Shown: one piece after another, positions 1 through 64,000 of the stretch
Layout: every line of letters starts with the position of its first letter
Position numbering within the stretch: the stretch's first letter is position 1
Assembly (NCBI GenBank): GCA_963675245.1
Contig: OY775910.1
Location: 832,001-896,000 of the forward strand
Length of the DNA: 64,000 bases
Source: Acholeplasmataceae bacterium
Lineage (GTDB): Bacteria; Bacillota_I; Bacilli_A; Acholeplasmatales; Acholeplasmataceae
Reading direction: 5' to 3'
Notes under the pieces: generated by a model
Told to the model about the DNA's origin: nothing
Databases searched by the model: none
Seen by the model: only the letters and a program-made list of their open reading frames with translations
Position numbers and translations under genes: made by a program

Positions 1-47
1 GCTTTCTTATTAGCACCAAACTTATAATCAATAAATAATATAATAAA

Positions 48-1511
48 GGTTCTCTGTCAAGGATAGGGGTACCGAATAAGTAAATCAATGAAAAGCGTAT
101 TTTTAGGTGATTCATCTAAATGCGTTTTTTCATTATGCACTTAATGTGTAATCTTTGTTGTAAAGAAAGAGAATTCTAGATCTGAACCTGTTGAAATCAG
201 TAAATCCATAAGCTGTTCTTTTAATGACTTTAATAAAGTTATTAATACCTTCGACAATGCCATTCGTCATCTTTTTACGTGTTTCAGGATGAAGGTCAAA
301 TGATTGAACGATTTCTTGACGCCAATTGATAAATGTTTTCTTAATATCTCTAAATTCTTTGGTGGTTGCGTGTCTGAGTAGATCAATGAATTGATTGATA
401 AAAGCCGGTGCCTCTTCATAAGATAATGTTTCTATGCTGGTTTGAAAGAGATCTTTAAGATGAAAAGCTTCTTTTAAATCCGGGTGAAGATTCGCTGCGA
501 TATCATGTATGACATAATCATTGACGTTTTGTTCTAAGAGATGATGGTAGTAATAAGTGTCATTCAAGTCGCTCGGTGACTTCATCAAGAGCTTCCAATG
601 CTTCTTTAATATCTTATAGTTGATAGAATCCTCATCAAATGTTTTCATAATGCGTATTCTTACGGCGTTGAATGACCAATAGATATATCTTAAGAAGTGG
701 AATGTGTCTGCGATAATGCGCGCATGAGGTAAATAAGCTTTCACGATATTCCGGTACGGTGCCCATAGGTCCATAATGACGTTTTTAACGTTGCTGCGCT
801 CTTCATAAGGTATTTGACTGAAGTAATTCTTTAACCAGTCTGTCCGTCTGTTTCTCATCACGTCTATCACTTTCTTGTTGATGGGATCACAGATGACAAA
901 GGCGTATTTGCCATAGCCGAGGTTGCGCTTTTTAAATTCATCAATACTGATCGTTTCAGATAGTTTTAACCTGCTCGGTTGGATGTGTTTATCGATATGT
1001 CTCATCGCTGTTGGCACAGAGACATTCAAACGTTTCGCGATGGCTGTATAGCTTTGGACATATTCAGCTTCCCTTAAGATGTGATGCTTCGTGACATTGG
1101 ATATCTTATTGAAACGCTCAACGAACTGATTAGGTTCTGGGAACCGCTTGTGGCAGTGTTTACAGACATACCGTCTTCGTCTGTATTTTAAATACACATG
1201 GTAGCCATTGATGACACCATGCTTAATGACTCTATCTCTATAGTCGTGAACTTTAGAAGTGTAACTCCCACAATGTGGACATAATTGATAGCCTTGTGTG
1301 AATCTCAAATGGACATGCATATCATTCTCAATGGTCTCTATTTGCTTAATCTTTAAGTGCTCGTCTTCAATTCTTAGTACTTTCTTGATATAATTGTCTT
1401 GCATAAGTAAACTCCTTATCTAAAGTGTGTGGTTACCTTTATTATAAGATTTACTTATGCTTTTTTATATCCCTTTATAAAATCATCCACCCCTAACATA
1501 ATTATAGAGCC
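48..1511 (-). mobile_element. Complete ISL3-family insertion sequence
   Basis: Imperfect terminal IRs GGTTCTCTGTCAAGGATAGGGGT (48-70) and revcomp of 1489-1511 GGCTCTATAATTATGTTAGGGGT; 8-bp direct repeat ATAATAAA at 40-47 and 1512-1519; contains the transposase. Confidence 0.92.
133..1404 (-). CDS. ISL3-family transposase
   Basis: CPHCG...RRRYVCKHC zinc finger; SIDEF, MDLW, ADTFH and TNGIVEGINNFIKVIKRTAYGF motifs. Confidence 0.95.
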   Translation of the reverse strand: MQDNYIKKVLRIEDEHLKIKQIETIENDMHVHLRFTQGYQLCPHCGSYTSKVHDYRDRVIKHGVINGYHVYLKYRRRRYVCKHCHKRFPEPNQFVERFNKISNVTKHHILREAEYVQSYTAIAKRLNVSVPTAMRHIDKHIQPSRLKLSETISIDEFKKRNLGYGKYAFVICDPINKKVIDVMRNRRTDWLKNYFSQIPYEERSNVKNVIMDLWAPYRNIVKAYLPHARIIADTFHFLRYIYWSFNAVRIRIMKTFDEDSINYKILKKHWKLLMKSPSDLNDTYYYHHLLEQNVNDYVIHDIAANLHPDLKEAFHLKDLFQTSIETLSYEEAPAFINQFIDLLRHATTKEFRDIKKTFINWRQEIVQSFDLHPETRKKMTNGIVEGINNFIKVIKRTAYGFTDFNRFRSRILFLYNKDYTLSA

Positions 1512-1515
1512 ATAA

Positions 1516-1550
1516 TAAAAAGGACTACCTTTTATGGTATGTCCTTTTTT
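1516..1550. terminator. Intrinsic terminator hairpin
   Basis: AAAAAGGAC-TACC...GGTA-T-GTCCTTTTTT stem with A/T tails, downstream of the 1566-1808 gene. Confidence 0.65.
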
Positions 1551-1565
1551 GTTTGGTTTATTTAA

Positions 1566-1808
1566 TTAACCAACTAATACTGTAACTTTCTTGTTGACTA
1601 ATACTGTAATCAAATCAATTATCCAGAAGATTGCAAATCCAAGAACACCCCAAAGAATACCAACGATAATTTGGAACATATCTTTTTTAATTATTCCTTT
1701 TGGTAAACGGTATAACAGTCCATAAACAATACCGTCAATTCCAGGAAGTGCGAAGATGATCTTAACGATCCAAGGCATGCCATCAATAGCTTTAACTAAA
1801 TCTTTCAT
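1566..1808 (-). CDS. Small membrane protein
   Basis: 80 aa, hydrophobic, strong SD AGGAGG upstream on the minus strand. Confidence 0.75.
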   Translation of the reverse strand: MKDLVKAIDGMPWIVKIIFALPGIDGIVYGLLYRLPKGIIKKDMFQIIVGILWGVLGFAIFWIIDLITVLVNKKVTVLVG

Positions 1809-1986
1809 GTAAATCCTCCTATGTAACTCTTTTGTCTATAGTATAGCACAATAATAATGGCATGTAATAAAGAAACCCTTAGCAAAGAGGTTGTTGCAAT
1901 TTTTTAATAAAATCATGGTATAATATGTGTAACTGCGATAGCAGTTTTTAGGGAAAATAAACATAAGATAGAAAGATGGATTCAAT

Positions 1987-3117
1987 ATGAATGTCGTGCA
2001 GAACAATCTGATATCCATTGTTATTTTATTTATCCTTTTTTTGGGGATATATAAACAGGTAAATCACAAAGATCCGATTTTTCGGTCATTTTTGATTTTG
2101 CTTGGTATTAATGCAATGATGTTGATATTAGAAGTTGTCATTTATCTTCTTGTAGGCACAGGTGGATCATTCGTTTATGTTATGATTGTTGCTGCAACAA
2201 TCTTATATCATACATCTATTCCTGTGATGTTGTTTATCACGTTTTTGTTTTATGATTTTCACTTTAATGTGATTTCACAGCGGACAATTAAGTTCTTTAT
2301 TGCCTTTATTGTCATATTCATTGTTAATTTAGTGTTTGTTATTCTGAGTTTATCAAATGGTTATATATATCAGATAAGCGGTAGCAATTTGTATGAACCA
2401 GGTCTTTACTATGTCTATTATGAATTAGTTATATACCTAGTCTTTGTATCCATATTTATGTATTCAGTCACGCAACGAATGAAAATTGATCATAGCACAT
2501 TTATTCCACTTAGTTTATTCATAATACCTTTAACTGTCACAATCATATTAACTGTATTCGCAGGTTTCGTTTATGTGACTTGGAATGCGTTTATGATCTC
2601 GATGTTAATCATTTATATTTTCATGCAGTTGCAAATTACATCAACGGATTATTTAACGGGTTTACAAAATAGAAGAGGTTATGAATACTTACTATTTAAT
2701 TTAAATAAATCTAAAGTTCAAAACGAAACGATCATCGGTATCATGATGGATATTGATAATTTTAAAACAATAAACGATGAATTTGGGCATCATGTTGGTG
2801 ATGAAGCATTAAAAGCATTTGGTATAATGCTCAAGAAAGCTGTCAGAAAGAATGACTTTGTCAGTCGCACAGGTGGTGATGAATTTGCCATCGTTATTCA
2901 ATCAAATGAACCAAATGTCGATCAAATTGTCATTGATAGAATCAATAAACAATTGAAGGCGTTTAATAATGAAATGCCATTTGGATTTAAGTTACATGTG
3001 TCTATTGGTAGCGATACTTATGATGAAGAAAAGCATCAATCAATATCAAGTTTCTTTGCATATCTTGATAAAGAAATGTATAAAGATAAACGAGAGAGCG
3101 AACGAATAAGAATATGA
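1987..3117 (+). CDS. Membrane-bound diguanylate cyclase (GGDEF domain)
   Basis: Multiple N-terminal TM helices; DYLTGLQNRR, DIDNFKTINDEFGHHVGD, RKND I-site, GGDEF. Confidence 0.92.
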   Translation: MNVVQNNLISIVILFILFLGIYKQVNHKDPIFRSFLILLGINAMMLILEVVIYLLVGTGGSFVYVMIVAATILYHTSIPVMLFITFLFYDFHFNVISQRTIKFFIAFIVIFIVNLVFVILSLSNGYIYQISGSNLYEPGLYYVYYELVIYLVFVSIFMYSVTQRMKIDHSTFIPLSLFIIPLTVTIILTVFAGFVYVTWNAFMISMLIIYIFMQLQITSTDYLTGLQNRRGYEYLLFNLNKSKVQNETIIGIMMDIDNFKTINDEFGHHVGDEALKAFGIMLKKAVRKNDFVSRTGGDEFAIVIQSNEPNVDQIVIDRINKQLKAFNNEMPFGFKLHVSIGSDTYDEEKHQSISSFFAYLDKEMYKDKRESERIRI

Positions 3118-3124
3118 TTTAATA

Positions 3125-3149
3125 ACCGGCTTAAATGGCCGGTTTTTTC
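3125..3149 (+). terminator. Intrinsic terminator
   Basis: AACCGGC-ttaaatg-GCCGGTT followed by a T tract. Confidence 0.8.
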
Positions 3150-3245
3150 TTGTTTATAGTACTATTTATAATGTTTACAGTATCATTTGATTTTTAAGTG
3201 GTAGACTTTTATAATTTAGAAGTAAACCATAAGTGGGTGAATTTA

Positions 3246-3512
3246 ATGGCAAAAAAGAAATATCATTTAATGGGTCAAACAGTCAGTTTAGATAAACTAC
3301 CTAAAGGGTATATCGGTAAAGTGATACAAATAGCAACCCCTGATCAAAAATTAAAACGTCGTTTGATGGATATGGGTATTACTGAAGGTGTTCAAGTGTC
3401 GATTAAGAAGATTGCTCCTTTAGGAGATCCAATTGATATTACACTCCGAGGTTATGAACTTTGTCTTAGAAAAGTTGATTTATCATTTATAGATGTTGAG
3501 GTTATCCGATGA
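3246..3512 (+). CDS. feoA: Ferrous iron transport protein A
   Basis: RRLMDMGITEG...APLGDPI motif; start moved to ATG 3246. Confidence 0.9.
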   Translation: MAKKKYHLMGQTVSLDKLPKGYIGKVIQIATPDQKLKRRLMDMGITEGVQVSIKKIAPLGDPIDITLRGYELCLRKVDLSFIDVEVIR

Positions 3513-5491
3513 AAGTTGCACTCGTTGGTAATCAAAATTCGGGGAAAACAACCCTTTTTAATTTGCTTACCGGATCGCATCAAAAGATAGGTAATTGGGC
3601 AGGTGTGACCATTGAAAAAAAAGAAGGCACGATTCGCACAACGGATTTTGACTTAATTGATTTACCGGGTCTATATTCTCTTAATCCCTATACAAAAGAA
3701 GAGGAAGTCTCTTTTGATTACTTATTACATGAACAAGTAGATCTTATTTTAAATATCATTGACGCGACTCAATTGGAACGCAGTCTTTATTTAACGACGC
3801 AATTATTAGAATTAGATATTCCGCTTGTGATTGCGTTAAACATGAAAGATTTAGCAGATATCAGAGGTATTAAAATTGATTATAACCTCATTGAAGAAAA
3901 ACTTAACACGACGATTATTTCGATCTCAGCATTAAAGAAAACAGGTGTGTTTGATTTAATTCAAGCCATTAAGCAGAAATCTTATAAAAATAATCAATAT
4001 AGTCATATCTATGATCATGATTTTGAAGATGTGTTAGCGGATGTGACTAAACATTTAAACATACCTCATCAACGATTTATCGGTACTAAAATTCTTGAAG
4101 GTGACGAACGTTTTGAATCTTTAGTAAATACTGAAATGGCTAAAGAAAGAGAAAAATTGCATCAAAACTACAATCGAGAACTTGATCAAGTAATTACCGA
4201 TGAGAGATATCGATATATTGAGTTATTAAGAGATAGTGCTGTCAAGAGTTACATCAAGCATAAGAGTTGGACAGATCGTATTGATGATGTCTTATTAAAT
4301 AAATATTTAGCACTCCCTATATTCGCGTTAATTATGTTTGGCATTTACTATTTAGCTGCAGGTCCATTTGGTAGTTTAACTGTTGACTTTGTCGGTGATA
4401 TCATTTCTGATTTTTCGATGTGGTTAGAAGCTAGACTTGTGGTTTGGAACGCTTCCGCTTGGTCTCAAAGTTTAGTCGTCAACGGGATTATTGCTGGGGT
4501 TGGAGCCGTTTTAAACTTTGTCCCACAATTGATTATATTGTTTACATTGATTGCATTATTAGAAACGACTGGTTATATGTCAAGAATCGCGTTTTTCTTG
4601 GATCGTATGTTTCAAAAGGTAGGGTTATCTGGAAAATCACTTATTCCATTTATTATTGGTAGTGGATGTAGTGTACCTGCAATCATGTCAGCACGAACGA
4701 TTAACGATGAAACAGAAAAACGAATGACGATTATGTTAACACCGTTTATTCCTTGTAGTGCAAAACTTCCGATTATCACGTTGTTTGCTGGATATTTCTT
4801 TAGTGATCGCACCGGTATTGTCAGTGCATCATTATACTTTTTTGCGATTACGATTATTATCTTATCAGCTTTTATCATGAAAAAGTTCTTTTTTAAAGGG
4901 AGTATCTCAAGCTTCATTATGGAATTACCAGAATATAAAGTACCTAGCGCAAGATATATTATAAGAGATGTTTATTTAAAAGTGAAAGCATTTATGACGG
5001 AAGCCGGATCTATTATATTAATGGCTTCAATCGTGATTTGGTTCTTGATTAGTTTCTCATTTAGGTTTGAATATGGTGTCCTTCCGGATCAAAGTATCTT
5101 ATCCTATATTGGTAGAGTATTCAGTTTTATCTTTTATCCATTTTTAGGTAATTTATCTTGGGCAGCATCTGTATCAGCGATTCAAGGATTAGTTGCTAAA
5201 GAACAAGTCGTATCATCGATGGCAATCATCGCGAACTTCTCAAGTGAAGTGAATACAGGATCATTGATATTCAATAGTCAAGTTTTTCAATTCTTCACAC
5301 CTGCATCCGCGTACGCATTCATGGTTTTTAATTTGTTTTCAGCACCATGTTTTGGTGCGATAGGTGCGATGAAAAAAGAGTTAGGTTTAACATCTAACAT
5401 GTGGAAAGCAGTATTTTTCCAGACGGGAATCGCCTGGGTCTTAGCAACGCTTGTTTATCAAATAAGTACGTTGATTGGAGGGTTATTATGA
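3509..5491 (+). CDS. feoB: Ferrous iron transport protein B
   Basis: G motifs GNQNSGKT, NWAGVT, DLPG, NMKD; membrane domain with GCSVPA and PCSAKL. Confidence 0.95.
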   Translation: MKVALVGNQNSGKTTLFNLLTGSHQKIGNWAGVTIEKKEGTIRTTDFDLIDLPGLYSLNPYTKEEEVSFDYLLHEQVDLILNIIDATQLERSLYLTTQLLELDIPLVIALNMKDLADIRGIKIDYNLIEEKLNTTIISISALKKTGVFDLIQAIKQKSYKNNQYSHIYDHDFEDVLADVTKHLNIPHQRFIGTKILEGDERFESLVNTEMAKEREKLHQNYNRELDQVITDERYRYIELLRDSAVKSYIKHKSWTDRIDDVLLNKYLALPIFALIMFGIYYLAAGPFGSLTVDFVGDIISDFSMWLEARLVVWNASAWSQSLVVNGIIAGVGAVLNFVPQLIILFTLIALLETTGYMSRIAFFLDRMFQKVGLSGKSLIPFIIGSGCSVPAIMSARTINDETEKRMTIMLTPFIPCSAKLPIITLFAGYFFSDRTGIVSASLYFFAITIIILSAFIMKKFFFKGSISSFIMELPEYKVPSARYIIRDVYLKVKAFMTEAGSIILMASIVIWFLISFSFRFEYGVLPDQSILSYIGRVFSFIFYPFLGNLSWAASVSAIQGLVAKEQVVSSMAIIANFSSEVNTGSLIFNSQVFQFFTPASAYAFMVFNLFSAPCFGAIGAMKKELGLTSNMWKAVFFQTGIAWVLATLVYQISTLIGGLL

Positions 5492-5622
5492 CATTAGCAG
5501 ATGGTATTATTTTAGTTGTTTTAGTGATCATTGTTGGTGGTATATTATATAGTAAATTAAAAAACAGAAAACAAACATCTTGTTCAGCTTGTGCTTATGC
5601 TGTCAAAAAAGCTAGAAAATAG
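5488..5622 (+). CDS. FeoB-associated Cys-rich small membrane protein
   Basis: MTLADGIILVVLVIIVGGIL...SCSAC; ATG overlaps the feoB stop, SD GGAGG. Confidence 0.8.
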   Translation: MTLADGIILVVLVIIVGGILYSKLKNRKQTSCSACAYAVKKARK

Positions 5623-5633
5623 AGGTTTGTTAG

Positions 5634-5930
5634 ATGAAAACTTATATGTATAAACTAACACTAGTTGAAAGATTATTTGAAGATGATGCATGGACAGAAG
5701 AAGATAACAAATGGGTTAATGATCATTTTCTTAGATTAAAAAAAGATTATGAATTAGGCAAAGTAATTCACGTAGGAAGAACCGAAGATCCTAAAGGTGA
5801 AGGATTTGGTTTAGTCATCTTTATGGCAGAGAATAATGAAGACGCATTACGTTATATGCAAGAAGATCCTGCAGTAAAACATGGTCAAATGACAGCGATG
5901 GTTATGCCTTATAAAGTGGTATTTAATTAA
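5634..5930 (+). CDS. YciI-like protein
   Basis: H...G+T...GLVIF...DPAV pattern, 98 aa. Confidence 0.7.
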   Translation: MKTYMYKLTLVERLFEDDAWTEEDNKWVNDHFLRLKKDYELGKVIHVGRTEDPKGEGFGLVIFMAENNEDALRYMQEDPAVKHGQMTAMVMPYKVVFN

Positions 5931-5964
5931 AATGAAAAGGAACTGCATTTCGCAGTTCCTAATT

Positions 5965-7200
5965 TTATTTTTTCATTGATTTACTTGGTCTTTTCGGTGC
6001 GGGTGAAGATGCTACTTTTTTCCTTACAACTTTTGAAGGAGCACCCGTTGTTTTCTTTTTGGTAGGCATCTTTGTTGTTGATTTAATCGTTGAACTTTTC
6101 ACTGTCTTAGGTGATTTGGTAGCGGTGGAACGAGAAACAGTAGTTGTTGTTTTTTTCTTAGGTGTAGGTTTTGCTTCGTGGACAACGACTTGTGGGAATG
6201 GGATTTCAATATTATGTTTATCAAGGGTTGCTTTTATGAAGGCACGAAGTTGTCTTTCAATGTTGAAGTGTTGATTCGTTAATGTACGCGCAATAACTCT
6301 AATATTGACACTACTACCAGCAAGCTCTACAACACCTAGAATTTCTGGATCTTCAATGATTTCTGGATAACTTTTAGTGAATTTAGGTAATTCTTTTTTA
6401 AGGATGTTAGTTGTTTTTTCAACATCTTCAGCGTAAGCAATTCCGAAATCAACAATCGCTAATGAAGGATTTTTAGAATAGTTAATCGTATCTGAAATAG
6501 AACCGTTTGCGAGAATTTTAACTTCGCCTTTCCAGTTTTTGATTCGGGTTGTTTTTAAACCAATATCAATGACTTCACCTTTGAATCCATTTGACTCGAT
6601 GATATCACCAACATCGTAATGTTGTTCAAAGATAATAAATAGACCACTGATTAAATCATTAATGAACTTTTGGGCACCAAGACCAATAACTAATCCTAAG
6701 ATCCCAAGACCAGCAAGGGCAGGACCGATGTTAATTCCCCATATTGCTAGAATAACAAGAAGTGCGATAATCCATCCAAGATAACGGATAATACTTAATG
6801 TCAGTTTAGCAAGTGTACGTCTTCTACGATATATTGAACCAGGTTTCTTTCCGACATTGGAAATTGTCACTTTAGAAATTTTTAAGATGAATAATGTGAT
6901 GAATAACGTAAATACCGTTGATATAATTTTTACGATAAAGACCTCATCACTAATTGTAATTCTTATCGAGTCATAAATATCAATAAATTGCTGGAAATCA
7001 TAACCCCATAACCAAGCAATATATAATGCTGCACCAATAAAAGCGGCGAAATCAAATAAATATCCTACGAGATAAATCCATCTCTTTAAATTATCACCAC
7101 GTTTATTTGCTATACGAATAGAAACGATAAATATTAATAACAGAAACAATACTGTTCCGGTGGTAATAAACGCTTTTATATATTCTTCAAATCCAGGCAT
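5965..7200 (-). CDS. Small-conductance mechanosensitive channel (MscS family) with basic low-complexity tail
   Basis: GLGAQKFINDLISGLFII, VGDII, GEVIDIGLKTT, IEIPFPQ; start reset to ATG 7200 after SD AGGAG. Confidence 0.92.
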   Translation of the reverse strand: MPGFEEYIKAFITTGTVLFLLLIFIVSIRIANKRGDNLKRWIYLVGYLFDFAAFIGAALYIAWLWGYDFQQFIDIYDSIRITISDEVFIVKIISTVFTLFITLFILKISKVTISNVGKKPGSIYRRRRTLAKLTLSIIRYLGWIIALLVILAIWGINIGPALAGLGILGLVIGLGAQKFINDLISGLFIIFEQHYDVGDIIESNGFKGEVIDIGLKTTRIKNWKGEVKILANGSISDTINYSKNPSLAIVDFGIAYAEDVEKTTNILKKELPKFTKSYPEIIEDPEILGVVELAGSSVNIRVIARTLTNQHFNIERQLRAFIKATLDKHNIEIPFPQVVVHEAKPTPKKKTTTTVSRSTATKSPKTVKSSTIKSTTKMPTKKKTTGAPSKVVRKKVASSPAPKRPSKSMKK

Positions 7201-7310
7201 ACAAATCACTCCTTTGCTCTCTATAATTATGATATCATAATCTATCAAAAATATATGAAATGTAGGAAAAAAGTGGTAGAATAGTGTCGGTTCATAAAAG
7301 GAGGTCAGCA

Positions 7311-8801
7311 ATGGTTAAAGATCAAAGTAAAACACCATTTTTAACAAAACTTATCGAATATGCAAACAGCGATGTTATTTCACATGATGTGCCAGGACAT
7401 AAGTTAGGTAATATAGGTAACGATCTTGAATCAGTTATCGGAAAAGAAACATTTCGCTTAGATGCGAATGCACCAAGAGGATTAGATAACTTAAGCAGGC
7501 CAACTGGGGTTATAAAAGAAGCTTCAGAACTTATGGCAGACGCTTTCGGAGCTGAACAGGCTTATTTTTTAACAGGTGGGACGACTTTAGGTATTTTAGC
7601 AATGATTATGTCTACGGTTAGAGCAAAAGAAAAAATCATTATGCCAAGAAATGTCCATAAATCAGCCATCAACGCCCTTATTTTTAGTGGAGCCGTACCT
7701 ATTTTCGTACAACCACATATTGACCCAGAATTAGGGATTGCAAATCATCTAGAAATTAATGCTGTTAAAAAAGCGATTAAAGCACATCCTGATGCGAAAT
7801 GTGTATTCGCGATTAATCCCACTTATTTCGGTGCAATTTCAGATTTACAAGCCATTGTTGAAGTCGCACATGAACACGATATGATTGTGATGTGTGATGA
7901 AGCACATGGTTCGCATTTAGGCTTTTCAGATAAATTACCATTATCTGCGATGCAAGCAGGAGCAGACTTATCATCTTGTTCACTTCATAAGACATTAGGA
8001 TCGCTCACGCAAAGTTCTGTTTTACTCGTAAATAGCGAAAGGGTCGATCACTTAAGATTAAGATCCACGATTAATATGCTACAATCGACTTCGCCATCAA
8101 GTTTATTAATGGCGAGTTTGGATGCGAGCAGAAAAACGTTTAGCACAGAAGGGGCTCAACGCCTATCAACATTAATCGATATGGCGAATGATACAAGAGC
8201 TAGAATTAACAAGATCCCTAATCTTAAAGCGTTAGATAAAGAGTATTTTGTGTCAAGAGGATCTTTTGGTTACGATGAAACGAAACTGATTATTAAAGTA
8301 TCTAAATTAGGTATTAATGGGTTTGAAGCGTATAGAGAGCTTGCTGATATTCATCATGTTCAAATGGAGTTAGCAGAAACGCATTTAATACTAGCGGTAT
8401 TATCAATAGGGACAACCCAAAAAGATTTAGACGCATTAGTCGAGGCATTACAAGCCATCAGTTATAAATATAGTAGTCAAAAATTACCAACGATAAAACC
8501 AAAGGTCAGATATTCGTTTCCTGATGTCTTTACAAGACCTCGTGAAGCTTATCATGCACCTAAAAAATATATACCACTAGCGGATGCTGCTGGTGAAATA
8601 GCAGGTGAATCAGTCATGATTTATCCACCAGGTATTCCAATTGTGATTCCTGGAGAAATTATATCAGAAGATATTATTAATGATCTTGATTTTTATAAGA
8701 AGAATGGATCGACCATTCTATCAGATACAGAATCAGGCTTTATGAAAGTCATCGATAAATCCGAATGGATCAAATGGGAGAAAATATATGAAGATGAATA
8801 A
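7311..8801 (+). CDS. PLP-dependent Arg/Lys/Orn decarboxylase (probably arginine decarboxylase)
   Basis: HDVPGHK, PRNVHKS, DEAHG, SLHK, YPPGIP; adjacent to agmatinase; start ATG 7311 after GGAGG. Confidence 0.88.
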   Translation: MVKDQSKTPFLTKLIEYANSDVISHDVPGHKLGNIGNDLESVIGKETFRLDANAPRGLDNLSRPTGVIKEASELMADAFGAEQAYFLTGGTTLGILAMIMSTVRAKEKIIMPRNVHKSAINALIFSGAVPIFVQPHIDPELGIANHLEINAVKKAIKAHPDAKCVFAINPTYFGAISDLQAIVEVAHEHDMIVMCDEAHGSHLGFSDKLPLSAMQAGADLSSCSLHKTLGSLTQSSVLLVNSERVDHLRLRSTINMLQSTSPSSLLMASLDASRKTFSTEGAQRLSTLIDMANDTRARINKIPNLKALDKEYFVSRGSFGYDETKLIIKVSKLGINGFEAYRELADIHHVQMELAETHLILAVLSIGTTQKDLDALVEALQAISYKYSSQKLPTIKPKVRYSFPDVFTRPREAYHAPKKYIPLADAAGEIAGESVMIYPPGIPIVIPGEIISEDIINDLDFYKKNGSTILSDTESGFMKVIDKSEWIKWEKIYEDE

Positions 8802-9660
8802 GGTGGACTTATCATTTCAAAGTTGTAAAGCAGAGTATGATGAAGCCGATGTTGTAATCTATAGCGTACCGATGGACGCGACAACATCATTTAGACCTGG
8901 AACAAGATTTGCTGGAAACGCAATTCGTGTTGATTCATTTGGGGTAGAATGGTATTCACCATACCGAGAAGCAGATTTAAACGATTATCAGACGTGTGAT
9001 ATTGGTGATCTTGACCTACCAATTGGTGCAGTAGAAGATGCCTTAGCTATTGTGAATGAAACGACGCGACAAATTTTAAAAGATGGTAAAACACCGATGA
9101 TGGTGGGTGGCGAGCATTTAGTGAGCCTTCCAGTGATAGAAGCTGTTTTTGAGAAGTATCCAGATCTTCACCTCATTCATTTAGATGCACATACTGATTT
9201 ACGAGAACACTTCTTTGGTAGAGAATTATCACATGCGACTTTCATGAGAAAGGTTCATGGATTTGTGGGTGATGGTAAGATTTATCAGTTTGGTATTAGA
9301 AGTGGTGAAAAACCAGAATTTGATTGGGCAAAAGCGGGACATGTTCACCAACGTAAATTCGATTTTGAAGGATTAGATAAAGTCGTTGAAATACTTAAGG
9401 ATAAACCTGTTTATATCACAATTGATTTAGATGTGTTAGATCCAGCGGTCTTTCCTGGTACTGGAACCCCTGAACCAGGTGGTATGATGTATAAAGATTT
9501 ACTGTGGGCATTTGATCAATTTGAGAAGTTAAATCATATGGTTGGTGCTGATATAGTTGAACTCTCACCGATGTTAGATCCAAGTGGTGCATCTACAGCG
9601 GTCGCAGCTAAATCATTAAGAGAATTAGTATTACTACTTCATAAAAATAGACAAAAATAA
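8788..9660 (+). CDS. speB: Agmatinase
   Basis: Ureohydrolase motifs GGEH, DAHTD, DLDVLDP, PGTGTPEPGG. Confidence 0.9.
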   Translation: MKMNKVDLSFQSCKAEYDEADVVIYSVPMDATTSFRPGTRFAGNAIRVDSFGVEWYSPYREADLNDYQTCDIGDLDLPIGAVEDALAIVNETTRQILKDGKTPMMVGGEHLVSLPVIEAVFEKYPDLHLIHLDAHTDLREHFFGRELSHATFMRKVHGFVGDGKIYQFGIRSGEKPEFDWAKAGHVHQRKFDFEGLDKVVEILKDKPVYITIDLDVLDPAVFPGTGTPEPGGMMYKDLLWAFDQFEKLNHMVGADIVELSPMLDPSGASTAVAAKSLRELVLLLHKNRQK

Positions 9661-9838
9661 GTTTAAAACAAAGTCATACTTCGGTATGGCTTTTTATTTA
9701 GAAATCGCGATTTTCTAACATAATATACGTTAATCGAAAAATATTTATAAAAATTATGTTAAAAACGCCAAATTAAGCATAACTTTTGAATAAGAATACC
9801 CTGTAAAGTATAATGAATGTGCAATGAAGGAGGTCATT

Positions 9839-10927
9839 ATGACACTATTTAAAACATATGATCCGCTTAAGAAAAAGCAATTACAAATTCTTGATCCAAA
9901 AGGCAAGATTATTAATCCTGATCTTGAGCCATCTATCGATGATAAAACATTATTAAAACTTTATGACACTATGGTATTAGGACGTATTGCAGACATTAAA
10001 GCAATGCAATATCAACGTCAAGGACGCATGCTTACCTATGCCCCAAACCGTGGGCAAGAAGCCGCACAACTAGGTGCAGTCGCAGCCATGGAAAAACAAG
10101 ACTGGTTAGTCCCAGCTTTCCGTGAATTAAACGCGATGATTTATCGTGGCGTACCACTAGAAAAGATGTATCTATATTGGTATGGTAATGAATGGGGCTC
10201 ACATTTTGATGAAGATGTTCGTGTTCTACCAATTGATATCATTATTGGTTCACAAGTAAACCATGCTGCAGGTATCGCTTATGCAAGTAAAATTCAAAAG
10301 AAAAATGAAGTCGCATTAACATTTATTGGTGATGGTGGTACATCACATGGTGAATTTTATGAAGGCTTAAACTTTGGTGCGACATTTGATGTACCAATGG
10401 TTATTGTTATACAAAATAACCAATATGCCATTTCAACACCAAGACATAAAGCAACCAAAGCTGAAACATTAGCACAAAAAGCGATTGCTGCCGGTATTGA
10501 AGGTATTCAAGTCGATGGTAATGATATTTTAGCGATGTATGTGGCGACTAAATACGCGATTGACCACGCAAGAGCTGGTAAAGGTCCAGTCTTGATTGAA
10601 GCGGTCACGTATCGTTTAGGACCACACACAACGTCAGATGACCCTACGATTTATCGTAAGGATGAAGAAGTAGCTGAATGGGAAGCGAAAGATCCACTTC
10701 CACGCTTTAAAAAATATTTGATGGATAAGAAATTGTGGACAGAAGCGAAAGATAAGAAGTTACATGAAGAAAAAGCAGAATATGTGGGTGAAACATTTAG
10801 GAAGGTTGAAGCAAGTGGTCCATCAGAATTACTTGATATCTTCCAATATACTTATGCAGAAATGACACCACAATTAAAAGAACAATACGAAACACATAAG
10901 AAGTATTTAGAAGAAGGAGGTAAGTAA
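9839..10927 (+). CDS. pdhA: Pyruvate dehydrogenase E1 alpha
   Basis: QRQGR, GQEA, GDGGTS...NN TPP motif, YRLGPHTTSDDP; start after AGGAGG. Confidence 0.95.
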   Translation: MTLFKTYDPLKKKQLQILDPKGKIINPDLEPSIDDKTLLKLYDTMVLGRIADIKAMQYQRQGRMLTYAPNRGQEAAQLGAVAAMEKQDWLVPAFRELNAMIYRGVPLEKMYLYWYGNEWGSHFDEDVRVLPIDIIIGSQVNHAAGIAYASKIQKKNEVALTFIGDGGTSHGEFYEGLNFGATFDVPMVIVIQNNQYAISTPRHKATKAETLAQKAIAAGIEGIQVDGNDILAMYVATKYAIDHARAGKGPVLIEAVTYRLGPHTTSDDPTIYRKDEEVAEWEAKDPLPRFKKYLMDKKLWTEAKDKKLHEEKAEYVGETFRKVEASGPSELLDIFQYTYAEMTPQLKEQYETHKKYLEEGGK

Positions 10928-10929
10928 TC

Positions 10930-11907
10930 ATGGCAGTTATTAATTTGTTAAAAGCTATCAATGAAGCACTTGACCTCAAATTAGCAGATGATCCTACAGT
11001 CGTCGTTTTTGGTGAAGATACCGGCTTTGAAGGTGGTGTTTTCCGTGTGACTGCAGGTCTACAAAAGAAATATGGTGAAGATCGTGTATTTGATACGCCA
11101 ATCGCTGAAGCAGCGATTACAGGTAGCGCGATTGGAATGGCTATTAACGGTTTAAAGCCGGTTGCTGAAATCCAATTTGATGGATTCGTATTCCCGGGGT
11201 ATACTGAAATTGTCACCCACATGGCGAGATATAGAAATCGTTCTCGTGGTCGTTATGGATTACCGATCGTTGTCAGATTCCCTGTTGGTGGTGGCATTAG
11301 AGCATTAGAACACCACTCAGAATCTATTGAAACATTATTGGGACATATTCCGGGATTAAAAGTTGTTTTCCCTTCAACACCATATGATGCGAAAGGGTTA
11401 ATGATCTCAGCGATTGAAGATCCAGATCCAGTCATTTTCATGGAACCAAAACGTATCTATCGTTCAGGTAAACAAGAAGTACCTGCAGGGATGTATCGTA
11501 TTCCAATCGGTAAAGCAAAAGTCGTTCAAAAAGGTGATGACATTACAGTCGTTGCTTGGGGTGCGATGATGCGTGAAGCCGAAAAAGCGATTAAGCTTTT
11601 AGAGGGAGATGGGATCAGCGTTGAATTAATTGATCTTAGAACAATTAGTCCAATTGACGAAGAAACCATTATTGAATCAGTGAAGAAGACCGGACGTTTC
11701 TTAGTCGTTCAAGAAGCGGTCAAGACGTATGGTCCAGGCGCTGAACTCATTTCTCTTGTAAATGAAAAAGCATTCTTGCATCTAGAAGCTGCACCAGCAC
11801 GTGTTACTGGATTTGATATTACGGTTCCACTCGCACGTGGTGAAATGTATCATTTTGTGCAACCAGAAAGGATTGCGGCTGAAATCAAAAAAGTCGTAAA
11901 CTTTTAG
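10930..11907 (+). CDS. pdhB: Pyruvate dehydrogenase E1 beta
   Basis: GEDTG..GGVFR, DTPIAE, EIQFDGF, EHHSES. Confidence 0.95.
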   Translation: MAVINLLKAINEALDLKLADDPTVVVFGEDTGFEGGVFRVTAGLQKKYGEDRVFDTPIAEAAITGSAIGMAINGLKPVAEIQFDGFVFPGYTEIVTHMARYRNRSRGRYGLPIVVRFPVGGGIRALEHHSESIETLLGHIPGLKVVFPSTPYDAKGLMISAIEDPDPVIFMEPKRIYRSGKQEVPAGMYRIPIGKAKVVQKGDDITVVAWGAMMREAEKAIKLLEGDGISVELIDLRTISPIDEETIIESVKKTGRFLVVQEAVKTYGPGAELISLVNEKAFLHLEAAPARVTGFDITVPLARGEMYHFVQPERIAAEIKKVVNF

Positions 11908-11918
11908 GGGGTAATGTT

Positions 11919-13502
11919 ATGTATGAATTTAAATTTGCGGATATCGGTGAAGGTATCCATGAAGGTAATATCTTAGAATGGAAATTCAAAGAAGGCGACG
12001 CTGTCAATGAAGGCGATACATTAGTGATCGTTGAAACAGATAAGGTCAATGCAGAAATTCCATCACCAGTCAACGGTAAGGTCCACCAAATCAATTTTAA
12101 GGTTGGAGAAACGGTTCATGTTGGTGAAGTGCTTGTCGTATTAGATGACGGTACTGCTGAACCAGCACCAAAGAAAGAACCACAAAAAGAAGTATCTAAA
12201 AAAGAAGAACCTAAAAAAGAATCTAAAGCACCAGAAGTCACGGGTGGATTTGAGTTTAAGTTTGCTGACATTGGTGAAGGGATTCATGAGGGTAATATTT
12301 TAGAGTGGAAATATAAGGAAGGTGACGATGTTAAAGAAGGCGAAACATTAGTCATCGTTGAAACAGATAAAGTCAATGCTGAACTTCCATCACCAGTTGA
12401 GGGTAAGATTTCTAAAATTAATTTTAAAGCTGGTGAAACCGTTCATGTCGGTGAAGTATTAGTCGTTATCGGTGGTAATGCTAAACCACAAGAAGAGAAA
12501 GCACCATTAAGCGAAGGCGATGATGAAAAAGCAGCAGGCGTTATTGGTGAAATCGAAGTTTCCCATGATGTGATGGCTTCGAGCACAGAACATGAAGAAG
12601 AAAAACCTACAAAAAAATCAATGGGTAAGGTGTTAGCTACACCAGTCGCTAGAAAATTAGCAAAAGATTTAGGTGTTGACATTCAAACCGTTAAAGGTAC
12701 GGGTGAGAATGGTCGCGTCATGAAAGATGACATCAAAAAAGCAGCTAATAAACCTCAAGGGGCAACACATGTCAGTTCACCTAAAGTGAGTGTATCAACA
12801 CAAGGTGATGTTGAACTTGTGAAGATCACAAACCTTAGAAAAGCTATTGTTAAAGCTATGACGTTATCTAAACAAGTCATTCCTCATACGGTTTTACTTG
12901 ATGAAGTCAACGTCGATAAATTAGTTGATTTAAGAAAACAAGTGAAAGCACAAGCGGCTGCACAAGACATCAAGTTAACATATATGGCATTCATTATGAA
13001 GGCTGTTGTTTTAGCTCTTCAAAAATTCCCTTGGTTTAACGCAAGCTTTGACCAAGAAAACGAACAAATGGTATTAAAGAAATTCTATAACATTGGTATG
13101 GCGGTTGATACACCTGATGGTTTAATCGTTCCTAATATTAAAGATGCCAATCAAAAGAGCATCTTAGAATTAGCGAAAGACATTCAAACTGTTGGTGATT
13201 TAACTAAATCAAGAAAGATTCAACTCTCTGCGTTACAGAATTCAACCTTTAGTATAACGAACTTTGGTGCTGCAGGTATCGCTGCAGGTACTCCAATCAT
13301 TAATCATCCAGAAGTTGGTATTCTAGGTGTTGGTAAGATTGAGCAAAAAGCTGTTGTTATTGATGGCGAAATTAAAGCTGCTTACACCCTACCATTATCA
13401 TTAGCAGTCGATCACCGTGTGATTGATGGCGCTGATGCTGGAAGATTCTTAAACTATCTCAAGACGTTGCTTAGTGATCCGCTCTTGTTATTGTTAAATT
13501 GA
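11919..13502 (+). CDS. pdhC: Dihydrolipoamide acetyltransferase E2 with two lipoyl domains
   Basis: Two ETDKV lipoyl domains; E3-binding ATPVARKLA; catalytic DHRVIDG. Confidence 0.95.
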   Translation: MYEFKFADIGEGIHEGNILEWKFKEGDAVNEGDTLVIVETDKVNAEIPSPVNGKVHQINFKVGETVHVGEVLVVLDDGTAEPAPKKEPQKEVSKKEEPKKESKAPEVTGGFEFKFADIGEGIHEGNILEWKYKEGDDVKEGETLVIVETDKVNAELPSPVEGKISKINFKAGETVHVGEVLVVIGGNAKPQEEKAPLSEGDDEKAAGVIGEIEVSHDVMASSTEHEEEKPTKKSMGKVLATPVARKLAKDLGVDIQTVKGTGENGRVMKDDIKKAANKPQGATHVSSPKVSVSTQGDVELVKITNLRKAIVKAMTLSKQVIPHTVLLDEVNVDKLVDLRKQVKAQAAAQDIKLTYMAFIMKAVVLALQKFPWFNASFDQENEQMVLKKFYNIGMAVDTPDGLIVPNIKDANQKSILELAKDIQTVGDLTKSRKIQLSALQNSTFSITNFGAAGIAAGTPIINHPEVGILGVGKIEQKAVVIDGEIKAAYTLPLSLAVDHRVIDGADAGRFLNYLKTLLSDPLLLLLN

Positions 13503-13633
13503 GGTGACTAACTATTAAAAGTCAAGTACTTTTAGTAGATAAACTGTAAAAACCTCCAATAGCCATAATTTTTAGAGGTTAGCCATATAACTGGATGATT
13601 TTATGACTTAACCGCCACAGTTTAAGTAATCAA

Positions 13634-14794
13634 TTATTGTAGTTTAGAGGAATCAAAATCTTCCTGATGTGTTTCGAGATGATGAATGACTCTAATGAGT
13701 TTTTTTGAAAGATGAACCAGTGCGACACGATGATGTTTACCCTCTTGTTTCTTCTTGGTGTAGTAGTCGTAGAAGACGGGGTTATAGATCATAACCATCA
13801 TTGAGATATTGATGAGTGTTGCTCTTAGGTACTTGCTGCCACGTTTAACCAGTTTACCTGTTGAAGACATGGTGCCAGACTGTCTGATGGTTGAATCCAG
13901 ACCTGCATAGGATAACATTTCAGCGGGATTGGAGAAAAGTGAAATATCACCATATTCTGAAACGATGACAGCTGCTGAAATGATTCCGATACCTTTAATG
14001 GTTTGAATCTTAGTTGGATATCGATGCATTAAAGAAATGATCTGTTTCTCAGTTTCTTCGATATCTTGATTGAGTTTCTCAACATAAGAAATTGAAGTCT
14101 TAAGTTTGAATAGTTGATGATCTTGTGTCACACCAATGGTTGATTTTGCGAGTTCCTTCAGTTTAACAAACTTCGGATAATTGAATTTACCCATCGATCG
14201 TTTACGAAGCTTATCGAAGTGGTCATCAGTCATCCTTGCTATTTTATCCGGTGATGAAAAGCGCTTCAAGATGTATAAAGATGTATCACTATAGCCTTGT
14301 TCTTGCATAAAAGGTTTGAATTCAGGAAAGATGACATCTAAGACCTTGGTCATCATATTGTAGTGTTTCGTCCGAATTGAGATGAGTTTAAAACGTAACC
14401 TGGTCAGTGATTTTAAAGCACTTATATGATAAGATTGATGATGATAGGCTTTGTAGTCTACAGATCTCATATAAGTTGAAATCATTTGTGCATCTTTCTT
14501 ATCCGTCTTTGTTTTTCTCAGTGAATGGGCTTCTCCAAACTTCTTCACGAGAAAAGGATTAATCTCCATGAATGAATATCCATGGAGGATAAGAAATGAC
14601 TTAAGGTTTTCTCCATAATGACCTGTGGCCTCTAAGCCTATTATCATTTCTTGCTTGACTAAAGAGTTAAAGTATCCTAATAGTTCTTTAAACCCAGACT
14701 GACTGTTCTCAAATGAGAACTGATGGCTAACTGTTTCGGTGGCGATGAAACAGTCATGCTTGTACTTTGAAATATCGATGCCGATATAGATCAT
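13634..14794 (-). CDS. IS110-family DEDD recombinase/transposase
   Basis: GIDISK, GLEATG, KTDKKDA RuvC-like residues; C-terminal YAGLD..RQSG and KRGSKYLR. Confidence 0.95.
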   Translation of the reverse strand: MIYIGIDISKYKHDCFIATETVSHQFSFENSQSGFKELLGYFNSLVKQEMIIGLEATGHYGENLKSFLILHGYSFMEINPFLVKKFGEAHSLRKTKTDKKDAQMISTYMRSVDYKAYHHQSYHISALKSLTRLRFKLISIRTKHYNMMTKVLDVIFPEFKPFMQEQGYSDTSLYILKRFSSPDKIARMTDDHFDKLRKRSMGKFNYPKFVKLKELAKSTIGVTQDHQLFKLKTSISYVEKLNQDIEETEKQIISLMHRYPTKIQTIKGIGIISAAVIVSEYGDISLFSNPAEMLSYAGLDSTIRQSGTMSSTGKLVKRGSKYLRATLINISMMVMIYNPVFYDYYTKKKQEGKHHRVALVHLSKKLIRVIHHLETHQEDFDSSKLQ

Positions 14795-14834
14795 AAGTAC
14801 ACCTCCAAGAATTAAATTTGTACGTGTGGTAAGT

Positions 14835-15050
14835 CCAGCAGCGTCTTTATCTCATAATCATGTAAAAAGCGTCTTCCGCTAACTAACTATTGCTGATTAA
14901 AATAAAGACCGTGGTAAGCGTCACCTCAAAATAGTCTAGGTTATAAAAATATGACACAGATCCACAGTACATTATTAGTATATTAAATTAGAACGAAAGG
15001 AGTAAAGATTTAAAGACTTAAGTAACTAACTTAATACACTTTAAATCTTA
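14835..15050 (-). ncRNA. Predicted IS110 bridge RNA
   Basis: 5' hairpin (15006-15048), then four segments matching target-left, target-right, donor-left and donor-right in canonical order and orientation; boundaries approximate. Confidence 0.8.
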
Positions 15051-15059
15051 CATGATTAT

Positions 15060-16430
15060 ATGGCAACTTATGATGTATTAATATTAGGTGGCGGTCCAGG
15101 TGGTTATGTCGCCGCGATTAAAGCTGCTCAAAATGGATTAAAAACAGCACTGATTGAAAAAGAAGTAGTTGGAGGTATATGTTTAAATCACGGATGTATC
15201 CCAACAAAAGCATTATTGAAAAGTGCTAAAGTATATAAACAATTTAAACACGCGTCTGATTATGGTATCACGCTAAAAGGTGAGGTTGATTATGATTGGA
15301 CGAGTATGCTTAAAAGAAAAGATAAAGTCGTTAAGCAACTAACAGGCGGTGTTGCGGGATTACTTAAGAAGAATGGTGTTGATGTTTTTAACGGTTTTGG
15401 TGAAGTAGTATCTTCAACGAAAGTTAAGGTTAATGATCAAACACTTGAAACAAAAAATCTCATATTAGCAACAGGTGCCTCACCTGTCATTCCACCCATC
15501 CCTGGATTAAAAGAAGCATATGTAAAAGGGGTTGTTGTAACATCAAGAGAATTACTCCAAATTAAAGAAGCACCAACATCACTTGTCATTATTGGCGGTG
15601 GTGTCATTGGCGTAGAATTCGCAACCATCTTTAATGCACTTGGTTCTAAAATTACAATTATTGAAATGCAACCTGGCATTCTTCCACCAATGGATGATGC
15701 GATACGCACGCAATATACAAAACTTCTTAAAAAAGAAGGCATTGAGATTTTAACAAGTGCTGAAGTGAAAAAGGTTGATGATGGTACAGTTTATTATGAA
15801 CTCGATGGTAAACAACATCAAATCACAGGTGATACGGTCTTAGTCGCGGTTGGTATGCGTGCTAATTCTAAAGGTCTTGAGACGTTAAATCTTAAGATGA
15901 ACCGTGCAGCTGTAGACACAAACGATAAGCTTGAAACAAGTGTACCTCATGTGTACGCAATAGGTGATTTGAATGGGAAGTATATGCTCGCACATGTGGC
16001 ATCTCATGAAGGTGTGATCGCGATTGAAAATATTCTTGGACACGATAAGTCTATGAATTATGATCGCGTGCCTAACGCTGTTTATGGCTCACCAGAAATC
16101 GCGATGATTGGTAAAACCGAACGTGAACTAAAAGAACAAAATATTCCTTATAAAGCATCAACGTTCCCACTTATTGGTAATGGTAAATCTTTAGCAGACG
16201 GACAAAGCGAAGGGTTTATTAAATTATTAGTCAGTGAAAAGTATAAAGAAATATTAGGTGCACACATCTTGGCGTATAACGCATCTGATTTGATTGCTGA
16301 ATTAGGTGTTACGATGGAACTTGAAGGTACTGCTTATGAAATAGCGAATACCATTCACCCACACCCAACGCTATCAGAAATTGTGATGGAAGCGGCAGAA
16401 GGCGCAATCGGTAAACCTATTCATATTTAA
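15060..16430 (+). CDS. lpdA: Dihydrolipoamide dehydrogenase E3
   Basis: GGGPGGY, GGICLNHGCIPTK, GGGVIG, HPHPTLSE. Confidence 0.96.
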   Translation: MATYDVLILGGGPGGYVAAIKAAQNGLKTALIEKEVVGGICLNHGCIPTKALLKSAKVYKQFKHASDYGITLKGEVDYDWTSMLKRKDKVVKQLTGGVAGLLKKNGVDVFNGFGEVVSSTKVKVNDQTLETKNLILATGASPVIPPIPGLKEAYVKGVVVTSRELLQIKEAPTSLVIIGGGVIGVEFATIFNALGSKITIIEMQPGILPPMDDAIRTQYTKLLKKEGIEILTSAEVKKVDDGTVYYELDGKQHQITGDTVLVAVGMRANSKGLETLNLKMNRAAVDTNDKLETSVPHVYAIGDLNGKYMLAHVASHEGVIAIENILGHDKSMNYDRVPNAVYGSPEIAMIGKTERELKEQNIPYKASTFPLIGNGKSLADGQSEGFIKLLVSEKYKEILGAHILAYNASDLIAELGVTMELEGTAYEIANTIHPHPTLSEIVMEAAEGAIGKPIHI

Positions 16431-16431
16431 G

Positions 16432-16462
16432 AAAAAGGTTCCAGAGCATCTGGAACTTTTTC
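16432..16462 (+). terminator. Terminator of the pdh operon
   Basis: GTTCCAGA-gca-TCTGGAAC followed by a T tract. Confidence 0.8.
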
Positions 16463-16511
16463 TTTATGTTTGAGTGTCAACATGCTAAAATATGTCTAGA
16501 GGTGGGGAAAA

Positions 16512-17411
16512 TTGAAATATTTACTGATGTATAATCCAGTGAGTGGTCGACAAATTTTCAAAAAGAGATTACCAATGATTCAACGCTTTTTTGATAAAAC
16601 CGATCATGAATTAGATATTTACGAATCAAAAAAAGAAAACGACTTGATGCATAAAGCAGAAATTGTTGCGCCAGATTATGACGTGTTTTTAGTTGCTGGT
16701 GGCGATGGTACTGTTAATGAAGTCATCAATGGCATGATGAAAGCAGATAAAAAACCAACACTAGGTATTCTACCTTGTGGTACAGCAAATGACACAGCTG
16801 CAATGCTTGGCATACCTAGAAATATAAAACGTGCCTTAAAGATGTTTATGTCACATCAATCTGTATTAATTGATATTAATCAGATGAATGATCGTTATTT
16901 TATCTATACAGCAGCAAGCGGTATTCTATCTAGAATCAGTTATGATATCTCAAGAAGACATCTTAGAAAATATGGCTATCTCGCCTACGTGATAGAGGCA
17001 ATGAAGGACTTAACAATTGATTATCGATATCCTTTATCGATTACTTTTAACGGTGAAACCATAGATATTGAAGGCATGATGGTATTAGGTTTGGCATCTA
17101 TTCGCGTTGGTGGTGTATGGCTATTTAACTTTAGTACTTCTAAATTAAATGACGGCTTATTTGAATTAAGAATCTTTGAAAGACAAAGAAATTTTAGAAT
17201 ATTTAGATTAGTATACTTCTTTATTAGAGGTGGTGCTAAGTTAAAAGAAGACTATCATTTGGTCTCTAATGAATTTGATATTAAAACGAATGAAGATGTG
17301 AAATGGAACGCAGATGGTGAGTATTCGATGCAGGGATCTGTACATATTAAAGTTCATCAAGAAGCTATTCCGATTTACGTTTCTAAACGTGTCAAGAAGA
17401 GATTCTTTTAG
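16512..17411 (+). CDS. Diacylglycerol-kinase-family (YegS/DagK-like) lipid kinase
   Basis: NPVSG, GGDGTVNEV, LPCGTAND, DGE. Confidence 0.9.
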   Translation: MKYLLMYNPVSGRQIFKKRLPMIQRFFDKTDHELDIYESKKENDLMHKAEIVAPDYDVFLVAGGDGTVNEVINGMMKADKKPTLGILPCGTANDTAAMLGIPRNIKRALKMFMSHQSVLIDINQMNDRYFIYTAASGILSRISYDISRRHLRKYGYLAYVIEAMKDLTIDYRYPLSITFNGETIDIEGMMVLGLASIRVGGVWLFNFSTSKLNDGLFELRIFERQRNFRIFRLVYFFIRGGAKLKEDYHLVSNEFDIKTNEDVKWNADGEYSMQGSVHIKVHQEAIPIYVSKRVKKRFF

Positions 17412-17463
17412 TAGATATATGTAGTAGCAAATTAATGATTGACATGCTATAATATCAATGCGT

Positions 17464-17539
17464 GCCGAAATAGCTCAGGTGGTAGAGCAGCTGTCTCGTA
17501 ATCAGCAGGTCGTAGGTTCGAGTCCTATTTTCGGCACCA
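17464..17539 (+). tRNA. tRNA-Thr(CGT)
   Basis: 76-nt cloverleaf GCCGAAA...TTTCGGC-ACCA; anticodon loop CTCGTAA; T-loop GTTCGAG; extended -10 TGCTATAAT upstream. Confidence 0.93.
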
Positions 17540-17851
17540 TAAACTAAATTTATTATTTCTTAGAAGTTCATATACAATTGTAAAAAAAGTCAACCATAAA
17601 GGTTGATTTTTGTCTTAGTAAAGCCAGTGTATATTAGAAAAATTAATCAGTACAAAAACTAAACATATGGAAGTTCAATTAGTGGGTTTAAAATGTGTCG
17701 TAGGATAGATGAAAGACATTATATTTCTACTATTGTATGATTTAATGAATATACATTTGTTTAGTTTTTTCATTGAATGTTTTTGAGACCTATGAATTTC
17801 TAGTCTTCCAGTGATATAATTAAAATAAATACGACTTATTGGGGGATCTGA

Positions 17852-19183
17852 ATGACAGAAATTGCTTTTTTAAATGTAATTGAAAAAATTAAAAACAAAG
17901 TAATAACATATGAGAATTTTTTTAATGACGAAGATTGGAACACGTATACAGAAATTTTTGCCAAAAAGTTAAAAGATTACGAGTATTATATATTTGATGG
18001 AAGATTCGAAGATGAGCTATACAGATATACATTAGCATTAAGTAATCAAAATCTAAATGAGATAATTTTAGAAACTTTAGTAAAAGATTTCTCAGTTATA
18101 CTGAAAGAAATATACACTGTAACAAATGTTATTGTTTTGCCTTTAAACCATCTGAATATAGAATATCTTGGTCTAGAAGTACTACTTGATGAAAATATTC
18201 GTGTGTTTTCTATGGTTGAATCACAAAAAGATATAAAAAATGATAAAACATTTATATCAAAATATATTGAACAAGAATTAAATGACAGACTGAATGCACA
18301 TCATATACTTGTTACTAAAGATCCATATTTTTTTAATTATCCTATCATGACTATAAAAATTCGACATGTTGATTATAGAGTTATACATGAATCTCCTAAA
18401 ATTGTTGAGTCAGTTTATGGATTAATGAGATTAATGGATATGTTTTCAAGTAGAGAGCCAACAGATTGCGGTTGGGGTGTAAAACATAGGGATAGAAAGC
18501 AAGAAGCTTACACTTATACAGTATATTACAACTTACATAAAACCAGTAATGAAGAAGGGCTTTATGGGTATTCATTTAGGTTTAAATTTTCACCTATACT
18601 AGATATTAACACAAAAGAATTAATTGAACATAAAGATAGATTCACTGTTTTATTGAATCAAGTAATCGATTTTACATTTCTTAGTGAAAATTCTACAGAT
18701 AAAAAAGAGTATCAAATTAAGAAAAAATGGGTAAATGCCATACTATTATTTAACACTGCTTATGAGTTTGCTTCAATAGGAAAATATGATTCAGCGCTAG
18801 TATTGTTTATAATAATCATAGAATCACTTATGTTTCAAATCGATGAATACAATACGAAAAAAGATTTAATTAACAAATTATGCAAGTATTTTTCAGGGAA
18901 TGAAGTTCAGAGTATTGACATAAAAAAAACAATATTAGATATTTATGAGTATAGAAGATTTTTTGTCCATCAAGGCGTAGGATTAGAAAGATTCACGACT
19001 TATAGAAGTCTTCATGATAGGGAAGGTATTGTAAAGGGTCAAAAGCCTTTTATTTATTCAATGGGATATCCTATGCCAGAAAAAGAATTTAATAATTATA
19101 TAAATTTCATTAAATTAATACAAATAATGCTAACAAATCCCATAGAAAAATTGCTAATAGACAATAAAGTTTCAGTTAAGTAG
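17852..19183 (+). CDS. Putative HEPN-domain (ApeA-like) protein
   Basis: C-terminal helical domain with IIIESL and an Rx4H motif (RRFFVH); defence-island context. Confidence 0.6.
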   Translation: MTEIAFLNVIEKIKNKVITYENFFNDEDWNTYTEIFAKKLKDYEYYIFDGRFEDELYRYTLALSNQNLNEIILETLVKDFSVILKEIYTVTNVIVLPLNHLNIEYLGLEVLLDENIRVFSMVESQKDIKNDKTFISKYIEQELNDRLNAHHILVTKDPYFFNYPIMTIKIRHVDYRVIHESPKIVESVYGLMRLMDMFSSREPTDCGWGVKHRDRKQEAYTYTVYYNLHKTSNEEGLYGYSFRFKFSPILDINTKELIEHKDRFTVLLNQVIDFTFLSENSTDKKEYQIKKKWVNAILLFNTAYEFASIGKYDSALVLFIIIIESLMFQIDEYNTKKDLINKLCKYFSGNEVQSIDIKKTILDIYEYRRFFVHQGVGLERFTTYRSLHDREGIVKGQKPFIYSMGYPMPEKEFNNYINFIKLIQIMLTNPIEKLLIDNKVSVK

Positions 19184-19431
19184 AGTAAATATTTAATCTA
19201 TTCGACACCTATTTTTTAAATTAGTTATTGTTATCTATAATCAAGTTAAATACACACATATAACATATATAAATTAGTGTAGTGCAATCAAAATTTAATG
19301 TAAAAAAGAGATAAAGTAAATGTAGAGCACAACATTTCATTAGAATACAACGAAGTAATGATATAATAAAATAAAACAACGATTATTTATACAGATTATA
19401 TATAAAACTGTATAAAATTAGGGAGGAAAAT

Positions 19432-20352
19432 ATGAGTATAAGTTTGAGTCAAATATATGACGAAATAAAAGTTGGATTGAAGCAAGACGATAAAGAAAGC
19501 AAAATACTTCGATCAAAGCAAGAAAAAATAAGAGAGATTCTTAGCAAGAAATCAGCGATTTATGAGAACGAAATGTTGGAACTTTCAGAATCAAACATGT
19601 TTATCCAAGGTAGTTATGGAATCGATACGGCAATTAAACATCCACTATATGATGTGGATGCAGATTTAGGATTGATAGTTGCTAATGAATATAACTTTGA
19701 TTTAAGAAGAAGAATATTCAATCAACTAAATAAAGAGTTAACATTACAAAAGGCTATCGTCAAGCTAAAAAAACCTTGCATTAATATTGATTTTAAAGAT
19801 GGTTATAATGTTGATGTAGCTATTTACGTAAAAAAAGGAAGCAATCTATATTTTAGAAATTCTATCAACGGAACAGAAACAGAAATTTTAGCTAAGCCAA
19901 TAGAATTAGTCACAGATTTTAAAGAAAGATTAGCAATAGATACACATAAACGAAAAATCATCAGACTTTTAAAACATTTTAATAATATAGCTAAAGATAA
20001 GTTATCAATAAGCGAAAAGAATTATATTCCTAGTATTTCGTTTACTATTTTTATTTTAAATCAAAATATTCAATCAGGGAACTTAGATGATATGATGTTA
20101 GAAAGTATACAAAAATTCAAAAAATTTGTTTTACTTAACACATATAATGGTCCTAAATATGATAGATTTTTAGTTGGCAATACATTCTACAAAGTTAATA
20201 ATATTAGCGAAGTTCACAAAGCAATTGACTATATCAAACTTAATTTAGAAAATAAACACTATTCTCAATTAACTTCAGATAGAATTATTGAAAACATAAA
20301 CAAAAAAAACGCTAAGGTAAATACATCATTAGTTGGTACTTTAGGTGATTAG
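19432..20352 (+). CDS. CBASS cGAS/DncV-like nucleotidyltransferase (CD-NTase)
   Basis: QGSYGIDT, DVDAD, KKPCI, VDVAIY; first gene of the operon with E1/E2, JAB and SAVED genes. Confidence 0.88.
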   Translation: MSISLSQIYDEIKVGLKQDDKESKILRSKQEKIREILSKKSAIYENEMLELSESNMFIQGSYGIDTAIKHPLYDVDADLGLIVANEYNFDLRRRIFNQLNKELTLQKAIVKLKKPCINIDFKDGYNVDVAIYVKKGSNLYFRNSINGTETEILAKPIELVTDFKERLAIDTHKRKIIRLLKHFNNIAKDKLSISEKNYIPSISFTIFILNQNIQSGNLDDMMLESIQKFKKFVLLNTYNGPKYDRFLVGNTFYKVNNISEVHKAIDYIKLNLENKHYSQLTSDRIIENINKKNAKVNTSLVGTLGD

Positions 20353-21532
20353 AGATATTTTAAAAGAACTAGGTATAGAATTCAGAGAAAATCAAGAACG
20401 TATAACATTTAACATATTAAGTTTAGATGTTTTTTATGACTTTAAAACTAAAAAATTATATATTGATAAGGAGTATTTTTCCAAAATTCCTCATATAAAT
20501 AGAGATGGTAGTATATGTTTATATGGGAATGTTGATTTAGTACTTAAAGAATTAGATGATCATGATGTAATAAAAAAAACATTGGATACATATTTACCGT
20601 GGTTAATTTCAATGTCTCCAGAATTAAAAGTTGCAGAATTTTTAGGTGAGATAAATTTTTTTACACAATATCATCTACATTATAATTATGTAAAAGAAAG
20701 TAAACCAGTTGGTGATTTTAGAATAGTTCACATATCTACTCCTGATGAGCTTTGGGAAACTATTGAAAATCTCAATAATGGAATGAAATATATACTCACT
20801 CCTGATGGATTTGAGAATATTATGGTTTACATACAAAAAAAAGGTGAAGATACATTGATACATTATGATTATCCTTATATAAATTCTTCAAAAAGAGTGA
20901 GTGGAAATAGTTTTGGATTTAAAAATGAATCTATAGGTTTAATTGGTTTAGGATCAGTAAATTCATATTGTCTAAAAATACTTTTATCTAAAGGATACAC
21001 TAAGTTTACATTAGTTGATGATGATATGGTAGAAATAGGTAATATGTTTAGATTTGCATTTCCTTATATTGGTGAAACAAAAATATCTGCAGCCGAAAAA
21101 TTCATCCAAAGTTTAGAAATTGTTGATAATGTTATTCAAAAACAAGAAACAAAAATAAAACTTGATTCTCCTAATTATTTCAATGACTCAGCTCTAATTT
21201 ATGTTTCGGTAGATAATTATGTATCCTGGATAAACATTAACAAATATTTGATTAACAACCAGTTATACAAGAAAAAAGTAGTATTTTTAGGTATAGATGT
21301 ATACGGAAACTATGGGAAATTCATTATGATTGATGTTGATAATCCTATAAAATTTAATCAATTATTTTATGATTTTTTACTATTTAATAGCTCTGAGGAT
21401 CAAAGACATGAAATGGTTGCAAATGGCTGTGGTAATTCTCTAGCAATTTATGGTGAAGGCGATATATTAGAATTGATTAATGAGGTATTAAAAAATGATA
21501 AAAAAAATATGGTTTTCAAAATCGATTTTTGA
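20345..21532 (+). CDS. cap2: CBASS Cap2-like E2-E1(ThiF) fusion
   Basis: N-terminal PHINRDGSICL (E2); ThiF GLIGLGSV and DDDMVEIGNMFR; C-terminal GCG. Confidence 0.8.
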   Translation: MIRDILKELGIEFRENQERITFNILSLDVFYDFKTKKLYIDKEYFSKIPHINRDGSICLYGNVDLVLKELDDHDVIKKTLDTYLPWLISMSPELKVAEFLGEINFFTQYHLHYNYVKESKPVGDFRIVHISTPDELWETIENLNNGMKYILTPDGFENIMVYIQKKGEDTLIHYDYPYINSSKRVSGNSFGFKNESIGLIGLGSVNSYCLKILLSKGYTKFTLVDDDMVEIGNMFRFAFPYIGETKISAAEKFIQSLEIVDNVIQKQETKIKLDSPNYFNDSALIYVSVDNYVSWININKYLINNQLYKKKVVFLGIDVYGNYGKFIMIDVDNPIKFNQLFYDFLLFNSSEDQRHEMVANGCGNSLAIYGEGDILELINEVLKNDKKNMVFKIDF

Positions 21533-21908
21533 TTTTGATTTTAATAAACAAGTGTATGATTTACTAGCATTGTATTCAAAAGAAAATACAGAAATGGGTG
21601 GAATGCTCTTTTTAAATAATAAAGAAATTATAGGGATTTCATGTATTAGAGGAAAAAAATATAGTATTTCATTTTTAACTGACAATCCTTCTCTTTTTAT
21701 AGGACCACGTAATGGAATAATTGTTGGAACTTGGCATTCACATCCAGGTGATAATTCCCCATCAATTACTGATTTAGATCAATGGGAAAAATGGGGCAAA
21801 AAGTATATTCACATTATTATAAATACCTTATCGATAAAAGTATATAATTGGAAAGGTAAAGTATTGAAAGACATTGAAATTATAGGTGAAACAAATGAAA
21901 AAAAGTAA
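21495..21908 (+). CDS. cap3: CBASS Cap3-like JAB/MPN isopeptidase
   Basis: EMGG and WHSHP...PSITD JAMM motif. Confidence 0.85.
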   Translation: MIKKIWFSKSIFDFDFNKQVYDLLALYSKENTEMGGMLFLNNKEIIGISCIRGKKYSISFLTDNPSLFIGPRNGIIVGTWHSHPGDNSPSITDLDQWEKWGKKYIHIIINTLSIKVYNWKGKVLKDIEIIGETNEKK

Positions 21909-22800
21909 CATTTTAATCGATTGGTTTAAAGTTTGTGAAATAGAATTGTTTCATGTTGCTCCAGGGTATTTTGCCATTGCACTTATATTAAATTTAAGCT
22001 TATATTTATATATGTTGACAATTAACTTATGGTTTCTCAGCTCTATCGTTATATACCCTATATTTTATATATTTTTATTAGCAATATATAATTATAGAAA
22101 TAGACTTATTATTAGTGCTGAAGGAACAAGAAAAGAAAAGCATACTTTAAGAAATAAAGCACATTTTCCGTTAGAGAAGATTATAGGGTCTAGAAAAATA
22201 AAATTTGTTTATGATGCTAAATTAAATATTGATGAAAATATAAAAAATATCATGGTTTTAAAAGAAAAAATTAAACCAAATGATGAAATTATCTATTTTG
22301 GTATAGTAAGTGTTCCATATAATGCATTATTGGGCTATATAATAGGTAGTGAACAAGAATACCATATCTATAACTACGATAGAACTCGTTCAATATGGGA
22401 AGATATTACAAGCTTCGATGAAAAACCGGATGTTGTAATGAAGAAGACCATTTATAAATCAAGTACAAAAGTAAATGCATTAATCTCTCTATCATTCAAT
22501 ATTAATCACAATAGCGTGTTTGATAATAAGAGAGATTTAGTGGAATTTAGTATTGAGGATTATAAACTTGATAAAAAAATTGATTATCCACATGTTATTG
22601 ATTTTGTTTTAAAAAATCTTGTTAATTATGAAGAAATTGATTTTTATATAGCTGCAAACAATGGCGTTGTGTTTTATCTTGGGACAAGATTAAGTGATTC
22701 TAATATTCCAGAAACTAGAGTTTTTGAATATAGTGGAAATGCAAGTAAGGGTTATGATTTTTGTATAAATTTGAAAACAAGAGATTCATTTGAACTATGA
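21895..22800 (+). CDS. CBASS effector with two TM helices and a SAVED domain
   Basis: Two N-terminal TM segments; SAVED-like YFGIVSVPYNALLGY, ISLSFNI, FYIAA...FYLG; start ATG 21895 after AGGTGA. Confidence 0.75.
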   Translation: MKKSNILIDWFKVCEIELFHVAPGYFAIALILNLSLYLYMLTINLWFLSSIVIYPIFYIFLLAIYNYRNRLIISAEGTRKEKHTLRNKAHFPLEKIIGSRKIKFVYDAKLNIDENIKNIMVLKEKIKPNDEIIYFGIVSVPYNALLGYIIGSEQEYHIYNYDRTRSIWEDITSFDEKPDVVMKKTIYKSSTKVNALISLSFNINHNSVFDNKRDLVEFSIEDYKLDKKIDYPHVIDFVLKNLVNYEEIDFYIAANNGVVFYLGTRLSDSNIPETRVFEYSGNASKGYDFCINLKTRDSFEL

Positions 22801-22814
22801 TAGAGTGTGCAAAG

Positions 22815-22888
22815 AAAGTAAATTGGTTAACTTCATAACTAATTTTAAACACCATAATCTAGAACAACTTTATTTCGAAGTCCATATG
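22815..22888 (+). repeat. Degenerate internal copy of the att-like repeat
   Basis: AAAGTAAATTGGTTAACTTCAT...CACCATAATCTA...GAAGTCCATAT aligns colinearly with 23965-24038. Confidence 0.75.
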
Positions 22889-23091
22889 TACATGTTAAAA
22901 ATTGATCTAAAAAAGTGTATTGTAGTATAGTAAAATCACTTTGTATTGTTGAAAATTTGTGATTGTATAAATATACTTATGTTTAGTTTGTGAAATAAAA
23001 AGATTTTAGATTTATTAGATTACATAGTTTGAATGGCTTGAAAAATAGAATATGAATCTTATCGGCAATTAATTACAAAGGAGTTAAATTA

Positions 23092-23901
23092 ATGGATGAA
23101 AGAAATGGAAAGTATTATCATGTTGCAATTGAAAGAAAAAATAAAAATAATAAATATGATACTGGTATAATTTCAGAATTAAATATTTTAGATTATGATG
23201 AAGTCAAAAATGATTATGTAATCCCGTATGTTAATAATAAATTGTTTTATATACAAGGGACACAAGTGAGTAAAGATGATATAGTATATTTTAAGGTGTC
23301 TGAAACCAACTTGAAAGCAGAAATTATTTCTAAACAAATAAATCAAAATAACCTTGATCAACGCATTTTCTTAACGTTCACCGATACAGAAGCAGTAATG
23401 ACAAGAAAATATGATATTACATCGAAAATTATAAAAGATTCATTAAAGGAATCTAATATAGAAAATGAAATAAATTTTGAACGTGAGTTAATGTCACACT
23501 TACACGATAGAATATTACAAGTTTCTTATAAAAAATTTTGCGATCTTCATTATGCTGATTCGGTCGAGAGTGCTTTTAAAGAAATTAATTCCAGATTAAA
23601 AAAAATATATAAGAGTAAAACTGGCCTTGAAAAAGATGGTAGAGATTTAATGGCTCATATATTTTCAGATACTAGTCCAATACTACAGTTATCGAGTGAT
23701 TTAGGTTCGATTAAGGGTAGAAATGTTCAAGAAGGTTATAGATTTATTTTTATGGGAGTTATAATTGCTATAAGAAATCCTAAAGCACACGAAAATCAAA
23801 ATATTTCGAAAGACACAGCATATGATAGATTAATATTGGCAAGTTTGTTGATGAAAAAGATTGATGAGGCTATTATCTATAGTAATATTATTGAGCATTG
23901 A
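23092..23901 (+). CDS. TIGR02391 (Ymh-like) family protein
   Basis: YADSVESAFK, DGRDLM, EGYRFIFMG, IRNPKAH. Confidence 0.8.
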   Translation: MDERNGKYYHVAIERKNKNNKYDTGIISELNILDYDEVKNDYVIPYVNNKLFYIQGTQVSKDDIVYFKVSETNLKAEIISKQINQNNLDQRIFLTFTDTEAVMTRKYDITSKIIKDSLKESNIENEINFERELMSHLHDRILQVSYKKFCDLHYADSVESAFKEINSRLKKIYKSKTGLEKDGRDLMAHIFSDTSPILQLSSDLGSIKGRNVQEGYRFIFMGVIIAIRNPKAHENQNISKDTAYDRLILASLLMKKIDEAIIYSNIIEH

Positions 23902-23990
23902 AATTTGATTTAGATAATAAAGGTACTATTTTTACAACAATTCAATGAGTTCAACACTAATAATAAAGTAAGTGGGTAAACTTCATGGCG

Positions 23991-24076
23991 TATTTTCGGC
24001 ACCATAATCTAAATTAATAGTATTTTGGAAGTTCATATAGATAGCAAAAAAGTCAACCAAAACGGTTGATTTTTGT
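23991..24076 (+). repeat. attR-like duplicate of the tRNA-Thr 3' end plus terminator
   Basis: 17-bp identity TATTTTCGGCACCATAA, then imperfect match to 17543-17613 including the GTCAACC/GGTTGAT hairpin. Confidence 0.88.
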
Positions 24077-24453
24077 TTAAATTAAATTGCTTTTAAGACA
24101 TCAAGTATTACAATATAGATGCTAAGTATGTAGAGGATCAACTACTTAGTTCTCTTTATTATGTAACAGATTAAAATATTGAACGATATAAGTGAGATAT
24201 GAAGATATATAAACGATGGTATATATTTTATATTGATAATTTTTGTAATTAATAAAATTTTTAGGATATAATAGGGTTAATATTAGAAACTAATCGTATA
24301 AATGCATACACCAATTCAAGTATATACATTTATTTTTTATGGGGAGATTAAAGATGCTTTTGGTTAAAAAGGGAAACTTAAATGAATTCTCTTCCTTTTA
24401 TGCGAGATCATACAAAAACAATAAATATATGTTTGTAAAGAGAGGCGATTGAT

Positions 24454-24948
24454 TTGGATGAAATTAAGATTAATACTGATTCTAGTTTAGATGATTATGT
24501 TAAGTTTAATCTGTTTGCTTTAGAAAAATATCATAAGATATCACTGCAATACAATTTATTAATCATTACGTGTATTTTATCATTTGGTATAGCCTTTATC
24601 ATAGAAGAGAAAGTACTTTTCATGTTGTTAGGAACGTTTTCTCTTGCTTATAGAATTTTTCACCCCATTTTTGTTAAGAGATTGATTAAGAAACAAGTAA
24701 AAGATTCACCATCTATAATTAGCAGTAGTGAATTAACAATCAACGAAGATGAAATAATGGAAGTATCAGAAACCACAACAACAAAAGTTAAATGGAAGAA
24801 TATATTTTCATTTGATGAAGATAATGAATTGATATATATTTTTCACACAAAGATACAAGCATTCATAATACAAAAAAGAAATCTTAATGATCAGGCATTA
24901 TATCATTTGCAAAAATGGTCTAAAGCAGAGAAAAACGACAGTCAATAG
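24454..24948 (+). CDS. YcxB-like membrane protein
   Basis: Two TM helices then KVKWKNI...IYIF...AFIIQKR. Confidence 0.7.
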   Translation: MDEIKINTDSSLDDYVKFNLFALEKYHKISLQYNLLIITCILSFGIAFIIEEKVLFMLLGTFSLAYRIFHPIFVKRLIKKQVKDSPSIISSSELTINEDEIMEVSETTTTKVKWKNIFSFDEDNELIYIFHTKIQAFIIQKRNLNDQALYHLQKWSKAEKNDSQ

Positions 24949-24958
24949 AGGTAATTTA

Positions 24959-26248
24959 ATGATTAATAAACCAATTGTTGTGTTCGGTTCAGTTGCGCTT
25001 TCTAACATATATATTGAGGAAGAATTTAATGAGTTCATAAAAATTGAACAGATAACGAACACATTACAAAATGATTTAAGATTTGATTGGGATTTTGAAA
25101 TCAATAACACACCTTATATGGAAGCTTTTTCACGCTCTAAAAGTTCCTACCAAAGAATTACGTTTAGAGAAATTATTGCTGCTGTTAGAATAAATGAAGA
25201 CTACATCAAAGAATTGAATGGCAATAATGAAGAAATGAGCATACAAAAAAACGCTAAAGTTTATTTTTTTAGAAATGGTAATGTAGTATTGTTGACAAAA
25301 TATGAATTCGAAGAATCTTTTCAAACGATAAAATCATATGAAGATACTATTAATACTTTACATAAAAATATTCCAATGTATCTCAAAAAAATATTTTGGG
25401 AATGCGTAGATTTATACCGACAAACAATTCTGAAGTGCAATTATAGACATATATTTACGTTCAATGAGAAAATATATGAGAACAACATTGATGAACGCAC
25501 AATGAGATTTTCAATAGTCAATCATTTCTTCAATCATTCAATTGATCAAATCAATCAATTTTTTGAAAGTTGTGAAACAATCCACACGAATGAAGTAATT
25601 ACTAACGATAAGATGACTATTAGATTAGGATGGACACATTCTATTTTTATGTCAAAAGATAAAATATTTGAAGATGTTTATAATGTTAACCTCTATTCAA
25701 TGTACTTATTAATCATCTTAGCTAATTGGGCTGGATTGGACTGTCTACGCTTCAATTTACTTAATATAGAAAAATATTATAATTGTAATATATTTAATAA
25801 AAAAGTTCCCTTTAGAGAAATAACGAAAATCAAAGACGTATTGAACAGGTATGTTTTCAAGATAAAAGAAGTATTCAACACCCTAGATAGTTATCAATCA
25901 ACAAACCATCCAAAATCAAAGTATATTCTAAATATGTATCAAAAGGTGTTTGAGGAGAAAGAAGCAGCTCAAAGTGTTAATAATAAAATAGACTTATTGA
26001 TGCAAAAAATAAATTACTTACACGACAATCAAAAGGGTAGTTTAAACAATTCAATGAATATGATTTTATTCATATTGGCTACGATTTCGGTGATATCTAC
26101 TGTCGATTTAATATATAAGATAATTTCTGATTATCCTATCGTTTCTAGTATAATCATATTTGCTGTATCTATAGTCTCGTTATTTGTTATATTTATTTTA
26201 GTTTTTAAACATAGATTAGGTATTTTTGATTCTATTAAAAATAAGTAA
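24959..26248 (+). CDS. Hypothetical protein with two C-terminal TM helices
   Basis: Long ORF; start reset to ATG 24959 after GAGGT; coiled region then two hydrophobic helices. Confidence 0.7.
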   Translation: MINKPIVVFGSVALSNIYIEEEFNEFIKIEQITNTLQNDLRFDWDFEINNTPYMEAFSRSKSSYQRITFREIIAAVRINEDYIKELNGNNEEMSIQKNAKVYFFRNGNVVLLTKYEFEESFQTIKSYEDTINTLHKNIPMYLKKIFWECVDLYRQTILKCNYRHIFTFNEKIYENNIDERTMRFSIVNHFFNHSIDQINQFFESCETIHTNEVITNDKMTIRLGWTHSIFMSKDKIFEDVYNVNLYSMYLLIILANWAGLDCLRFNLLNIEKYYNCNIFNKKVPFREITKIKDVLNRYVFKIKEVFNTLDSYQSTNHPKSKYILNMYQKVFEEKEAAQSVNNKIDLLMQKINYLHDNQKGSLNNSMNMILFILATISVISTVDLIYKIISDYPIVSSIIIFAVSIVSLFVIFILVFKHRLGIFDSIKNK

Positions 26249-26410
26249 TTCGGAGAAATTCATGTAATTATTCTCTAATAGAAAAACAGTAAATGGGTTT
26301 CACAACATATTAGGATTTGATTTTTATATAAAAAATCATATGATATAATAAAAAAAACAAACGTTTCAAAAAGAGATATTAGGAACGTATTAAAGCAAGG
26401 AGGGGTTTAT

Positions 26411-27283
26411 ATGCCATCAGGTTCACATGGTGGAGGAGGCGGAAGCCACGGAGGTGGTGGTTTCGGGGGTTCTGGATTTAGGGGATCACACACACCAAGA
26501 CAATCATATGTTCATCGACATAATGTTTTTCATCCACCACACAGATATTATTTTTTCGGAAGAGTGTATTCTGTCGGTTCTTATAGATACTATACAATGT
26601 CAAAAATAAGCACGTGGATATTCTTTGCTTTTGTAGCGGTGCTTGTATGTGGTGTTTTCTTTTTTCAACAACAATCCGCGATTAACCAAGTTAAATCAGA
26701 TCAGGCTTATTATTTCAACATGATTGAAAATGCGGATTCAGATCAATATATGACTGCTGTTGTAAGAAATCAATATGAAGGTGATGGTGGGAAGTATTAT
26801 ATCACCTATAATTTAGTAGTTAATAACAACTATCTTTGGGCTGAAGATGGATATACATATTCTATATACACCATGGAAGAAGCATCCGCTATATTTCAAG
26901 CAGGTGAAATCGACATTGTTGTTGATAGACTTCCTTTAACTATCAACACCGATTCAATCAATGCTGATTATATGGATTATAGTCTATCAGATGATGGTTA
27001 TTATAGTCATGCTGTACTCATGAGAACTATTATCATCATTGCAGGTAGTGTTGCTGTGATAGCGGTACTTGGCTTTGCATCATACTATTTCAAAATGATG
27101 TTCTCATATCAATTAACCGGAGAAGAAAAAACAAATTTATTCAGTGAAAAGAAGGATGAAAATCCAAATGAAAAAACAGAATATTGTTTGTATTGTGGAT
27201 CAGTAATGTCTAAAGATGATGATAAGTGTCCGAAATGTGGATCAGCAAGATCATATACATCAGATGATTATGTGGATGTATAA
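26411..27283 (+). CDS. Membrane protein with Gly-rich N-terminus and C-terminal zinc ribbon
   Basis: GSHGGGGG start, two TM segments, CLYCG...CPKCG; SD AAGGAGG. Confidence 0.8.
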   Translation: MPSGSHGGGGGSHGGGGFGGSGFRGSHTPRQSYVHRHNVFHPPHRYYFFGRVYSVGSYRYYTMSKISTWIFFAFVAVLVCGVFFFQQQSAINQVKSDQAYYFNMIENADSDQYMTAVVRNQYEGDGGKYYITYNLVVNNNYLWAEDGYTYSIYTMEEASAIFQAGEIDIVVDRLPLTINTDSINADYMDYSLSDDGYYSHAVLMRTIIIIAGSVAVIAVLGFASYYFKMMFSYQLTGEEKTNLFSEKKDENPNEKTEYCLYCGSVMSKDDDKCPKCGSARSYTSDDYVDV

Positions 27284-27472
27284 GCATACAGACGAAAAGC
27301 GATGTTATAAATCGCTTTTTCTTTTAAATAGAAGTGATGCTTATGTAGTGTAGATGAAGGGAAATTTATGTGATAAAATCATAAATTAATAGATTTTCTT
27401 TGAAAATCATATTTAAATTATGCAAACAGTATTGTATAATAAACTAAAATAACGTTTAATTGGGGAGATAAA

Positions 27473-27928
27473 ATGGAAAAAACAGTCAGTAATTCAAGTG
27501 GTAATTCATTTCAGATCATTGAGAGTGTATGGACGGGGAAATCGAAAATTTTAGTGGATGGTAATCCAACAAAAAAACTAAATAGGAAATCATTTAGTTA
27601 TGAGTCAGATGATCAAACCTATTCAATCAAGTTGACAGGTAATTCACTTTTTGGTATGTCCTTAGATGTTAATGGAGAGACAATTGAGGTGCTTAAAAAA
27701 CTTCATCCACTAGAAATTATCGTTTCTTTAATACCAGTCATTTTAGTATTCTTAGGTGGTGCACTTGGCGGTTTAATAGGAGCTGGTGCTATCATTATCA
27801 ATTTATCTGTTATGAGGAATACAGATAAAATTCTAATTAAAATTATTGAACCTCTCGCTGTCAGTGTTGCTGCATATTATTTATACTTATTAATCGCAAC
27901 CTATATTTGGTCAGCAATCAATTTATAG
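27473..27928 (+). CDS. Hypothetical membrane protein
   Basis: SD GGGGAG; C-terminal GGALGGLIG hydrophobic helices. Confidence 0.75.
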   Translation: MEKTVSNSSGNSFQIIESVWTGKSKILVDGNPTKKLNRKSFSYESDDQTYSIKLTGNSLFGMSLDVNGETIEVLKKLHPLEIIVSLIPVILVFLGGALGGLIGAGAIIINLSVMRNTDKILIKIIEPLAVSVAAYYLYLLIATYIWSAINL

Positions 27929-27985
27929 AATAGTGTTTTAACTTTATTTAATAAAATAATGAAGATTTCATGATCACAAAAAGAT

Positions 27986-28016
27986 AAAAAAATCACTTTT
28001 CAAAAAGTGATTTTTC
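27986..28016. terminator. Bidirectional terminator
   Basis: AAAAATCACTTT...AAAGTGATTTTT between convergent genes. Confidence 0.75.
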
Positions 28017-28023
28017 TTTTGAT

Positions 28024-30051
28024 TTAAATTTTAAGTAATCTAGCATTAATAGCAACAATGATTGTGCTTAATGACATTAGGATTGCACCAATGGCAGGAC
28101 TTAAGATAATACCTATACCACTTAATACACCAGCAGCAAGCGGTAAAGCAATTAAATTATAACCTGTCGCCCATGCTAAATTTTGAATCATCTTTCTATA
28201 GGTTGCTTTTGATAATTTAATGATATTGGTGACATCTAATGGATTGCTTTTAACGAGTATGACATCAGCTGTTTCTATTGCGACATCTGTGCCAACACCA
28301 ATGGCTATACCCAAGTGTGCTTTAGCCAGTGCGGGGGCATCATTAATACCATCACCAGTCATCGCAACCCGTTTTCCAGATTTAACCAATTCATCAATCT
28401 TGTCTGCTTTTTCATCTGGTAAAACTTCAGCAATCACTTTATCAATACCTATTTGATCAGCGATTGATTGTGCGATTTCTTTGTTATCACCAGTGAGCAT
28501 GATGGATTCAATACCCATATCTTTCAACATGGAAACTGCTTCTCTAGAGGTTTCTCTGACAACATCACTTAGTGCGATAAAACCGATTAGTTCATCATTT
28601 TTAATCACAGAAACAATCGTTTGTTTTTGTTTACTTAAATCTTTTAAGATTCCTTCATCAAATTTAATCTTTTGTTTCTTTAAATAATTTGGACTAACTA
28701 ATTCAATTTTATCTTTACCAATATAACCAAATAATCCATGTCCAGGGTTTGCTTTCACATCTTTTGCATTAACTAATTTTAGCTTTCTTTTTTCAGCTTC
28801 TTGAACTATACCTTTTGCGATGGGATGTTCTGATTTACTCTCCAAAGCGTAAGCAAGACTTAATACATCATCTTCATCATTGTCGATTGTAACGATTTGA
28901 CTGACTTCAAATTCACCTTTAGTGAGTGTACCAGTCTTATCAAATACAACGGTATCTATATGTCTAGCTTGTTCGAAGTGTGATTGATTTCTTATTAGGA
29001 CGCCATGTTTTGCACCTAAGCTGGATGACATAGCATTAACTAATGGTGTAGCTAGTCCTAAAGCGTGAGGACAAGCAATAATAATGACAGTCACAGCTCT
29101 TTCGATAGCATTATCAAGATTGAAGTCTAAGAAATACCAAACCAAGAAAGTTGATAGTCCAGCGATGATTGCTATATAAAATAAGTACTTAGCTGCGGTA
29201 TCCGCTAATCTTTGCGTTTTAGAACGTTTACTTTGAGCATCTCTTACCATGGTTACGACTTTTGATAAGAATGTATCATCACCGATATGACTTACTTGAT
29301 ATTTAAATGAACCTGATGAATTAATTGATCCCCCAATAACTTCATCACTTTCATCTTTATCAACTGGCATAGACTCACCTGTTAACATTGACTCATCAAT
29401 CGAAGTAGAACCTTCAGTAATGGTACCATCAAGTGGAATCTTTTCACCAGGTTTGACTAATAATATCATACCTACTTCAATATCATCAATAGAGATATCA
29501 TCTACATGATCATCATGTACGACATGTGCCGTATCTGGCATCAGCTTTAATAATGATTCCAAAGCTCTTGATGCACCTAAAACAGATTTCATTTCAATCC
29601 AATGTCCTAATAACATAATTGAAATCAAAGAAGATAATTCCCAGAAGAAATCAGTTCCTGTTTGCATGATGGTGGTATAGACACTATAAATGTAAGAAAC
29701 GGATATAGCGAGTGCGATTAAGGACATCATTGCAGGTGCTTTTTCTTTAAGTTCATCAACGGTCCCTTTGAAGAAAGGTTTACCACCGTAAATAAATAAG
29801 ATTGAACTTAAGACGAGTAAGATAATATAATCACCTAAAAAATCTATTGAATAGTTAAAAAATGTTTGAATCATAGGCGATAAAACAAGAATAGGAATTA
29901 AAAGAATAATTGAAATAAAAAACCTTTTTTTAAAATCATTCACCATCATCATGTGATGGTCTTGGTGGTCATGATGATCATGATGCTCTGTGTGATGTTG
30001 ATGTTCGTGACTTTTCATGTCTTGATGATGCATTGAGTCATGATTTTCCAT
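28024..30051 (-). CDS. copB: P1B-3 type copper-translocating ATPase
   Basis: His-rich N-terminus; TGES, CPH, DKTGT, SEHP, GDGINDAP, YN and MSLS. Confidence 0.9.
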   Translation of the reverse strand: MENHDSMHHQDMKSHEHQHHTEHHDHHDHQDHHMMMVNDFKKRFFISIILLIPILVLSPMIQTFFNYSIDFLGDYIILLVLSSILFIYGGKPFFKGTVDELKEKAPAMMSLIALAISVSYIYSVYTTIMQTGTDFFWELSSLISIMLLGHWIEMKSVLGASRALESLLKLMPDTAHVVHDDHVDDISIDDIEVGMILLVKPGEKIPLDGTITEGSTSIDESMLTGESMPVDKDESDEVIGGSINSSGSFKYQVSHIGDDTFLSKVVTMVRDAQSKRSKTQRLADTAAKYLFYIAIIAGLSTFLVWYFLDFNLDNAIERAVTVIIIACPHALGLATPLVNAMSSSLGAKHGVLIRNQSHFEQARHIDTVVFDKTGTLTKGEFEVSQIVTIDNDEDDVLSLAYALESKSEHPIAKGIVQEAEKRKLKLVNAKDVKANPGHGLFGYIGKDKIELVSPNYLKKQKIKFDEGILKDLSKQKQTIVSVIKNDELIGFIALSDVVRETSREAVSMLKDMGIESIMLTGDNKEIAQSIADQIGIDKVIAEVLPDEKADKIDELVKSGKRVAMTGDGINDAPALAKAHLGIAIGVGTDVAIETADVILVKSNPLDVTNIIKLSKATYRKMIQNLAWATGYNLIALPLAAGVLSGIGIILSPAIGAILMSLSTIIVAINARLLKI

Positions 30052-30231
30052 ACTGTACCTCCTTTAAAAACAATCATGCATTCACAATGACTGCTGACAA
30101 TGTTAATTAAATCACAGTAAAATGGCTGTGTTTTCACTTTGAGTTTAACACTCAGAAAGTTTTGATGCAAGAAATACAGTATTCATAATTCATTCACATT
30201 TATTTGTTATGATGAATGTGAGGTGGAACAA

Positions 30232-30570
30232 ATGAAAAAAAGAAATATCATTATTTTTGTTATCATTATGTCAGTTTTAGTGACAGCAACAGTTTTAATG
30301 TGGGTATTTGGTCCACGTTTACTACCTGATTGGGAATATACAATGTATGGTCATATGATGGGAGGTTGGGTTATGCCATTTGGTATGTTAGGTGTTGGTT
30401 TATTTTGGTTAGTTGTAATTTATGTCGTTATTCGCGGTTTTGATCATAATGGATTTATAGGTAACAAGCAACAAAATTCAATCGATATATTAAATAAACG
30501 ATTAGCAAACGGTGAAATAACAGTTCAAGAATACGAAGAAATTAAAAGAAAACTTAAAGGTGAGTCATAA
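30232..30570 (+). CDS. SHOCT-domain membrane protein
   Basis: Met/Gly-rich segment, TM, C-terminal ILNKRLANGEITVQEYEE; ATG 30232 after GAGGTG. Confidence 0.8.
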   Translation: MKKRNIIIFVIIMSVLVTATVLMWVFGPRLLPDWEYTMYGHMMGGWVMPFGMLGVGLFWLVVIYVVIRGFDHNGFIGNKQQNSIDILNKRLANGEITVQEYEEIKRKLKGES

Positions 30571-30571
30571 T

Positions 30572-31129
30572 ATGAAAAAGATATTTATTGTAATAGGTAT
30601 CGTAATTGCTATTACGTTTACGATGACATTGATTATTAATGTAACAGCGTTATCTCGTATATTTCCTGATAACAACGATAATCAGTATCGCATGTATGAG
30701 AATATCGATACCTTTGAGTTTTCCTATTTACATTTAAGTGATGCAGAACAAACCATCATCGATCAAAATTTTGCTCAGTACTTAATTGATTCAAGTTTTG
30801 ACACAGTATCTTCATCTGAAGGTTTGATAATCATTAATGCGTTTAAAACCAATTTATTAGACGATGAGGAATTCACATATGAATCATATTATTATGGTGG
30901 TATGATGGGCAGAAGATATGACATGTGTGATGATGATTTTGATGCATACGCATCATATGAATGGCGATATGTCCATTTAGATAATGAGAGCCGAAATCTC
31001 GTTGATCAGACATATGTAGCACAGTTAATGACGATTGATTTCACAGCGTTAACTTTAACTGAAGTTGTATCAGAAATAGACGCTGTTAAAACGTATATGG
31101 TGACATATATCGAATCTTTAAATATTTAA
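30572..31129 (+). CDS. Hypothetical exported protein
   Basis: N-terminal signal/TM, GGMMG motif, internal two-fold similarity (YLHLSD / YVHLDN). Confidence 0.7.
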   Translation: MKKIFIVIGIVIAITFTMTLIINVTALSRIFPDNNDNQYRMYENIDTFEFSYLHLSDAEQTIIDQNFAQYLIDSSFDTVSSSEGLIIINAFKTNLLDDEEFTYESYYYGGMMGRRYDMCDDDFDAYASYEWRYVHLDNESRNLVDQTYVAQLMTIDFTALTLTEVVSEIDAVKTYMVTYIESLNI

Positions 31130-31202
31130 CTGGATTAAGTGAGCAGTGTGAATACACATACTCACTTTTTATTTATTGTATAATAAGATTGGAAGTGAAA
31201 AT

Positions 31203-31886
31203 ATGACTATTTTAATCGTTGAAGACTATTTAAAAATTAACCAACTAATCGCCAGGTTTGCAAGAGATGAGGGTTTTGACGTTTCTCAAGCGTTTAATGC
31301 TGAAGATGCGTTTAAGTTATTAAATAAAGAAAAATTTGATGTCATCATTCTAGACTTGATGTTACCAAACATGCAAGGAGAAACATTTATTAAACGCGTC
31401 AGAGAAGTGAGTGATATTTATATCATGGTTTTGTCTGCCAAAGTTGAGGTTTCTGGTCGTATTGATGTATTGTCAATGGGGGCTGACGATTATATGACAA
31501 AACCTTTTTCAATTGAAGAAATTATAGCGAAACTTAAAAATATCGAAAAACGTCTTGTGATCAATTCAGCTACGATTCTCTCATTTAATCAAGAAGATTT
31601 AGAAATCCATCCATTGAGTAGAGAGGTCTTTTTTCGAAAACAAGTTATAAGTTTCACAGCATATGAATATAATATTTTATATTATCTATCTAGTCATCCT
31701 AATACAGTGTTTACGAGAGATCAAATTATCGAAAATTGCTTTGATGATAGTGATGCATTTGATCGTGTCGTTGATGTGTTTATTAAAAATATTAGAAAAA
31801 AAATTAGTCCAGAAAACGAAGATTTCGATTATATAAAAACACAATATGGTGTTGGATACAAATTTGTAGGTATCAAAGATGAGTAG
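31203..31886 (+). CDS. OmpR-family response regulator
   Basis: VED, LDLMLP, GADDYMTKPF, winged-helix RVVDVFIKNIRKK...GVGY. Confidence 0.93.
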   Translation: MTILIVEDYLKINQLIARFARDEGFDVSQAFNAEDAFKLLNKEKFDVIILDLMLPNMQGETFIKRVREVSDIYIMVLSAKVEVSGRIDVLSMGADDYMTKPFSIEEIIAKLKNIEKRLVINSATILSFNQEDLEIHPLSREVFFRKQVISFTAYEYNILYYLSSHPNTVFTRDQIIENCFDDSDAFDRVVDVFIKNIRKKISPENEDFDYIKTQYGVGYKFVGIKDE

Positions 31887-33111
31887 CATAAAAAAGTTAT
31901 TAGCATACAATGTATTTAAATATGTCTTATCCATATTTTTAACCATGATTTTATTGTTAAATGTTTCTTTTTATATTTATGTCAGTGTCCAATACAGAAC
32001 TGAAATAAATAGACAAAGAGATAGTTTATATACAATGACTGCACATCTAGCTACTGAAGAGAATTATAGTTTTTTAGAAGTATATCTAGAACATTATACA
32101 CATACAAATAATGTCATAATAACTTTTCAAGATATTAATCATCAAATATTGTTCACTAACAATGATGATCAAATAACTGACTATCAACCTGTTTATTATG
32201 AAAATACATTAGTGGGATATTTATCAGCTAACTTCACTTCATCATCACTTGGAACAGAGTATGCTTATGGATTTTTGGCCTTAAATCTCATATCGGTTAT
32301 GTTATTTTCTGTAACTAGTTATTTACTTTTGAACTATTTGAAAACCCAAAATAAGCATATTGAAATTGATTTAGAACATATTCAATCTCATGAGAAAGTC
32401 GAATATTTTGAAGAGTTTGATGCATTAAATCAAACACTTATATACAATCAAAGTCAAAACGAAAAACAACAAAAGATCTATGAATCACATATTAAGAGTC
32501 TCGCTCATGATATAAAAACACCACTATCGGTGATTAGTATTTATGCAGAGTCTTTATTGTCTAAAAGAATCCCATACCATGAAGATGTCATTAAAGACAT
32601 AAATGAAGAAGTGTCTAATATTGAGGAAATTATTCCTAAGTTTATCGTGTCTAGTTACGATCAGCTTCCTTATCAACAAGACATCTCAATATTTCTTCTT
32701 GAATATATTGATAAATATAAAGATGTATTTTTATCAAAGAATATTGTTGTACAAGCCGACCTCTCACCTTTTATAGTGACGATATCCGATTTAGATATTA
32801 AACGCTTAATAGAACATACTTTATTTAATGCATTTTATTATTCATCAATAAACAAAACAGTACAAGTATCGACAATGGTTGAGAAAAAACAACTTATGAT
32901 AAAAGATCAAGGTATTGGTATGTCGAAAGAAACGATTGAAAAGATAATGAATGGGCCTTATAGAGATGAAACAGCACGTAAATATAATAAAAACGGTAAT
33001 GGTTTAGGCTATCAGATTATCAAAGATATTTGTCAAAGAAACAATATTGAGTTGAATATCAATAGCGTGTTAAATGTTGGCTCAATCATTACATTTGTTT
33101 TTCGAGAGTAA
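31879..33111 (+). CDS. Sensor histidine kinase
   Basis: Two TMs; H-box AHDIKTPL; NAFYY, DQGIG, GNGLG. Confidence 0.92.
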   Translation: MSSIKKLLAYNVFKYVLSIFLTMILLLNVSFYIYVSVQYRTEINRQRDSLYTMTAHLATEENYSFLEVYLEHYTHTNNVIITFQDINHQILFTNNDDQITDYQPVYYENTLVGYLSANFTSSSLGTEYAYGFLALNLISVMLFSVTSYLLLNYLKTQNKHIEIDLEHIQSHEKVEYFEEFDALNQTLIYNQSQNEKQQKIYESHIKSLAHDIKTPLSVISIYAESLLSKRIPYHEDVIKDINEEVSNIEEIIPKFIVSSYDQLPYQQDISIFLLEYIDKYKDVFLSKNIVVQADLSPFIVTISDLDIKRLIEHTLFNAFYYSSINKTVQVSTMVEKKQLMIKDQGIGMSKETIEKIMNGPYRDETARKYNKNGNGLGYQIIKDICQRNNIELNINSVLNVGSIITFVFRE

Positions 33112-33278
33112 AAGCTATACTTTGTCACAACCATTTCATGTATACGAACACATAACTAATGTTTCATAAAAAGAGATTGTTGATACTTAGGTATTGACTT
33201 TTTCTTTTATAAGTAACAAATATAAGGTATTAATTTGTGATATAATAGTTAACAAATTACGCATCATGGAGAAATGAA

Positions 33279-34079
33279 ATGATCAAAAAATGTCGTGAAC
33301 AGGATCGTCAATCAGTTTTAGAATATTTATACACAGAAGCTGCATATAATATTTTTATCATTGGCGATATTGAACATTTTGGTTTTGATAAAGATTTCCA
33401 ACAAATTTATATTGAAGAGGAAAACAATGTTATCAAAGCGGTATTACTTAGATACAATAAAAATGCTGTTTATTATACTGATGACCCTCATTTCAATCCT
33501 GACTTTATGGCTATTGTCAATGATTATGAACTTTCTTATTTTAATGGTAAATATGACGTCATGAAGCATGTTGAACCTTATATTCCAGCATTTAAAGCTA
33601 AGAGGTCTTATTTCTGTTCAACAAATAAGAATCAATTAAAGTTAGAAAAACCTCATCATCCTCTAGTGAAGAAATTGACCGATAATCTCAATGATATTGA
33701 ACGCTTGTTTGATTTACTTCACCATATTTCTGAGTTCAATTACGATGAAGTTGAGAAAGAGAATTTTGTAGAAAACAAACGTAAGTCACTTGAAATGGGA
33801 AGTACATACTTTATTGAAGAAGATGGCTTGATTGTGTCATCGGTAACAGTGACTGCAGAAACAACCATCAACGGTATGGTCGTCGCGGTTGCTACACATT
33901 CAGATTATAGACAAAGAGGATATGCAACCGCACTTATGAAACAATTAATGTATGAATATCTTGTGGAAAAAAATAAAGACTTATGTTTATTTTATGACAA
34001 TCCAAAAGCTGGACACATCTATTTATCACTAGGGTTTGAACCAATCGGTAAGTGGAGCATGTTTCATAAAGAAAAATAA
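33279..34079 (+). CDS. GNAT N-acetyltransferase
   Basis: VATHSDYRQRGYAT; LFYDNPKAGHIYLSLGF. Confidence 0.88.
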   Translation: MIKKCREQDRQSVLEYLYTEAAYNIFIIGDIEHFGFDKDFQQIYIEEENNVIKAVLLRYNKNAVYYTDDPHFNPDFMAIVNDYELSYFNGKYDVMKHVEPYIPAFKAKRSYFCSTNKNQLKLEKPHHPLVKKLTDNLNDIERLFDLLHHISEFNYDEVEKENFVENKRKSLEMGSTYFIEEDGLIVSSVTVTAETTINGMVVAVATHSDYRQRGYATALMKQLMYEYLVEKNKDLCLFYDNPKAGHIYLSLGFEPIGKWSMFHKEK

Positions 34080-34098
34080 AAGGATATGGCGTTAGATA

Positions 34099-34623
34099 AT
34101 GTTTGAAGTTTGGGATAAAGAAAAGATTTTACACTTAAGTCTTTTGGAAAAAGAACAATGGTTTGATGTCTACAACCATAAGTTAGAAGAAGATCGAGGG
34201 ATATCTTTATCTGATCCGAATCTAACGGATAAACAACAGATCATCAAAGATGATTATTTTAAGTATATCGAAAGTTTCCCTTTCCTAGACAATGTATATA
34301 AATATTATGTTTTAAAAGTTGATGATAAAATCGTTAGCCTTTGTAGAGTTAATATAGATGAAGATAGATTTGTACTTGAAGGGTTAGAAACCCACAGAGA
34401 TGACTATCGAAAGGGATATGCGTTTAAACTTATTGATTATATGTTACTTCAATTATATAAAGATGGTTTGGATAGCTTATATTCTGAAGCGAGAGTATGG
34501 AATGATGCATCTAATAATCTACAATTAAAAATAGGATTTAAGCAATATGGTAAAGAGGGGAACAACTTTTTATATAAGATAGATGTGAGAACATATATTG
34601 AAACAAAAAAACTAAAAAAATAA
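34099..34623 (+). CDS. GNAT N-acetyltransferase
   Basis: LETHRDDYRKGYA; NDASNNLQLKIGF. Confidence 0.82.
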   Translation: MFEVWDKEKILHLSLLEKEQWFDVYNHKLEEDRGISLSDPNLTDKQQIIKDDYFKYIESFPFLDNVYKYYVLKVDDKIVSLCRVNIDEDRFVLEGLETHRDDYRKGYAFKLIDYMLLQLYKDGLDSLYSEARVWNDASNNLQLKIGFKQYGKEGNNFLYKIDVRTYIETKKLKK

Positions 34624-34770
34624 ATTTAAATGTATAGATATAAATCAATCCTTCCGGGTTGATTTTTCTTTAATTTAACATATTAATGTAAACGCTTGCA
34701 TTTATGAGCGTAACGCGTTAAAATGCAAGTGGGTAATTATCATTACATCTTTGGGGAAGGAATGAGTTAA

Positions 34771-35841
34771 TTGAATATAAAACTATTTATACCAGGACCA
34801 GTTGATGTGGATTCAAGTGTTTTAATGAGGCTAGCAACTCCTCAAATTGCACACCGTAGTAAAGAAGCGTCAGAACTACAAAAGCGTATTTCTGAAAAAC
34901 TTCAACAATTAATGTATACAAAAAATACGATTATTCTATCAACATCATCAGGTAGTGGGATTATGGAAATGGTAATACGGTCATGTACGAAAAAGCGCGT
35001 GGCTGTATTTAGTGTTGGTGCATTTGGTGATAGATGGTACAAAATGGCTATATCAAATAACATCCCTGCGGATGTTTTTCGTCCTGAACCAAGGCAAGCA
35101 ATTAAACCAGAAATGGTTGATGATGTCTTAAAAACCGGAAAGTACGATGCGATAACAATTACACATAATGAGACATCTTCAGGCATTATGAATCCAACTG
35201 AAGCGATTGGTGAAATTGTTAAGAAATATCCGGATGTTATTTATTTAGTAGATGCTGTTAGTAGTTTGGGTGGTGTCAAAATTGAAGTTGATAAAAGCGG
35301 TATAGATGTTTGTCTAGCTTCCACTCAAAAGTGTTTAGGGTTGCCACCTGGATTAAGTGTTGCCAGCGTTAGTGATAAAGCAATCGCACGTGCAAGATCC
35401 GTTGAATATCGTGGTTTTTATCTTGATTTAATCAATGTTGTTGATCGTGTTCATAAAGATTATCAATATCCAAGCACGCCAGTTACACCATTAATGTGGG
35501 CACTTGATTATCAATTAGATCGAATTTTAAATGATGAAGGATTAGAAAATCGCTTTACCCGTCATGCACATTTAGCACATATTGTGCAAGAGTGGGCTAA
35601 AAAATATTTTAGCTTATTTGCAGAAGAAGGATATCGTTCAAATACGGTAACGACTATATTAAACACAAAAGGGTATAGTGTATCAAAATTAAATGATGAA
35701 CTCATGAATAGAGGCTACATGATTAGTAATGGGTATGGTTCATTAAAAGAAAAAGCGTTTAGAATTGCTCACATGGCAGAACGAAACGAAAAAGATCTTC
35801 TAGCATTATTACATGAAATTGAAGATATTTGGGATTTATAG
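34771..35841 (+). CDS. Class V PLP aminotransferase (AGT/SerC-like)
   Basis: FIPGP, THNETSSG, DAVSS, STQKCLGLPPG, FRIAHM. Confidence 0.88.
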   Translation: MNIKLFIPGPVDVDSSVLMRLATPQIAHRSKEASELQKRISEKLQQLMYTKNTIILSTSSGSGIMEMVIRSCTKKRVAVFSVGAFGDRWYKMAISNNIPADVFRPEPRQAIKPEMVDDVLKTGKYDAITITHNETSSGIMNPTEAIGEIVKKYPDVIYLVDAVSSLGGVKIEVDKSGIDVCLASTQKCLGLPPGLSVASVSDKAIARARSVEYRGFYLDLINVVDRVHKDYQYPSTPVTPLMWALDYQLDRILNDEGLENRFTRHAHLAHIVQEWAKKYFSLFAEEGYRSNTVTTILNTKGYSVSKLNDELMNRGYMISNGYGSLKEKAFRIAHMAERNEKDLLALLHEIEDIWDL

Positions 35842-35849
35842 GTGAGAAT

Positions 35850-36755
35850 ATGTTGATATTAGCAAACGATGGTATTGATCCTTCTGCGAAAAACGTGTTA
35901 GAAGAAATGGGGCATACAGTTGATGTCTCACATTATGAAGGTGATGAACTGGAAGAAAAAATTAAAAATATAGATTGTTTAATCGTGCGTTCGGCGACTA
36001 AAATTAGAAAACCATTAATTAATGCTGCACTCGAAACGGGTCATCTTAAGTTAATTATAAGAGCAGGCGTAGGTATAGATAATATTGATCACGCATATGC
36101 TATTGAAAAAGGCATCAACGTTTTTAATACACCACATGCGAGTAGTAATGCAGTAGCTGAACTAACGATTGGACATATGCTTTCAATGGCGAGATACATT
36201 TATCATGCGAATGTTACGATGAGACAAGGTCAATGGCTAAAGAAAGATTATACGGGTATTGAATTGTCAGGGAAAAAGTTAGGCTTGATTGGTTTTGGAA
36301 AAATTGCACAGCTAGTTGCTAAAAAAGCATTAGCATTAGGTATGCACGTATCTTATTATAGCTTGAGAGGCGCGAAAGACAAGTTACCTGAATGTGCATA
36401 TCACACAAAAGAGCATATACTAAAACACTCTGATTTTATAAGTTTGCATATTCCACATCAAAAGGGAGAAAAACCGTTTATAGGTGAAGCGGAATTTGCA
36501 TTAATGAAAAAGAATACATATTTAATCAATACTGCTCGTGGTGGTGTAATAGATGAAGATGCATTGTTAGATGCACTTGATCAGGGGATAGTTGCTGTCG
36601 CTGCTTTAGATGTATATCAGGATGAACCAACTAAAAACGATCGTATCTATAGACATGATCGTATCTCCTTAACACCACACATTGGTGCGTCAACATATGA
36701 GGCACAACAACGTATTGGTTTAGAAATTATTGATACCATTAAAAAAAATATCTAG
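35850..36755 (+). CDS. D-2-hydroxyacid dehydrogenase (short SerA-like, no ACT domain)
   Basis: VRSATK, RAGVGIDN, GFGKIA, NTARGG, TPHIGAST; start ATG 35850. Confidence 0.88.
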   Translation: MLILANDGIDPSAKNVLEEMGHTVDVSHYEGDELEEKIKNIDCLIVRSATKIRKPLINAALETGHLKLIIRAGVGIDNIDHAYAIEKGINVFNTPHASSNAVAELTIGHMLSMARYIYHANVTMRQGQWLKKDYTGIELSGKKLGLIGFGKIAQLVAKKALALGMHVSYYSLRGAKDKLPECAYHTKEHILKHSDFISLHIPHQKGEKPFIGEAEFALMKKNTYLINTARGGVIDEDALLDALDQGIVAVAALDVYQDEPTKNDRIYRHDRISLTPHIGASTYEAQQRIGLEIIDTIKKNI

Positions 36756-36770
36756 GAGGATATAATCAGG

Positions 36771-39401
36771 ATGGCTGTAGTAAAACCGTTTAAGGCATTA
36801 CGCCCACGAAAGGATTTAGTTGAACGTGTCGCTTCATTACCATATGACGTGATGGACCGAAATGAAGCAAAAGTGATGGCGAAAGGAAATCCATATAGTT
36901 TTTTACATATCATCAGATCAGAAATAGATTTTCCATCATCCATGGATCCATATGATAAAAAAGTATATAAAAAAGCACAAACAAATTTAAAGATTTTTGA
37001 AGATGATGGCATCTTGGTACAAGATGACAAACCAATGATTTATATTTATAGACAAGTGATGGATGGTAATCCACAAACAGGTTTTGTTGCAAGCACGAGT
37101 GTAGATGATTATGTCAACAATATAATCAAAAAACATGAGCTTACATTATTAAGTAAAGAAAAAGATAGATTCAATCATTTTGATCGATGCGATGCGAATA
37201 CCGCACCTATCTTTTTAACCTATCGCGATCAAGAAAAACTCAACGAAATTCTTGAAACATGGACAACGAATCATGAACCAGAATTTGATATCGTTACTGA
37301 TGATAATGTGGGTCATGCCGTATGGAAGATAGATGATGATAGTGTCATTAATGACATTCAAGAACAATTTAAGCAAGTCAATAGTTTATATATTGCTGAT
37401 GGGCATCATAGAACAGCATCAGTTTCAAAAGTCGCTCAAAAAAGACGCACTGAAATTCCTAATTATACAGGCGATGAAGAATTTAATTTCTTCATGAGTG
37501 TCATTTTTCCAGAATCCACTTTAAATATAAAACCATATAATCGTGTGATACACGATCTTGGTGGATTAACAGATAAAGAATTCATGGATAAGATGAGCAA
37601 ACTCTTTACGATTGAACCAAGTGTTGCGCCATACATGCCAATTAAAAAGCATACATTTGGCATGTATTTTCATGAACAATGGTACCAATTAACATTGAAG
37701 AAAAGCGTGATTAAATCAGATAATATATTGGACAATATTGATGCTGCTATTTTAGAAGAAGAAGTGATTGGTGATATTTTAGGTATTAGAAATTTAGAAG
37801 TTAGTTCACGGATTAGTTTTATTGGTGGAAATCTTAGATTAAAAGGACTTAAAGAGAAGACAGATGCATGTGATGGTGTTGGATTCTCAATGTATCCTGT
37901 AACCATGTCTGAGATTATGGACGTTGCTGATTCTGGTCTGATTATGCCAGCTAAATCAACATGGTTTGAACCAAAACTATTAAGTGGACTCTTTGTACAT
38001 AAATTTGATAGTTATGCATTATCAACCGAAATAGATGGAAAGATCTCAACACAAACTAAAGAATATATTAACAGAGTACTAAATAAGATTCGCGAAAAAG
38101 ATGGTGATCAAAAAGAATTCATCCAAGCCGTCACAGAAGTATTTCATTCTTTAGGACCTGTGTTAGAACAACATCCAGAATATATTGAAAACAATATATT
38201 AGAACGTATCGTTGAACCGGAACGAGTTATTCAATTTAGAGTACCATGGGTAGATGATGATGGTAATGTACAAGTAAATAGAGGATTCCGTGTTCAGTTT
38301 AATGGTGCAATTGGACCATATAAAGGTGGTTTACGATTCCATCCTAGTGTGAACTTAGGCGTTGTTAAGTTCCTTGGCTTTGAACAAATCTTTAAGAACA
38401 GTTTAACAGGACTACCTATCGGTGGTGGTAAAGGGGGCAGTGACTTTAATCCACTTGGCAAAAGTGATCAAGAGATTAGACGTTTCTCCGAGTCCTTCAT
38501 GACAGAACTTTATCGCCACATTGGACCTGAGGTGGATGTGCCTGCTGGAGATATTGGTGTAGGTGCACGTGAAATTGGGTATTTATTTGGTCAGTATAGA
38601 AGAATCCGTGGAGCATTTGAAAATGGTGTTTTAACTGGAAAGGGATTTGATTTTGGTGGATCTCTCATTCGTCCTGAGGCAACTGGTTATGGGGCTACAT
38701 ATTATGCTTATCAAATGCTTAAACAAGATGATTTAGATTTCAAAAATAAAACTGTTGCTGTGAGTGGTTTTGGTAATGTGGCATGGGGTGTATGTAAAAA
38801 GGTTCGAGATTTGGGTGGTAAAGTTGTTACTTTAAGTGGACCGGAAGGTTATATCTATGATCCAGATGGTGTCACCACACAAGAGAAAATTGATTTCATG
38901 AGAGACATACGTTTAAACACCAGAGGCAAGATTGAAGATTATGCGATCAAGTATAATGTGCAATTTTTTCCAGGTAAAAAGCCTTGGGAAAGAAAAGTGG
39001 ATATTATTATGCCTTGTGCAACGCAAAATGAAATCCTCCTTTCTGATGCGAAACAGATTATTAAAAATGGTGTGAAGTATATTATTGAAGGGGCAAATAT
39101 GCCAATCACGAGTGAAGCGATTAAACTACTTCAGGATGCTGGTGTAATCATCGGTCCTGGTAAAGCAGCGAATGCTGGAGGGGTTGCTACAAGCGTATTA
39201 GAAATGACTCAAAACAGTACACACACAAGTTGGACAGCTGAAGAAGTTGATGAAAAACTTAGAAGCATCATGAAGAATATTTATAACAGTTGTGTCAGAG
39301 CAAGTAGTCGTTATAGTTTCGGTTATGACTTAATATCTGGCGCGAATATCGCAGGTTTTGTTAAAGTCGCTGACGCGATGATTGCGCAAGGCATCTATTA
39401 A
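36771..39401 (+). CDS. DUF1015-domain / glutamate dehydrogenase fusion
   Basis: N-terminal ~410 aa with PYDV, KKHELT, YIADGHHR, KSTWFEPK; C-terminal GdhA with GPYKGGLRFHP, GGGKGG, DVPAGD, RPEATGYG, GFGNV, EGANMP. Confidence 0.88.
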   Translation: MAVVKPFKALRPRKDLVERVASLPYDVMDRNEAKVMAKGNPYSFLHIIRSEIDFPSSMDPYDKKVYKKAQTNLKIFEDDGILVQDDKPMIYIYRQVMDGNPQTGFVASTSVDDYVNNIIKKHELTLLSKEKDRFNHFDRCDANTAPIFLTYRDQEKLNEILETWTTNHEPEFDIVTDDNVGHAVWKIDDDSVINDIQEQFKQVNSLYIADGHHRTASVSKVAQKRRTEIPNYTGDEEFNFFMSVIFPESTLNIKPYNRVIHDLGGLTDKEFMDKMSKLFTIEPSVAPYMPIKKHTFGMYFHEQWYQLTLKKSVIKSDNILDNIDAAILEEEVIGDILGIRNLEVSSRISFIGGNLRLKGLKEKTDACDGVGFSMYPVTMSEIMDVADSGLIMPAKSTWFEPKLLSGLFVHKFDSYALSTEIDGKISTQTKEYINRVLNKIREKDGDQKEFIQAVTEVFHSLGPVLEQHPEYIENNILERIVEPERVIQFRVPWVDDDGNVQVNRGFRVQFNGAIGPYKGGLRFHPSVNLGVVKFLGFEQIFKNSLTGLPIGGGKGGSDFNPLGKSDQEIRRFSESFMTELYRHIGPEVDVPAGDIGVGAREIGYLFGQYRRIRGAFENGVLTGKGFDFGGSLIRPEATGYGATYYAYQMLKQDDLDFKNKTVAVSGFGNVAWGVCKKVRDLGGKVVTLSGPEGYIYDPDGVTTQEKIDFMRDIRLNTRGKIEDYAIKYNVQFFPGKKPWERKVDIIMPCATQNEILLSDAKQIIKNGVKYIIEGANMPITSEAIKLLQDAGVIIGPGKAANAGGVATSVLEMTQNSTHTSWTAEEVDEKLRSIMKNIYNSCVRASSRYSFGYDLISGANIAGFVKVADAMIAQGIY

Positions 39402-39419
39402 TCAAATGGATTCGATATA

Positions 39420-39446
39420 GAGGATTCCTAAAGGAATCCTTTTTTT
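39420..39446 (+). terminator. Intrinsic terminator
   Basis: AGGATTCC-taaa-GGAATCCT followed by a T tract. Confidence 0.8.
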
Positions 39447-39472
39447 CGATTTTAATGTCTATTTTTCATAAA

Positions 39473-39501
39473 TGATTGAAATTGATTGAAAATGATTGAA
39501 A
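39473..39501. promoter_or_regulatory. Three phased TGATTGAAA repeats (putative operator)
   Basis: Copies at 39473, 39483 and 39493; TTGACA at 39544 downstream. Confidence 0.55.
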
Positions 39502-39647
39502 AGATGCAAAAAATAGATTATAAAGCATCGTAACAATCATATATTGACATATAAAAACATAGAATGATATATTTAAGTCAATAAGTTAAATATGGTTAAT
39601 AGTCAATATACATCATAGATTCAGTTTGAATAGAGGGAGATTCTAAT

Positions 39648-41120
39648 ATGAATTATCTAGGAATTGATATTGGATCCACAAATGTTAAGTGTCGGTTATC
39701 AGATGATAATCATGTCATTTTATATACGTCAGAAAAAACGTGCCAAATGATTGAAATCGATCAGCAGATGTATGTTGATATCGAAAAAATATATATTGAA
39801 ATTGAGCAAATGATTTTAGAAGCGAGCAATTTATCAGCTATAGATGCAATCAGTGTCTCATCATTTGGCGAGTCTTTTGTACTGCTTGATGAGGATGACC
39901 AAATCATAATGCATCCTATGATATATACAGATAACAGAGGTTTAGAAGAAGCACGAGAAGTGAAAAGAGATATAGATATTGCCCATCTCTATAATATTAC
40001 GGGAACAACACCTCAAAGTCTATATTCAATTTACAAACTTCTATGGTTTAAAAAGAATCATCCAAGTGAATATAATAAAGTCGTCAAATTTATGCAGATT
40101 GGTGACTATATTAATTATCGACTAACAGGTAAACACGTGACAGATTATTCACTTGCATCTCGTAGCGGTATTTTTGATTTAACAAAAAAAGAATTTTCAA
40201 AGACTTTACTGGATAAACTAAATATTAACATAGATATTTTTCCAAATCCATTGCAAACAGGATCTATCATCGGAGTAGTGCATACATCGTTGCTTGATCA
40301 ATGTCAAGTTGTTGTAGGTGGACATGATCAGGTAATGGCTGCGATTGGTTCTGGTGCTATTCATCATCATGCAGCTGTAGATGGAATGGGTACAGTTGAG
40401 TGCTTAACACCAATTTTTAGACATAAAGTTGAAGATATAAGTATGGGATTGAAAGGGTATGTTAATGTACCTTTCTTTGATGATTATTGCACATATATGT
40501 TTAACTACACTGGAGGCTCATTAGTTCAATGGGCAAAGAAGAATATATTTAACCAACAATTGACTGAGAAGGAAATGGAAGTGTTAACCATTAAACACAA
40601 TCATTTTCAACCAACAAAACTTCTGACATTACCTTATTTTTCTGGTGCCGCAACACCCAATCAAAATATAAATGCTAAGGGCAGCATCATTAACTTGACT
40701 TCAAAAACAACATCTTATGACATATATCAATCCATTTTAGAAGGATTAGCATTCGAAATGAAGTATAATTTAGAGATTGCGAAACATTACGGCATTAAAA
40801 TAGATAAGATCATTGCTTCTGGTGGTGGATCTAACTCTAGACTATGGCTACAAATTAAAGCAGATGTATTTAATCAAAAGATATATCCACTTGAAGATAA
40901 TGAAAGTGGGATTACGGGGGCCATCATTTTATGTGCTGTCGCACTTAAAAAATACAAAGACTTGGGAGAAGCTGTTGAGCAATTTGTGAAATATAAAGAA
41001 ACTGTTCAGCCAAATAATGATCATATTAAGGCATATGAGAAACAATATCAAAAATACATTAAGCTTTATGATACATTGCAACAATTTAGTTTAGAAGAGG
41101 AGGAAAATCATGTCACATAA
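39648..41120 (+). CDS. FGGY-family sugar kinase
   Basis: GIDIGSTNVK, TDYSLASRSG, GGHDQ, ASGGGS..WLQIKAD. Confidence 0.9.
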   Translation: MNYLGIDIGSTNVKCRLSDDNHVILYTSEKTCQMIEIDQQMYVDIEKIYIEIEQMILEASNLSAIDAISVSSFGESFVLLDEDDQIIMHPMIYTDNRGLEEAREVKRDIDIAHLYNITGTTPQSLYSIYKLLWFKKNHPSEYNKVVKFMQIGDYINYRLTGKHVTDYSLASRSGIFDLTKKEFSKTLLDKLNINIDIFPNPLQTGSIIGVVHTSLLDQCQVVVGGHDQVMAAIGSGAIHHHAAVDGMGTVECLTPIFRHKVEDISMGLKGYVNVPFFDDYCTYMFNYTGGSLVQWAKKNIFNQQLTEKEMEVLTIKHNHFQPTKLLTLPYFSGAATPNQNINAKGSIINLTSKTTSYDIYQSILEGLAFEMKYNLEIAKHYGIKIDKIIASGGGSNSRLWLQIKADVFNQKIYPLEDNESGITGAIILCAVALKKYKDLGEAVEQFVKYKETVQPNNDHIKAYEKQYQKYIKLYDTLQQFSLEEEENHVT

Positions 41121-42072
41121 TTTATATGTCACAGATTTAAGTGTATTGTGTCATGCTGAAAAAATTAAATTTACTGAGGGTAAAGCTGAAGGTATGAACT
41201 TTATCCACATGTATAATGGATCCTTGAATCTAATGATTTCTGTTGATCGTGCATTAGATATATACAGTGCTGACTTCAGAGGAAAGAATGTTGTGTTTAA
41301 ATCGAAAAATGGCATTGTTAATCCAAAATTATCTTCTCAAGCAATTGGATTTATCAATGATTTTGGTGGAGGATTATTATATACTTGTGGCCTTGATAAT
41401 ATTGGTGGGCCTAGAGATGGTTATATACAACATGGAAGTTTAGCATATTTACCAGCAGAACACGTTAATATAACAAAAGGATTTGATGAACATAAAAAGT
41501 TTTTTGTTAGCGTTGAAGGTGAGATTAAATATACGTCATTATTTGGGCACCACTTAGTATTAAAAAGATCGATTAAATTATTTTTTAATCAATCAAGCAT
41601 TTTCATTGAAGATCAAATAGAAAACCTTAATCATGAAGATGATCAATATATGTTAATGTATCATTTCAATTTTGGATATCCATTTATCAATGAACACACA
41701 AAACTTTACTTTAGCAATATTAGTAAAACTGATGTATTTAATCAAAATAAAAAAAGAACATACAGTGATTTTCACAGATTAGAGAAACCTATTGTCAATT
41801 ATCCGGAAGAGGTATTTATTCATGAGTTTGATAATACATCTACAAAGATAGATATTATAAATCAAGAAGATAGCGTATCACTTCATTTTGATAATGAGAG
41901 ATTGAAATATATGACACAGTGGAAAAGTATGGCTTCTGGTGATTATGCTTTAGGTATTGAACCAGCAACAACTAAATTATCAGAAAGAGCATATACGCCA
42001 ATTAAAGCGTTTGATAACCATGTATATAAGTTAGAATTAACATTTAAAAATAAGGAGAATACACATGAATAA
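41110..42072 (+). CDS. Aldose-1-epimerase-like (DUF4432) protein
   Basis: GGLLYTCGL, HG, MYHFNFGYP, GDYALGIEP. Confidence 0.78.
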   Translation: MSHNLYVTDLSVLCHAEKIKFTEGKAEGMNFIHMYNGSLNLMISVDRALDIYSADFRGKNVVFKSKNGIVNPKLSSQAIGFINDFGGGLLYTCGLDNIGGPRDGYIQHGSLAYLPAEHVNITKGFDEHKKFFVSVEGEIKYTSLFGHHLVLKRSIKLFFNQSSIFIEDQIENLNHEDDQYMLMYHFNFGYPFINEHTKLYFSNISKTDVFNQNKKRTYSDFHRLEKPIVNYPEEVFIHEFDNTSTKIDIINQEDSVSLHFDNERLKYMTQWKSMASGDYALGIEPATTKLSERAYTPIKAFDNHVYKLELTFKNKENTHE

Positions 42073-43462
42073 ACTTTACTTTATTGTAGGAACACAAGGA
42101 TTATATGGCGAAGACGTATTAAAACAAGTCTATAAAGATGGTGCTGAAATTGCTGCTTTCTTGAATAAATCATTAGGACAATTTGTTGAAGTAGCATATC
42201 AAGGTTATGTGAAAAGTAGTGAAGAAGTTGAGGCGGCTTGTGTGAAAGCCAGTGTCGATTCATCATGTAGTGGAGTTATTACATGGATGCATACGTTCTC
42301 ACCTGCTAAGACGTGGATAAAAGGACTTCAAAAACTACAAAAGCCACTTTGTCATTTACATACACAATTCAATGAACGTTTACCATATGATTCTATCGAT
42401 ATGGATTTCATGAACCTCAATCAAGCGGCACATGGAGGAAGAGAATTTGAATTTATCCTAACACGTTTAAATATACCTAGACACGTTGTTGTTGGATATT
42501 ATAAAAAACAACCAGTCATTAATGAATTGAAACGATTTGCAAGAGTCGCTAATGGTATTCATTTCTCAAGACAATTAAAAGTTGCTATGTTTGGTAATAA
42601 TATGAGAGAAGTTGCAGTTACTGATGGTGATCGTGTCGAGAGTCAAATTAAATTTGGTTGGGAAGTAAACTATTTTGCAGTTGGTGATTTAGTTACGATC
42701 ATTAATCAATTAAGAGATGACGAAATTGAAAAAAGATATCAAGAAGTCATCACTGCGTATACGATAAAAACAAATGATGTTCATGCAGTGAAAGAACAAG
42801 TGAAGTATGAACTAGCATTTGAGAAATTCTTAGAAATTAATAATATTGGTGCCATTACCGATACATTCCAAGATTTATATGGCATGGATCAATTACCAGG
42901 AATGGCTGCTCAACGAATTATGGATAAAGGTTATGGCTTTGCACCTGAAGGGGATTATAAAACAAGTGCATTGTCAGCAGTAATGCAAAAAATGGCAGAA
43001 AACATGAATGGTGCAACAGGATTTTTAGAAGATTATACATATGATTTAATTGAGGGTGATGAGACAGTCTTAGCAGCTCACATGTTAGAGGTCCCACCAT
43101 CATTTGCAGCAACAAAACCTACGATTGAAGTTCATCCACTTGGAATTGGTGATAAAAACCCACCGGCTAGACTTGTGTTTGACGGTATTACAGGTCCTGG
43201 TGTTGCCGTATGTATGATTGATCTAGGTGATCGCTTTAGAATAGTAAGTGCAGAAATTGAGCTCATTAAACAAATAGCTGCAATGCCAAACTTACCTGTT
43301 GCTAGAGTGATGTGGAAAGTAAAACCAGACTTTGAAAAAGGTGTTAAAGGTTGGTTGAATGCAGGTGGTGGTCATCACGTTGTTGTATCAACTGCATTAG
43401 ACCGTAAGGATATTGAATTGTTTGCCAAATTGACACAAACAGAAATCGTAAGTATTTATTAG
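42065..43462 (+). CDS. araA: L-arabinose isomerase
   Basis: WMHTFSPAK, MNLNQAAHGGRE, NMREVAVTDGD, EGDYK, EDYTY, HMLEV, GGHH. Confidence 0.92.
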   Translation: MNKLYFIVGTQGLYGEDVLKQVYKDGAEIAAFLNKSLGQFVEVAYQGYVKSSEEVEAACVKASVDSSCSGVITWMHTFSPAKTWIKGLQKLQKPLCHLHTQFNERLPYDSIDMDFMNLNQAAHGGREFEFILTRLNIPRHVVVGYYKKQPVINELKRFARVANGIHFSRQLKVAMFGNNMREVAVTDGDRVESQIKFGWEVNYFAVGDLVTIINQLRDDEIEKRYQEVITAYTIKTNDVHAVKEQVKYELAFEKFLEINNIGAITDTFQDLYGMDQLPGMAAQRIMDKGYGFAPEGDYKTSALSAVMQKMAENMNGATGFLEDYTYDLIEGDETVLAAHMLEVPPSFAATKPTIEVHPLGIGDKNPPARLVFDGITGPGVAVCMIDLGDRFRIVSAEIELIKQIAAMPNLPVARVMWKVKPDFEKGVKGWLNAGGGHHVVVSTALDRKDIELFAKLTQTEIVSIY

Positions 43463-43475
43463 AAGGGAAAACAAC

Positions 43476-44330
43476 ATGTTAGTAAACTTAAAAGACATAT
43501 TAAAGTATGCTGAAGATAATAAATGTGCAATTGCTGCTTTGAATGCTCCTACACTTGAAATGGCAATTGCTACCATTGAAGCAGCAGAAGAGTTAAATAA
43601 ACCAGTGATCATCATGCATGCTCAAATCCATGAAGATTTAGGCTACATTAAAATTGAACAAATTGCACCTATTCTCGTTGCATTTGCTAAGAATAGTTCT
43701 GTACCAGTATGTGTGCATCTTGATCATGGTGAAGATAAGGATTACGTATTTAAAGCAATTGAACTAGGTTTTTCATCTGTGATGTTTGATGCATCATTAA
43801 AACCATTTGAAGAAAACATCTTAGAAACAAAACAAGTTGTTGAATTTGCACATGCAAAAAATGTATCTGTGGAAGCAGAACTTGGTAGTATGCCAAATAA
43901 TCGTGGTGAATCAGATGATGAGTATATTCCTGAAGCTGCTGATTACTATACTAACCCAGATGAAGCGATTGAATTTATTGACAAAACAGGCATAGATGCA
44001 TTAGCTGTTTCATATGGATCAGTACATGGTGTATATAAAAGTGAACCCAATTTAGATATCAATGTGGTTAAAGAAATTAAAAAGAGAACTGATGTTCCAC
44101 TTGTATTACATGGTGCATCTGGCTTGTCAGTAAAAGATTTTAATGAATCAATTGATGCAGGTATCAGAAAAATTAATTACTTCACTTCAATGTCGTTTGA
44201 AGGTAGCAGGGCGATAAGAAATAAGTTGGCTTCATCGGATGAAGATGTTCATTTTCAAAAGTTAGCTATAATTGCAACTGTGGCGATGAAAGAAGATGCC
44301 AAGAGAGTAATTGGTATTTTCACAAAATAA
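43476..44330 (+). CDS. Class II ketose-bisphosphate aldolase
   Basis: HLDHG, SVMFDAS, VEAELG, GSVHG, LVLHGASG, KINY. Confidence 0.9.
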   Translation: MLVNLKDILKYAEDNKCAIAALNAPTLEMAIATIEAAEELNKPVIIMHAQIHEDLGYIKIEQIAPILVAFAKNSSVPVCVHLDHGEDKDYVFKAIELGFSSVMFDASLKPFEENILETKQVVEFAHAKNVSVEAELGSMPNNRGESDDEYIPEAADYYTNPDEAIEFIDKTGIDALAVSYGSVHGVYKSEPNLDINVVKEIKKRTDVPLVLHGASGLSVKDFNESIDAGIRKINYFTSMSFEGSRAIRNKLASSDEDVHFQKLAIIATVAMKEDAKRVIGIFTK

Positions 44331-44458
44331 ACAAATATATTATAACGTTCTGGTTTAATTATTAAATCAGACGTTTTAATATACTGACGTACTTTATTAT
44401 GATACACGTATAGTGTAAAATAGACATAAGAGAAAAGGATTTATAAGCGTGATATATT

Positions 44459-46723
44459 ATGAACTTTGTCTTTTCATCGTTATATAGAAAAACTAAAAAT
44501 ATTAATGTGGCATTTCAAAATGAAGCGCCACTACAAAAAGGTATATATAAAATTAAGTTAGCTGCGAGAAATACATATCGTGTCTTTTTGAATGACGTCT
44601 TAATTCACTATGGCCCATCAAGGAGTGCACACGGTTACTTACAAGAAGATCAATTGCTGATTCATGCAGATCGAATTAAAAATTATATCACCATAGAGGT
44701 TGTTGGACACAATATAAACAGCTACTATTTTGTTGATGAAGAACCCTTGTTTGGTATTGAGATTTATCTGAATGAACAATTATTACTGCATACGAATAAT
44801 TTTCAATGTTATTTGTTGAACGATCGAACAACCAAAATTCAACGTTATTCTTTTCAAAGAGATTTTGCTGAAAGTTATGTTCAAAAAGTAGACAGGTCGA
44901 TCTTTTATTTAGGGAATCATAATATGTTTCCTAGGTTAGATGTTATGTCATGTGAAGCGCCAAAAGTAATCGCTAGACAAACACCCTATCCCGATTTGAC
45001 ACATATTGAAACGTTAAGCAGTGTAGAGTCTGGGCAATTTATATTAGATACAACGTTACCGATATGGACCGATCGAGCGATTGAAAACATTAGTGAGACA
45101 TTTAAAGGATATGAAAAACAGGAGTTTGATATACGTCTAAGTGATGATATCAGTCGTATCGTTTATCAATCTTCAGAAGGATATTTGTGTAAGTCACTAA
45201 GTAATTATCAATATCAAATATATGATGCAACGCGCACATTGACAGGATTTATTAAATTATCGTTAACTGTCTTAGAACATACGATATTTTATGTGACGTT
45301 TGATGAAGTGGATTATAAAGAAAGTTCACGTAAACATACAGATGGTATTCATATTGATTTTTCTAGGAATAGCTGTTCGAATATTTTGAGATATGAACTC
45401 GCTGCTGGACAGTACGAGATAATTTCATTTGAGCCATATAGTCTTAGATATTTAAATATGATTGTATTTGACGGAAAGCTAGATGTATCGTCTGTACAAT
45501 TTGTTCGCTATGAGAATCAAGAAATATATAAATTATCTGTTCAAACAGCAGATGAAGATATCAATAACATAGTGAAAGCATCCCAACATACGCTTGCACA
45601 AAATGCAGTTGATGTTTTGACTGATTGTCCATCTAGAGAAAGGGCTGGTTGGTTATGTGATGCTTGGTTTTCTGCACGCGCCGAACAACTCATGACCGGT
45701 CATAACACCATTGAACAAAATTTCTTATGGAATTATGCCGTTTCACCACAAAGTGAGTATTTACCAAAAGGTATGATTCCCATGAATTATCCTGCAGATC
45801 ATACAGATGGTATTTTTATTCCTAACTGGTCATTATGGTATGGTATTGAATTATATGATTATTTTTTAAGAACAAGTGATGAAAAGCTTGTGAAGGAATC
45901 TAGATCAAAAATAGAGGGGTTAATTCAGTATTTTAAAGCTTTTGAAAATAGTATTGGGCTATTAGAGGATTTGGAAAGTTGGGTATTTATTGAATGGAGT
46001 AAAGCAAACGAATTTATCTCAGGTGTGAACATACCATCAAATATGATATACGCTCACTTCTTTGAATGTGTTGGTAAACTTTATCACGAATCATCTTATT
46101 TAGATAAGGCACTGCAAATCAAGCATACTATTCGCCAAGTCAGTTTCAATGGTACGTTTTTTGAGGATCAATTAATCAGAGATGAACATCAAGCACTTAA
46201 ACAAACGCATCATATTAGTGAAACATGTCAATATTATGCATTTTTCACTGGAGTTGCTACAAATAAAACACATAAACATTTATTTAACATGTTAATTAAT
46301 GAGTTTGGTTATCATCGTGATGAGAAGAACGTACATCCCAATGTTTACAAATCAAATGCATTTATAGGAAATTATCTAAGATTAGAAATGTTGAGACGTC
46401 ATTACAAAACAGAACAATTATTAAAAGAATGTAAAGATTATTTTTTATATATGGCAAATAGAACAGGGACATTATGGGAGCATAGTTATGTTTACGGCAG
46501 TCTTAATCACGGTTTTGCATCTTATGCTGCCAATTTAATTGTTTCATCACTAACAGGATTGAGTGGCTATAATGCGAAACAGAGAACCATTAAATATCAA
46601 AATCCAACCATAAAGTTGGATTTTGATATAATCATACCTTTCGGAGAAGGGATACGTGTTCATCAAAAAGATGGCAATATCACATATCGTATACCAGAAG
46701 ATATAGAAGTGGTTAAAGACTAA
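44459..46723 (+). CDS. GH78-like (alpha-L-rhamnosidase-related) glycoside hydrolase
   Basis: TDCPSRERAGWLCD; GTLWE...SLNHG. Confidence 0.75.
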   Translation: MNFVFSSLYRKTKNINVAFQNEAPLQKGIYKIKLAARNTYRVFLNDVLIHYGPSRSAHGYLQEDQLLIHADRIKNYITIEVVGHNINSYYFVDEEPLFGIEIYLNEQLLLHTNNFQCYLLNDRTTKIQRYSFQRDFAESYVQKVDRSIFYLGNHNMFPRLDVMSCEAPKVIARQTPYPDLTHIETLSSVESGQFILDTTLPIWTDRAIENISETFKGYEKQEFDIRLSDDISRIVYQSSEGYLCKSLSNYQYQIYDATRTLTGFIKLSLTVLEHTIFYVTFDEVDYKESSRKHTDGIHIDFSRNSCSNILRYELAAGQYEIISFEPYSLRYLNMIVFDGKLDVSSVQFVRYENQEIYKLSVQTADEDINNIVKASQHTLAQNAVDVLTDCPSRERAGWLCDAWFSARAEQLMTGHNTIEQNFLWNYAVSPQSEYLPKGMIPMNYPADHTDGIFIPNWSLWYGIELYDYFLRTSDEKLVKESRSKIEGLIQYFKAFENSIGLLEDLESWVFIEWSKANEFISGVNIPSNMIYAHFFECVGKLYHESSYLDKALQIKHTIRQVSFNGTFFEDQLIRDEHQALKQTHHISETCQYYAFFTGVATNKTHKHLFNMLINEFGYHRDEKNVHPNVYKSNAFIGNYLRLEMLRRHYKTEQLLKECKDYFLYMANRTGTLWEHSYVYGSLNHGFASYAANLIVSSLTGLSGYNAKQRTIKYQNPTIKLDFDIIIPFGEGIRVHQKDGNITYRIPEDIEVVKD

Positions 46724-47583
46724 CGATCCGATTGTTCCTTCATATATTGTTTTGGTGTGACCAATGTATATCGCTTAAATTCTTTCGAGAAATAAAAGGG
46801 ACTAGAATAACCAACAGTTTCAGCAATTTTGGTAATGCTGAACTGTTTTGTTTTTAACATAATAAAGGCTTTACGCATCCGCAAGGATATGATATATTTA
46901 GACATATTAACACCCATTACTTCTTTAAATTTTCGTGATAAATATGAAGAATTCATATAAAATATTTCACTGATTGAATTTAAAGACAAAGAGGGTTCAC
47001 CGATATGCTCATCGATGTAATCGATAATGGATTTCATGCGTGATTCAGCATCAGTATAAGGCTTAGAAGTATTGATGTCATGCTCATGAATTAGTAGACT
47101 GAATATATAAAGTAAATGAGATAACACATTCAAAGTAGAATGAATTTTTGAGTCTCTAGCATCTTCAAGCATATCTGAAAATGCTTTGATGTATTTTCTA
47201 GGGTTCTGTAACGTATATACTGGGTTATCAACAGTAATGTTTGCGTGATCACATAAGTGTTTAGCACCTAAACCATTAAATTCAACCCACATATATTGCC
47301 AAGGATCGTTTTTATCTGGATAATAAGAAATTTTCTCAGAAGGTATAATCATGAACATTTGATTTGCTTTAACAACGTATTTTTTTTCACCAACGTTAAA
47401 ATAGCCTCGGCCTTTGATAACGATATGCAATGTGTAGATTGATCGACTGACTGGACCTATCGTTTCTTTTGTCGGGCTACATTTTTCATAACCCACAATC
47501 ATTGGCACGATGTTAAGAGGAATTCTATCATCGAGATAGCGAAAAAATATATTGTTCGATTTAAAGGAGTATTCTTTGCTCAT
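46720..47583 (-). CDS. AraC-family transcriptional regulator
   Basis: N-terminal cupin; YLSRKFK and IAETVGYSSPFYFSKEFK HTH. Confidence 0.93.
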   Translation of the reverse strand: MSKEYSFKSNNIFFRYLDDRIPLNIVPMIVGYEKCSPTKETIGPVSRSIYTLHIVIKGRGYFNVGEKKYVVKANQMFMIIPSEKISYYPDKNDPWQYMWVEFNGLGAKHLCDHANITVDNPVYTLQNPRKYIKAFSDMLEDARDSKIHSTLNVLSHLLYIFSLLIHEHDINTSKPYTDAESRMKSIIDYIDEHIGEPSLSLNSISEIFYMNSSYLSRKFKEVMGVNMSKYIISLRMRKAFIMLKTKQFSITKIAETVGYSSPFYFSKEFKRYTLVTPKQYMKEQSDR

Positions 47584-47761
47584 GCCATCATTTTAACCAC
47601 TAAAGTAAAAAAAGTAAATACAAAAACACTTAAATAATGTAAATAAATCACTATAAGGTAAAAAAAATACATTAATATGTAAACAAATTCTATGGTTCAT
47701 TCCATTTATATATGATAATCTATAGCCATGATAACGGTTACATTATCAATGGCGGAAAGTT

Positions 47762-48724
47762 ATGACTATGACAATAAATAAAAATGAAAAACGCGTCATC
47801 ACGAACAAGAAGAAACGTAAATTCACTAGAAAAGACTGGTCTTTACTCACTTTTTTGATACCTACAGTCATATATGTGTTTTTACTTCACTATCTACCAA
47901 TGGGTGGATTAATTATCGCTTTTAAAGATTATAACTCATATCAAGGTTTGTTCAATTCACCTTGGACAAGCATGGGTGGGTTTGGTCACTTTTATTATTT
48001 TATGACACTACCTAATTTTTGGCATATTATTTTAAATACGTTTGTAATTAGTATCTATTCGATTGGTGTTAATACGATATTTCCTATTGTATTGGCATTG
48101 TTAATCAATGAAATTAGACTTAAGTGGTTTAAAAAAACTGTACAAACAGTTTCTTACGCACCTTACTTTATTTCCGTTGTTGTCTTAGTTGGTATGCTAT
48201 TTTCATTTACGGACTTAGAAACAGGAATTATTAACTCGATTATCAGAGCTTTTGGCGGTGCACCTTCAAACTTAATGGAAAATGCAGTGTTATTTACGAC
48301 GATTTACGTTGTTAGTGGATTATGGCAAGGCTTAGGTTGGTGGTCAATTATTTACGTAGGAATTCTTTCTACGGTGGATCCTGAATTACATGAGGCAGCA
48401 GTTATGGATGGTGCTAGTCGTATGAAACGTATGTGGCACATTAATTTACCTGCCATATTACCTGTAGCTATTATTATGCTTATATTAAGTATCGGAAATA
48501 TGCTTACAGTTGGTTTTGAAAAAATTTATCTAATGCAAACTAATGGTAATATCACTGCATCAGAAGTCATATCAACTTATGTTTATCGAGTATCCTTAAG
48601 AGCGCTTATTCCACAATATAGTTATGCAACAGCGATAGGACTGTTCAATTCCATCATTAGTGTTGTGTTACTTGTGACGGCGAATAAGATTTCTGCAAAA
48701 GTCAATGAGACATCATTGTGGTAG
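47762..48724 (+). CDS. Carbohydrate ABC transporter permease (LplB/YteP-like)
   Basis: YAPYFISVVV; EAA motif EAAVMDGASR. Confidence 0.92.
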   Translation: MTMTINKNEKRVITNKKKRKFTRKDWSLLTFLIPTVIYVFLLHYLPMGGLIIAFKDYNSYQGLFNSPWTSMGGFGHFYYFMTLPNFWHIILNTFVISIYSIGVNTIFPIVLALLINEIRLKWFKKTVQTVSYAPYFISVVVLVGMLFSFTDLETGIINSIIRAFGGAPSNLMENAVLFTTIYVVSGLWQGLGWWSIIYVGILSTVDPELHEAAVMDGASRMKRMWHINLPAILPVAIIMLILSIGNMLTVGFEKIYLMQTNGNITASEVISTYVYRVSLRALIPQYSYATAIGLFNSIISVVLLVTANKISAKVNETSLW

Positions 48725-48739
48725 GCGAGGTGAGATGAC

Positions 48740-49606
48740 ATGGTAGAAAACAAAGGTTCAGATCGCGTATTTAATTGGGGTATTGTTGTTTTAGCGTTTG
48801 TATATGCACTTGTAACAATATTGCCATTACTACATGTACTAGCAAGTTCGTTTTCAGATCCTAGTGCTGTAAATAGAGGGCAGGTTGGTATATTCCCGGT
48901 TGGTTTCACATTAGATAGTTATCAAAAGGTTCTACAGGAACAAACTATTATCAGAGGGTTTCTAAATACCATCATGTACACTGTGATTGGCACACTTATC
49001 CAATTGATATTACAATTTACAGCAGCATATGCGTTAACTAGAAATGACTTAAAGTTTAAGAAGTTTTGGAATTTATTCTTTATCATTCCAATGTTTGTTA
49101 GTGGTGGACTAATCCCAACATATTTAGTAGTTAAGAGTCTAGGAATGATAAATACGATATGGGCAATGATTATTCCTGGTGTTGTAAATCTATTCAATAT
49201 CATCATTATCAGAACATATATTAAAACGACCATTCCTTGGGAGATGCAAGAATCGGCAATGATTGATGGTGCATCAAACTGGCGAATCTTCTTACAAATA
49301 GTTTTACCACTATGTAAACCTATTATTGCAGTAATGACACTTTATGCCATCATTGGATTTTGGAATGCATATTTCAATTCCTTGATTTATATTACTGAGG
49401 ATTCATTATTCCCACTGCAAAGAGTGTTGCAAAGATTCTTGGTCGCGAACGATAGTGGCACCATTGGTGGTGGTACTTCGGAATTGATGGCACAGTCATT
49501 GAAATATTCAACTATTGTGATAGCAAGTGCACCAATGTTATTGTTATATCCATTCTTCCAAAGATTCTTTGAAAAGGGATTGATGGTTGGTAGTGTGAAA
49601 GGATAA
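48740..49606 (+). CDS. Carbohydrate ABC transporter permease
   Basis: SGGLIPTY, ESAMIDGAS, YPFFQRFFEKG..GSVKG. Confidence 0.92.
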   Translation: MVENKGSDRVFNWGIVVLAFVYALVTILPLLHVLASSFSDPSAVNRGQVGIFPVGFTLDSYQKVLQEQTIIRGFLNTIMYTVIGTLIQLILQFTAAYALTRNDLKFKKFWNLFFIIPMFVSGGLIPTYLVVKSLGMINTIWAMIIPGVVNLFNIIIIRTYIKTTIPWEMQESAMIDGASNWRIFLQIVLPLCKPIIAVMTLYAIIGFWNAYFNSLIYITEDSLFPLQRVLQRFLVANDSGTIGGGTSELMAQSLKYSTIVIASAPMLLLYPFFQRFFEKGLMVGSVKG

Positions 49607-49615
49607 GAGGAAATC

Positions 49616-51337
49616 ATGAGAAAAATATTTAACATAATAATTTGTTTACTAGTTGCATTAACAGTTGCAGCTTGTCAAAATGAATCTTATAATCCAGATA
49701 ACTTCCTACTTAATGGTACAGAAGACAATCCGTATCAAATCGTAGAAGAAGCAATAACGATTGAAATATTTGTTCCAAGAGGAAGCAAAAACCCACCTTT
49801 TTCAACAATGAAAATGTTTCAAAAATTATCTGAAATTACAAATTTACAGTTTGAGTTTACAGAAGTGGATGTATCTGCATATACTCAAGTAAGATCCGCT
49901 GCTTGGGAGGATAAAGATAATTTACCAGACCTATTTCTGTTTAATAACTCTGTGGCAGAACAGGTAACATATTCTCAATATAATGCGCTTGTATCCTTTA
50001 ATGACGATAATCTTTCATCGGGTGGCGTTAATGCAGGCAATTTAATTGATAATTATATGCCAATTTATAGTGATTTATTAGAAAATAATTTTCACATGGA
50101 AACAACAGATAGTGCTATAGAGACTGCTTTATTTGAAGATGGCATGATGTATTCGACATTATCAGTAAATAATGTTCCAAGAGATTTGACATATAAAATG
50201 TTTATCAATCAAAAATGGATTGAGAATCTTAGAGAAGACTATCCGGGACTGTACGGTGATTTACCTGATGCCGTTGAAATTGAAACAATTGAACAGTACT
50301 TAGAAGTATTACAAGCATTCAAAGATGGTGACCCTAACAGAAACGGAAGAACAGATGATGAAATTCCGGTAACTGCGAAAGAGATGCAATACTTAAAACA
50401 ATTCATTTTAGCTTCTTATGGATATGTTTATCCTGGCGTTGAGCTAAATGCTGCAGGTACTGAAGCAGTTTATGTGCCATCAACAGATGCATACAAACAG
50501 TACTTAAAAACAGTTGCACAAATGTATAACAATGGACAAGGAGTTTTAGATCCTCAAGTCTTTAGTATTAAAACAGATGCGCAAATGGCAATTAAAGGTA
50601 ATGCAGGACGCTTAGGTTCATTTTCAGCCGCTGCACCATATTTGATTGTAGGATACGAAGGTACTGCTGAAGGTAGTATTGAATCATTTAACGAAAGTGA
50701 TTATGTTGCTTTTGGTCCGCTTACAAGTGACTATTATCAAGGAGAACCATTGCAATGGGGATTTGCTAAATTTCAAGCAAATGGCGCAGTTATTCCAATG
50801 GGAACACCAAAAGTCAGAGAAGTAGCAAGACTATTAGATATTATGTATTCAGAATTAGGGCAACAACTTATTTCTTATGGTGAAGAGGGCGTAGATTTTA
50901 CATGGGATGATGAAGATAAGACATCATGGACATTCCAAGTACCAGAAAGTTTTGAAGGATCTCAAGAAGATTATCGTGCCACATTAACACCAAATGTTGA
51001 TACGGCATCCGCACTTTATTGGAACTATGACTTTGTAGGTAAAATGAATGATCCTATTATCACCAGATTAAATCAAATGAGTGAGCGATATGCACCATAT
51101 TTAAAAGAAACATTCCCAACTGCAGTCAAAATGACAATTGAAGAATATTCCACAATCGAATTAATTAATGCGAGTATAAGCGTATATTTACAAAGTTCAG
51201 ACTATGATTTTATTACTGGAGTAAGAAACATTGATGATTATTGGGAAACATATATTGAACAATTAGAAAATTATAACTATTTAGAATTACTAGAAACATA
51301 TAACAACGCATACCAGCGTTACTTAAATCAAGATTAG
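49616..51337 (+). CDS. Sugar ABC transporter solute-binding lipoprotein
   Basis: Lipobox VAAC; FKDGDPNRNG..DEIP; YGEEGVDF. Confidence 0.88.
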   Translation: MRKIFNIIICLLVALTVAACQNESYNPDNFLLNGTEDNPYQIVEEAITIEIFVPRGSKNPPFSTMKMFQKLSEITNLQFEFTEVDVSAYTQVRSAAWEDKDNLPDLFLFNNSVAEQVTYSQYNALVSFNDDNLSSGGVNAGNLIDNYMPIYSDLLENNFHMETTDSAIETALFEDGMMYSTLSVNNVPRDLTYKMFINQKWIENLREDYPGLYGDLPDAVEIETIEQYLEVLQAFKDGDPNRNGRTDDEIPVTAKEMQYLKQFILASYGYVYPGVELNAAGTEAVYVPSTDAYKQYLKTVAQMYNNGQGVLDPQVFSIKTDAQMAIKGNAGRLGSFSAAAPYLIVGYEGTAEGSIESFNESDYVAFGPLTSDYYQGEPLQWGFAKFQANGAVIPMGTPKVREVARLLDIMYSELGQQLISYGEEGVDFTWDDEDKTSWTFQVPESFEGSQEDYRATLTPNVDTASALYWNYDFVGKMNDPIITRLNQMSERYAPYLKETFPTAVKMTIEEYSTIELINASISVYLQSSDYDFITGVRNIDDYWETYIEQLENYNYLELLETYNNAYQRYLNQD

Positions 51338-51348
51338 AAGGTATTTCG

Positions 51349-53535
51349 ATGACAAAAAGAGTGATCATCATCCTATTGATGGGTTTATTATTGACGCTAA
51401 GTGCGTGTCAAGTGGATCCACCAATTGAAGACCAATATTATACTGTCACGTTTGTTACTAACAATCAAGATGTTCTTTTACCACTTAGTGTAAAAGAAGG
51501 ATTGTCAGTTAATGAACCAAATGTACAAAAAGAAGGCTATCAATTGATAGGTTGGTTCAATGACGCTCAATTTACAGATGCATGGGAATTTGAAATAGAT
51601 ACTGTAAATGAAGATACTGTGTTATATGCGAAATGGGAAATAATTGTAGTGATAGATACTTTGACAACAGAGGAAATGCTAGTGAAACTAAACAACTCAA
51701 TTTACCAAGAAGAAATGAATGTGGATGAACAAAGTGGACTTTCAGACCCTAGTTTGGTTGGTGTCAATCAAACCCAATTAGAAAATGAAATAAGATATCC
51801 ATTGCCAAATTTAAATGACTTTGTTGAAGTGTTTTATGTATCAGACTACGGTCTTTCACCTGAAAATGAAGATAATACAAACGCATTTAGAGCGATGTTA
51901 AGCGATGTAGAAACTGTTCAAGGATTAAAATTAATTCAATTTGAATCAGGTATATATAAATTTGGTGAAACCATTGAGTTTTTAAATATTTCAGATTTGT
52001 ATATCGCAGGCAATGATACCGAATGGTTAATGCGTTCATGGCAAACAATTATGAAAGTAACATCAAGTGAAAACTTTCATATAAACGACATGAATTTCGA
52101 TTATGAAATCAGCCCCACTATTTCTGGAACAGTGGCTAGTGTTGATACAGAGCTTAGTCAAGTATCCGTATTAGTTAACGAAGAATTTGATATGTCCAAT
52201 TTTAGATATAACAACGGAAAAGTAAATTATGGCAATTATATGGAGTATGTCTATGATACATTCTCAGATGCATATATTCCCGATGCGAATGGTATGTTGA
52301 GATATAACTCAACAGGAGACAATATCAAAGGTATCAAAAATAGTTTTTATAATCCTGAAAGTAATCTCTTAACACTTGAATTCGATCCAATTCAAGGTGC
52401 GTTTAAATCACCGGAAATTGGCAAGGTGGTTTCAGTTGGTTTTACAATGTATGAATATACGGGATTTCTAGTAAAAGATTCAAAAAACGTTTATATGGAG
52501 ACAGTAAATATATATACGACACCAGGTATGGCATTTACTGGTCATTCAGATGAGAATTTATACTTTAATCGAATGAATATTATGCTAAAGGCTGATTCTT
52601 CAAGATTGATGACAGCAACAGCTGATGGTATTCACACAGCGGATACTATCGGAGAAATCATTATTTCTAACTCAATATTAGAAGCTTCACATGACGATTC
52701 TGTTAATATTAAAACTTTTTATTTTAAAGTGGATTCCGTTTTAAGAAATAAACTAACGGTTAATATGACAACGACTGAGGTAAGAATACCTATAAATGTT
52801 GGTGATCAACTTGAGTTTTTCGAAGATAATTCATTTGTATCTAAAGCAGTTAGAACAGTGATAGCAGTAGAATCGTATGGAACGACATACGAGATTACAT
52901 TAGATGAAAACTTGAGTACAGGATTAGTAGTTCAAGGTGATTTAGTTGGCAATTTATCCAGAGTAGCTAAAGTTACCATTGAAAATTCTATTTTTAGAAA
53001 TAAAAGAAATCGAGGCATCTTAGTTCAAGTAAGAGACTCAAAGATCATCAACTCATCTTTTTATAATATCATTCACGGACCTATTATGATGCATGCAGCA
53101 TTTGATGTGTTTGCAGAAGCGATTGTTCCTAAAAATGTTGTTATTGAGAATAATAAATTCTTTAATAATAATCAGTCACATGGCTTAAGTGGAGACATAT
53201 CCGTCTTTAGACATGGAGGAGACATTGTTAGAAGCACTATAACCGATATCGTGATCAATAACAATTATTTCTACCAAAGTAGTTATAATTCAATCTATTT
53301 ATTAGGTACGGGTCGAATTTCAATTACTGATAATGTATTCCATGATGTTTCAATAAAATCTTCTGGTGAAAATTCAGCTAATAGTGCCATAAATATAAAT
53401 ATAGTTTCGGATACATTAATATCCGGTAATCTCACATATATGATACAAGTGAAATCTGATTTCGTCTTTGTCTATGCAAATGATGATATCGATACAGTTT
53501 ATAACAATAATACAAACCACAATATCAATGAGTAG
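51349..53535 (+). CDS. Lipoprotein: InlB B-repeat plus right-handed beta-helix (GH110-like)
   Basis: Lipobox LSAC; GY..IGWF...LYAKW repeat; TADGIH, HDDSVN, NKRNRGILVQ. Confidence 0.7.
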   Translation: MTKRVIIILLMGLLLTLSACQVDPPIEDQYYTVTFVTNNQDVLLPLSVKEGLSVNEPNVQKEGYQLIGWFNDAQFTDAWEFEIDTVNEDTVLYAKWEIIVVIDTLTTEEMLVKLNNSIYQEEMNVDEQSGLSDPSLVGVNQTQLENEIRYPLPNLNDFVEVFYVSDYGLSPENEDNTNAFRAMLSDVETVQGLKLIQFESGIYKFGETIEFLNISDLYIAGNDTEWLMRSWQTIMKVTSSENFHINDMNFDYEISPTISGTVASVDTELSQVSVLVNEEFDMSNFRYNNGKVNYGNYMEYVYDTFSDAYIPDANGMLRYNSTGDNIKGIKNSFYNPESNLLTLEFDPIQGAFKSPEIGKVVSVGFTMYEYTGFLVKDSKNVYMETVNIYTTPGMAFTGHSDENLYFNRMNIMLKADSSRLMTATADGIHTADTIGEIIISNSILEASHDDSVNIKTFYFKVDSVLRNKLTVNMTTTEVRIPINVGDQLEFFEDNSFVSKAVRTVIAVESYGTTYEITLDENLSTGLVVQGDLVGNLSRVAKVTIENSIFRNKRNRGILVQVRDSKIINSSFYNIIHGPIMMHAAFDVFAEAIVPKNVVIENNKFFNNNQSHGLSGDISVFRHGGDIVRSTITDIVINNNYFYQSSYNSIYLLGTGRISITDNVFHDVSIKSSGENSANSAININIVSDTLISGNLTYMIQVKSDFVFVYANDDIDTVYNNNTNHNINE

Positions 53536-53544
53536 GTGAATAAA

Positions 53545-56478
53545 ATGAAAAAAATTATAGCGATATTATTAACTTTAAGCACGATATTTTTACTCGTAGC
53601 TTGTCAAGAAGAAATCGTTCAATACCAGGTTGATTTTGCTACAAATGGCGGTTCCGAGGTTGTTTCAGTGACCGTGAATGAGCAAAGTAAAATTAACAAA
53701 CCAACGACACTTAGAGATGGATACAAATTTATGGGATGGTATTTAGATAGTAATTTTACAACTGCTTGGGATTTTGATGTTGATGTTGTGAATGAAAACA
53801 TAACATTGTATGCAAAATGGGAAGAAATCATTGATCCTCAAATGTCAATTACTGATTATGTTGATGAACTGTTATCTTCTGCATACACAAACGAGGCACT
53901 TACCACTTTCTATGGTTTAAATGCACCAAACAATGTCGGTGTTAATGAAGATGAAGTCGGTGAATTATATGAAGAAATTGATGATAGCAATTATGAATCA
54001 AATGCAATATTTGATTTTGAAGCTATCAAAACCGAACAATCTTTAAATGACACAGACGCGTGGGATGAAGTACTTGCTCAAGCGAGTGCAGTGAATAGTT
54101 CTTTAAATATTCCAGTAAAAATTAAATTACCAAATAGAACAATTCAAATTATGGCATCAGAATCTACAACTGCTATGGATAACTATTCAATATCAATATA
54201 TGGATTCAATGGATTACATATGATTGGTGGAGAAGATACTGTACTTATGATTGAAACACCGACTGTTTGGAGGGGTGGCTTGAAAATTGAACAATCTACG
54301 GATGTTCAAATTAATCATGTCATGATTGATTATAAATATGCACCAACTTTGACTGGAATTATCAAAAGCTATGATGCTGAAGCTTTAACAATAACAATGG
54401 ATATTCCAGCATCCATGCATGAAGCAGTTCAGCATTTTAAGAATACACCAGATTTAGTTTCATCACTATATTCATTCGTTGAATATAACATGTTTACAAA
54501 TGGACCAAAAGAAGGTGGAAATGTATTGATATATTCTCAAGGTGTATTTGAGAATGTAGAAATTATTGATAATCAAAGTGAATCATTAGATCAAGTCATT
54601 GTTACATTTACAGAAGGATATGCTGATTCATTCAAGGTTCCTAGAATAAATGACCGTGTGGCTTTAGGATTCGCAATGTATGGGAATAATGGTATCACTA
54701 TTGGTAATTCAGAGGATATCATTCTTGAAAATGTGGGTATATACACAGCACCTGGTATGGGATTAACGGCAAGTTATGTAAATAACTTGTATATTAATCA
54801 ATTTAAATTAGTGTTAAAAGATGATCGTTTAATGACAGCTACAGCTGATGGTATACATATCGTCAATTCAACGGGACGTGTTGAAATAACAAATAGTATT
54901 ATTGAAAACACACATGATGATGCCTTAAATATTAAGAGTGGTTATTACTACTCGTTATCAAATGTTGATGCAGTGAATCGTGTCATAACCTTAGCAATGA
55001 AAACATCAGCTATACCGTTGCCTAAAGTTGGAGACATTATTCAAATATATGGATATACAGATTTTGATTTAAGAGCTTCACTAACAGTTGTTGAGGTATC
55101 AGGAACATCTAATCTCATGGAAATTAAAGTTGCAGAACGTCTTCCAGGAACCACAGATTGGACAAATGCTGTCGCAACAAACATATCTTTTTCAGCAGAG
55201 TTATTATTTAAGAATAATATCGTGAGAAATAAAAGAAATCGTGGCATATTAGTTCAAGTAAGAGATGCTGTGATTGAAAATAATACATTTGAAAATATTG
55301 GACATGGCTCCATTCAAGTGGCTTCATCTTTAGATATATATAACGAAGCCACAATGCCAGATAATATTTTAATTCAGAACAATAAATTTATTAATAATGG
55401 GTATTTGCTTAATGAAGCGTTAAGAGGCGATGTATCAGTGTTCGCGATTGCCGAAGGAGGTAATGTTGCACCTTCGGGTACGATTTCAAATGTGACAATA
55501 ACGAATAACTTCATCGCTAACACCGCTAACACAGGCATATCTTTAAGAGGTGTAGGTGGAGATTCAGTGGTTGTGTCTAATAATCTTTTATACAATACAG
55601 CGAGAGTCTATAGCTCTAACTTAACTGAAGCAGCCATTGAACTCGTCAATGTACAAGATATTTCAATCGTGAATAATTATAATTATTACACATTGAGTTC
55701 ACTGACTTATTCAGGTATTATTCCAGCGGGATTAACAAAAACAGATTCGATTGCATTAGAAGGTAACACGAATCTAAACTATCAAATTGCAGATGGTGAA
55801 GTTCTAACTTATACAGTGAGTCAGATTTCAGACGAAGTAATTACAATTGATGGAAATATTAGTGACTGGGTTGATCTTGGAACAGATATTGTTATAGATG
55901 GATCATCATTAGCAACTGGTGATGAAATATCACCTTCAGTGTATGAAAATGTCTTTCATATAAACACTGCAAAAATTGCATATAGCGATACAGGAATTTA
56001 TTTTGGATTTGATATCTTTGATGATACGTTAAACTTTAAAACAATTAATGATTTCTGGACAGGTGATGTTGTTGAAATATTCCTATCAACATATCTTGAA
56101 AGTCCTAATGCAGACTTCATGTTATATAAAGAAGAAGGTGATGTGTTCCAGTTAGCACTAGCGCAGACATGGGCATCACAATACTGGTTCGCTCAAAGTA
56201 GAACAAGCACGAGTATTATGGGTGAAAAAGAACTTGTTGATGTTGCAGTTGTTGAAACTGTAGACGGATGGGCAGGCGAAGTATTTATTCCATTCACACT
56301 TTTACCGAACGTAGAAACAATGATTGATGAAGGAGAAGGCATCGCACTAGCAATCGTGTTCGCAGACGCAGAACGTTTAGATATAAACAGGACACGTGTT
56401 CAAGTGGGAAATGTACCACATTTTGTTGAAGCGTTTAAGACAAAAACAGCTAGAATACCTCTCTATATTTTCGATTAA
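53545..56478 (+). CDS. Lipoprotein: InlB B-repeat, GH110-like beta-helix, C-terminal CBM9-like domain
   Basis: Lipobox LVAC; TADGIH, HDDALN, NKRNRGILVQ; IDGNISDW...WTGDVVEIF...EVFIPF. Confidence 0.7.
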   Translation: MKKIIAILLTLSTIFLLVACQEEIVQYQVDFATNGGSEVVSVTVNEQSKINKPTTLRDGYKFMGWYLDSNFTTAWDFDVDVVNENITLYAKWEEIIDPQMSITDYVDELLSSAYTNEALTTFYGLNAPNNVGVNEDEVGELYEEIDDSNYESNAIFDFEAIKTEQSLNDTDAWDEVLAQASAVNSSLNIPVKIKLPNRTIQIMASESTTAMDNYSISIYGFNGLHMIGGEDTVLMIETPTVWRGGLKIEQSTDVQINHVMIDYKYAPTLTGIIKSYDAEALTITMDIPASMHEAVQHFKNTPDLVSSLYSFVEYNMFTNGPKEGGNVLIYSQGVFENVEIIDNQSESLDQVIVTFTEGYADSFKVPRINDRVALGFAMYGNNGITIGNSEDIILENVGIYTAPGMGLTASYVNNLYINQFKLVLKDDRLMTATADGIHIVNSTGRVEITNSIIENTHDDALNIKSGYYYSLSNVDAVNRVITLAMKTSAIPLPKVGDIIQIYGYTDFDLRASLTVVEVSGTSNLMEIKVAERLPGTTDWTNAVATNISFSAELLFKNNIVRNKRNRGILVQVRDAVIENNTFENIGHGSIQVASSLDIYNEATMPDNILIQNNKFINNGYLLNEALRGDVSVFAIAEGGNVAPSGTISNVTITNNFIANTANTGISLRGVGGDSVVVSNNLLYNTARVYSSNLTEAAIELVNVQDISIVNNYNYYTLSSLTYSGIIPAGLTKTDSIALEGNTNLNYQIADGEVLTYTVSQISDEVITIDGNISDWVDLGTDIVIDGSSLATGDEISPSVYENVFHINTAKIAYSDTGIYFGFDIFDDTLNFKTINDFWTGDVVEIFLSTYLESPNADFMLYKEEGDVFQLALAQTWASQYWFAQSRTSTSIMGEKELVDVAVVETVDGWAGEVFIPFTLLPNVETMIDEGEGIALAIVFADAERLDINRTRVQVGNVPHFVEAFKTKTARIPLYIFD

Positions 56479-56562
56479 TAAAAAAGGTAAAAAAGACATA
56501 ATTATGTCTATATTAAATAAGGGAGTTTCATATAGTAAAAAACTATATGGGAAAGGAAAAAA

Positions 56563-59436
56563 ATGAGAAAATACATTTATGGATTTGTTTTAATGGCTAT
56601 GATGGTATTAGGACTAGCTGCATGTACACCTGCAGAAGAACTTGCACCAGTACTCACCATCACAAGCGAACAGGAAGTTGTCATTGGCGTAGATGATAGT
56701 TACACACTAGTTTATACAGTTGATGAAAATACACAATCAGTTACTGTAACAGTATCAGAAGTCGATGGCGGAACTTCAGGTGTTTATAATGAAAGCACAA
56801 AAGTGTTTACTGCTTCTGAAGGTGGCGTTTATACATTGACAGTAGTAGCAACCAATATTGAAAAAACAGCAACTGATTCAGTTACTATAACAGTCAATGA
56901 TGAACTTCCAGTGATTTCATTTGAAGAAGGCGCATTAGATGAGTATGAGGTGAACCAAGGTGAAAACTTGACACTTCCAAGTGCGACTGCTAAAGATGCT
57001 TTAGATGTTGATTTAACTATTACTGTTACAGTTGATAGTGATGATGCGTCTGTAACACTTGTTGAAGGTTCATATATATTTACGTCTAACGTTGCAGGAG
57101 ACTATGTTGTTTCTTATAGTGCTGATGATGCCTATAATCAAAATGTGACTGAAACGATAGATATATTTGTAGCACCAACATCTGATCCAGTGATTTCATA
57201 TCAGGATGGCAAACTTGATGTGTATGAAACTTCAGTGGGAACTGAATTAACATTACCAAGTGCAACTGCACTTGATGGTGTAGGGGCTGATGTAGCACTT
57301 GAAGTGTATCCAACCCAACAACGTGGTGTGACATTCGAACAAAATGAAGATGATACATTTAGTTTTATTGCTGATGTCGCAGGCACGCATGTCATATCAT
57401 ATTATGCAGAAGATCAATATGGTAATTATGTCGAAGAGTTTATTGAAGTTGAAGTTTCTCCAGCAACTGCAGAAACTGAACTGACAAACGATGCAAGTCA
57501 TATTGAAAATCTTGCGACGTCTGGATTACTCTATCAAGAAAATTTCTCTGATGGATATAATAGTGATTTAGCAAAAGGTTTGGTTTGGGATGGCATTGTT
57601 AAACTTTATATTGATGGTGGCGCAAACGCGATCAGTGGAAACTCACTTATCTTTGATTATTCTGATGCAACAGCAACAACAAACACACAAATTTTCTTTG
57701 GTGCATTAGACAGCTATATTCAATCTGGCAGATGGGAAATATCATTTGATGTTAAGATTATTGAAGGTAACGCACCAAATTTCTATGTATCATTTATTTT
57801 TGAAGGTGATAATAGTGGTGATAATTTAGCTTATGCATTAACACCAGGTGAAACGACACATATCTCATATAATTATATAAAATCATTCGATAGTACTAAG
57901 ACATGGTATTTAAGATTATTTACATATACTGGAGATACAAGCTTTGATTATGATGGATTAAAACTTGCACTTGATAATTTTGAATTAAAGTGGACTGAAG
58001 TAGTAGATCCTACTGTTCAAAGAACTGGCACACCAGTTGCGTTAACACAAGAAATGTTAGATGGTGAAGGTTATACATTAACAGGTACTGAAGAAAACTT
58101 CACATCATTAAGCGGTAGTGGAGTTCCAACTTGGGTTAATATCAATCAACTTGTTGAAGGTGATATTTTAACTCCAGAACAAGCAGCGTTATTAACATCA
58201 GAAAATGGCTTTAATAGTGATTATGCTATTCGAGCATCGACACAACAAGTTTATTTAGACTCATTAAGAGGATTATTAACAGATCCTGACTACATTTATA
58301 CAGTCACATATAAAGTATATTCACCAACAACAGATAGCTGGTATTTCTGGATTGCAAAAGAAGATACATCTCAAGCGTTTGCTCAAGGTATGCCAGGAGA
58401 AGCGGGTCTTAAAGAATTCACACATTCTTTATTCGGAGACCCACAGTATTATCATGTTGGATTATATTCAGGTGGTATTCAAGAATTATTGATTGGTGAT
58501 ATAACAATTTCTAGAGAATTATATGTACCATCTACTACGACACCTAATGGCAATGAAATTGGCGATACATGGCAAGAAACCTCATTCTTACAAGAAGTCG
58601 TTGCAGCATCTTCAGTAGATATCGGTGATGGCGTATTATTAAATACTGTATCTGGTTTTGAAGGTGATGTTATGGCATTAGTTGATTCATCAGATACAAC
58701 AGATAAAAATGTTGTCGCATTTAATGGATCTACTATATTTGAAACAGTCGGCACTTATACGGTTACATTAAATCTATATGTGGTTAGTTTATCAGGCGGA
58801 CCACTTATGGTTAATCTTGACAATCAAGTCTTTGACGCATTAACGATTGATGGTACTGGTGCTATACAAGTAGAATACGAAATAACGGGTAGAACAGTTA
58901 ATTTCTTCTCCTTATATACACAAGGAGGTACTTTGGCAGAAGTCTATTTATCAGCAGTTAATATTGAATTATCAAGTATTCCTGTCACAACACCTAATGG
59001 CAATGAAATTGGCGATACATGGCAAGAAACCTCATTCTTACAAGAAGTCGTTGCAGCATCTTCAGTAGATATCGGTGATGGCGTATTATTAAATACTGTA
59101 TCTGGTTTTGAAGGTGATGTTATGGCATTAGTTGATTCATCAGATACAACAGATAAAAATGTTGTCGCATTTAATGGATCTACTATATTTGAAACAGTCG
59201 GCACTTATACGGTTACATTAAATCTATATGTGGTTAGTTTATCAGGCGGACCACTTATGGTTAATCTTGACAATCAAGTCTTTGACGCATTAACGATTGA
59301 TGGTACTGGTGCTATACAAGTAGAATACGAAATAACGGGTAGAACAGTTAATTTCTTCTCCTTATATACACAAGGAGGTACTTTGGCAGAAGTCTATTTA
59401 TCAGCAGTTGATGTTGAATTAACAGCAATAAATTAA
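56563..59436 (+). CDS. Acidic surface lipoprotein with Ig-like domains and a duplicated C-terminal module
   Basis: Lipobox LAAC; repeated LTLPSATA.D Ig-like units; two 140-aa identical C-terminal units. Confidence 0.8.
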   Translation: MRKYIYGFVLMAMMVLGLAACTPAEELAPVLTITSEQEVVIGVDDSYTLVYTVDENTQSVTVTVSEVDGGTSGVYNESTKVFTASEGGVYTLTVVATNIEKTATDSVTITVNDELPVISFEEGALDEYEVNQGENLTLPSATAKDALDVDLTITVTVDSDDASVTLVEGSYIFTSNVAGDYVVSYSADDAYNQNVTETIDIFVAPTSDPVISYQDGKLDVYETSVGTELTLPSATALDGVGADVALEVYPTQQRGVTFEQNEDDTFSFIADVAGTHVISYYAEDQYGNYVEEFIEVEVSPATAETELTNDASHIENLATSGLLYQENFSDGYNSDLAKGLVWDGIVKLYIDGGANAISGNSLIFDYSDATATTNTQIFFGALDSYIQSGRWEISFDVKIIEGNAPNFYVSFIFEGDNSGDNLAYALTPGETTHISYNYIKSFDSTKTWYLRLFTYTGDTSFDYDGLKLALDNFELKWTEVVDPTVQRTGTPVALTQEMLDGEGYTLTGTEENFTSLSGSGVPTWVNINQLVEGDILTPEQAALLTSENGFNSDYAIRASTQQVYLDSLRGLLTDPDYIYTVTYKVYSPTTDSWYFWIAKEDTSQAFAQGMPGEAGLKEFTHSLFGDPQYYHVGLYSGGIQELLIGDITISRELYVPSTTTPNGNEIGDTWQETSFLQEVVAASSVDIGDGVLLNTVSGFEGDVMALVDSSDTTDKNVVAFNGSTIFETVGTYTVTLNLYVVSLSGGPLMVNLDNQVFDALTIDGTGAIQVEYEITGRTVNFFSLYTQGGTLAEVYLSAVNIELSSIPVTTPNGNEIGDTWQETSFLQEVVAASSVDIGDGVLLNTVSGFEGDVMALVDSSDTTDKNVVAFNGSTIFETVGTYTVTLNLYVVSLSGGPLMVNLDNQVFDALTIDGTGAIQVEYEITGRTVNFFSLYTQGGTLAEVYLSAVDVELTAIN
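58540..59409 (+). repeat. Exact 420-bp tandem duplication (period 450 bp)
   Basis: 58540-58959 is identical to 58990-59409 by direct reading. Confidence 0.93.
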
Positions 59437-59502
59437 TCATGTATGGGTATCCCATAACAGGAGATGCTATGGGATACCTTTCATCTTTTTAGAGGTAATC
59501 TT

Positions 59503-60990
59503 TTGACTATATTTGGAGAATTAAAAAGAAGAATAAAACTGAATAAAAATAGACTAAAAGATCCCACATATTGTGCGCCACTCATATTTGATCAAAATCA
59601 TGAATGGCCTGGTGATTGGCAAGGGAGAGCTATTTTAGCATTGGCTAATCATTATGCTGTCTCAACAAATTATGATGACAAAATATCAATTAAAAATCAA
59701 CTAGATGATATCATAACACAATTAAAAAACCATTTGAATAAAGATGGTTATTTTGGACCTTTATTAGACTTGAATCGAATTAACGAACAGCAAATTGCTG
59801 GAAACAGTTGGTTCTTAAGAGGACTTTGCGAATATCAAATTCTCTTTAGGGATCAGTATTCAAAGAGATTGATTCATCAAATTGTTGATCACTATTTATT
59901 AAAACTTGTTGATGCATATCAAACATATCCTAATATCAAAAGAGAAGATGGTGGTGTCGGAGGTCATTTATTGAAAATGACATATAATCACTGGCAGCTA
60001 TCCTCAGATGTAGGTTGTGCTTTTATAATGTTGGATGGTGTTTCACAAGTATATGAAATTACACGCGATCATCGATTAGTGCAATTAATCAATGTGATGA
60101 TTAAAAATTTCATGACATTGGATTTATTAGCGTCAAACTGTCAAACCCATGCAACTTTATCTGCTACCCGTGGCATGATGCGTTATTATAGACTCACAAA
60201 AAATGAGAGTATTCTTTCCCGTGTCATTAAAGTGTTTACATTATATGTTAATGAAGGCATGACGATTAATTACGCAAACATTAATTGGTTTGGTAAATCT
60301 TCATGGACCGAACCTTGTGCTGTCGTAGATAGTTTTATTTTAGCAAAGCAGTTATATGAAGTAACAAATAAGTACGATTATTTAGAACTCATGAATCGTA
60401 TTTATTATAATGCAATTTTAGTGGGTCAAAGAAGTAATGGTGGTGCTGGATGTGAAACATGTCTTTTATCGCATGATGATGAGTTTAAGATTCATACTTA
60501 TGAGGCTTATTTCTGTTGTAGCATGCGTCTAGCGGAAGGTTTAAGAGAAGTAGCTGATAGTATCATGATTGCAAACGCTAATGGTGTTACGTTAGCCATT
60601 ATGAATTCCATTAAGAAGTATCAAATATATCGTCATAACATCGAAATTTATGTCAACTTTAAAAAAGGTACGATATCAACACTTAATATTCGCATTAATA
60701 ATCCTCAACACATTGAAGGTGAGTTAGGCATCTATCTTCCAAAAGGAACGATGGTAGTATCTGCATCATCCGTATTATCTAAAGATGATTTAATACACAT
60801 CCCATTTACAACGACACACTTTGTACTGAACTTCAAGTATGTTTCAAGAATAGAGACAATTAAAAGCGTGAATGTTCAAATGCTTGGTGATTATATTTTG
60901 ATGACATCACAGAGTCACAAGCATTCTCATATGACAGATTATACACAACTCAGCGAGGAACAAGCACTTAAGGATATTCAAAAGCTATAA
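59503..60990 (+). CDS. GH127-like (beta-L-arabinofuranosidase-related) glycoside hydrolase
   Basis: WPGDWQGR, QTHATL, WTEPC, EAYFCCSMR; start is TTG 59503 (SD AGAGGT) or ATG 59464. Confidence 0.7.
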   Translation: MTIFGELKRRIKLNKNRLKDPTYCAPLIFDQNHEWPGDWQGRAILALANHYAVSTNYDDKISIKNQLDDIITQLKNHLNKDGYFGPLLDLNRINEQQIAGNSWFLRGLCEYQILFRDQYSKRLIHQIVDHYLLKLVDAYQTYPNIKREDGGVGGHLLKMTYNHWQLSSDVGCAFIMLDGVSQVYEITRDHRLVQLINVMIKNFMTLDLLASNCQTHATLSATRGMMRYYRLTKNESILSRVIKVFTLYVNEGMTINYANINWFGKSSWTEPCAVVDSFILAKQLYEVTNKYDYLELMNRIYYNAILVGQRSNGGAGCETCLLSHDDEFKIHTYEAYFCCSMRLAEGLREVADSIMIANANGVTLAIMNSIKKYQIYRHNIEIYVNFKKGTISTLNIRINNPQHIEGELGIYLPKGTMVVSASSVLSKDDLIHIPFTTTHFVLNFKYVSRIETIKSVNVQMLGDYILMTSQSHKHSHMTDYTQLSEEQALKDIQKL

Positions 60991-61020
60991 AAAAGACAGT
61001 TTCATAGACTGTCTTTTTTT
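60990..61020. terminator. Bidirectional terminator
   Basis: AAAAAGACAGT...ACTGTCTTTTTT between convergent genes. Confidence 0.8.
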
Positions 61021-61032
61021 ATTTCATCAACA

Positions 61033-62241
61033 CTAACTATCTTTAATCTTGCTTGCTTTCAATGTCTCACAAAATTGAATGGTTGAAAATATATCTTTAT
61101 TATCTAAATAATTATAAATAGTTATAATCGATTGAATATCTTTTTTATCAGTCATGCCTGTATAAGTTATAATTGCTTGTCTTAAGTCAGACTTAGCATC
61201 ATGATAAACAGATTGACTGGATAAGTCATCTTCCTGCTTAAAGAGTAATGCGCCAGCTATACCAATCAATAAAAATGAATAAGGGACCTGATGCTTTTTA
61301 CAGAGATTTATTGAACCTGTGATACGATCATTTGGTGCAAGTTTTCTTTTTGGATCCCTGCCAACCCTAGCAATAGTATCTTTTAACTTATGATTATTAA
61401 AACGGTAAATCAATCGATCATAAAATTGAATCAATTCCTTTAATGGAAAATCACCAGCAGAAATAGCTTGAGCGGATTCTATACCACATGAATAGGTACA
61501 GTACTTAATCTCTGAGTCATTGATTGCCTCATGAATATATTGATAACCCTTTAGTGCACCTAAATATGCGGTAACGGCATGACCCATGTTATGCATAAAC
61601 AATTTTCTTTGAATATATGCTTCAAAAGGTGCATAAGCAATCATGTTTCTAATTTTTGGTATATCGCCAACATAACCATCTTTATCAGTATGTAGAATTT
61701 CAAATTCTTCGACCGTAATATCTGTTGGGTATTTTTGTTCTGACATCACCGGAACCATTCTTCCTATTGATGCTTCAACCAAACCAACTTTAGATAATAT
61801 ATGTTTTGCATCAGATTTTAGTTCTATTGATAACAAATCTTTCATATATGTATTAACATACATGAGATTCTCGCATAGTAAAATATTAAGGACATTTTTC
61901 TTATCTTTATCTCTTAACAATAAACCTTTTGCGATAAGCGGTGTTATATATTTAATAATATTCGCACCAACAGCAGTAGCCATAATATCGCAATCTGCAA
62001 TTTTCTTAATGGCTTGCTCCTCGTTGGTTATTGTATTAATAGCACGAATGTTTTTGATAGTTATTTGGTTTGTTTGATGGTTTGAAACAGTGGTAACTGT
62101 ATATTGCTTATCTTTATTTAATGTATTAATGATCGCATCATTAATGTCTAAAAAGATAACTTCATAACCAGACTGTGATAATAACTGACCAATGAAACCT
62201 CTACCTATATTTCCTGCACCATACATCACGGCTTTTTTCAT
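61033..62241 (-). CDS. Mannitol-1-phosphate 5-dehydrogenase family protein
   Basis: YGAGNIGRGF, TAVG, LCEN, GRMVP, RKLFMHNMGH, RVGRDPKRKL. Confidence 0.85.
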   Translation of the reverse strand: MKKAVMYGAGNIGRGFIGQLLSQSGYEVIFLDINDAIINTLNKDKQYTVTTVSNHQTNQITIKNIRAINTITNEEQAIKKIADCDIMATAVGANIIKYITPLIAKGLLLRDKDKKNVLNILLCENLMYVNTYMKDLLSIELKSDAKHILSKVGLVEASIGRMVPVMSEQKYPTDITVEEFEILHTDKDGYVGDIPKIRNMIAYAPFEAYIQRKLFMHNMGHAVTAYLGALKGYQYIHEAINDSEIKYCTYSCGIESAQAISAGDFPLKELIQFYDRLIYRFNNHKLKDTIARVGRDPKRKLAPNDRITGSINLCKKHQVPYSFLLIGIAGALLFKQEDDLSSQSVYHDAKSDLRQAIITYTGMTDKKDIQSIITIYNYLDNKDIFSTIQFCETLKASKIKDS

Positions 62242-62262
62242 ATATACCTTTCAACTAAACAA

Positions 62263-64000
62263 TTAGACACCTTTTTTGGCTTTCCTTAATTGTTCAGCCA
62301 CAGAATTGTTTTGTTTACTGACATGTCCTTTTAAAGGTAGAATCTTATCATTGATAGCGTCGATAATCCAATCTGCTTGAGGGAAGAAGGTAGCATCAAA
62401 TTCATACGGTGGTGTTATCCAATTCTTTGCACCTACAACAACTGGTGGACCATCTAAATAATCAAATGCCATTTCTGAAATGTTTCTTGCAAAATCATTT
62501 AAGATGGAACCTCTTGCACACGCATCACTTGCTAAAACAATTCGCCCTGTTTTTTTAACAGATTCAATGACTTGTTCATAATTAAAAGGAACGATACTTC
62601 TAGCATCAATCACTTCAGCAGAAACACCATATGTTTCTTCTAATTGTTTAGCCGCTTCCATCGCGTGATATAAGGTTGCACCAATGGTTAAGATTGTGAC
62701 ATCGGAACCTACACGTTTAATGTTTGGTTCACCAAGTGCAATTTCATAATATTCTTCTGGCACACCTGAATCAACAAACTCCTCGCCTTTGTCATATATT
62801 CTTTGTGACTCAAAGAAGACCACTGGATCAGTACCATTGAGTGCGGCATTCATCATACCTTTTGCATCATATGGAGTCACAGGAAATGCTACTTTTAATC
62901 CAGGTACATGAGCCGGTAGCGCTACCCAGTCTTGAGAATGTTGGGCACCATATTTAGAACCAATAGATACTCTTAAAATGACAGGCATCTTTAAGACACC
63001 ACTACTCATCGCTTGCCATTTAGCAAGTTGGTTAAATATTTCATCACCTGCACGTCCCATAAAGTCGGCATACATCAGTTCAATGATGACACGACCACCA
63101 CTTAATCCATAACCAACAGCAGTTGAGACAATCGCTGCTTCAGATATTGGACTATTGAATAATCTATGATAAGGAAGTGCTTCAGTTAAACCTCTGTAAA
63201 CAGCGAATGCGCCACCCCAGTCTCTCACATCTTCACCATAGGAAATCAGTGTTGGATCTTTATAGAAACGGTCGATAATCGCTTCAAAAAGACCATCTCT
63301 GATATTGTATTGTTTTATTTTAGGAATCAATTTACCTTGTTCATCATACGCATAACGAACACGTGATTTAAGTAATTTAACACGGGGGTTTTCTTCATAT
63401 GGTAATAAGAAATCACCTTTTCTAGTAGTGTCAAAAGATTCAACAGCACCATTGCTAAACATAAGTGATTCTACGTAATGAGGATTTTGATCTAAATCAA
63501 GATATGGTGATTTTTCAATATCAGAAGCGACTAAGAATAAGCGATACATTCTATCTTTAACGGCATTTAGGATATCTTCAAATTCACTATCTTTTGCAAT
63601 TTTAGCATCTACAAGTTCTTTTCTAAATGTAATCAGTGGATCGATTGCTTCCCACGCATCAATTTCTTCCTTTGTACGATAACTCATCGCGTCTGATGGT
63701 GAATGTCCACCAAATCGATAAGTGACGACATCTAAGAAAACAGGTCCTTTACCTTCTTTGATAATTTCCATTTTACGTTTATAAGCATCAATCACTGCTA
63801 ACACATTAAACCCATTGATGCGTTCTGTGTGTAATTGGGTTGGACTAATTCCTGCACCAAGTCGAGCAACGAAATCATTAGCCATCGTTTCGCCTCTGGT
63901 TTGACCACCCATACCATATCCGTTATTAAATATATTAAAGATGATTGGAAGACCACTTTGTTCATCCCATAGTTGTGTGAATTGATCCATTGCTGCAAAG
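62263..64000 (-). CDS. Fused alpha/beta TPP-dependent 2-oxoacid-dehydrogenase-type E1 (5' end outside window)
   Basis: Alpha-type NNGYGM and YRFGGHSPSD joined in frame to beta-type GEDVRDWGGAF, SPISE, GAQHSQ; frame stays open to the window edge. Confidence 0.88.
   Translation of the reverse strand, partial: FAAMDQFTQLWDEQSGLPIIFNIFNNGYGMGGQTRGETMANDFVARLGAGISPTQLHTERINGFNVLAVIDAYKRKMEIIKEGKGPVFLDVVTYRFGGHSPSDAMSYRTKEEIDAWEAIDPLITFRKELVDAKIAKDSEFEDILNAVKDRMYRLFLVASDIEKSPYLDLDQNPHYVESLMFSNGAVESFDTTRKGDFLLPYEENPRVKLLKSRVRYAYDEQGKLIPKIKQYNIRDGLFEAIIDRFYKDPTLISYGEDVRDWGGAFAVYRGLTEALPYHRLFNSPISEAAIVSTAVGYGLSGGRVIIELMYADFMGRAGDEIFNQLAKWQAMSSGVLKMPVILRVSIGSKYGAQHSQDWVALPAHVPGLKVAFPVTPYDAKGMMNAALNGTDPVVFFESQRIYDKGEEFVDSGVPEEYYEIALGEPNIKRVGSDVTILTIGATLYHAMEAAKQLEETYGVSAEVIDARSIVPFNYEQVIESVKKTGRIVLASDACARGSILNDFARNISEMAFDYLDGPPVVVGAKNWITPPYEFDATFFPQADWIIDAINDKILPLKGHVSKQNNSVAEQLRKAKKGV

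Follow-up and report, generated by a model that had tools for sequence, protein, structure and literature searches.

Why does an insertion sequence lie between the Shine-Dalgarno (SD) box and the start codon of lpdA, the E3 gene of pyruvate dehydrogenase, and what follows for the gene behind it? In the window (the whole stretch of 64,000 nucleotides that was analysed), the initial annotation had seen an IS110 element separating the lpdA ATG from the host SD, and the coordinates confirm it: the SD lies at 13501-13506, the element body at 13509-15054 and the ATG at 15060. The features of the locus are the following.

11919 to 13502, + strand: pdhC (E2 dihydrolipoyl acyltransferase), an ORF with Pfam 2-oxoacid_dh, Biotin_lipoyl and E3_binding domains
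13501 to 13506, + strand: host SD GAGGTG, formerly that of lpdA, and right-target half-site of the IS, from the sequence and the presence of the box in relatives
13507 to 13508, no strand: donor-type core dinucleotide, AC on the + strand and GT in element orientation, identical at 23/23 SD-side junctions
13509 to 15054, - strand: body of the IS110-group insertion sequence, 1,546 bp, from its copies in the genome, with boundaries from the glnS empty site
13520 to 13525, - strand: -35-like TTGACT in the right end, from sequence only
13634 to 14794, - strand: IS110-family RNA-guided transposase, 386 aa, from Pfam, NCBIfam and sequence matches to structures
14845 to 15038, - strand: predicted bridge RNA region, with a 5' stem-loop (14979-15038), a target-binding loop hairpin (14908-14968) and a donor-binding loop hairpin (14845-14907), from an alignment of 12 elements
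14853 to 14865, - strand: right donor guide UUACAUGAU (14857-14865), able to pair with the left-end terminus CATGTAA, then a handshake-like UAUG (14853-14856)
14882 to 14891, - strand: left donor guide AAUAGUUAGU, matching the right-end terminus plus core over 10 nt
14920 to 14929, - strand: right target guide UUGAGGUGAC, with the SD sequence, from comparison of guide 8-mers with flanks
14945 to 14958, - strand: left target guide region, whose CAU (14951-14953), complementary to AUG, never varies, from the 12-element alignment and a partial flank match
14995 to 15054, + strand (host-gene sense): GAAAGGAG (14995-15002), a hairpin (15005-15049) and a terminal ATG (15052-15054), of speculative function
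15045 to 15050, - strand: -10-like TAAGAT in the left end, on the same basis as the -35-like box
15055 to 15056, no strand: target-derived core dinucleotide AT, variable among copies
15060 to 16430, + strand: lpdA (E3 dihydrolipoyl dehydrogenase), 456 aa, from its ORF and Pfam; the ORF is intact and the adjacent SD gone

The transposase carries PF01548 (3.2e-36) and PF02371 (4.7e-22), the DEDD RuvC-like and Tnp combination of the IS110 family, scores 230 bits against the NCBIfam model NF033542 "IS110 family RNA-guided transposase" (cut-off, 140) and matches in sequence the IS621 and ISCro4 transposase structures. The non-coding left end measures 260 nt from the terminus at 15054 to the transposase ATG at 14794, versus 125 nt downstream of the gene. 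There are four copies of the element in the genome, differing by 0 to 2 nt. In a circle, the TTGACT and TAAGAT boxes of its two ends would come to lie 17 nt from each other and may form a junction promoter.

On the host side, the pdhC stop codon (TGA, 13500-13502) overlaps the SD GAGGTG, a box to which the 3' tail of the host 16S rRNA is complementary. The 20 nt 5' of the lpdA ATG are AT-rich and contain no GGAG, GAGG, AGGA, GGTG or AAGG; the nearest purine box upstream on the + strand is GAAAGGAG, within the element, and no ATG, GTG or TTG start is found inside the element at SD distance after the host SD. The lpdA product is 89% identical to its orthologue in the relative G006. Since the pdhC-lpdA junction is uninterrupted in all eight same-genus genomes in which it could be read, five of them reading TGAGGTG, the arrangement at lpdA is not a product of chance. 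The junction is also a recurrent target, as in another genus (locus L034) it carries an element 84% identical to this one. The genome has a second intact E3 gene, in an E2-E3-E1 cluster with its own SD.

The initial annotation had proposed an element that is programmed for translation-initiation regions and spares the ORFs, and a survey of insertion sites bears this out. All 23 insertion events examined in 13 genomes (the 4 copies here and 19 in 12 other genomes) have an SD-like box on one side and a start codon on the other, and in all of them the transposase is antisense to the host gene, the fixed-orientation SD-spacer-start arrangement of the IS900 type. The 19 outside copies comprise 11 related elements (73 to 91% transposase identity), obtained from 30 scanned loci, and 8 further copies; 18 of the 30 loci had no recognisable ends and were left unscored (L026, L037 and L039, which are close relatives truncated by contig ends, L040, a split gene, and L041-L054, from families at 44 to 52% identity). 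Four additional end-pattern matches (L064 twice, L066 and L068) were discarded because of wrong length or an absent flank. Each of the four copies here has GAGGTGAC at one flank and, at the opposite flank, 5 nt followed by ATG; among the relatives the distance from CAT to the element ranges from 4 to 7 nt. Of the 23 start codons, two begin short reading frames of 15 and 21 aa, and a contig end truncates one ORF; for a target gene of 109 aa, neither a Pfam family nor a homologue in four relatives was found.

The specificity can be read from the guides, which we defined following PMC11208160 and PMC11208158. The two-loop structure of the bridge RNA is a hand-built model on the alignment of 12 elements, in which 99.8% of the cells are paired, with compensatory change in only 2 pairs. 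An RNAalifold consensus was set aside in favour of the hand model, since it had the target guide pairing with adjacent bases and its long-range stem was broken in 2 of the 12 sequences; an Rfam scan of 13300-15300 at E <= 1 returned no bridge-RNA family, its sole match being a chance snoRNA. On the minus strand, TTGAGGTGAC is encoded at 14920-14929, and this right target guide and the flank share an identical 8-mer in 22 of the 23 events, across six guide variants (GAGGTGAC, GGGGTGAC, GAGTTGAC, AAGGTGAC, TAGGTGAC and GGAGTGAC) that the flank variants follow. Right target guides agree with their own flanks at 109 of 120 positions, versus 94.6 +/- 2.5 for permuted flanks, and none of 20,000 permutations reached as high a value. 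The left target guide matches its flank partially (about 5 to 7 of 10 positions); at lpdA, the guide has CAUAU and the flank CATAT. Of the donor guides, the right one matches the left end over 9 nt, one G-U pair included, and does not vary among the 12 elements. The guides thus have complementarity to the target as well as to the element's joined ends, as in the IS110 group, and the earlier proposal that they encode SD and ATG holds in kind, with the SD at 14920-14929, CAU at 14951-14953 and UAUG at 14853-14856.

The site before insertion can be reconstructed from the glnS copy, because the glnS site of G006, which has no IS, is exactly the predicted pre-insertion sequence, with TT at the position of the donor dinucleotide. 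This empty site equals left flank, 2 nt and right flank, with no target duplication, as in the IS110 group. Placing the crossover 2 nt earlier than in the initial annotation, as the glnS copy and the G006 site indicate, the ancestral lpdA site most likely read TTGAGGTG-AT-TAT-ATGGCA; the length of the site proposed earlier stands, and its "TA" model differs from ours by one base in addition to the crossover. The donor dinucleotide is always on the SD side in the 23 events, while the target-derived one reads AT, GT, GT and AA (element orientation) in the four copies here, and the first core base is G in the donor versus A or T in 20 of the 23 targets.

We therefore consider it likely that this is a bridge-RNA-guided IS110-group element whose target-binding loop is written for the translation-initiation region, and that the copy at lpdA is one recent hit, with nothing to indicate a dedicated or reversible switch. 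The right target guide would pair with the SD box GAGGTG and the dinucleotide, and the left target guide with spacer and ATG complement, so that the element would enter between SD and start codon with its transposase antisense to the gene. The donor-binding loop would recognise the joined ends of its own element, and the circle junction may rebuild a promoter, judging from the letters alone. The lpdA copy would belong to a set of four recent insertions at the sites that match best in the genome, and the pdhC-lpdA junction would owe its preference to the pdhC stop, whose TGA lengthens the guide match.

With the SD displaced by 1,548 bp, translation of lpdA is probably weakened, although not necessarily abolished. 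In this low-GC host (33.9%) a 4-mer SD precedes 71% of 1,221 crude ORFs, versus 14% at a control position. A promoter scan gave 11 promoter-like sites, versus 6.7 +/- 2.3 expected, and no terminator-like sites, and transcription into lpdA cannot be firmly read from it. Another copy splits the start site of glnS, the single GlnRS gene; GatB was not found in this genome of 99.96% completeness, from which we deduce that glnS is probably essential, and so the gene downstream of that insertion must still be made. This tolerance invites the proposal that the element supplies a replacement start site, through its outward GGAG, a hairpin placing this GGAG beside the terminal AUG, and that AUG itself 7 to 10 nt before the host start, the host gene staying translated through a start in its own frame, through coupling at an overlapping stop and start, or through ribosomes loaded nearby. 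The box (GAAAGGAG or its GGAG) is kept in 10 of the 12 elements while neighbouring bases vary, and the hairpin, which is also predicted in the host-sense RNA fold, has 114 of 120 cells paired and shows two compensatory changes, both in L038; however, it is equally good in the opposite sense (the strand-preference test was a tie), and the right donor guide already needs the terminal CATG as its pairing partner. Among 15 events, the four with a 6-nt spacer have the terminal ATG in the frame of the host start, and 5 of the 9 with a 5-nt spacer have it in an ATGA or TAATG overlap with that start, but such relations are fairly frequent by chance in an AT-rich genome, and at lpdA and glnS themselves the short ORF neither ends at the host start nor shares its frame. 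We regard start-site replacement as unlikely; if true, the IS would be a portable translational rheostat, holding glnS and lpdA at a level set by the element, and not an on/off switch.

The initial annotation had also suggested a reversible switch, in which insertion turns E3 off and scarless excision restores it, as phase variation of pyruvate dehydrogenase. There is a precedent in IS492 of Pseudoalteromonas atlantica, an IS110-family element whose precise excision reportedly acts as a phase switch and shows that insertion in this family can be precisely reversed. IS492 interrupts a coding gene, whereas the ORFs here are intact. The SD has indeed been removed from the lpdA ATG in a genome where most genes use one, and precise deletion would regenerate a working start site. 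Nevertheless, an excision would meet a core mismatch, because the two junction dinucleotides differ (AT versus GT, element orientation); an insertion of the same type precedes the probably essential glnS, and there is a second E3 gene. The sequencing data that hold the stretch well (4 of 24 listed runs, all as Logan contigs, from 2 samples of one study) contain the insertion junction in both samples and no empty-site or circle joint, a weak test that gives no verdict, since assembled contigs drop rare variants. Excision is less efficient than insertion according to the abstract of PMC13626964, and recent work, again at the level of abstracts, reports copy-out with the donor copy staying in place. 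A switch on E3 is thus unsupported and appears very improbable to us. Finally, that the SD-like box is element-borne or a chance of position, the IS entering ATG-rich, AT-rich DNA and carrying GAGGTGAC at its own end, has next to no likelihood despite GAGGTGACTA being identical at the four copies, and is refuted by the IS-free pdhC-lpdA junctions of relatives, where the box likewise overlaps the pdhC stop, and by the glnS site of G006, with GAGGTG directly before the dinucleotide and the spacer found across the IS here, while flank variants track guide variants.

Targeting of the SD and start codon by a guide-programmed element places this IS in a known kind, since the habit is already known from IS900 of Mycobacterium avium subsp. 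paratuberculosis, another IS110-family member, which like the element here inserts in a single orientation between ribosome-binding site and start codon. IS901, IS902, IS116 and IS1110 target likewise. For IS900 the behaviour is named in the title of Doran 1997. The published IS900 motif CATGNNNNNNTCTCCTT, as given in PMC8141618, is the reverse complement of SD, spacer and ATG; the target here reads CAT-N3-NN-CACCTC in element orientation. In two distant IS110 families (G001 and G042; 44 to 48% transposase identity), all seven copies lie between CAT and (T)CTCCT(T), the IS900 motif itself. For a third distant family, in G014, the ends could not be delimited. Compared with IS900, the SD register here is GAGGTGA instead of AAGGAGA, the host lineage is low-GC, no counterpart is present of hed, the ORF that in IS900-type elements runs opposite to the transposase and is expressed from host signals (the host-sense + strand of 13509-15054 has no ORF of at least 80 aa), and the specificity is readable from bridge-RNA guides; the literature searched contained no paper joining "bridge RNA" with "IS900".

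With IS621 (PMC11208160, PMC11208158), the element shares the transposase domains and a non-coding RNA upstream of the transposase in the left end. The IS621 rules, by which left guides carry the top-strand sequence and right guides its complement, fit our element (PMC11208160), which also has a handshake-like extension after the right donor guide (PMC11208158). The differences are in the target, a translation start site here and a REP element in IS621, in the long right target guide (8 to 10 nt), and in the core, with its different first base in donor and most targets and the donor dinucleotide always on the SD side.

No new kind of system is revealed here, and a switch on pyruvate dehydrogenase is a guess. 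What the locus offers is a natural case, spread over multiple genomes, of bridge-RNA guides written for a universal functional target, the ribosome-binding site plus start codon, and with it an explanation at the level of guides for the IS900 habit described in the 1990s. In the covariation of guide and flank over six SD variants, nature supplies clean evidence that RNA guides the choice of target, and the core dinucleotide, inherited from one side only, is relevant to the current debate on whether insertion involves both strands or the top strand alone. As for the organism, this strain is a ready test of the importance of the SD in a low-GC bacterium, because four of its genes, one of them probably essential, have lost theirs.

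We found that an IS110-group insertion sequence lies between pdhC and lpdA and parts the lpdA start codon from its Shine-Dalgarno (SD) box, displacing the two by 1,548 bp. The initial annotation was correct on this point, since both the layout and the AT-rich 20 nt preceding the lpdA start, in which no SD-like 4-mer is present, are read directly in the sequence; its statement that insertion leaves ORFs intact also holds for lpdA. The transposase scores 230 bits against the NCBIfam model "IS110 family RNA-guided transposase" (cut-off, 140), and the solved IS621 and ISCro4 transposases are sequence matches of the same ORF.

Features of the junction, the predicted bridge RNA and the neighboring cluster (window positions)
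Order on the plus strand: pdhA, pdhB, pdhC and lpdA (ORFs, Pfam)
13500-13502, plus strand: pdhC stop codon TGA, overlapping GAGGTG
13501-13506, plus strand: SD box GAGGTG
13634-14794, minus strand: transposase ORF, 386 aa, with two IS110 transposase domains (Pfam)
Left end of the element: 5' stem-loop of the predicted bridge RNA
14920-14929: target-binding hairpin of the predicted bridge RNA, 3' strand UUGAGGUGAC
Within 14945-14958: the same predicted hairpin, 5' strand holding UCAUAU
Predicted donor-binding hairpin, 5' strand AAUAGUUAGU: identical to the right-end terminus plus core (the dinucleotide at each element junction)
Predicted donor-binding hairpin, 3' strand UUACAUGAU: complementary to the left-end terminus, then UAUG
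15060, plus strand: lpdA start, ORF intact
About 63258-64000 and beyond (G000:C1:895258-899610 of the source genome, locus L024), minus strand: second 2-oxoacid dehydrogenase cluster

The SD next to the element is the host's own and not the element's. The pdhC-lpdA junction is uninterrupted in all eight same-genus genomes where it was readable, and five of them carry TGAGGTG, overlapping the pdhC stop, shortly before the lpdA ATG. SD use is normal in the source organism, given that its 16S rRNA 3' tail is complementary to GAGGTGAT and that 71% of 1,221 crudely defined ORFs have a 4-mer SD at -18 to -4, versus 14% at a control position.

The source genome, a single contig of 1.63 Mb, carries four copies of the element that differ by 0 to 2 nt over 1,546 bp, the only variable positions being 13627 (T or G) and 14037 (A or G). 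The repeat unitig assembled from the sequencing runs has G at 13627. Read on the strand of the host gene, all four copies show GAGGTGAC, the element ending in CATG, exactly 5 nt and ATG, and the genes behind them encode LpdA, a 109-aa protein without a Pfam family, a GDSL esterase and a class-I Glu/Gln tRNA synthetase, the last being GlnRS (glnS) by sequence. The closest relative (G006), in which a search of genomes of the same order found no transposase homologue, has an empty glnS site: its start region, GAGGTG-TT-ATT-ATG, is exactly the left flank followed by the dinucleotide and spacer that stand beyond the far end of the element in the source genome. Therefore, the element body is 13509-15054, the SD-side dinucleotide (13507-13508) is donor derived, and the ATG-side dinucleotide (15055-15056) is target derived. 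Applied to lpdA, the same assignment gives TTGAGGTG-AT-TAT-ATGGCA as the most likely ancestral start site, which agrees in length with the empty site reconstructed in the initial annotation but departs from its sequence by one base.

Transposase homologues were found in 57 of the 301 genomes of the same order that were searched. The 30 returned loci were scanned for element ends, and both ends were recognized in 12 (the copy in the window and 11 elements from other genomes, with 73 to 91% transposase identity); the other 18, which were left unscored, are either truncated by contig ends or belong to more distant families. From genomes G083, G008 and G014, another eight copies were read. Counting each insertion of the element or a related copy as one event, all 23 events (13 genomes) have an SD-like box on one side of the element and a start codon (ATG or GTG) within 7 nt of the other, and the transposase always runs opposite to the host gene. 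The ORFs behind two of these start codons are short (15 and 21 aa), and a contig end truncates a third; the remaining start codons belong to real-looking genes, those identified by Pfam elsewhere encoding an ABC ATPase, an aldo-keto reductase, HPr, a CDP-alcohol phosphatidyltransferase and a TMEM164-family membrane protein. At one locus from a different genus (L034, G070:C25), an element with an 84% identical transposase occupies the same pdhC-lpdA junction; lpdA starts there with GTG, preceded at a distance of 9 nt by the in-frame terminal ATG of the element. The two insertions are independent, and the junction was hit repeatedly because the TGA stop extends the guide match.

The guides, delimited following Durrant 2024 (PMC11208160) and Hiraizumi 2024 (PMC11208158), covary with these sites. 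The 8-nt guide is identical to the 8-nt flank in 22 of the 23 events, across the variants GAGGTGAC, GGGGTGAC, GAGTTGAC, AAGGTGAC, TAGGTGAC and GGAGTGAC, the single exception being one base off; as bases 7 and 8 are donor derived, six positions represent the flank proper. Comparing 10 guide positions in each of 12 distinct elements gave 109 matches out of 120 with own flanks and 94.6 +/- 2.5 with permuted flanks, none of 20,000 permutations reaching 109. The proposal that the element is programmed for translation-initiation regions is thus strengthened by both the survey and this covariation. That the guides themselves encode the SD and the ATG stands for the right guide and for the CAU of the left target guide, which is invariant in the aligned elements while the adjoining bases vary, but the left guide matches its own flank only partially. 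As for the core, the right donor guide specifies AT and the right target guide GT. The left-end structure is consistent with a bridge RNA: a two-loop model has 99.8% of its cells paired in the alignment of the 12 elements, with compensatory changes in only two pairs because the sequences are so alike. No Rfam family matched the left-end RNA.

Core dinucleotides were tallied at 13507-13508 and 15055-15056 of the window and at loci L002-L004, L027-L036, L038 and L063-L070. The SD-side dinucleotide was donor type (GT in element orientation) in 23/23 events, and the ATG side was AT in 12, TT in 4, GT in 3, AA in 2, TC in 1 and CT in 1. Two-strand exchange over a 2-nt stagger, with mismatches resolved by replication, predicts the reverse pattern in about half the mismatched events (20 in all), and none shows it. 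The one-sided pattern fits top-strand-only transfer, as claimed in a preprint (10.1101/2025.10.25.684509), or a non-staggered crossover.

GAGGTG-N5-ATG occurs 37 times in the source genome, four of these being the transposase gene's own start site. The unoccupied sites in this genome all have at least two mismatches to the 16-nt consensus target, the best having exactly two (G000:C1:1267101, plus strand, outside the window); it reads ttGAGGTG-AT-TGT-ATG ahead of a 176-aa ORF. The transposase start site (14792-14806, minus strand), GGAGGTG-TA-CTT-ATG, shares the SD-N5-ATG arrangement of the target but has five mismatches to the consensus. It seems to be a potential self-target spared through mismatches.

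In the host-gene sense, the left end presents GAAAGGAG, a hairpin and, after two more bases, the element's terminal ATG, 7 to 10 nt ahead of the host start. It is unlikely, though conceivable from this arrangement, that it forms a replacement start module for the host gene rather than a coincidence. The GGAG of GAAAGGAG is kept in 10 of 12 elements, and the hairpin, also predicted by RNA folding, is paired in 114 of 120 cells (equally on both strands, one element showing compensatory changes) and would set GGAG at a workable distance from the terminal ATG. Of 15 events read, the four with a 6-nt spacer have this ATG in the reading frame of the host start, and five of the nine with a 5-nt spacer show an ATGA or TAATG overlap at its end; against a replacement start, the lpdA and glnS copies have neither relation. 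On the minus strand (15038-15066), a -35-like TTGCCA from the first lpdA codons and a TAAAGT in the left end are spaced 17 nt apart. The pair has 9/12 matches in a promoter scan and might act as a hybrid promoter for the bridge RNA while this copy is integrated.

Transcription from the pdh promoter probably still reaches lpdA, because no terminator-like site was found (the scan being weak evidence), and lpdA translation is probably reduced. The further suggestion of the initial annotation, a reversible on/off switch of E3 by insertion and excision, is possible in principle for the IS110 family, as IS492 illustrates, but is unsupported here. The only GlnRS gene of the source genome has its start site split by the same insertion type. 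Bacteria without the GatCAB route require GlnRS, and GatB was not found in this genome (99.96% complete; a control search recovered it from 12 of 14 known genomes); glnS, probably essential, must therefore still be expressed, which speaks against a simple off state. So does the second cluster (E2-E3-E1, about 50 kb away), whose E3 has its own SD; it encodes an E2 of 408 aa, an E3 of 456 aa that is 43% identical to LpdA and could buffer E3 loss, and an E1-domain protein. Both samples of the sole study containing source DNA carry the insertion junction, and no empty-site or circle joints occur in the assembled contigs, which cannot show rare alleles. Recent work also speaks against reversibility, reporting excision less efficient than insertion (PMC13626964) or copy-out in which the donor copy is retained.

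Start-site targeting is already known, and the element here is a further case. The IS900 target motif, CATGNNNNNNTCTCCTT (PMC8141618), is the reverse complement of an SD, spacer and ATG, and the element here likewise has an SD/start-codon target, whereas the hed-like ORF of IS900 is absent from it. Among the papers searched, none mentions both "bridge RNA" and "IS900", and the main text of Durrant 2024 does not contain "Shine", "RBS" or "start codon". In two distant IS110 families (L071-L077, from genomes G001 and G042; 44 to 48% transposase identity), 7/7 copies are bordered by CAT and, at the opposite end, by (T)CTCCT(T), which is the IS900 motif. In the G001 family, the crossover apparently falls inside the SD, the terminus and core rebuilding AAGG 5 nt before the host ATG. 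From IS900 and these two families, it follows that start-site targeting is old and widespread in part of the IS110 family.

Follow-up and report, generated by a model that had tools for sequence, protein, structure and literature searches.

Bridge RNAs were described in 2024 for IS621, whose recombinase combines a DEDD RuvC-like domain with a Tnp domain carrying a catalytic serine (Durrant 2024, PMC11208160; Hiraizumi 2024, PMC11208158). In the accessible portions of these reports, on which the comparisons with IS621 made below also draw, the RNA lies in the left end of the element upstream of the recombinase gene and presents a target loop followed by a donor loop. The left guides have the sequence of the top strand, the right guides are complementary to the top strand, a sigma-70 promoter is split between the ends, its -35 lying at the right and its -10 at the left, and terminal inverted repeats are lacking. 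In the IS621 core the first base varies and the second is invariant, and in the handshake guides the two bases that follow the core complement pair with the left arm of the donor following strand exchange (Hiraizumi 2024, PMC11208158). Some orthologues have right target guides (RTGs) longer than that of IS621 (Durrant 2024, PMC11208160). In the accessible text of a 2026 preprint, IS621 is argued to transpose by a single-strand, copy-and-paste route.

IS1111-type elements likewise pair a DEDD recombinase with a target-selecting RNA, the seekRNA, and possess subterminal inverted repeats according to the accessible part of the report by Siddiquee (2024, PMC11187229). IS900 and IS901 of Mycobacterium avium, which belong to the IS110 family, insert in fixed orientation between the Shine-Dalgarno sequence and the start codon (accessible text of Plague 2010, PMC2942039, citing Doran 1997 and Inglis 2003), and the available portion of a further report (PMC8141618) describes in IS900 a long antisense open reading frame, hed, that borrows host signals. 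No paper was found that links the Shine-Dalgarno targeting of IS900/IS901-type elements to bridge RNAs. A 2026 preprint (10.64898/2026.10.21.760802), as far as its accessible text goes, predicted 32,190 bridge RNAs, including longer-guide variants, by covariance-model mining of IS110-adjacent RNAs, an approach resembling the one used here.

The window, a stretch of 64,000 nucleotides from an Acholeplasmataceae bacterium (GCA_963675245.1, OY775910.1:832001-896000), contains on its minus strand an IS110-family insertion sequence that was recently active. The region between the left end of the element and its recombinase gene is very probably a bridge RNA gene, with the RNA residing in the 5' leader of the recombinase. 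The element is an ordinary member of the class described in 2024. It shares with IS621 the two-domain recombinase, the location of the RNA and the order of its loops, the strand relations of the guides, an apparent split promoter and the lack of terminal inverted repeats. It differs from IS621 in having a distant protein (about 150 residues align well, E 1.7e-15), junction bases TCA rather than CT, a right target arm of 6-7 nt rather than the native 4 bp, left guides that end in UU opposite T-C and need a wobble, an internal -10 that is conserved and immediately precedes the target loop without an adjacent 5' stem-loop, and a target that is a translation start region instead of a repeat element. 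Unlike IS1111, it has its guide RNA 5' of the gene and has no inverted repeats joining its ends. It resembles IS900 and IS901 in family, target class and fixed orientation, but no hed-like antisense frame was found in it, the longest antisense open reading frame being 51 aa.

The element and its recombinase

The insertion sequence occupies 13506-15055 (minus strand) with the TCA shared by its junctions included, and the element proper runs from about 13508 to 15053, or about 1.55 kb. Four copies, 100% identical over the span, are present in the one-contig 1.63-Mb genome (34% G+C). In element orientation the constant sequence of all four copies starts with CATGTAAG (longer read CATGTAAGATTT) and ends with ..AATAGTTAG (longer read ..TTGACTTTTAATAGTTAG), after which TCACCTC follows in 4/4. 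The left flanks are ..GCCATATAAT, ..TTCATACAGT, ..TTCATATAGT and ..TCCATAATAA, and each copy is bounded by CAT-N4-5 at the left and TCACCTC at the right. A repeat search returned 12 inverted-repeat pairs, none of which joins the two ends of the element. Position 13627, just past the recombinase stop codon, is T in the window and G in the collapsed IS contig of runs X1 and X2, so that at least one copy or subpopulation differs there. The public runs holding the stretch (X1, X2 and X4) are DNA assemblies kept as contigs, in which neither a circle junction nor an empty site appears, and an RNA run (X19) overlaps it over 35 nt of the E3 gene only.

The recombinase gene (13634-14794, minus strand, 386 aa) is flanked by the E2 gene (11919-13502) and the E3 gene (15060-16430) of an operon of the pyruvate dehydrogenase type. 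The protein matches the Pfam families DEDD_Tnp_IS110 (PF01548, 3.2e-36) and Transposase_20 (PF02371, 4.7e-22), so that both the DEDD RuvC-like domain and the Tnp domain that follows it in IS621-type systems are present, and it scores 230 bits against a cut-off of 140 with the NCBIfam equivalog NF033542, 'IS110 family RNA-guided transposase'. Among solved structures in the PDB the best match, compared by sequence alone, is to the ISCro4/IS622 bridge recombinases (9t56, E 1e-16), with the catalytic motifs aligned; the match to IS621 has E 1.7e-15. Residues D7, E55, D98, D101 and S306 are identical in ISCro4, which gives the protein the DEDD residues plus the catalytic serine position, and they would be equivalent to D11, E60, D102, D105 and S241 of IS621. 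Downstream of the stop codon a hairpin followed by a T run (13547-13580, minus strand, read from the sequence) resembles a terminator and is kept in relatives as aacctc...ggaggttttt; an automated scan did not call it, its loop of about 17 nt being above the limit of the scan. The start region of the recombinase gene (plus strand, 14792-14806) reads CAT-AAGT-AC-ACCTCC and resembles the target motif of the element itself, which suggests that copies might insert into each other. No nested copy occurs in this genome.

Structure and expression of the leader RNA

The target-binding loop (14909-14967, minus strand) is closed by an outer stem, CUGUGG/CCACGG (14967-14962 / 14914-14909), and contains an inner stem (14944-14941 / 14934-14931), which leaves two single-stranded sides of 16-17 nt each. 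The donor-binding loop (14844-14908, minus strand) has an outer stem (14908-14902 / 14850-14844) and an inner hairpin, AGCG/CGCU (14880-14877 / 14871-14868). An earlier note on this DNA had described the same donor-loop pairings, as GTCTTTAT (14843) with ATAAAGAC (14902) and AGCG with CGCT (14868/14877), and these are present, as are all ten of the sequence strings that it quoted.

This four-helix structure was set by hand and then tested by counting pairs in a close alignment of 13 sequences (A1, the window copy and 12 relatives) and in 77 distinct relatives. Relatives came from a scan of one genome per species, which found 80 loci with recombinases at 47-91% identity, most of them in Acholeplasmataceae, Izemoplasmatales and uncultured Bacilli. 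The 13 close left ends have 90% column identity, with variation confined mainly to two short blocks, and the structure is 96% paired in them. Among the 77 distinct relatives, the two target-loop helices are 98.7% and 92.3% paired with both-side changes in 9/10 pairs, and the two donor-loop helices are 91.4% and 99.7% paired with both-side changes in 9/11. In all, compensatory changes occur in 18 of the 21 pairs and 95.2% of cells are paired, a figure that leans toward the structure because the alignment was fitted to the model. The observed pairing was reached by none of 500 shuffles, and slid controls were 34-66% paired.

A covariance model (R1) built from the hand-set structure matched 81 of 84 loci at E <= 2.3e-7, on the sense strand and directly upstream of the recombinase gene. 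The three remaining matches are weak (E 0.002-0.025), one being truncated and two lying at 0.006 and 0.025. Seventeen of the 84 loci match by construction or as duplicates of sequences in the model (the 12 fetched for A1, the genomic copies L001-L004, and L017, whose score equals that of L008). In the genome of the window R1 finds the four copies only. A scan of 13000-15600 with Rfam 15 at E <= 10 gave no matching family, only three chance matches to snoRNA/miRNA models. Two computed folds were set aside. The single-sequence minimum-energy fold of 14795-15059 (z = -3.0) pairs the left end with the right donor guide (RDG) and is uninformative because these are complementary by design, and RNAalifold on the close alignment pairs the left donor guide (LDG) with the RDG and misses the outer stem of the donor loop; the hand-set structure replaced it.

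The sequence GCUGGACUUACCAC (14826-14843, minus strand), between the donor loop and the ribosome-binding site of the recombinase, is near-invariant in close relatives. It repeats CUUACCAC, the 3' strand of the target-loop outer stem, and could form an alternative pairing with CUGUGG. No covariation was found at GCUGGACUUACCAC for the CUGUGG pairing or for a crossing pairing of CAGC with GCUG. The pseudoknot-like contact of CAGCA with TGCTG (14836/14891) that had been suggested thus fares in two ways: the strings exist and are kept in 12 of the 13 A1 sequences, but their crossing pairing shows no both-side change and, judged by eye, is not kept in distant relatives. One relative with 80% recombinase identity (L020, 893-1165) has lost the target loop and carries a tRNA-gene-like sequence (..GTAGCTCAGTTGGATTAGAGCGC..) instead; of its donor loop the 3' half alone remains.

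Expression of the RNA can be considered from two sets of promoter-like motifs. In the left end a hexamer lies 3 nt past the shared C and is TATAAT in 55/71 and TAAGAT in 16/71 left ends; in the window copy it is TAAGAT (15045-15050, minus strand). In the right end TTGACT (13520-13525, minus strand) is found 12 nt before the shared bases in 68/72 cases. A circle joining the two ends would therefore carry a promoter with a spacing of 17 nt (12 + 2 + 3), and at the level of sequence a sigma-70 promoter split over the junction between right and left ends is conserved across the clade. A candidate internal promoter, TTTACT-18 nt-TATACT (14977-15006, minus strand, 9 of 12 in a consensus scan), has its -10 at 14982-14977 and ends about 9 nt before the target-loop stem. 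Most of the 28 relatives listed show, on inspection by eye, a hexamer resembling TATAAT some 8-10 nt before GCACTGTGG, the exceptions being L018, without the hexamer, and L084, without upstream sequence. These motifs would be consistent with a functional internal promoter, and the conserved -10 suggests that integrated copies may make an RNA starting right at the target loop. In the window copy only, TTGCCA in the flank precedes TAAAGT of the left end by 17 nt (15038-15066, minus strand); this promoter-like site (9 of 12) is due to chance and could drive transcription into the element.

The RNA had been proposed to begin with a 5' hairpin. Its arms are where they had been placed (15006-15015 / 15039-15048) and were also recovered by an independent repeat search; on the minus strand the hairpin (15006-15048) has an outer stem, AGATTTAAAG/CUUUAAAUCU, and an inner stem, UUAAGU/ACUUAA. 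Its 5' arm overlaps the -10 half of the junction promoter, it lies upstream of the clade-wide internal -10, and its pairing, although kept in 12 aligned sequences (the window copy and 11 relatives), shows no compensatory change. The hairpin is thus probably not part of the mature RNA, contrary to the proposal.

Guides and junctions

The sides of the loops were anchored on the stems and the junctions on conserved end motifs. In this frame the IS110 element of the earlier note holds up, with an IS621-type bridge RNA at its left end, the target loop before the donor loop and four guides that can be located. The RTG, UUGAGGUGAC (14920-14929, minus strand), is the exact complement of the right junction GTCACCTCAA and, as had been pointed out, the exact reverse complement of 13499-13508; an independent repeat search agrees. 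It consists of an arm, the core complement and then 1-2 bases that match the right end of the element itself. The LDG, AAUAGUUAGUU (14881-14891, minus strand), has the same sequence as the right end AATAGTTAGT(C) at 13516-13506, a span that includes the identity of 14882-14891 with 13507-13516 reported before. The RDG, (UU)UUACAUGAUU (14856-14867, minus strand), complements the left end (T)CATGTAA(GA). The exact reverse complementarity of 14854-14865 to 15048-15059 claimed for this guide is also there and was recovered by the repeat search, the extra matches at 14854-14855 being to flank present in the window copy only. The left target guide (LTG), UGUGU-CAUAUUU-UU (14945-14958, minus strand), forms the 5' side of the target loop, and its CAU matches the complement of the start codon of the target gene. 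The match noted earlier, ATATGACA at 14949-14956 with ATATGGCA at 15058-15065, is present with one purine difference.

The right guides had been credited with matches of 10-12 nt, longer than those described. Exact matches of that length exist, but the arm accounts for only 6-7 nt and the rest is core, handshake-like bases and copy-specific flank. The 10-nt RTG match is made up of a 6-7-nt arm (..CCTCAA), the shared bases and 1-2 bases (G or GT) of the right end of the element; the 12-nt RDG match is made up of 6 nt of the left end, the shared bases and 4 flank bases of the window copy only. Longer natural RTGs have already been reported in the accessible parts of Durrant 2024 and of the 2026 preprint.

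The covariation of guides with their targets across homologs, which had been offered as a check, is found for all four guides. Each guide was re-paired with the flanks of other loci by permutation, the flanks being independent loci with duplicates removed and the relatedness of the elements being left uncorrected. Clade-wide, none of 5000 permutations reached the observed value for the RTG (50 pairs; 5.5 of 7 variable positions versus 3.1 when permuted), or the LTG (63 pairs; 5.65 of 12 versus 4.41). The outcome for the LDG (21 pairs) and the RDG (46 pairs) was likewise 0/5000. The reverse complement of the RTG equals the right junction in 82-100% of loci over the first eight positions, the mutual information between RTG and flank on the diagonal is 0.6-1.1 bits, and the covariation ends after about 7-8 positions. 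In the close group (13 pairs, 0/5000 permutations) the right flanks CACCTC, CACCCC, CACTCC, CAACTCC and CACCTT each stand beside a matching guide. The LDG covaries with the right-end variants TTTG, GCTAG and TTGG, and the RDG with the left-end variants ATG, ACG, TCG and TTG.

As a chance control, 4000 random 246-nt segments of the same genome were scored against the four half-sites cut at the junction. The real segment has exact runs of 5 (LTG), 9 (RTG), 10 (LDG) and 9 (RDG), which were reached by 3818, 33, 18 and 53 controls, respectively. The RTG, LDG and RDG runs are each unusual and, taken together, lie far outside what chance gives. The LTG match in the window copy (5 exact, 8 with wobble) is alone indistinguishable from chance; the LTG is supported clade-wide and is the weakest of the four guides in the window copy. 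The bridge RNA reading rests mainly on the RTG, LDG and RDG together with the structure.

Such a weak LTG leaves room for an alternative in which the bridge RNA is genuine but the choice of the left side of the target is not set by the LTG, insertion being driven mainly by the RTG, as reader of the Shine-Dalgarno complement, and by the donor loop, with little contribution from the CAU and its neighbouring bases, in a manner similar to the half-match insertion reported in the accessible IS621 text. It is unlikely, though it keeps more weight than the two alternatives that follow. The LTG can be read in the four left flanks as TGCCATAT.., TTTCATAC.., TTTCATAT.. and TTCCATAA.., and its UU adjoining the junction mismatches all four targets (AA, AG, AG and TA). 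The distance from CAT to the junction ranges from 3 to 7 nt across the clade, and the signal in the close group (14 pairs) is weak, 40/5000 permutations reaching it at a fixed register and 300/5000 when three registers are allowed. However, this alternative must contend with the clade-wide association of LTG and flank given above, with exact matches of 9-10 nt between LTG and flank in L058, L079, L083, L066 and L064, and with CATA, which is found at 4/4 occupied sites versus 7/19 unoccupied CAT-N4-TCACCTC sites.

The left end might instead be a promoter and leader only, with the internal copies of the ends acting as DNA binding sites (subterminal repeats) of the recombinase. The public runs over the stretch are DNA contigs, and the LDG and RDG are near-invariant in the close group, where by themselves they resemble repeats of the ends. 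Such an arrangement is very improbable, as it leaves unexplained both the change of the RTG and LTG together with host flanks outside the element and the compensatory base-pair changes in four helices, and no terminal or subterminal inverted repeats join the two ends. That the guide matches are chance similarity can be dismissed, for although short AT-rich matches are common in a genome of 34% G+C (mean control run about 5.9 nt), the summed run length of 33 was reached by 1/4000 controls and the architecture recurs, with covariation, in 81/84 relatives.

The preferred reading, a bridge RNA that selects both donor and target, would work as follows. The RNA, part of the minus-strand 5' leader of the recombinase gene, would fold into two internal loops. 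The left side of the donor loop repeats the right end (AATAGTTAG-T..) and its right side complements the left end (..CATGTAA), so that the donor loop is predicted to recognize the joined right-end/left-end junction of an excised circle, which would run ..AATAGTTAG, TCA, TGTAAG... The target loop offers CAU plus 4-5 variable bases on its left side and UUGAGGUGA on its right side, and from these two sides it would recognize a host gene's start codon, spacer and Shine-Dalgarno box as they read on the opposite strand, in the form CAT-N4-TCACCTCAA. The recombinase would then exchange strands within or beside the shared TCA, and the element would land antisense between the Shine-Dalgarno box and the ATG. 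By analogy with IS621, the RNA is presumably made, the promoter halves TTGACT (right end) and TAAGAT (left end) would fire only once joined in the circle, and the position of cleavage and any handshake pairing would follow the IS621 pattern. The handshake-like column after the core complement of the target loop matches the right end of the element in 50/50 pairs, consistent with a handshake of the IS621 type. No covariation of a donor-loop handshake with the target was found clade-wide (1587/5000 permutations); the flank bases matched by the RDG of the window copy could possibly be read as a handshake.

The register of the core can be narrowed from the junctions. The left junction (15053-15062, minus strand) consists of CAT (15062-15060), the spacer ATAA and the shared TCA (15055-15053); the right junction (13499-13507, minus strand) consists of the shared TCA (13507-13505) followed by CCTCAA, which is the complement of the E3 Shine-Dalgarno box and overlaps the E2 stop codon. 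TCA is common to both junctions, and the core is therefore TC or CA. A TA core, which had been proposed, is excluded because the bases between the candidate TA and the constant left end differ among the copies (..CATATAAT|CATG, ..CATACAGT|, ..CATATAGT| and ..CATAATAA|), so that identical copies would end differently. First guesses of GT/AT were dropped after comparison with distant groups. The base before the invariant C is the same at both junctions in 49/57 relatives (among the subgroups, TC/TC in 31 and CC/CC in 17) and different in 8/57. A TC core fits in that the left guides would stop exactly at the core, as those of IS621 do, and reach the invariant C solely through a U-G wobble at their end; its variable first and invariant second base would match the IS621 pattern. 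A CA core fits in that both right guides then carry two-base handshake matches, and it also explains the 8/57 discordant bases; the joint switching of the base on both sides between subgroups speaks against it. In the eight discordant insertions the right-side base is the one read by the RTG in 8/8 and the left-side base is that of the LTG in 4/8. If TC is the core, the 8/57 discordance (loci L001-L083) is the pattern expected when only top-strand information survives.

Target sites at translation starts

All four genomic copies are antisense to a host gene and separate its GAGGTGA-type Shine-Dalgarno box from its ATG. The genes hit are those for E3 lipoamide dehydrogenase (15060-16430, plus strand, at the left of the element in the window), a 109-aa protein without a Pfam family, a GDSL hydrolase and a class-I Glu/Gln-tRNA synthetase. 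Beside the ATG of the four split genes (L002-L004 and the window copy), the left end offers no visible Shine-Dalgarno box that could take the place of the lost one. Nineteen unoccupied CAT-N4-TCACCTC sites exist in the genome, and the fit of some of them equals that of the occupied sites.

Throughout the clade the insertions are antisense and separate a Shine-Dalgarno box from its start codon. In 45/57 distinct left flanks a CAT precedes the junction by 2-7 nt, mostly by 4 or 5 nt. The complement of a start codon occurs in 48 left flanks (45 CAT, 3 CAC/CAA), and 40 of these 48 open a reading frame, counted up to 60 codons on the opposite strand, versus 25 of 114 control frames. The complement of a Shine-Dalgarno box is found in 56/63 right flanks. 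This clade-wide aim at translation start regions is a modest natural-history point. A stronger proposal, for which the balance tips only slightly in favour, is that the target loop of this IS110 clade, found in Acholeplasma-like bacteria and other Bacilli, is locked onto the translation start module, with a Shine-Dalgarno-like RTG, a CAU-bearing LTG and variation restricted to about 4 bases of the spacer and 2-3 distal ones.

If the proposal is true, it would supply an RNA-guided explanation for the landing of IS900 and IS901 between the ribosome-binding site and the start codon, and the elements would be natural, orientation-fixed uncouplers of the two, affecting here genes that include those for a class-I Glu/Gln-tRNA synthetase and the pyruvate dehydrogenase E3. 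A bolder and speculative extension would have ribosomes or 16S rRNA competing for the RNA through its Shine-Dalgarno-like guide. The locus provides a well-anchored natural example of a bridge RNA, with four identical copies, about 80 relatives and covariation for each guide and each stem, and it links the mechanism described in 2024 to the target preferences of IS900 and IS901 described in the 1990s and 2000s. As a scaffold for engineering, the clade brings a right arm of 6-7 nt and a non-CT junction, an incremental gain since such variants are already being catalogued.

The E2-E3 site of the window has counterparts in other genomes. In the two closest genomes the E2-E3 spacer reads GAGGTG, then AATGAA or ATCACG, then ATG, and it is too diverged to tell anything of the target before insertion. 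The site TTGAGGTGA, in which the E2 stop codon overlaps the E3 Shine-Dalgarno box, is kept in several insertion-free relatives. A relative of the element with 84% recombinase identity (L015 and L104, which are the same place) sits at the same place between E2 and E3 in another genome, where the E3 DNA is only 66% identical to that of the window, and the site looks like a recurrent target rather than the seat of an inherited insertion.

What the first reader, a model, noticed from the sequence alone, without database searches (positions are those of the whole stretch)
34771..39401. DUF1015-glutamate dehydrogenase fusion in a SerC/SerA-like operon
Seen: a single 876-aa ORF with a short linker near 38010-38060, no stop and no internal SD-ATG; it follows a class V aminotransferase and a SerA-like dehydrogenase, with no serB in the window. 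Established: DUF1015 genes often neighbour serC/serA, and DGHHR is a ParB/Srx-fold motif also used by the serine kinase SerK. Inference: DUF1015 supplies the phosphoserine/serine step while the fused GDH recycles glutamate/2-oxoglutarate and NAD(P)H, giving a self-balancing serine module. This is a Rosetta-stone clue to DUF1015 function.
Basis: partly seen in the sequence, partly recalled or inferred. Interest (0 to 1): 0.7.

Follow-up and report, generated by a model that had tools for sequence, protein, structure and literature searches.

The report
Serine kinase fused to glutamate dehydrogenase
One real gene, conserved in dozens of related bacteria, joins a DUF1015 ("SerBK", likely serine kinase) domain to a glutamate dehydrogenase of the likely NAD-using type, and its sugar-repression-type promoter suggests the operon likely turns serine into 3-phosphoglycerate rather than making serine.

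Summary
The 876-aa DUF1015–GDH fusion is real: 76 other protein clusters and 22 of 94 genomes of the Izimaplasma order carry it, mostly behind the same aminotransferase and SerA. DUF1015's role is already published (SerBK, Price et al. 2026: complements serB, SerK/SbnI fold), so the Rosetta-stone clue is not new. The GDH fusion was not found in my paper searches or scan look-ups; the scan has met other SerBK operons before. Three results point to breakdown of serine rather than synthesis. The GDH half, labelled NADP-specific, carries the NAD-type residues of the Clostridium symbiosum enzyme (76 of 76). A cre-like catabolite-control site overlaps the predicted -35 in 21 of 21 loci. Relatives embed the operon among amino-acid fermentation genes. 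This genome also has a second serC–serA pair beside glutamate synthase, whose SerA is fused to a TIM-barrel metalloenzyme that fills the serB slot in many relatives: a candidate undescribed phosphoserine phosphatase. Best reading (0.6, inferred, no assay): serine + ATP → 3-phosphoglycerate + ammonium, with GDH regenerating 2-oxoglutarate and NADH. New variant of a known kind.

The parts
34642..34665 (+). terminator-like hairpin closing the upstream acetyltransferase genes
   Evidence: 6 found vs 2.1 +/- 1.5 in shuffles; a pattern match, function inferred
34687..34700 (+). cre-like (CcpA-type) operator, overlapping the predicted -35
   Evidence: same site at -74 to -86 from the start codon in 21 of 21 fused loci; consensus and position rule from PMC3463425
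34696..34724 (+). predicted promoter: -35 at 34696-34701, 17-nt spacer, -10 at 34719-34724
   Evidence: read by eye and from the conserved upstream regions printed; not reported by the scan (weak -35)
34771..35841 (+). class V aminotransferase, likely phosphoserine aminotransferase of the SerC3 type (356 aa)
   Evidence: PF00266; canonical SerC models far below cut-off; 56-63% identity to the aminotransferases of clostridial serC-serA-DUF1015 operons; ortholog in 20 of 22 fusion genomes and 0 of 28 non-fusion genomes
35850..36755 (+). short SerA-like 2-hydroxyacid dehydrogenase without ACT domain (301 aa from the ATG at 35850; longest ORF starts at 35829)
   Evidence: best solved relative: 307-aa phosphoglycerate dehydrogenase 1wwk, E 4e-67; the usual NAD-selecting Asp is Ser171 here
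36771..38012 (+). DUF1015 / SerBK domain (residues 1-414), SerK/SbnI fold; invariant H122-E123, D210-G-H-H-R214, P393-x-K-x-x-W-F-E-P-K402
   Evidence: (AlphaFold2 pLDDT 93)
38013..38054 (+). in-frame linker, about 14 residues, variable in sequence and fixed in length
38055..39401 (+). glutamate dehydrogenase domain of the Clostridium symbiosum (NAD-preferring) type; K518, K542, K554, D594 intact; F667, G690, P691, E692 at the coenzyme-selecting positions
   Evidence: residue roles from PMC3157743
39419..39442 (+). terminator-like hairpin closing the three-gene unit

Best explanation
The gene encodes one two-enzyme protein, a SerBK (DUF1015) domain joined to a glutamate dehydrogenase, that likely completes a self-balancing route from serine to 3-phosphoglycerate used when sugar is scarce. 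Inferred steps: SerBK phosphorylates serine (ATP or ADP); the class V aminotransferase moves the amino group of phosphoserine to 2-oxoglutarate; SerA reduces phosphohydroxypyruvate to 3-phosphoglycerate; the fused NAD-type GDH oxidises the glutamate, releasing ammonium and regenerating both the 2-oxoglutarate and the NADH. Net: serine + ATP -> 3-phosphoglycerate + ammonium + ADP. Shown: the fusion, its conservation, the fold, the residues, the operon layout and the operator-like site. Inferred: every activity, the coenzyme, the repression and the direction. The fusion likely arose once, by joining neighbouring serBK and gdh genes in an amino-acid fermentation cluster of Izemoplasmatales, and likely reached this genus by transfer.
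For: (1) SerK 5x0b Z 12.9 (rmsd 5.3, 218 aligned) and SbnI 5ujd Z 11.6 (rmsd 4.9, 215 aligned), next row Z 5.5; all 9 Foldseek hits under E 0.001 are SbnI, SerK or the Pyrococcus protein 1vk1. The published homolog BT1151 is needed for growth on L-serine as nitrogen source, and the reverse kinase step has Keq 4e-4. (2) The GDH half is closest to the C. symbiosum NAD enzyme (661 bits vs 531 for NADP enzymes). F238 and G261-P262 equivalents are kept in 76 of 76 scorable fusions and D263 is acidic in 70 of 76; 28 of 28 stand-alone GDHs fetched from the window's own order have Ser/Ala and Ser-Asp-Ser instead. SerA keeps the NAD-selecting Asp in 22 of 22 Izimaplasma-order loci. (3) A cre-like site overlaps the predicted -35 in 21 of 21 fused loci; 19 of 21 have a site within 1 mismatch, against 7 of 1050 shuffles. 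CcpA-like and HPr kinase genes are in 5 of 5 genomes tested. Promoter-overlapping cre sites repress in Bacillus. (4) ilvE follows the fusion directly in 19 of 21 scorable Izimaplasma-type loci; a divergent class I/II aminotransferase, a PEP-carboxykinase-like gene, ptb and buk are near; G007 has LeuDH-vor-ptb-buk. (5) No Iso_dh family member in 5 of 5 fusion genomes tested, so 2-oxoglutarate likely has to be recycled. (6) This genome has a second serC-serA pair beside gltB with a candidate hydrolase. (7) Strains zrk6 and WC44 have the same order with an unfused GDH of another subfamily, 33-34% identical.
Against: No assay, transcript or mutant. This genome already has serine dehydratase SdaA (over cut-off) and PPDK-family genes, so the route is not needed to break down serine. 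In 19 of 22 Izimaplasma-order fusion genomes and G007 neither SerB nor the TIM-barrel candidate was found, so there SerBK is the only known phosphoserine/serine link, and a DUF1015 protein does complement E. coli serB. cre-like sites also precede 2 of 4 biosynthetic-context serC copies (1 and 2 mismatches, further upstream), CcpA can activate, and part of the site's conservation is the -35 itself. The CcpA-like proteins are under the model cut-off (292-301 vs 442 bits). C. symbiosum N290 is Gly719 here, and I recall dual-coenzyme Bacteroidales GDHs with a similar motif. SerA of the window and of G007 has lost the NAD-selecting Asp, so the loop may not be strictly NAD-NAD here. The window itself lacks the fermentation neighbours. 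All fused copies share one origin, so the counts are not independent.
Confidence: 0.6

Rival explanations
1. The operon mainly makes serine (or runs both ways): SerA and the aminotransferase make phosphoserine, SerBK removes the phosphate, and GDH uses SerA's NADH and ammonium to restore glutamate, so ammonium is fixed into serine without a TCA cycle.
For: A DUF1015 protein complements E. coli serB. No SerB over cut-off in 48 of 48 genomes tested. Most fusion genomes have no other candidate for the step. SdaA and PPDK already give a breakdown route in this genome. G239, G236 and G237 lack glutamate synthase, leaving GDH as a 2-oxoglutarate-to-glutamate route.
Against: A promoter-overlapping cre-like site would shut the operon when glycolytic 3-phosphoglycerate is plentiful. 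NAD-type GDHs are described as catabolic. The reverse kinase step is uphill and a redox-neutral loop adds no pull. These genomes have GlyA (own genome) and glycine cleavage (5 of 5) as another serine source. This genome has a separate serC-serA locus with gltB.
Confidence: 0.24
2. The fusion is a tolerated by-product of gene order. GDH is the general hub for IlvE and the other aminotransferases of the fermentation cluster, and its link to SerBK has no special functional meaning.
For: SerBK and GDH share no substrate, so channelling between them is not expected. Unfused serBK-gdh-ilvE exists (L009, L010). Two fusion loci (L003, L004) lack serA, serC and ilvE in the DNA held, with enzyme motifs kept. 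Single odd DUF1015 fusions to butyrate kinase, SerA and DUF2062 also occur.
Against: No DUF1015-only match in 94 genomes of the Izimaplasma order; linker length fixed within one residue; the three-gene unit moved as a block into this genus without ilvE.
Confidence: 0.13
3. The SerBK domain is a nucleotide- or serine-sensing regulator of the GDH hexamer rather than a pathway enzyme.
For: ParB-fold domains act as nucleotide-binding modules in many fusions (PMC12704722).
Against: Putative catalytic HE and DGHHR motifs are kept in 77 of 77 fusions; strict co-occurrence with the serC-like gene.
Confidence: 0.03

Closest known systems
SerBK (DUF1015, PF06245): CDIF630erm_01132, CBO1128, BT1151 (Price et al., GapMind 2026; bioRxiv 10.1101/2024.10.14.618325, PMC13759103)
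   Same: Same Pfam family, next to serA and a serC-like gene, genome without SerB, SerK/SbnI-like predicted fold.
   Different: Fused to GDH, whereas 149 of the best 150 library representatives are at most 513 aa. 'Glutamate dehydrogenase' and 'fusion' occur 0 times in the main text of PMC13759103. No catabolite-control site is discussed in the section read.
SerK of Thermococcus kodakarensis (ADP-dependent free serine kinase; PMC5120207) and SbnI of Staphylococcus
   Same: Same fold; SerK was proposed to start a serine -> phosphoserine -> 3-phosphoglycerate route in peptide-using archaea, with serK near aminotransferase and PGDH genes in Desulfurococcales.
   Different: Only 11-14% identity, about 100 extra N-terminal residues, no sequence-level match to PDB even with a 136-sequence profile; phosphate donor unknown; no GDH fusion in the passages read.
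NAD+-specific glutamate dehydrogenase of Clostridium symbiosum (PDB 1bgv; PMC3157743)
   Same: Best solved relative; F238, G261, P262 kept, D263 as Glu; catalytic residues kept.
   Different: N290 is Gly; carries a 414-residue N-terminal SerBK domain; databases label it NADP-specific.

Membership tests
SerBK / DUF1015 | PF06245 over cut-off | tested here: met
   381 vs 25.8 bits
SerBK / DUF1015 | encoded near serA and a serC-like gene, in a genome without SerB | tested here: met
   (20 of 22 loci)
SerBK / DUF1015 | SerK/SbnI-type fold with conserved acidic and DGHHR motifs | tested here: met
   the match of E123 and D210 to SerK's catalytic residues is recalled and inferred, not read from a printed structural alignment
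SerBK / DUF1015 | about 50% identity to the published reference proteins | not tested
   reference sequences not fetched; identity to unfused clostridial-type homologs is 42-56%
SerBK / DUF1015 | complements serB, or kinase/phosphatase activity | not testable with these tools
   needs bench work
NAD+-specific GDH, C. symbiosum type (EC 1.4.1.2) | Phe238, Gly261, Pro262, acidic 263 | tested here: met
   F667, G690, P691, E692; 76 of 76 and 70 of 76; roles from PMC3157743
NAD+-specific GDH, C. symbiosum type (EC 1.4.1.2) | Asn290 binding the ribose 2'-OH | tested here: not met
   invariant Gly719; so filed as NAD-preferring by likeness, not as a proven member
NAD+-specific GDH, C. symbiosum type (EC 1.4.1.2) | measured NAD over NADP preference | not testable with these tools
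   needs kinetics
NADP-specific GDH (EC 1.4.1.4, NF006929) | model score over cut-off | tested here: met
   706 vs 536 bits
NADP-specific GDH (EC 1.4.1.4, NF006929) | Ser at the positions of F238 and P262 | tested here: not met
   Phe and Pro in 76 of 76
Canonical SerC (TIGR01364, NF003764) | model score over cut-off | tested here: not met
   about 30 bits vs 443.6 and 253
SerC3 phosphoserine transaminase | close similarity to the tested representative A5I0W7 | not tested
   reference not fetched; only context and likeness to clostridial operon copies
SerA without ACT domain | PF00389 + PF02826 with catalytic Arg, Glu, His motifs | tested here: met
   TIGR01327 305 vs 454 bits because the model is the long form
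CcpA regulon | cre-like site at the promoter plus CcpA and HPr kinase genes | tested here: inconclusive
   site and HPr kinase present; best LacI-family hit below the CcpA cut-off but itself preceded by such a site; binding untested

The most novel reading that the evidence does not exclude
This genome runs the phosphorylated serine pathway in both directions with two unrelated non-SerB enzymes: a catabolite-repressed SerBK-GDH fusion that turns serine into 3-phosphoglycerate in a closed nitrogen and redox loop, and a separate gltB-serC-serA locus whose TIM-barrel domain is an undescribed phosphoserine phosphatase family that fills the serB slot across Acholeplasmatales and other Bacilli.
Probability: 0.35. 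Interest if true: 0.72.

Novelty: new variant of a known kind. Interest (0 to 1): 0.52.

Why it matters
The published SerBK work leaves open which way the enzyme runs in cells, how an uphill reverse-kinase step could supply serine, and whether ATP or ADP is used. This fusion carries a built-in NAD(H) reporter, so with the two upstream enzymes it allows a three-protein, one-cuvette test of direction and phosphate donor. It also shows a database label (NADP-specific GDH) that is likely wrong for a family of at least 77 clusters. The side result, a TIM-barrel family sitting where serB or serBK should be, is a ready candidate for one of the commonest remaining gaps in amino-acid pathway annotation (serB unexplained in 16 of 208 prototrophs).

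Tried and rejected
Assembly artefact or chance read-through: rejected. P0079 and P0080 (484-485 aa) were checked as possible split forms; P0079 begins at the Met inside the DUF1015 C-terminal motif, so it is a partial call or a broken copy and was not used. Sequence searches of PDB with the DUF1015 domain gave only chance hits (E 0.76 and 0.31). Gluconeogenic necessity (no way from pyruvate to PEP): rejected, PPDK_N in 57 of 59 genomes. SdaA replacement: only a weak trend, 12 of 22 fusion vs 23 of 28 hand-picked non-fusion genomes, kin not independent; not used as support. Expression: no RNA holder listed. PMC12704722 lists a DUF1015 construct that is not among the named nucleotide binders; whether it was purified could not be seen. 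The SbnI paper was not held. The TIM-barrel fold search ranks sugar epimerases first (3wqo, TM 0.78) and endonuclease IV lower, and the Atlas gives only generic PF01261 names, so fold does not settle its function. Earlier scan notes on GDH-linked dikinase regulators concern other proteins. Paper searches that found nothing on the fusion; on the TIM-barrel/serA link.
Full report
OBSERVATION. The 876-aa ORF has DUF1015 at residues 4-324 and a complete glutamate dehydrogenase (GDH) at 428-875. The joint is in frame, without stop or in-frame start codon. Terminator-like hairpins at 34642-34665 and 39419-39442 bracket the three genes. The genome is one contig of 1.63 Mb, 99.96% complete, with one DUF1015 and one GDH, both in this protein; the only other ELFV hit is a 362-aa Leu/Val-dehydrogenase-like gene. 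No SerB reaches its cut-off.

THE FUSION IS REAL AND LINEAGE-BOUND. Of the best 120 of 1721 protein hits, 77 (the window's own included) carry all three Pfam domains, at 60-100% identity; the few named ones are mostly Izimaplasma/Izemoplasma. A DUF1015 profile against proteins of 733-2090 aa gave 79 hits: 76 of this fusion and 3 others. In the order of G151 (an Izimaplasma), 22 of 94 genomes have it (21 whole, 1 cut by a contig end) and none has a DUF1015-only match; 20 of 22 have serC-serA directly upstream. The serC ortholog is in 20 of those 22 and in 0 of 28 non-fusion genomes that I picked by hand from 72. In the window's own order only 2 of 151 genomes have the fusion, G000 and G007; five other genomes of the genus have neither half. 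The closest named locus is an Acholeplasmataceae MAG (L001). In trees of both halves G000 and G007 sit inside the Izimaplasma-order copies, next to G239 and G236. All fused DUF1015 rows form one side of a branch (support 100), and a clade of the Izimaplasma-order rows without G000/G007 is rejected (p-AU 0.002; 21 rows, 15 fused, rooted on 4 unfused clostridial and fusobacterial rows; the group was named after I had seen the first tree). One origin and a later transfer are the likely history, so the counts below are not independent events.

WHAT THE DUF1015 HALF IS. The family is no longer unknown. Price et al. named it SerBK: CBO1128 rescues an E. coli serB mutant, BT1151 is needed for growth on L-serine as nitrogen source, the fold resembles SbnI, and direction, thermodynamics (reverse kinase Keq 4e-4) and ATP vs ADP remain open (bioRxiv 10.1101/2024.10.14.618325: abstract, passages and section 6 read; PMC13759103: passages; supplements not read). 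My model of the domain (pLDDT 93, pTM 0.89) matches SerK (Z 12.9, rmsd 5.3, 218 aligned) and SbnI (Z 11.6, rmsd 4.9, 215 aligned), well above the next row (Z 5.5) (Foldseek agrees). H122-E123 and D210-GHH-R214 are invariant in 136 diverse homologs and in 77 of 77 fusions. Their match to SerK's catalytic residues is recalled and inferred.

WHAT THE GDH HALF IS. NCBIfam and JGI call it NADP-specific. Its best solved relative is the NAD-specific enzyme of Clostridium symbiosum, 661 bits against 531 for NADP enzymes. Griffin and Engel (PMC3157743: abstract and introduction read) show that F238, P262 and D263 disfavour NADPH and that NADP enzymes mostly have Ser there. The fusion has F667, G690, P691, E692: Phe and Gly-Pro in 76 of 76 scorable proteins (P0077 is cut short), acidic 263 in 70 of 76. 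All 28 stand-alone GDHs fetched from the own order show Ser/Ala and Ser-Asp-Ser. The fused GDHs nest in the clostridial-motif clade, apart from those native enzymes. Against: N290 is Gly719, and I recall dual-coenzyme enzymes with this motif. SerA keeps its NAD-selecting Asp in 22 of 22 Izimaplasma-order loci but not in the window or G007.

DIRECTION. (a) Regulation. A cre-like site lies at 34687-34700. The same site sits 74-86 nt before the start in 21 of 21 fused loci examined and overlaps a predicted -35; 19 of 21 have a site within 1 mismatch of my scanning consensus, against 7 of 1050 shuffles (within 2: 21 of 21 vs 108 of 1050). The scanning consensus was recalled; the window's site differs at 1 position from the classical consensus and at 2 from the matrix consensus in PMC3463425 (passages), which states that promoter-overlapping sites repress and sites upstream of -35 activate. 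25 of 501 operon-leading ORFs of this genome have such a site, among them the CcpA-like gene itself and the Leu-dehydrogenase-vor-ptb-buk cluster. CcpA-like (under cut-off) and HPr kinase genes are in 5 of 5 genomes. Thirteen unfused loci have 2-5 mismatches; two of four biosynthetic-context serC copies have sites with 1 and 2 mismatches. (b) Context. ilvE follows the fusion in 19 of 21 scorable Izimaplasma-type loci (misses L003, L004; L012 is cut), a class I/II aminotransferase is divergent upstream in 19, and of 17 wide loci 14 show a PEP-carboxykinase-like gene, 13 ptb and 10 buk; G007 has LeuDH-vor-ptb-buk; the window has none of these nearby. (c) No Iso_dh in 5 of 5 fusion genomes; glutamine synthetase and glycine cleavage in 5 of 5; glutamate synthase only in G000 and G007. 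(d) G000 has a second serC-serA pair beside gltB. By recalled textbook energies the net reaction serine + ATP -> 3-phosphoglycerate + ammonium + ADP is near equilibrium at standard state and downhill at millimolar ammonium and high ATP/ADP; no computation was run. A like route was proposed for archaeal SerK (PMC5120207, passages).

EVIDENCE THE OTHER WAY. SdaA and PPDK-family genes are present, so the route is not needed to break down serine; its gain would be entry at 3-phosphoglycerate for one ATP. In 19 of 22 fusion genomes of the Izimaplasma order and in G007 neither SerB nor the TIM-barrel candidate was found, so SerBK may serve synthesis there too. SerBK and GDH share no substrate, and unfused serBK-gdh-ilvE exists in zrk6 and WC44 with another GDH subfamily, so the covalent link may be incidental even if the functional link is not. 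Domain contact could not be modelled, and no RNA holder was listed.

THE SECOND LOCUS. Its SerA carries a 270-residue TIM-barrel domain (PF01261 30.6 vs 31.1 bits; CbiR phosphodiesterase model 65 vs 105), also in G033 and G045. Homologs are in 26 of 151 genomes of the order. All 17 stand-alone loci fetched have the gene directly after SerA; canonical serC precedes it in 7 of 7 wide loci and in 3 genomes of other families, while 16 more distant homologs lie elsewhere. G013 and G017 have the same serC-serA with DUF1015 in that slot. No SerB over cut-off in 48 of 48 genomes tested. His, Glu and Asp residues are conserved at positions I recall as endonuclease IV metal ligands, but fold searches rank sugar epimerases first, and in G203 the gene ends a his operon. 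I rate a phosphoserine phosphatase role at about 0.6.

NOVELTY. The SerBK role and the two-way idea are published; GDH is textbook. I found no report of the fusion or of the TIM-barrel/serA link (open-access library only; listings and abstract starts for papers not named above; supplements of the GapMind paper unseen and could list such proteins). Scan look-ups found 30 earlier notes with DUF1015 and serine, two of which also favour a serine-to-phosphoglycerate direction; I saw them after forming this reading and did not test them. None concerned this fusion or the second locus. PMC12704722 (passages, section 8, one supplement row) included a DUF1015 protein without naming it a binder.

VERDICT. 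Real, conserved, apparently undescribed fusion of two known kinds of enzyme: new variant of a known kind. Best mechanism: catabolite-repressed, self-balancing conversion of serine to 3-phosphoglycerate (0.6); synthesis or two-way use 0.24; incidental fusion 0.13; regulation 0.03. Interest 0.52, carried by the testable handle on SerBK's direction and by the candidate new phosphatase family.

Noticed in passing
own genome outside the window, L149:7256-14557 (G000:C1 about 1123255-1130556); also L150, L155: gltB, a second serC-like gene (54% to the window's) and a 575-aa SerA fused to an AP_endonuc_2/CbiR-like TIM-barrel domain with conserved metal-ligand-type residues. In G033 the pair lies in an amino-acid biosynthesis cluster. 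Stand-alone homologs follow SerA directly in 17 of 17 loci fetched, behind a canonical serC in 7 of 7 wide loci and in 3 genomes of other families; G013 and G017 have DUF1015 in that same slot. 16 more distant homologs (27-44%) are not beside serA. Candidate undescribed phosphoserine phosphatase.
   Followed up: yes
L152, L153, L238 (G203:C1): A fusion-bearing genome with a second serC-serA copy (74%) followed by gltBD inside a his/aro/ilv-leu/met/thr biosynthesis island; its TIM-barrel gene ends the his operon, so a histidinol-phosphate role is a rival for that family (his genes recognised by eye).
   Followed up: partly
L009:4012-9846 and L010:3957-9915: Strains zrk6 and WC44 have serC-serA-serBK-gdh-ilvE with an unfused GDH of a different subfamily and no cre-like site within 2 mismatches.
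   Followed up: partly
P0271, P0272, P0133: Single-cluster DUF1015 fusions: to butyrate kinase (over cut-off), to SerA, and to DUF2062. Each has one member, so an artefact is possible.
   Followed up: no
L154, L157-L159, L181-L192: A conserved 541-aa divergent PEP-carboxykinase-like protein (101 vs 369 bits) beside ptb and buk, and a KamA-family radical SAM gene scoring best as glutamate 2,3-aminomutase (608 vs 650 bits), lie near the fusion operon.
   Followed up: no
window 35850-36755 and L160: Only the two copies in the window's genus have Ser in place of SerA's NAD-selecting Asp (followed by Leu-Arg in the window), a possible coenzyme shift after transfer.
   Followed up: partly
window 39648-48724: Sugar-use cluster (FGGY kinase, DUF4432, L-arabinose isomerase, further genes) with a cre-like site between the divergent genes at 47583 and 47762.
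   Followed up: no
window about 17000-26300: Low-GC stretch (25-30% vs about 34%), possibly acquired DNA.
   Followed up: no
L151:5492-11779 (G000:C1 about 926500-932800): The genome's only other ELFV dehydrogenase is a 362-aa Leu/Val-dehydrogenase-like gene heading a vor-ptb-buk cluster with a cre-like site; the fusion is therefore the only GDH found.
   Followed up: yes
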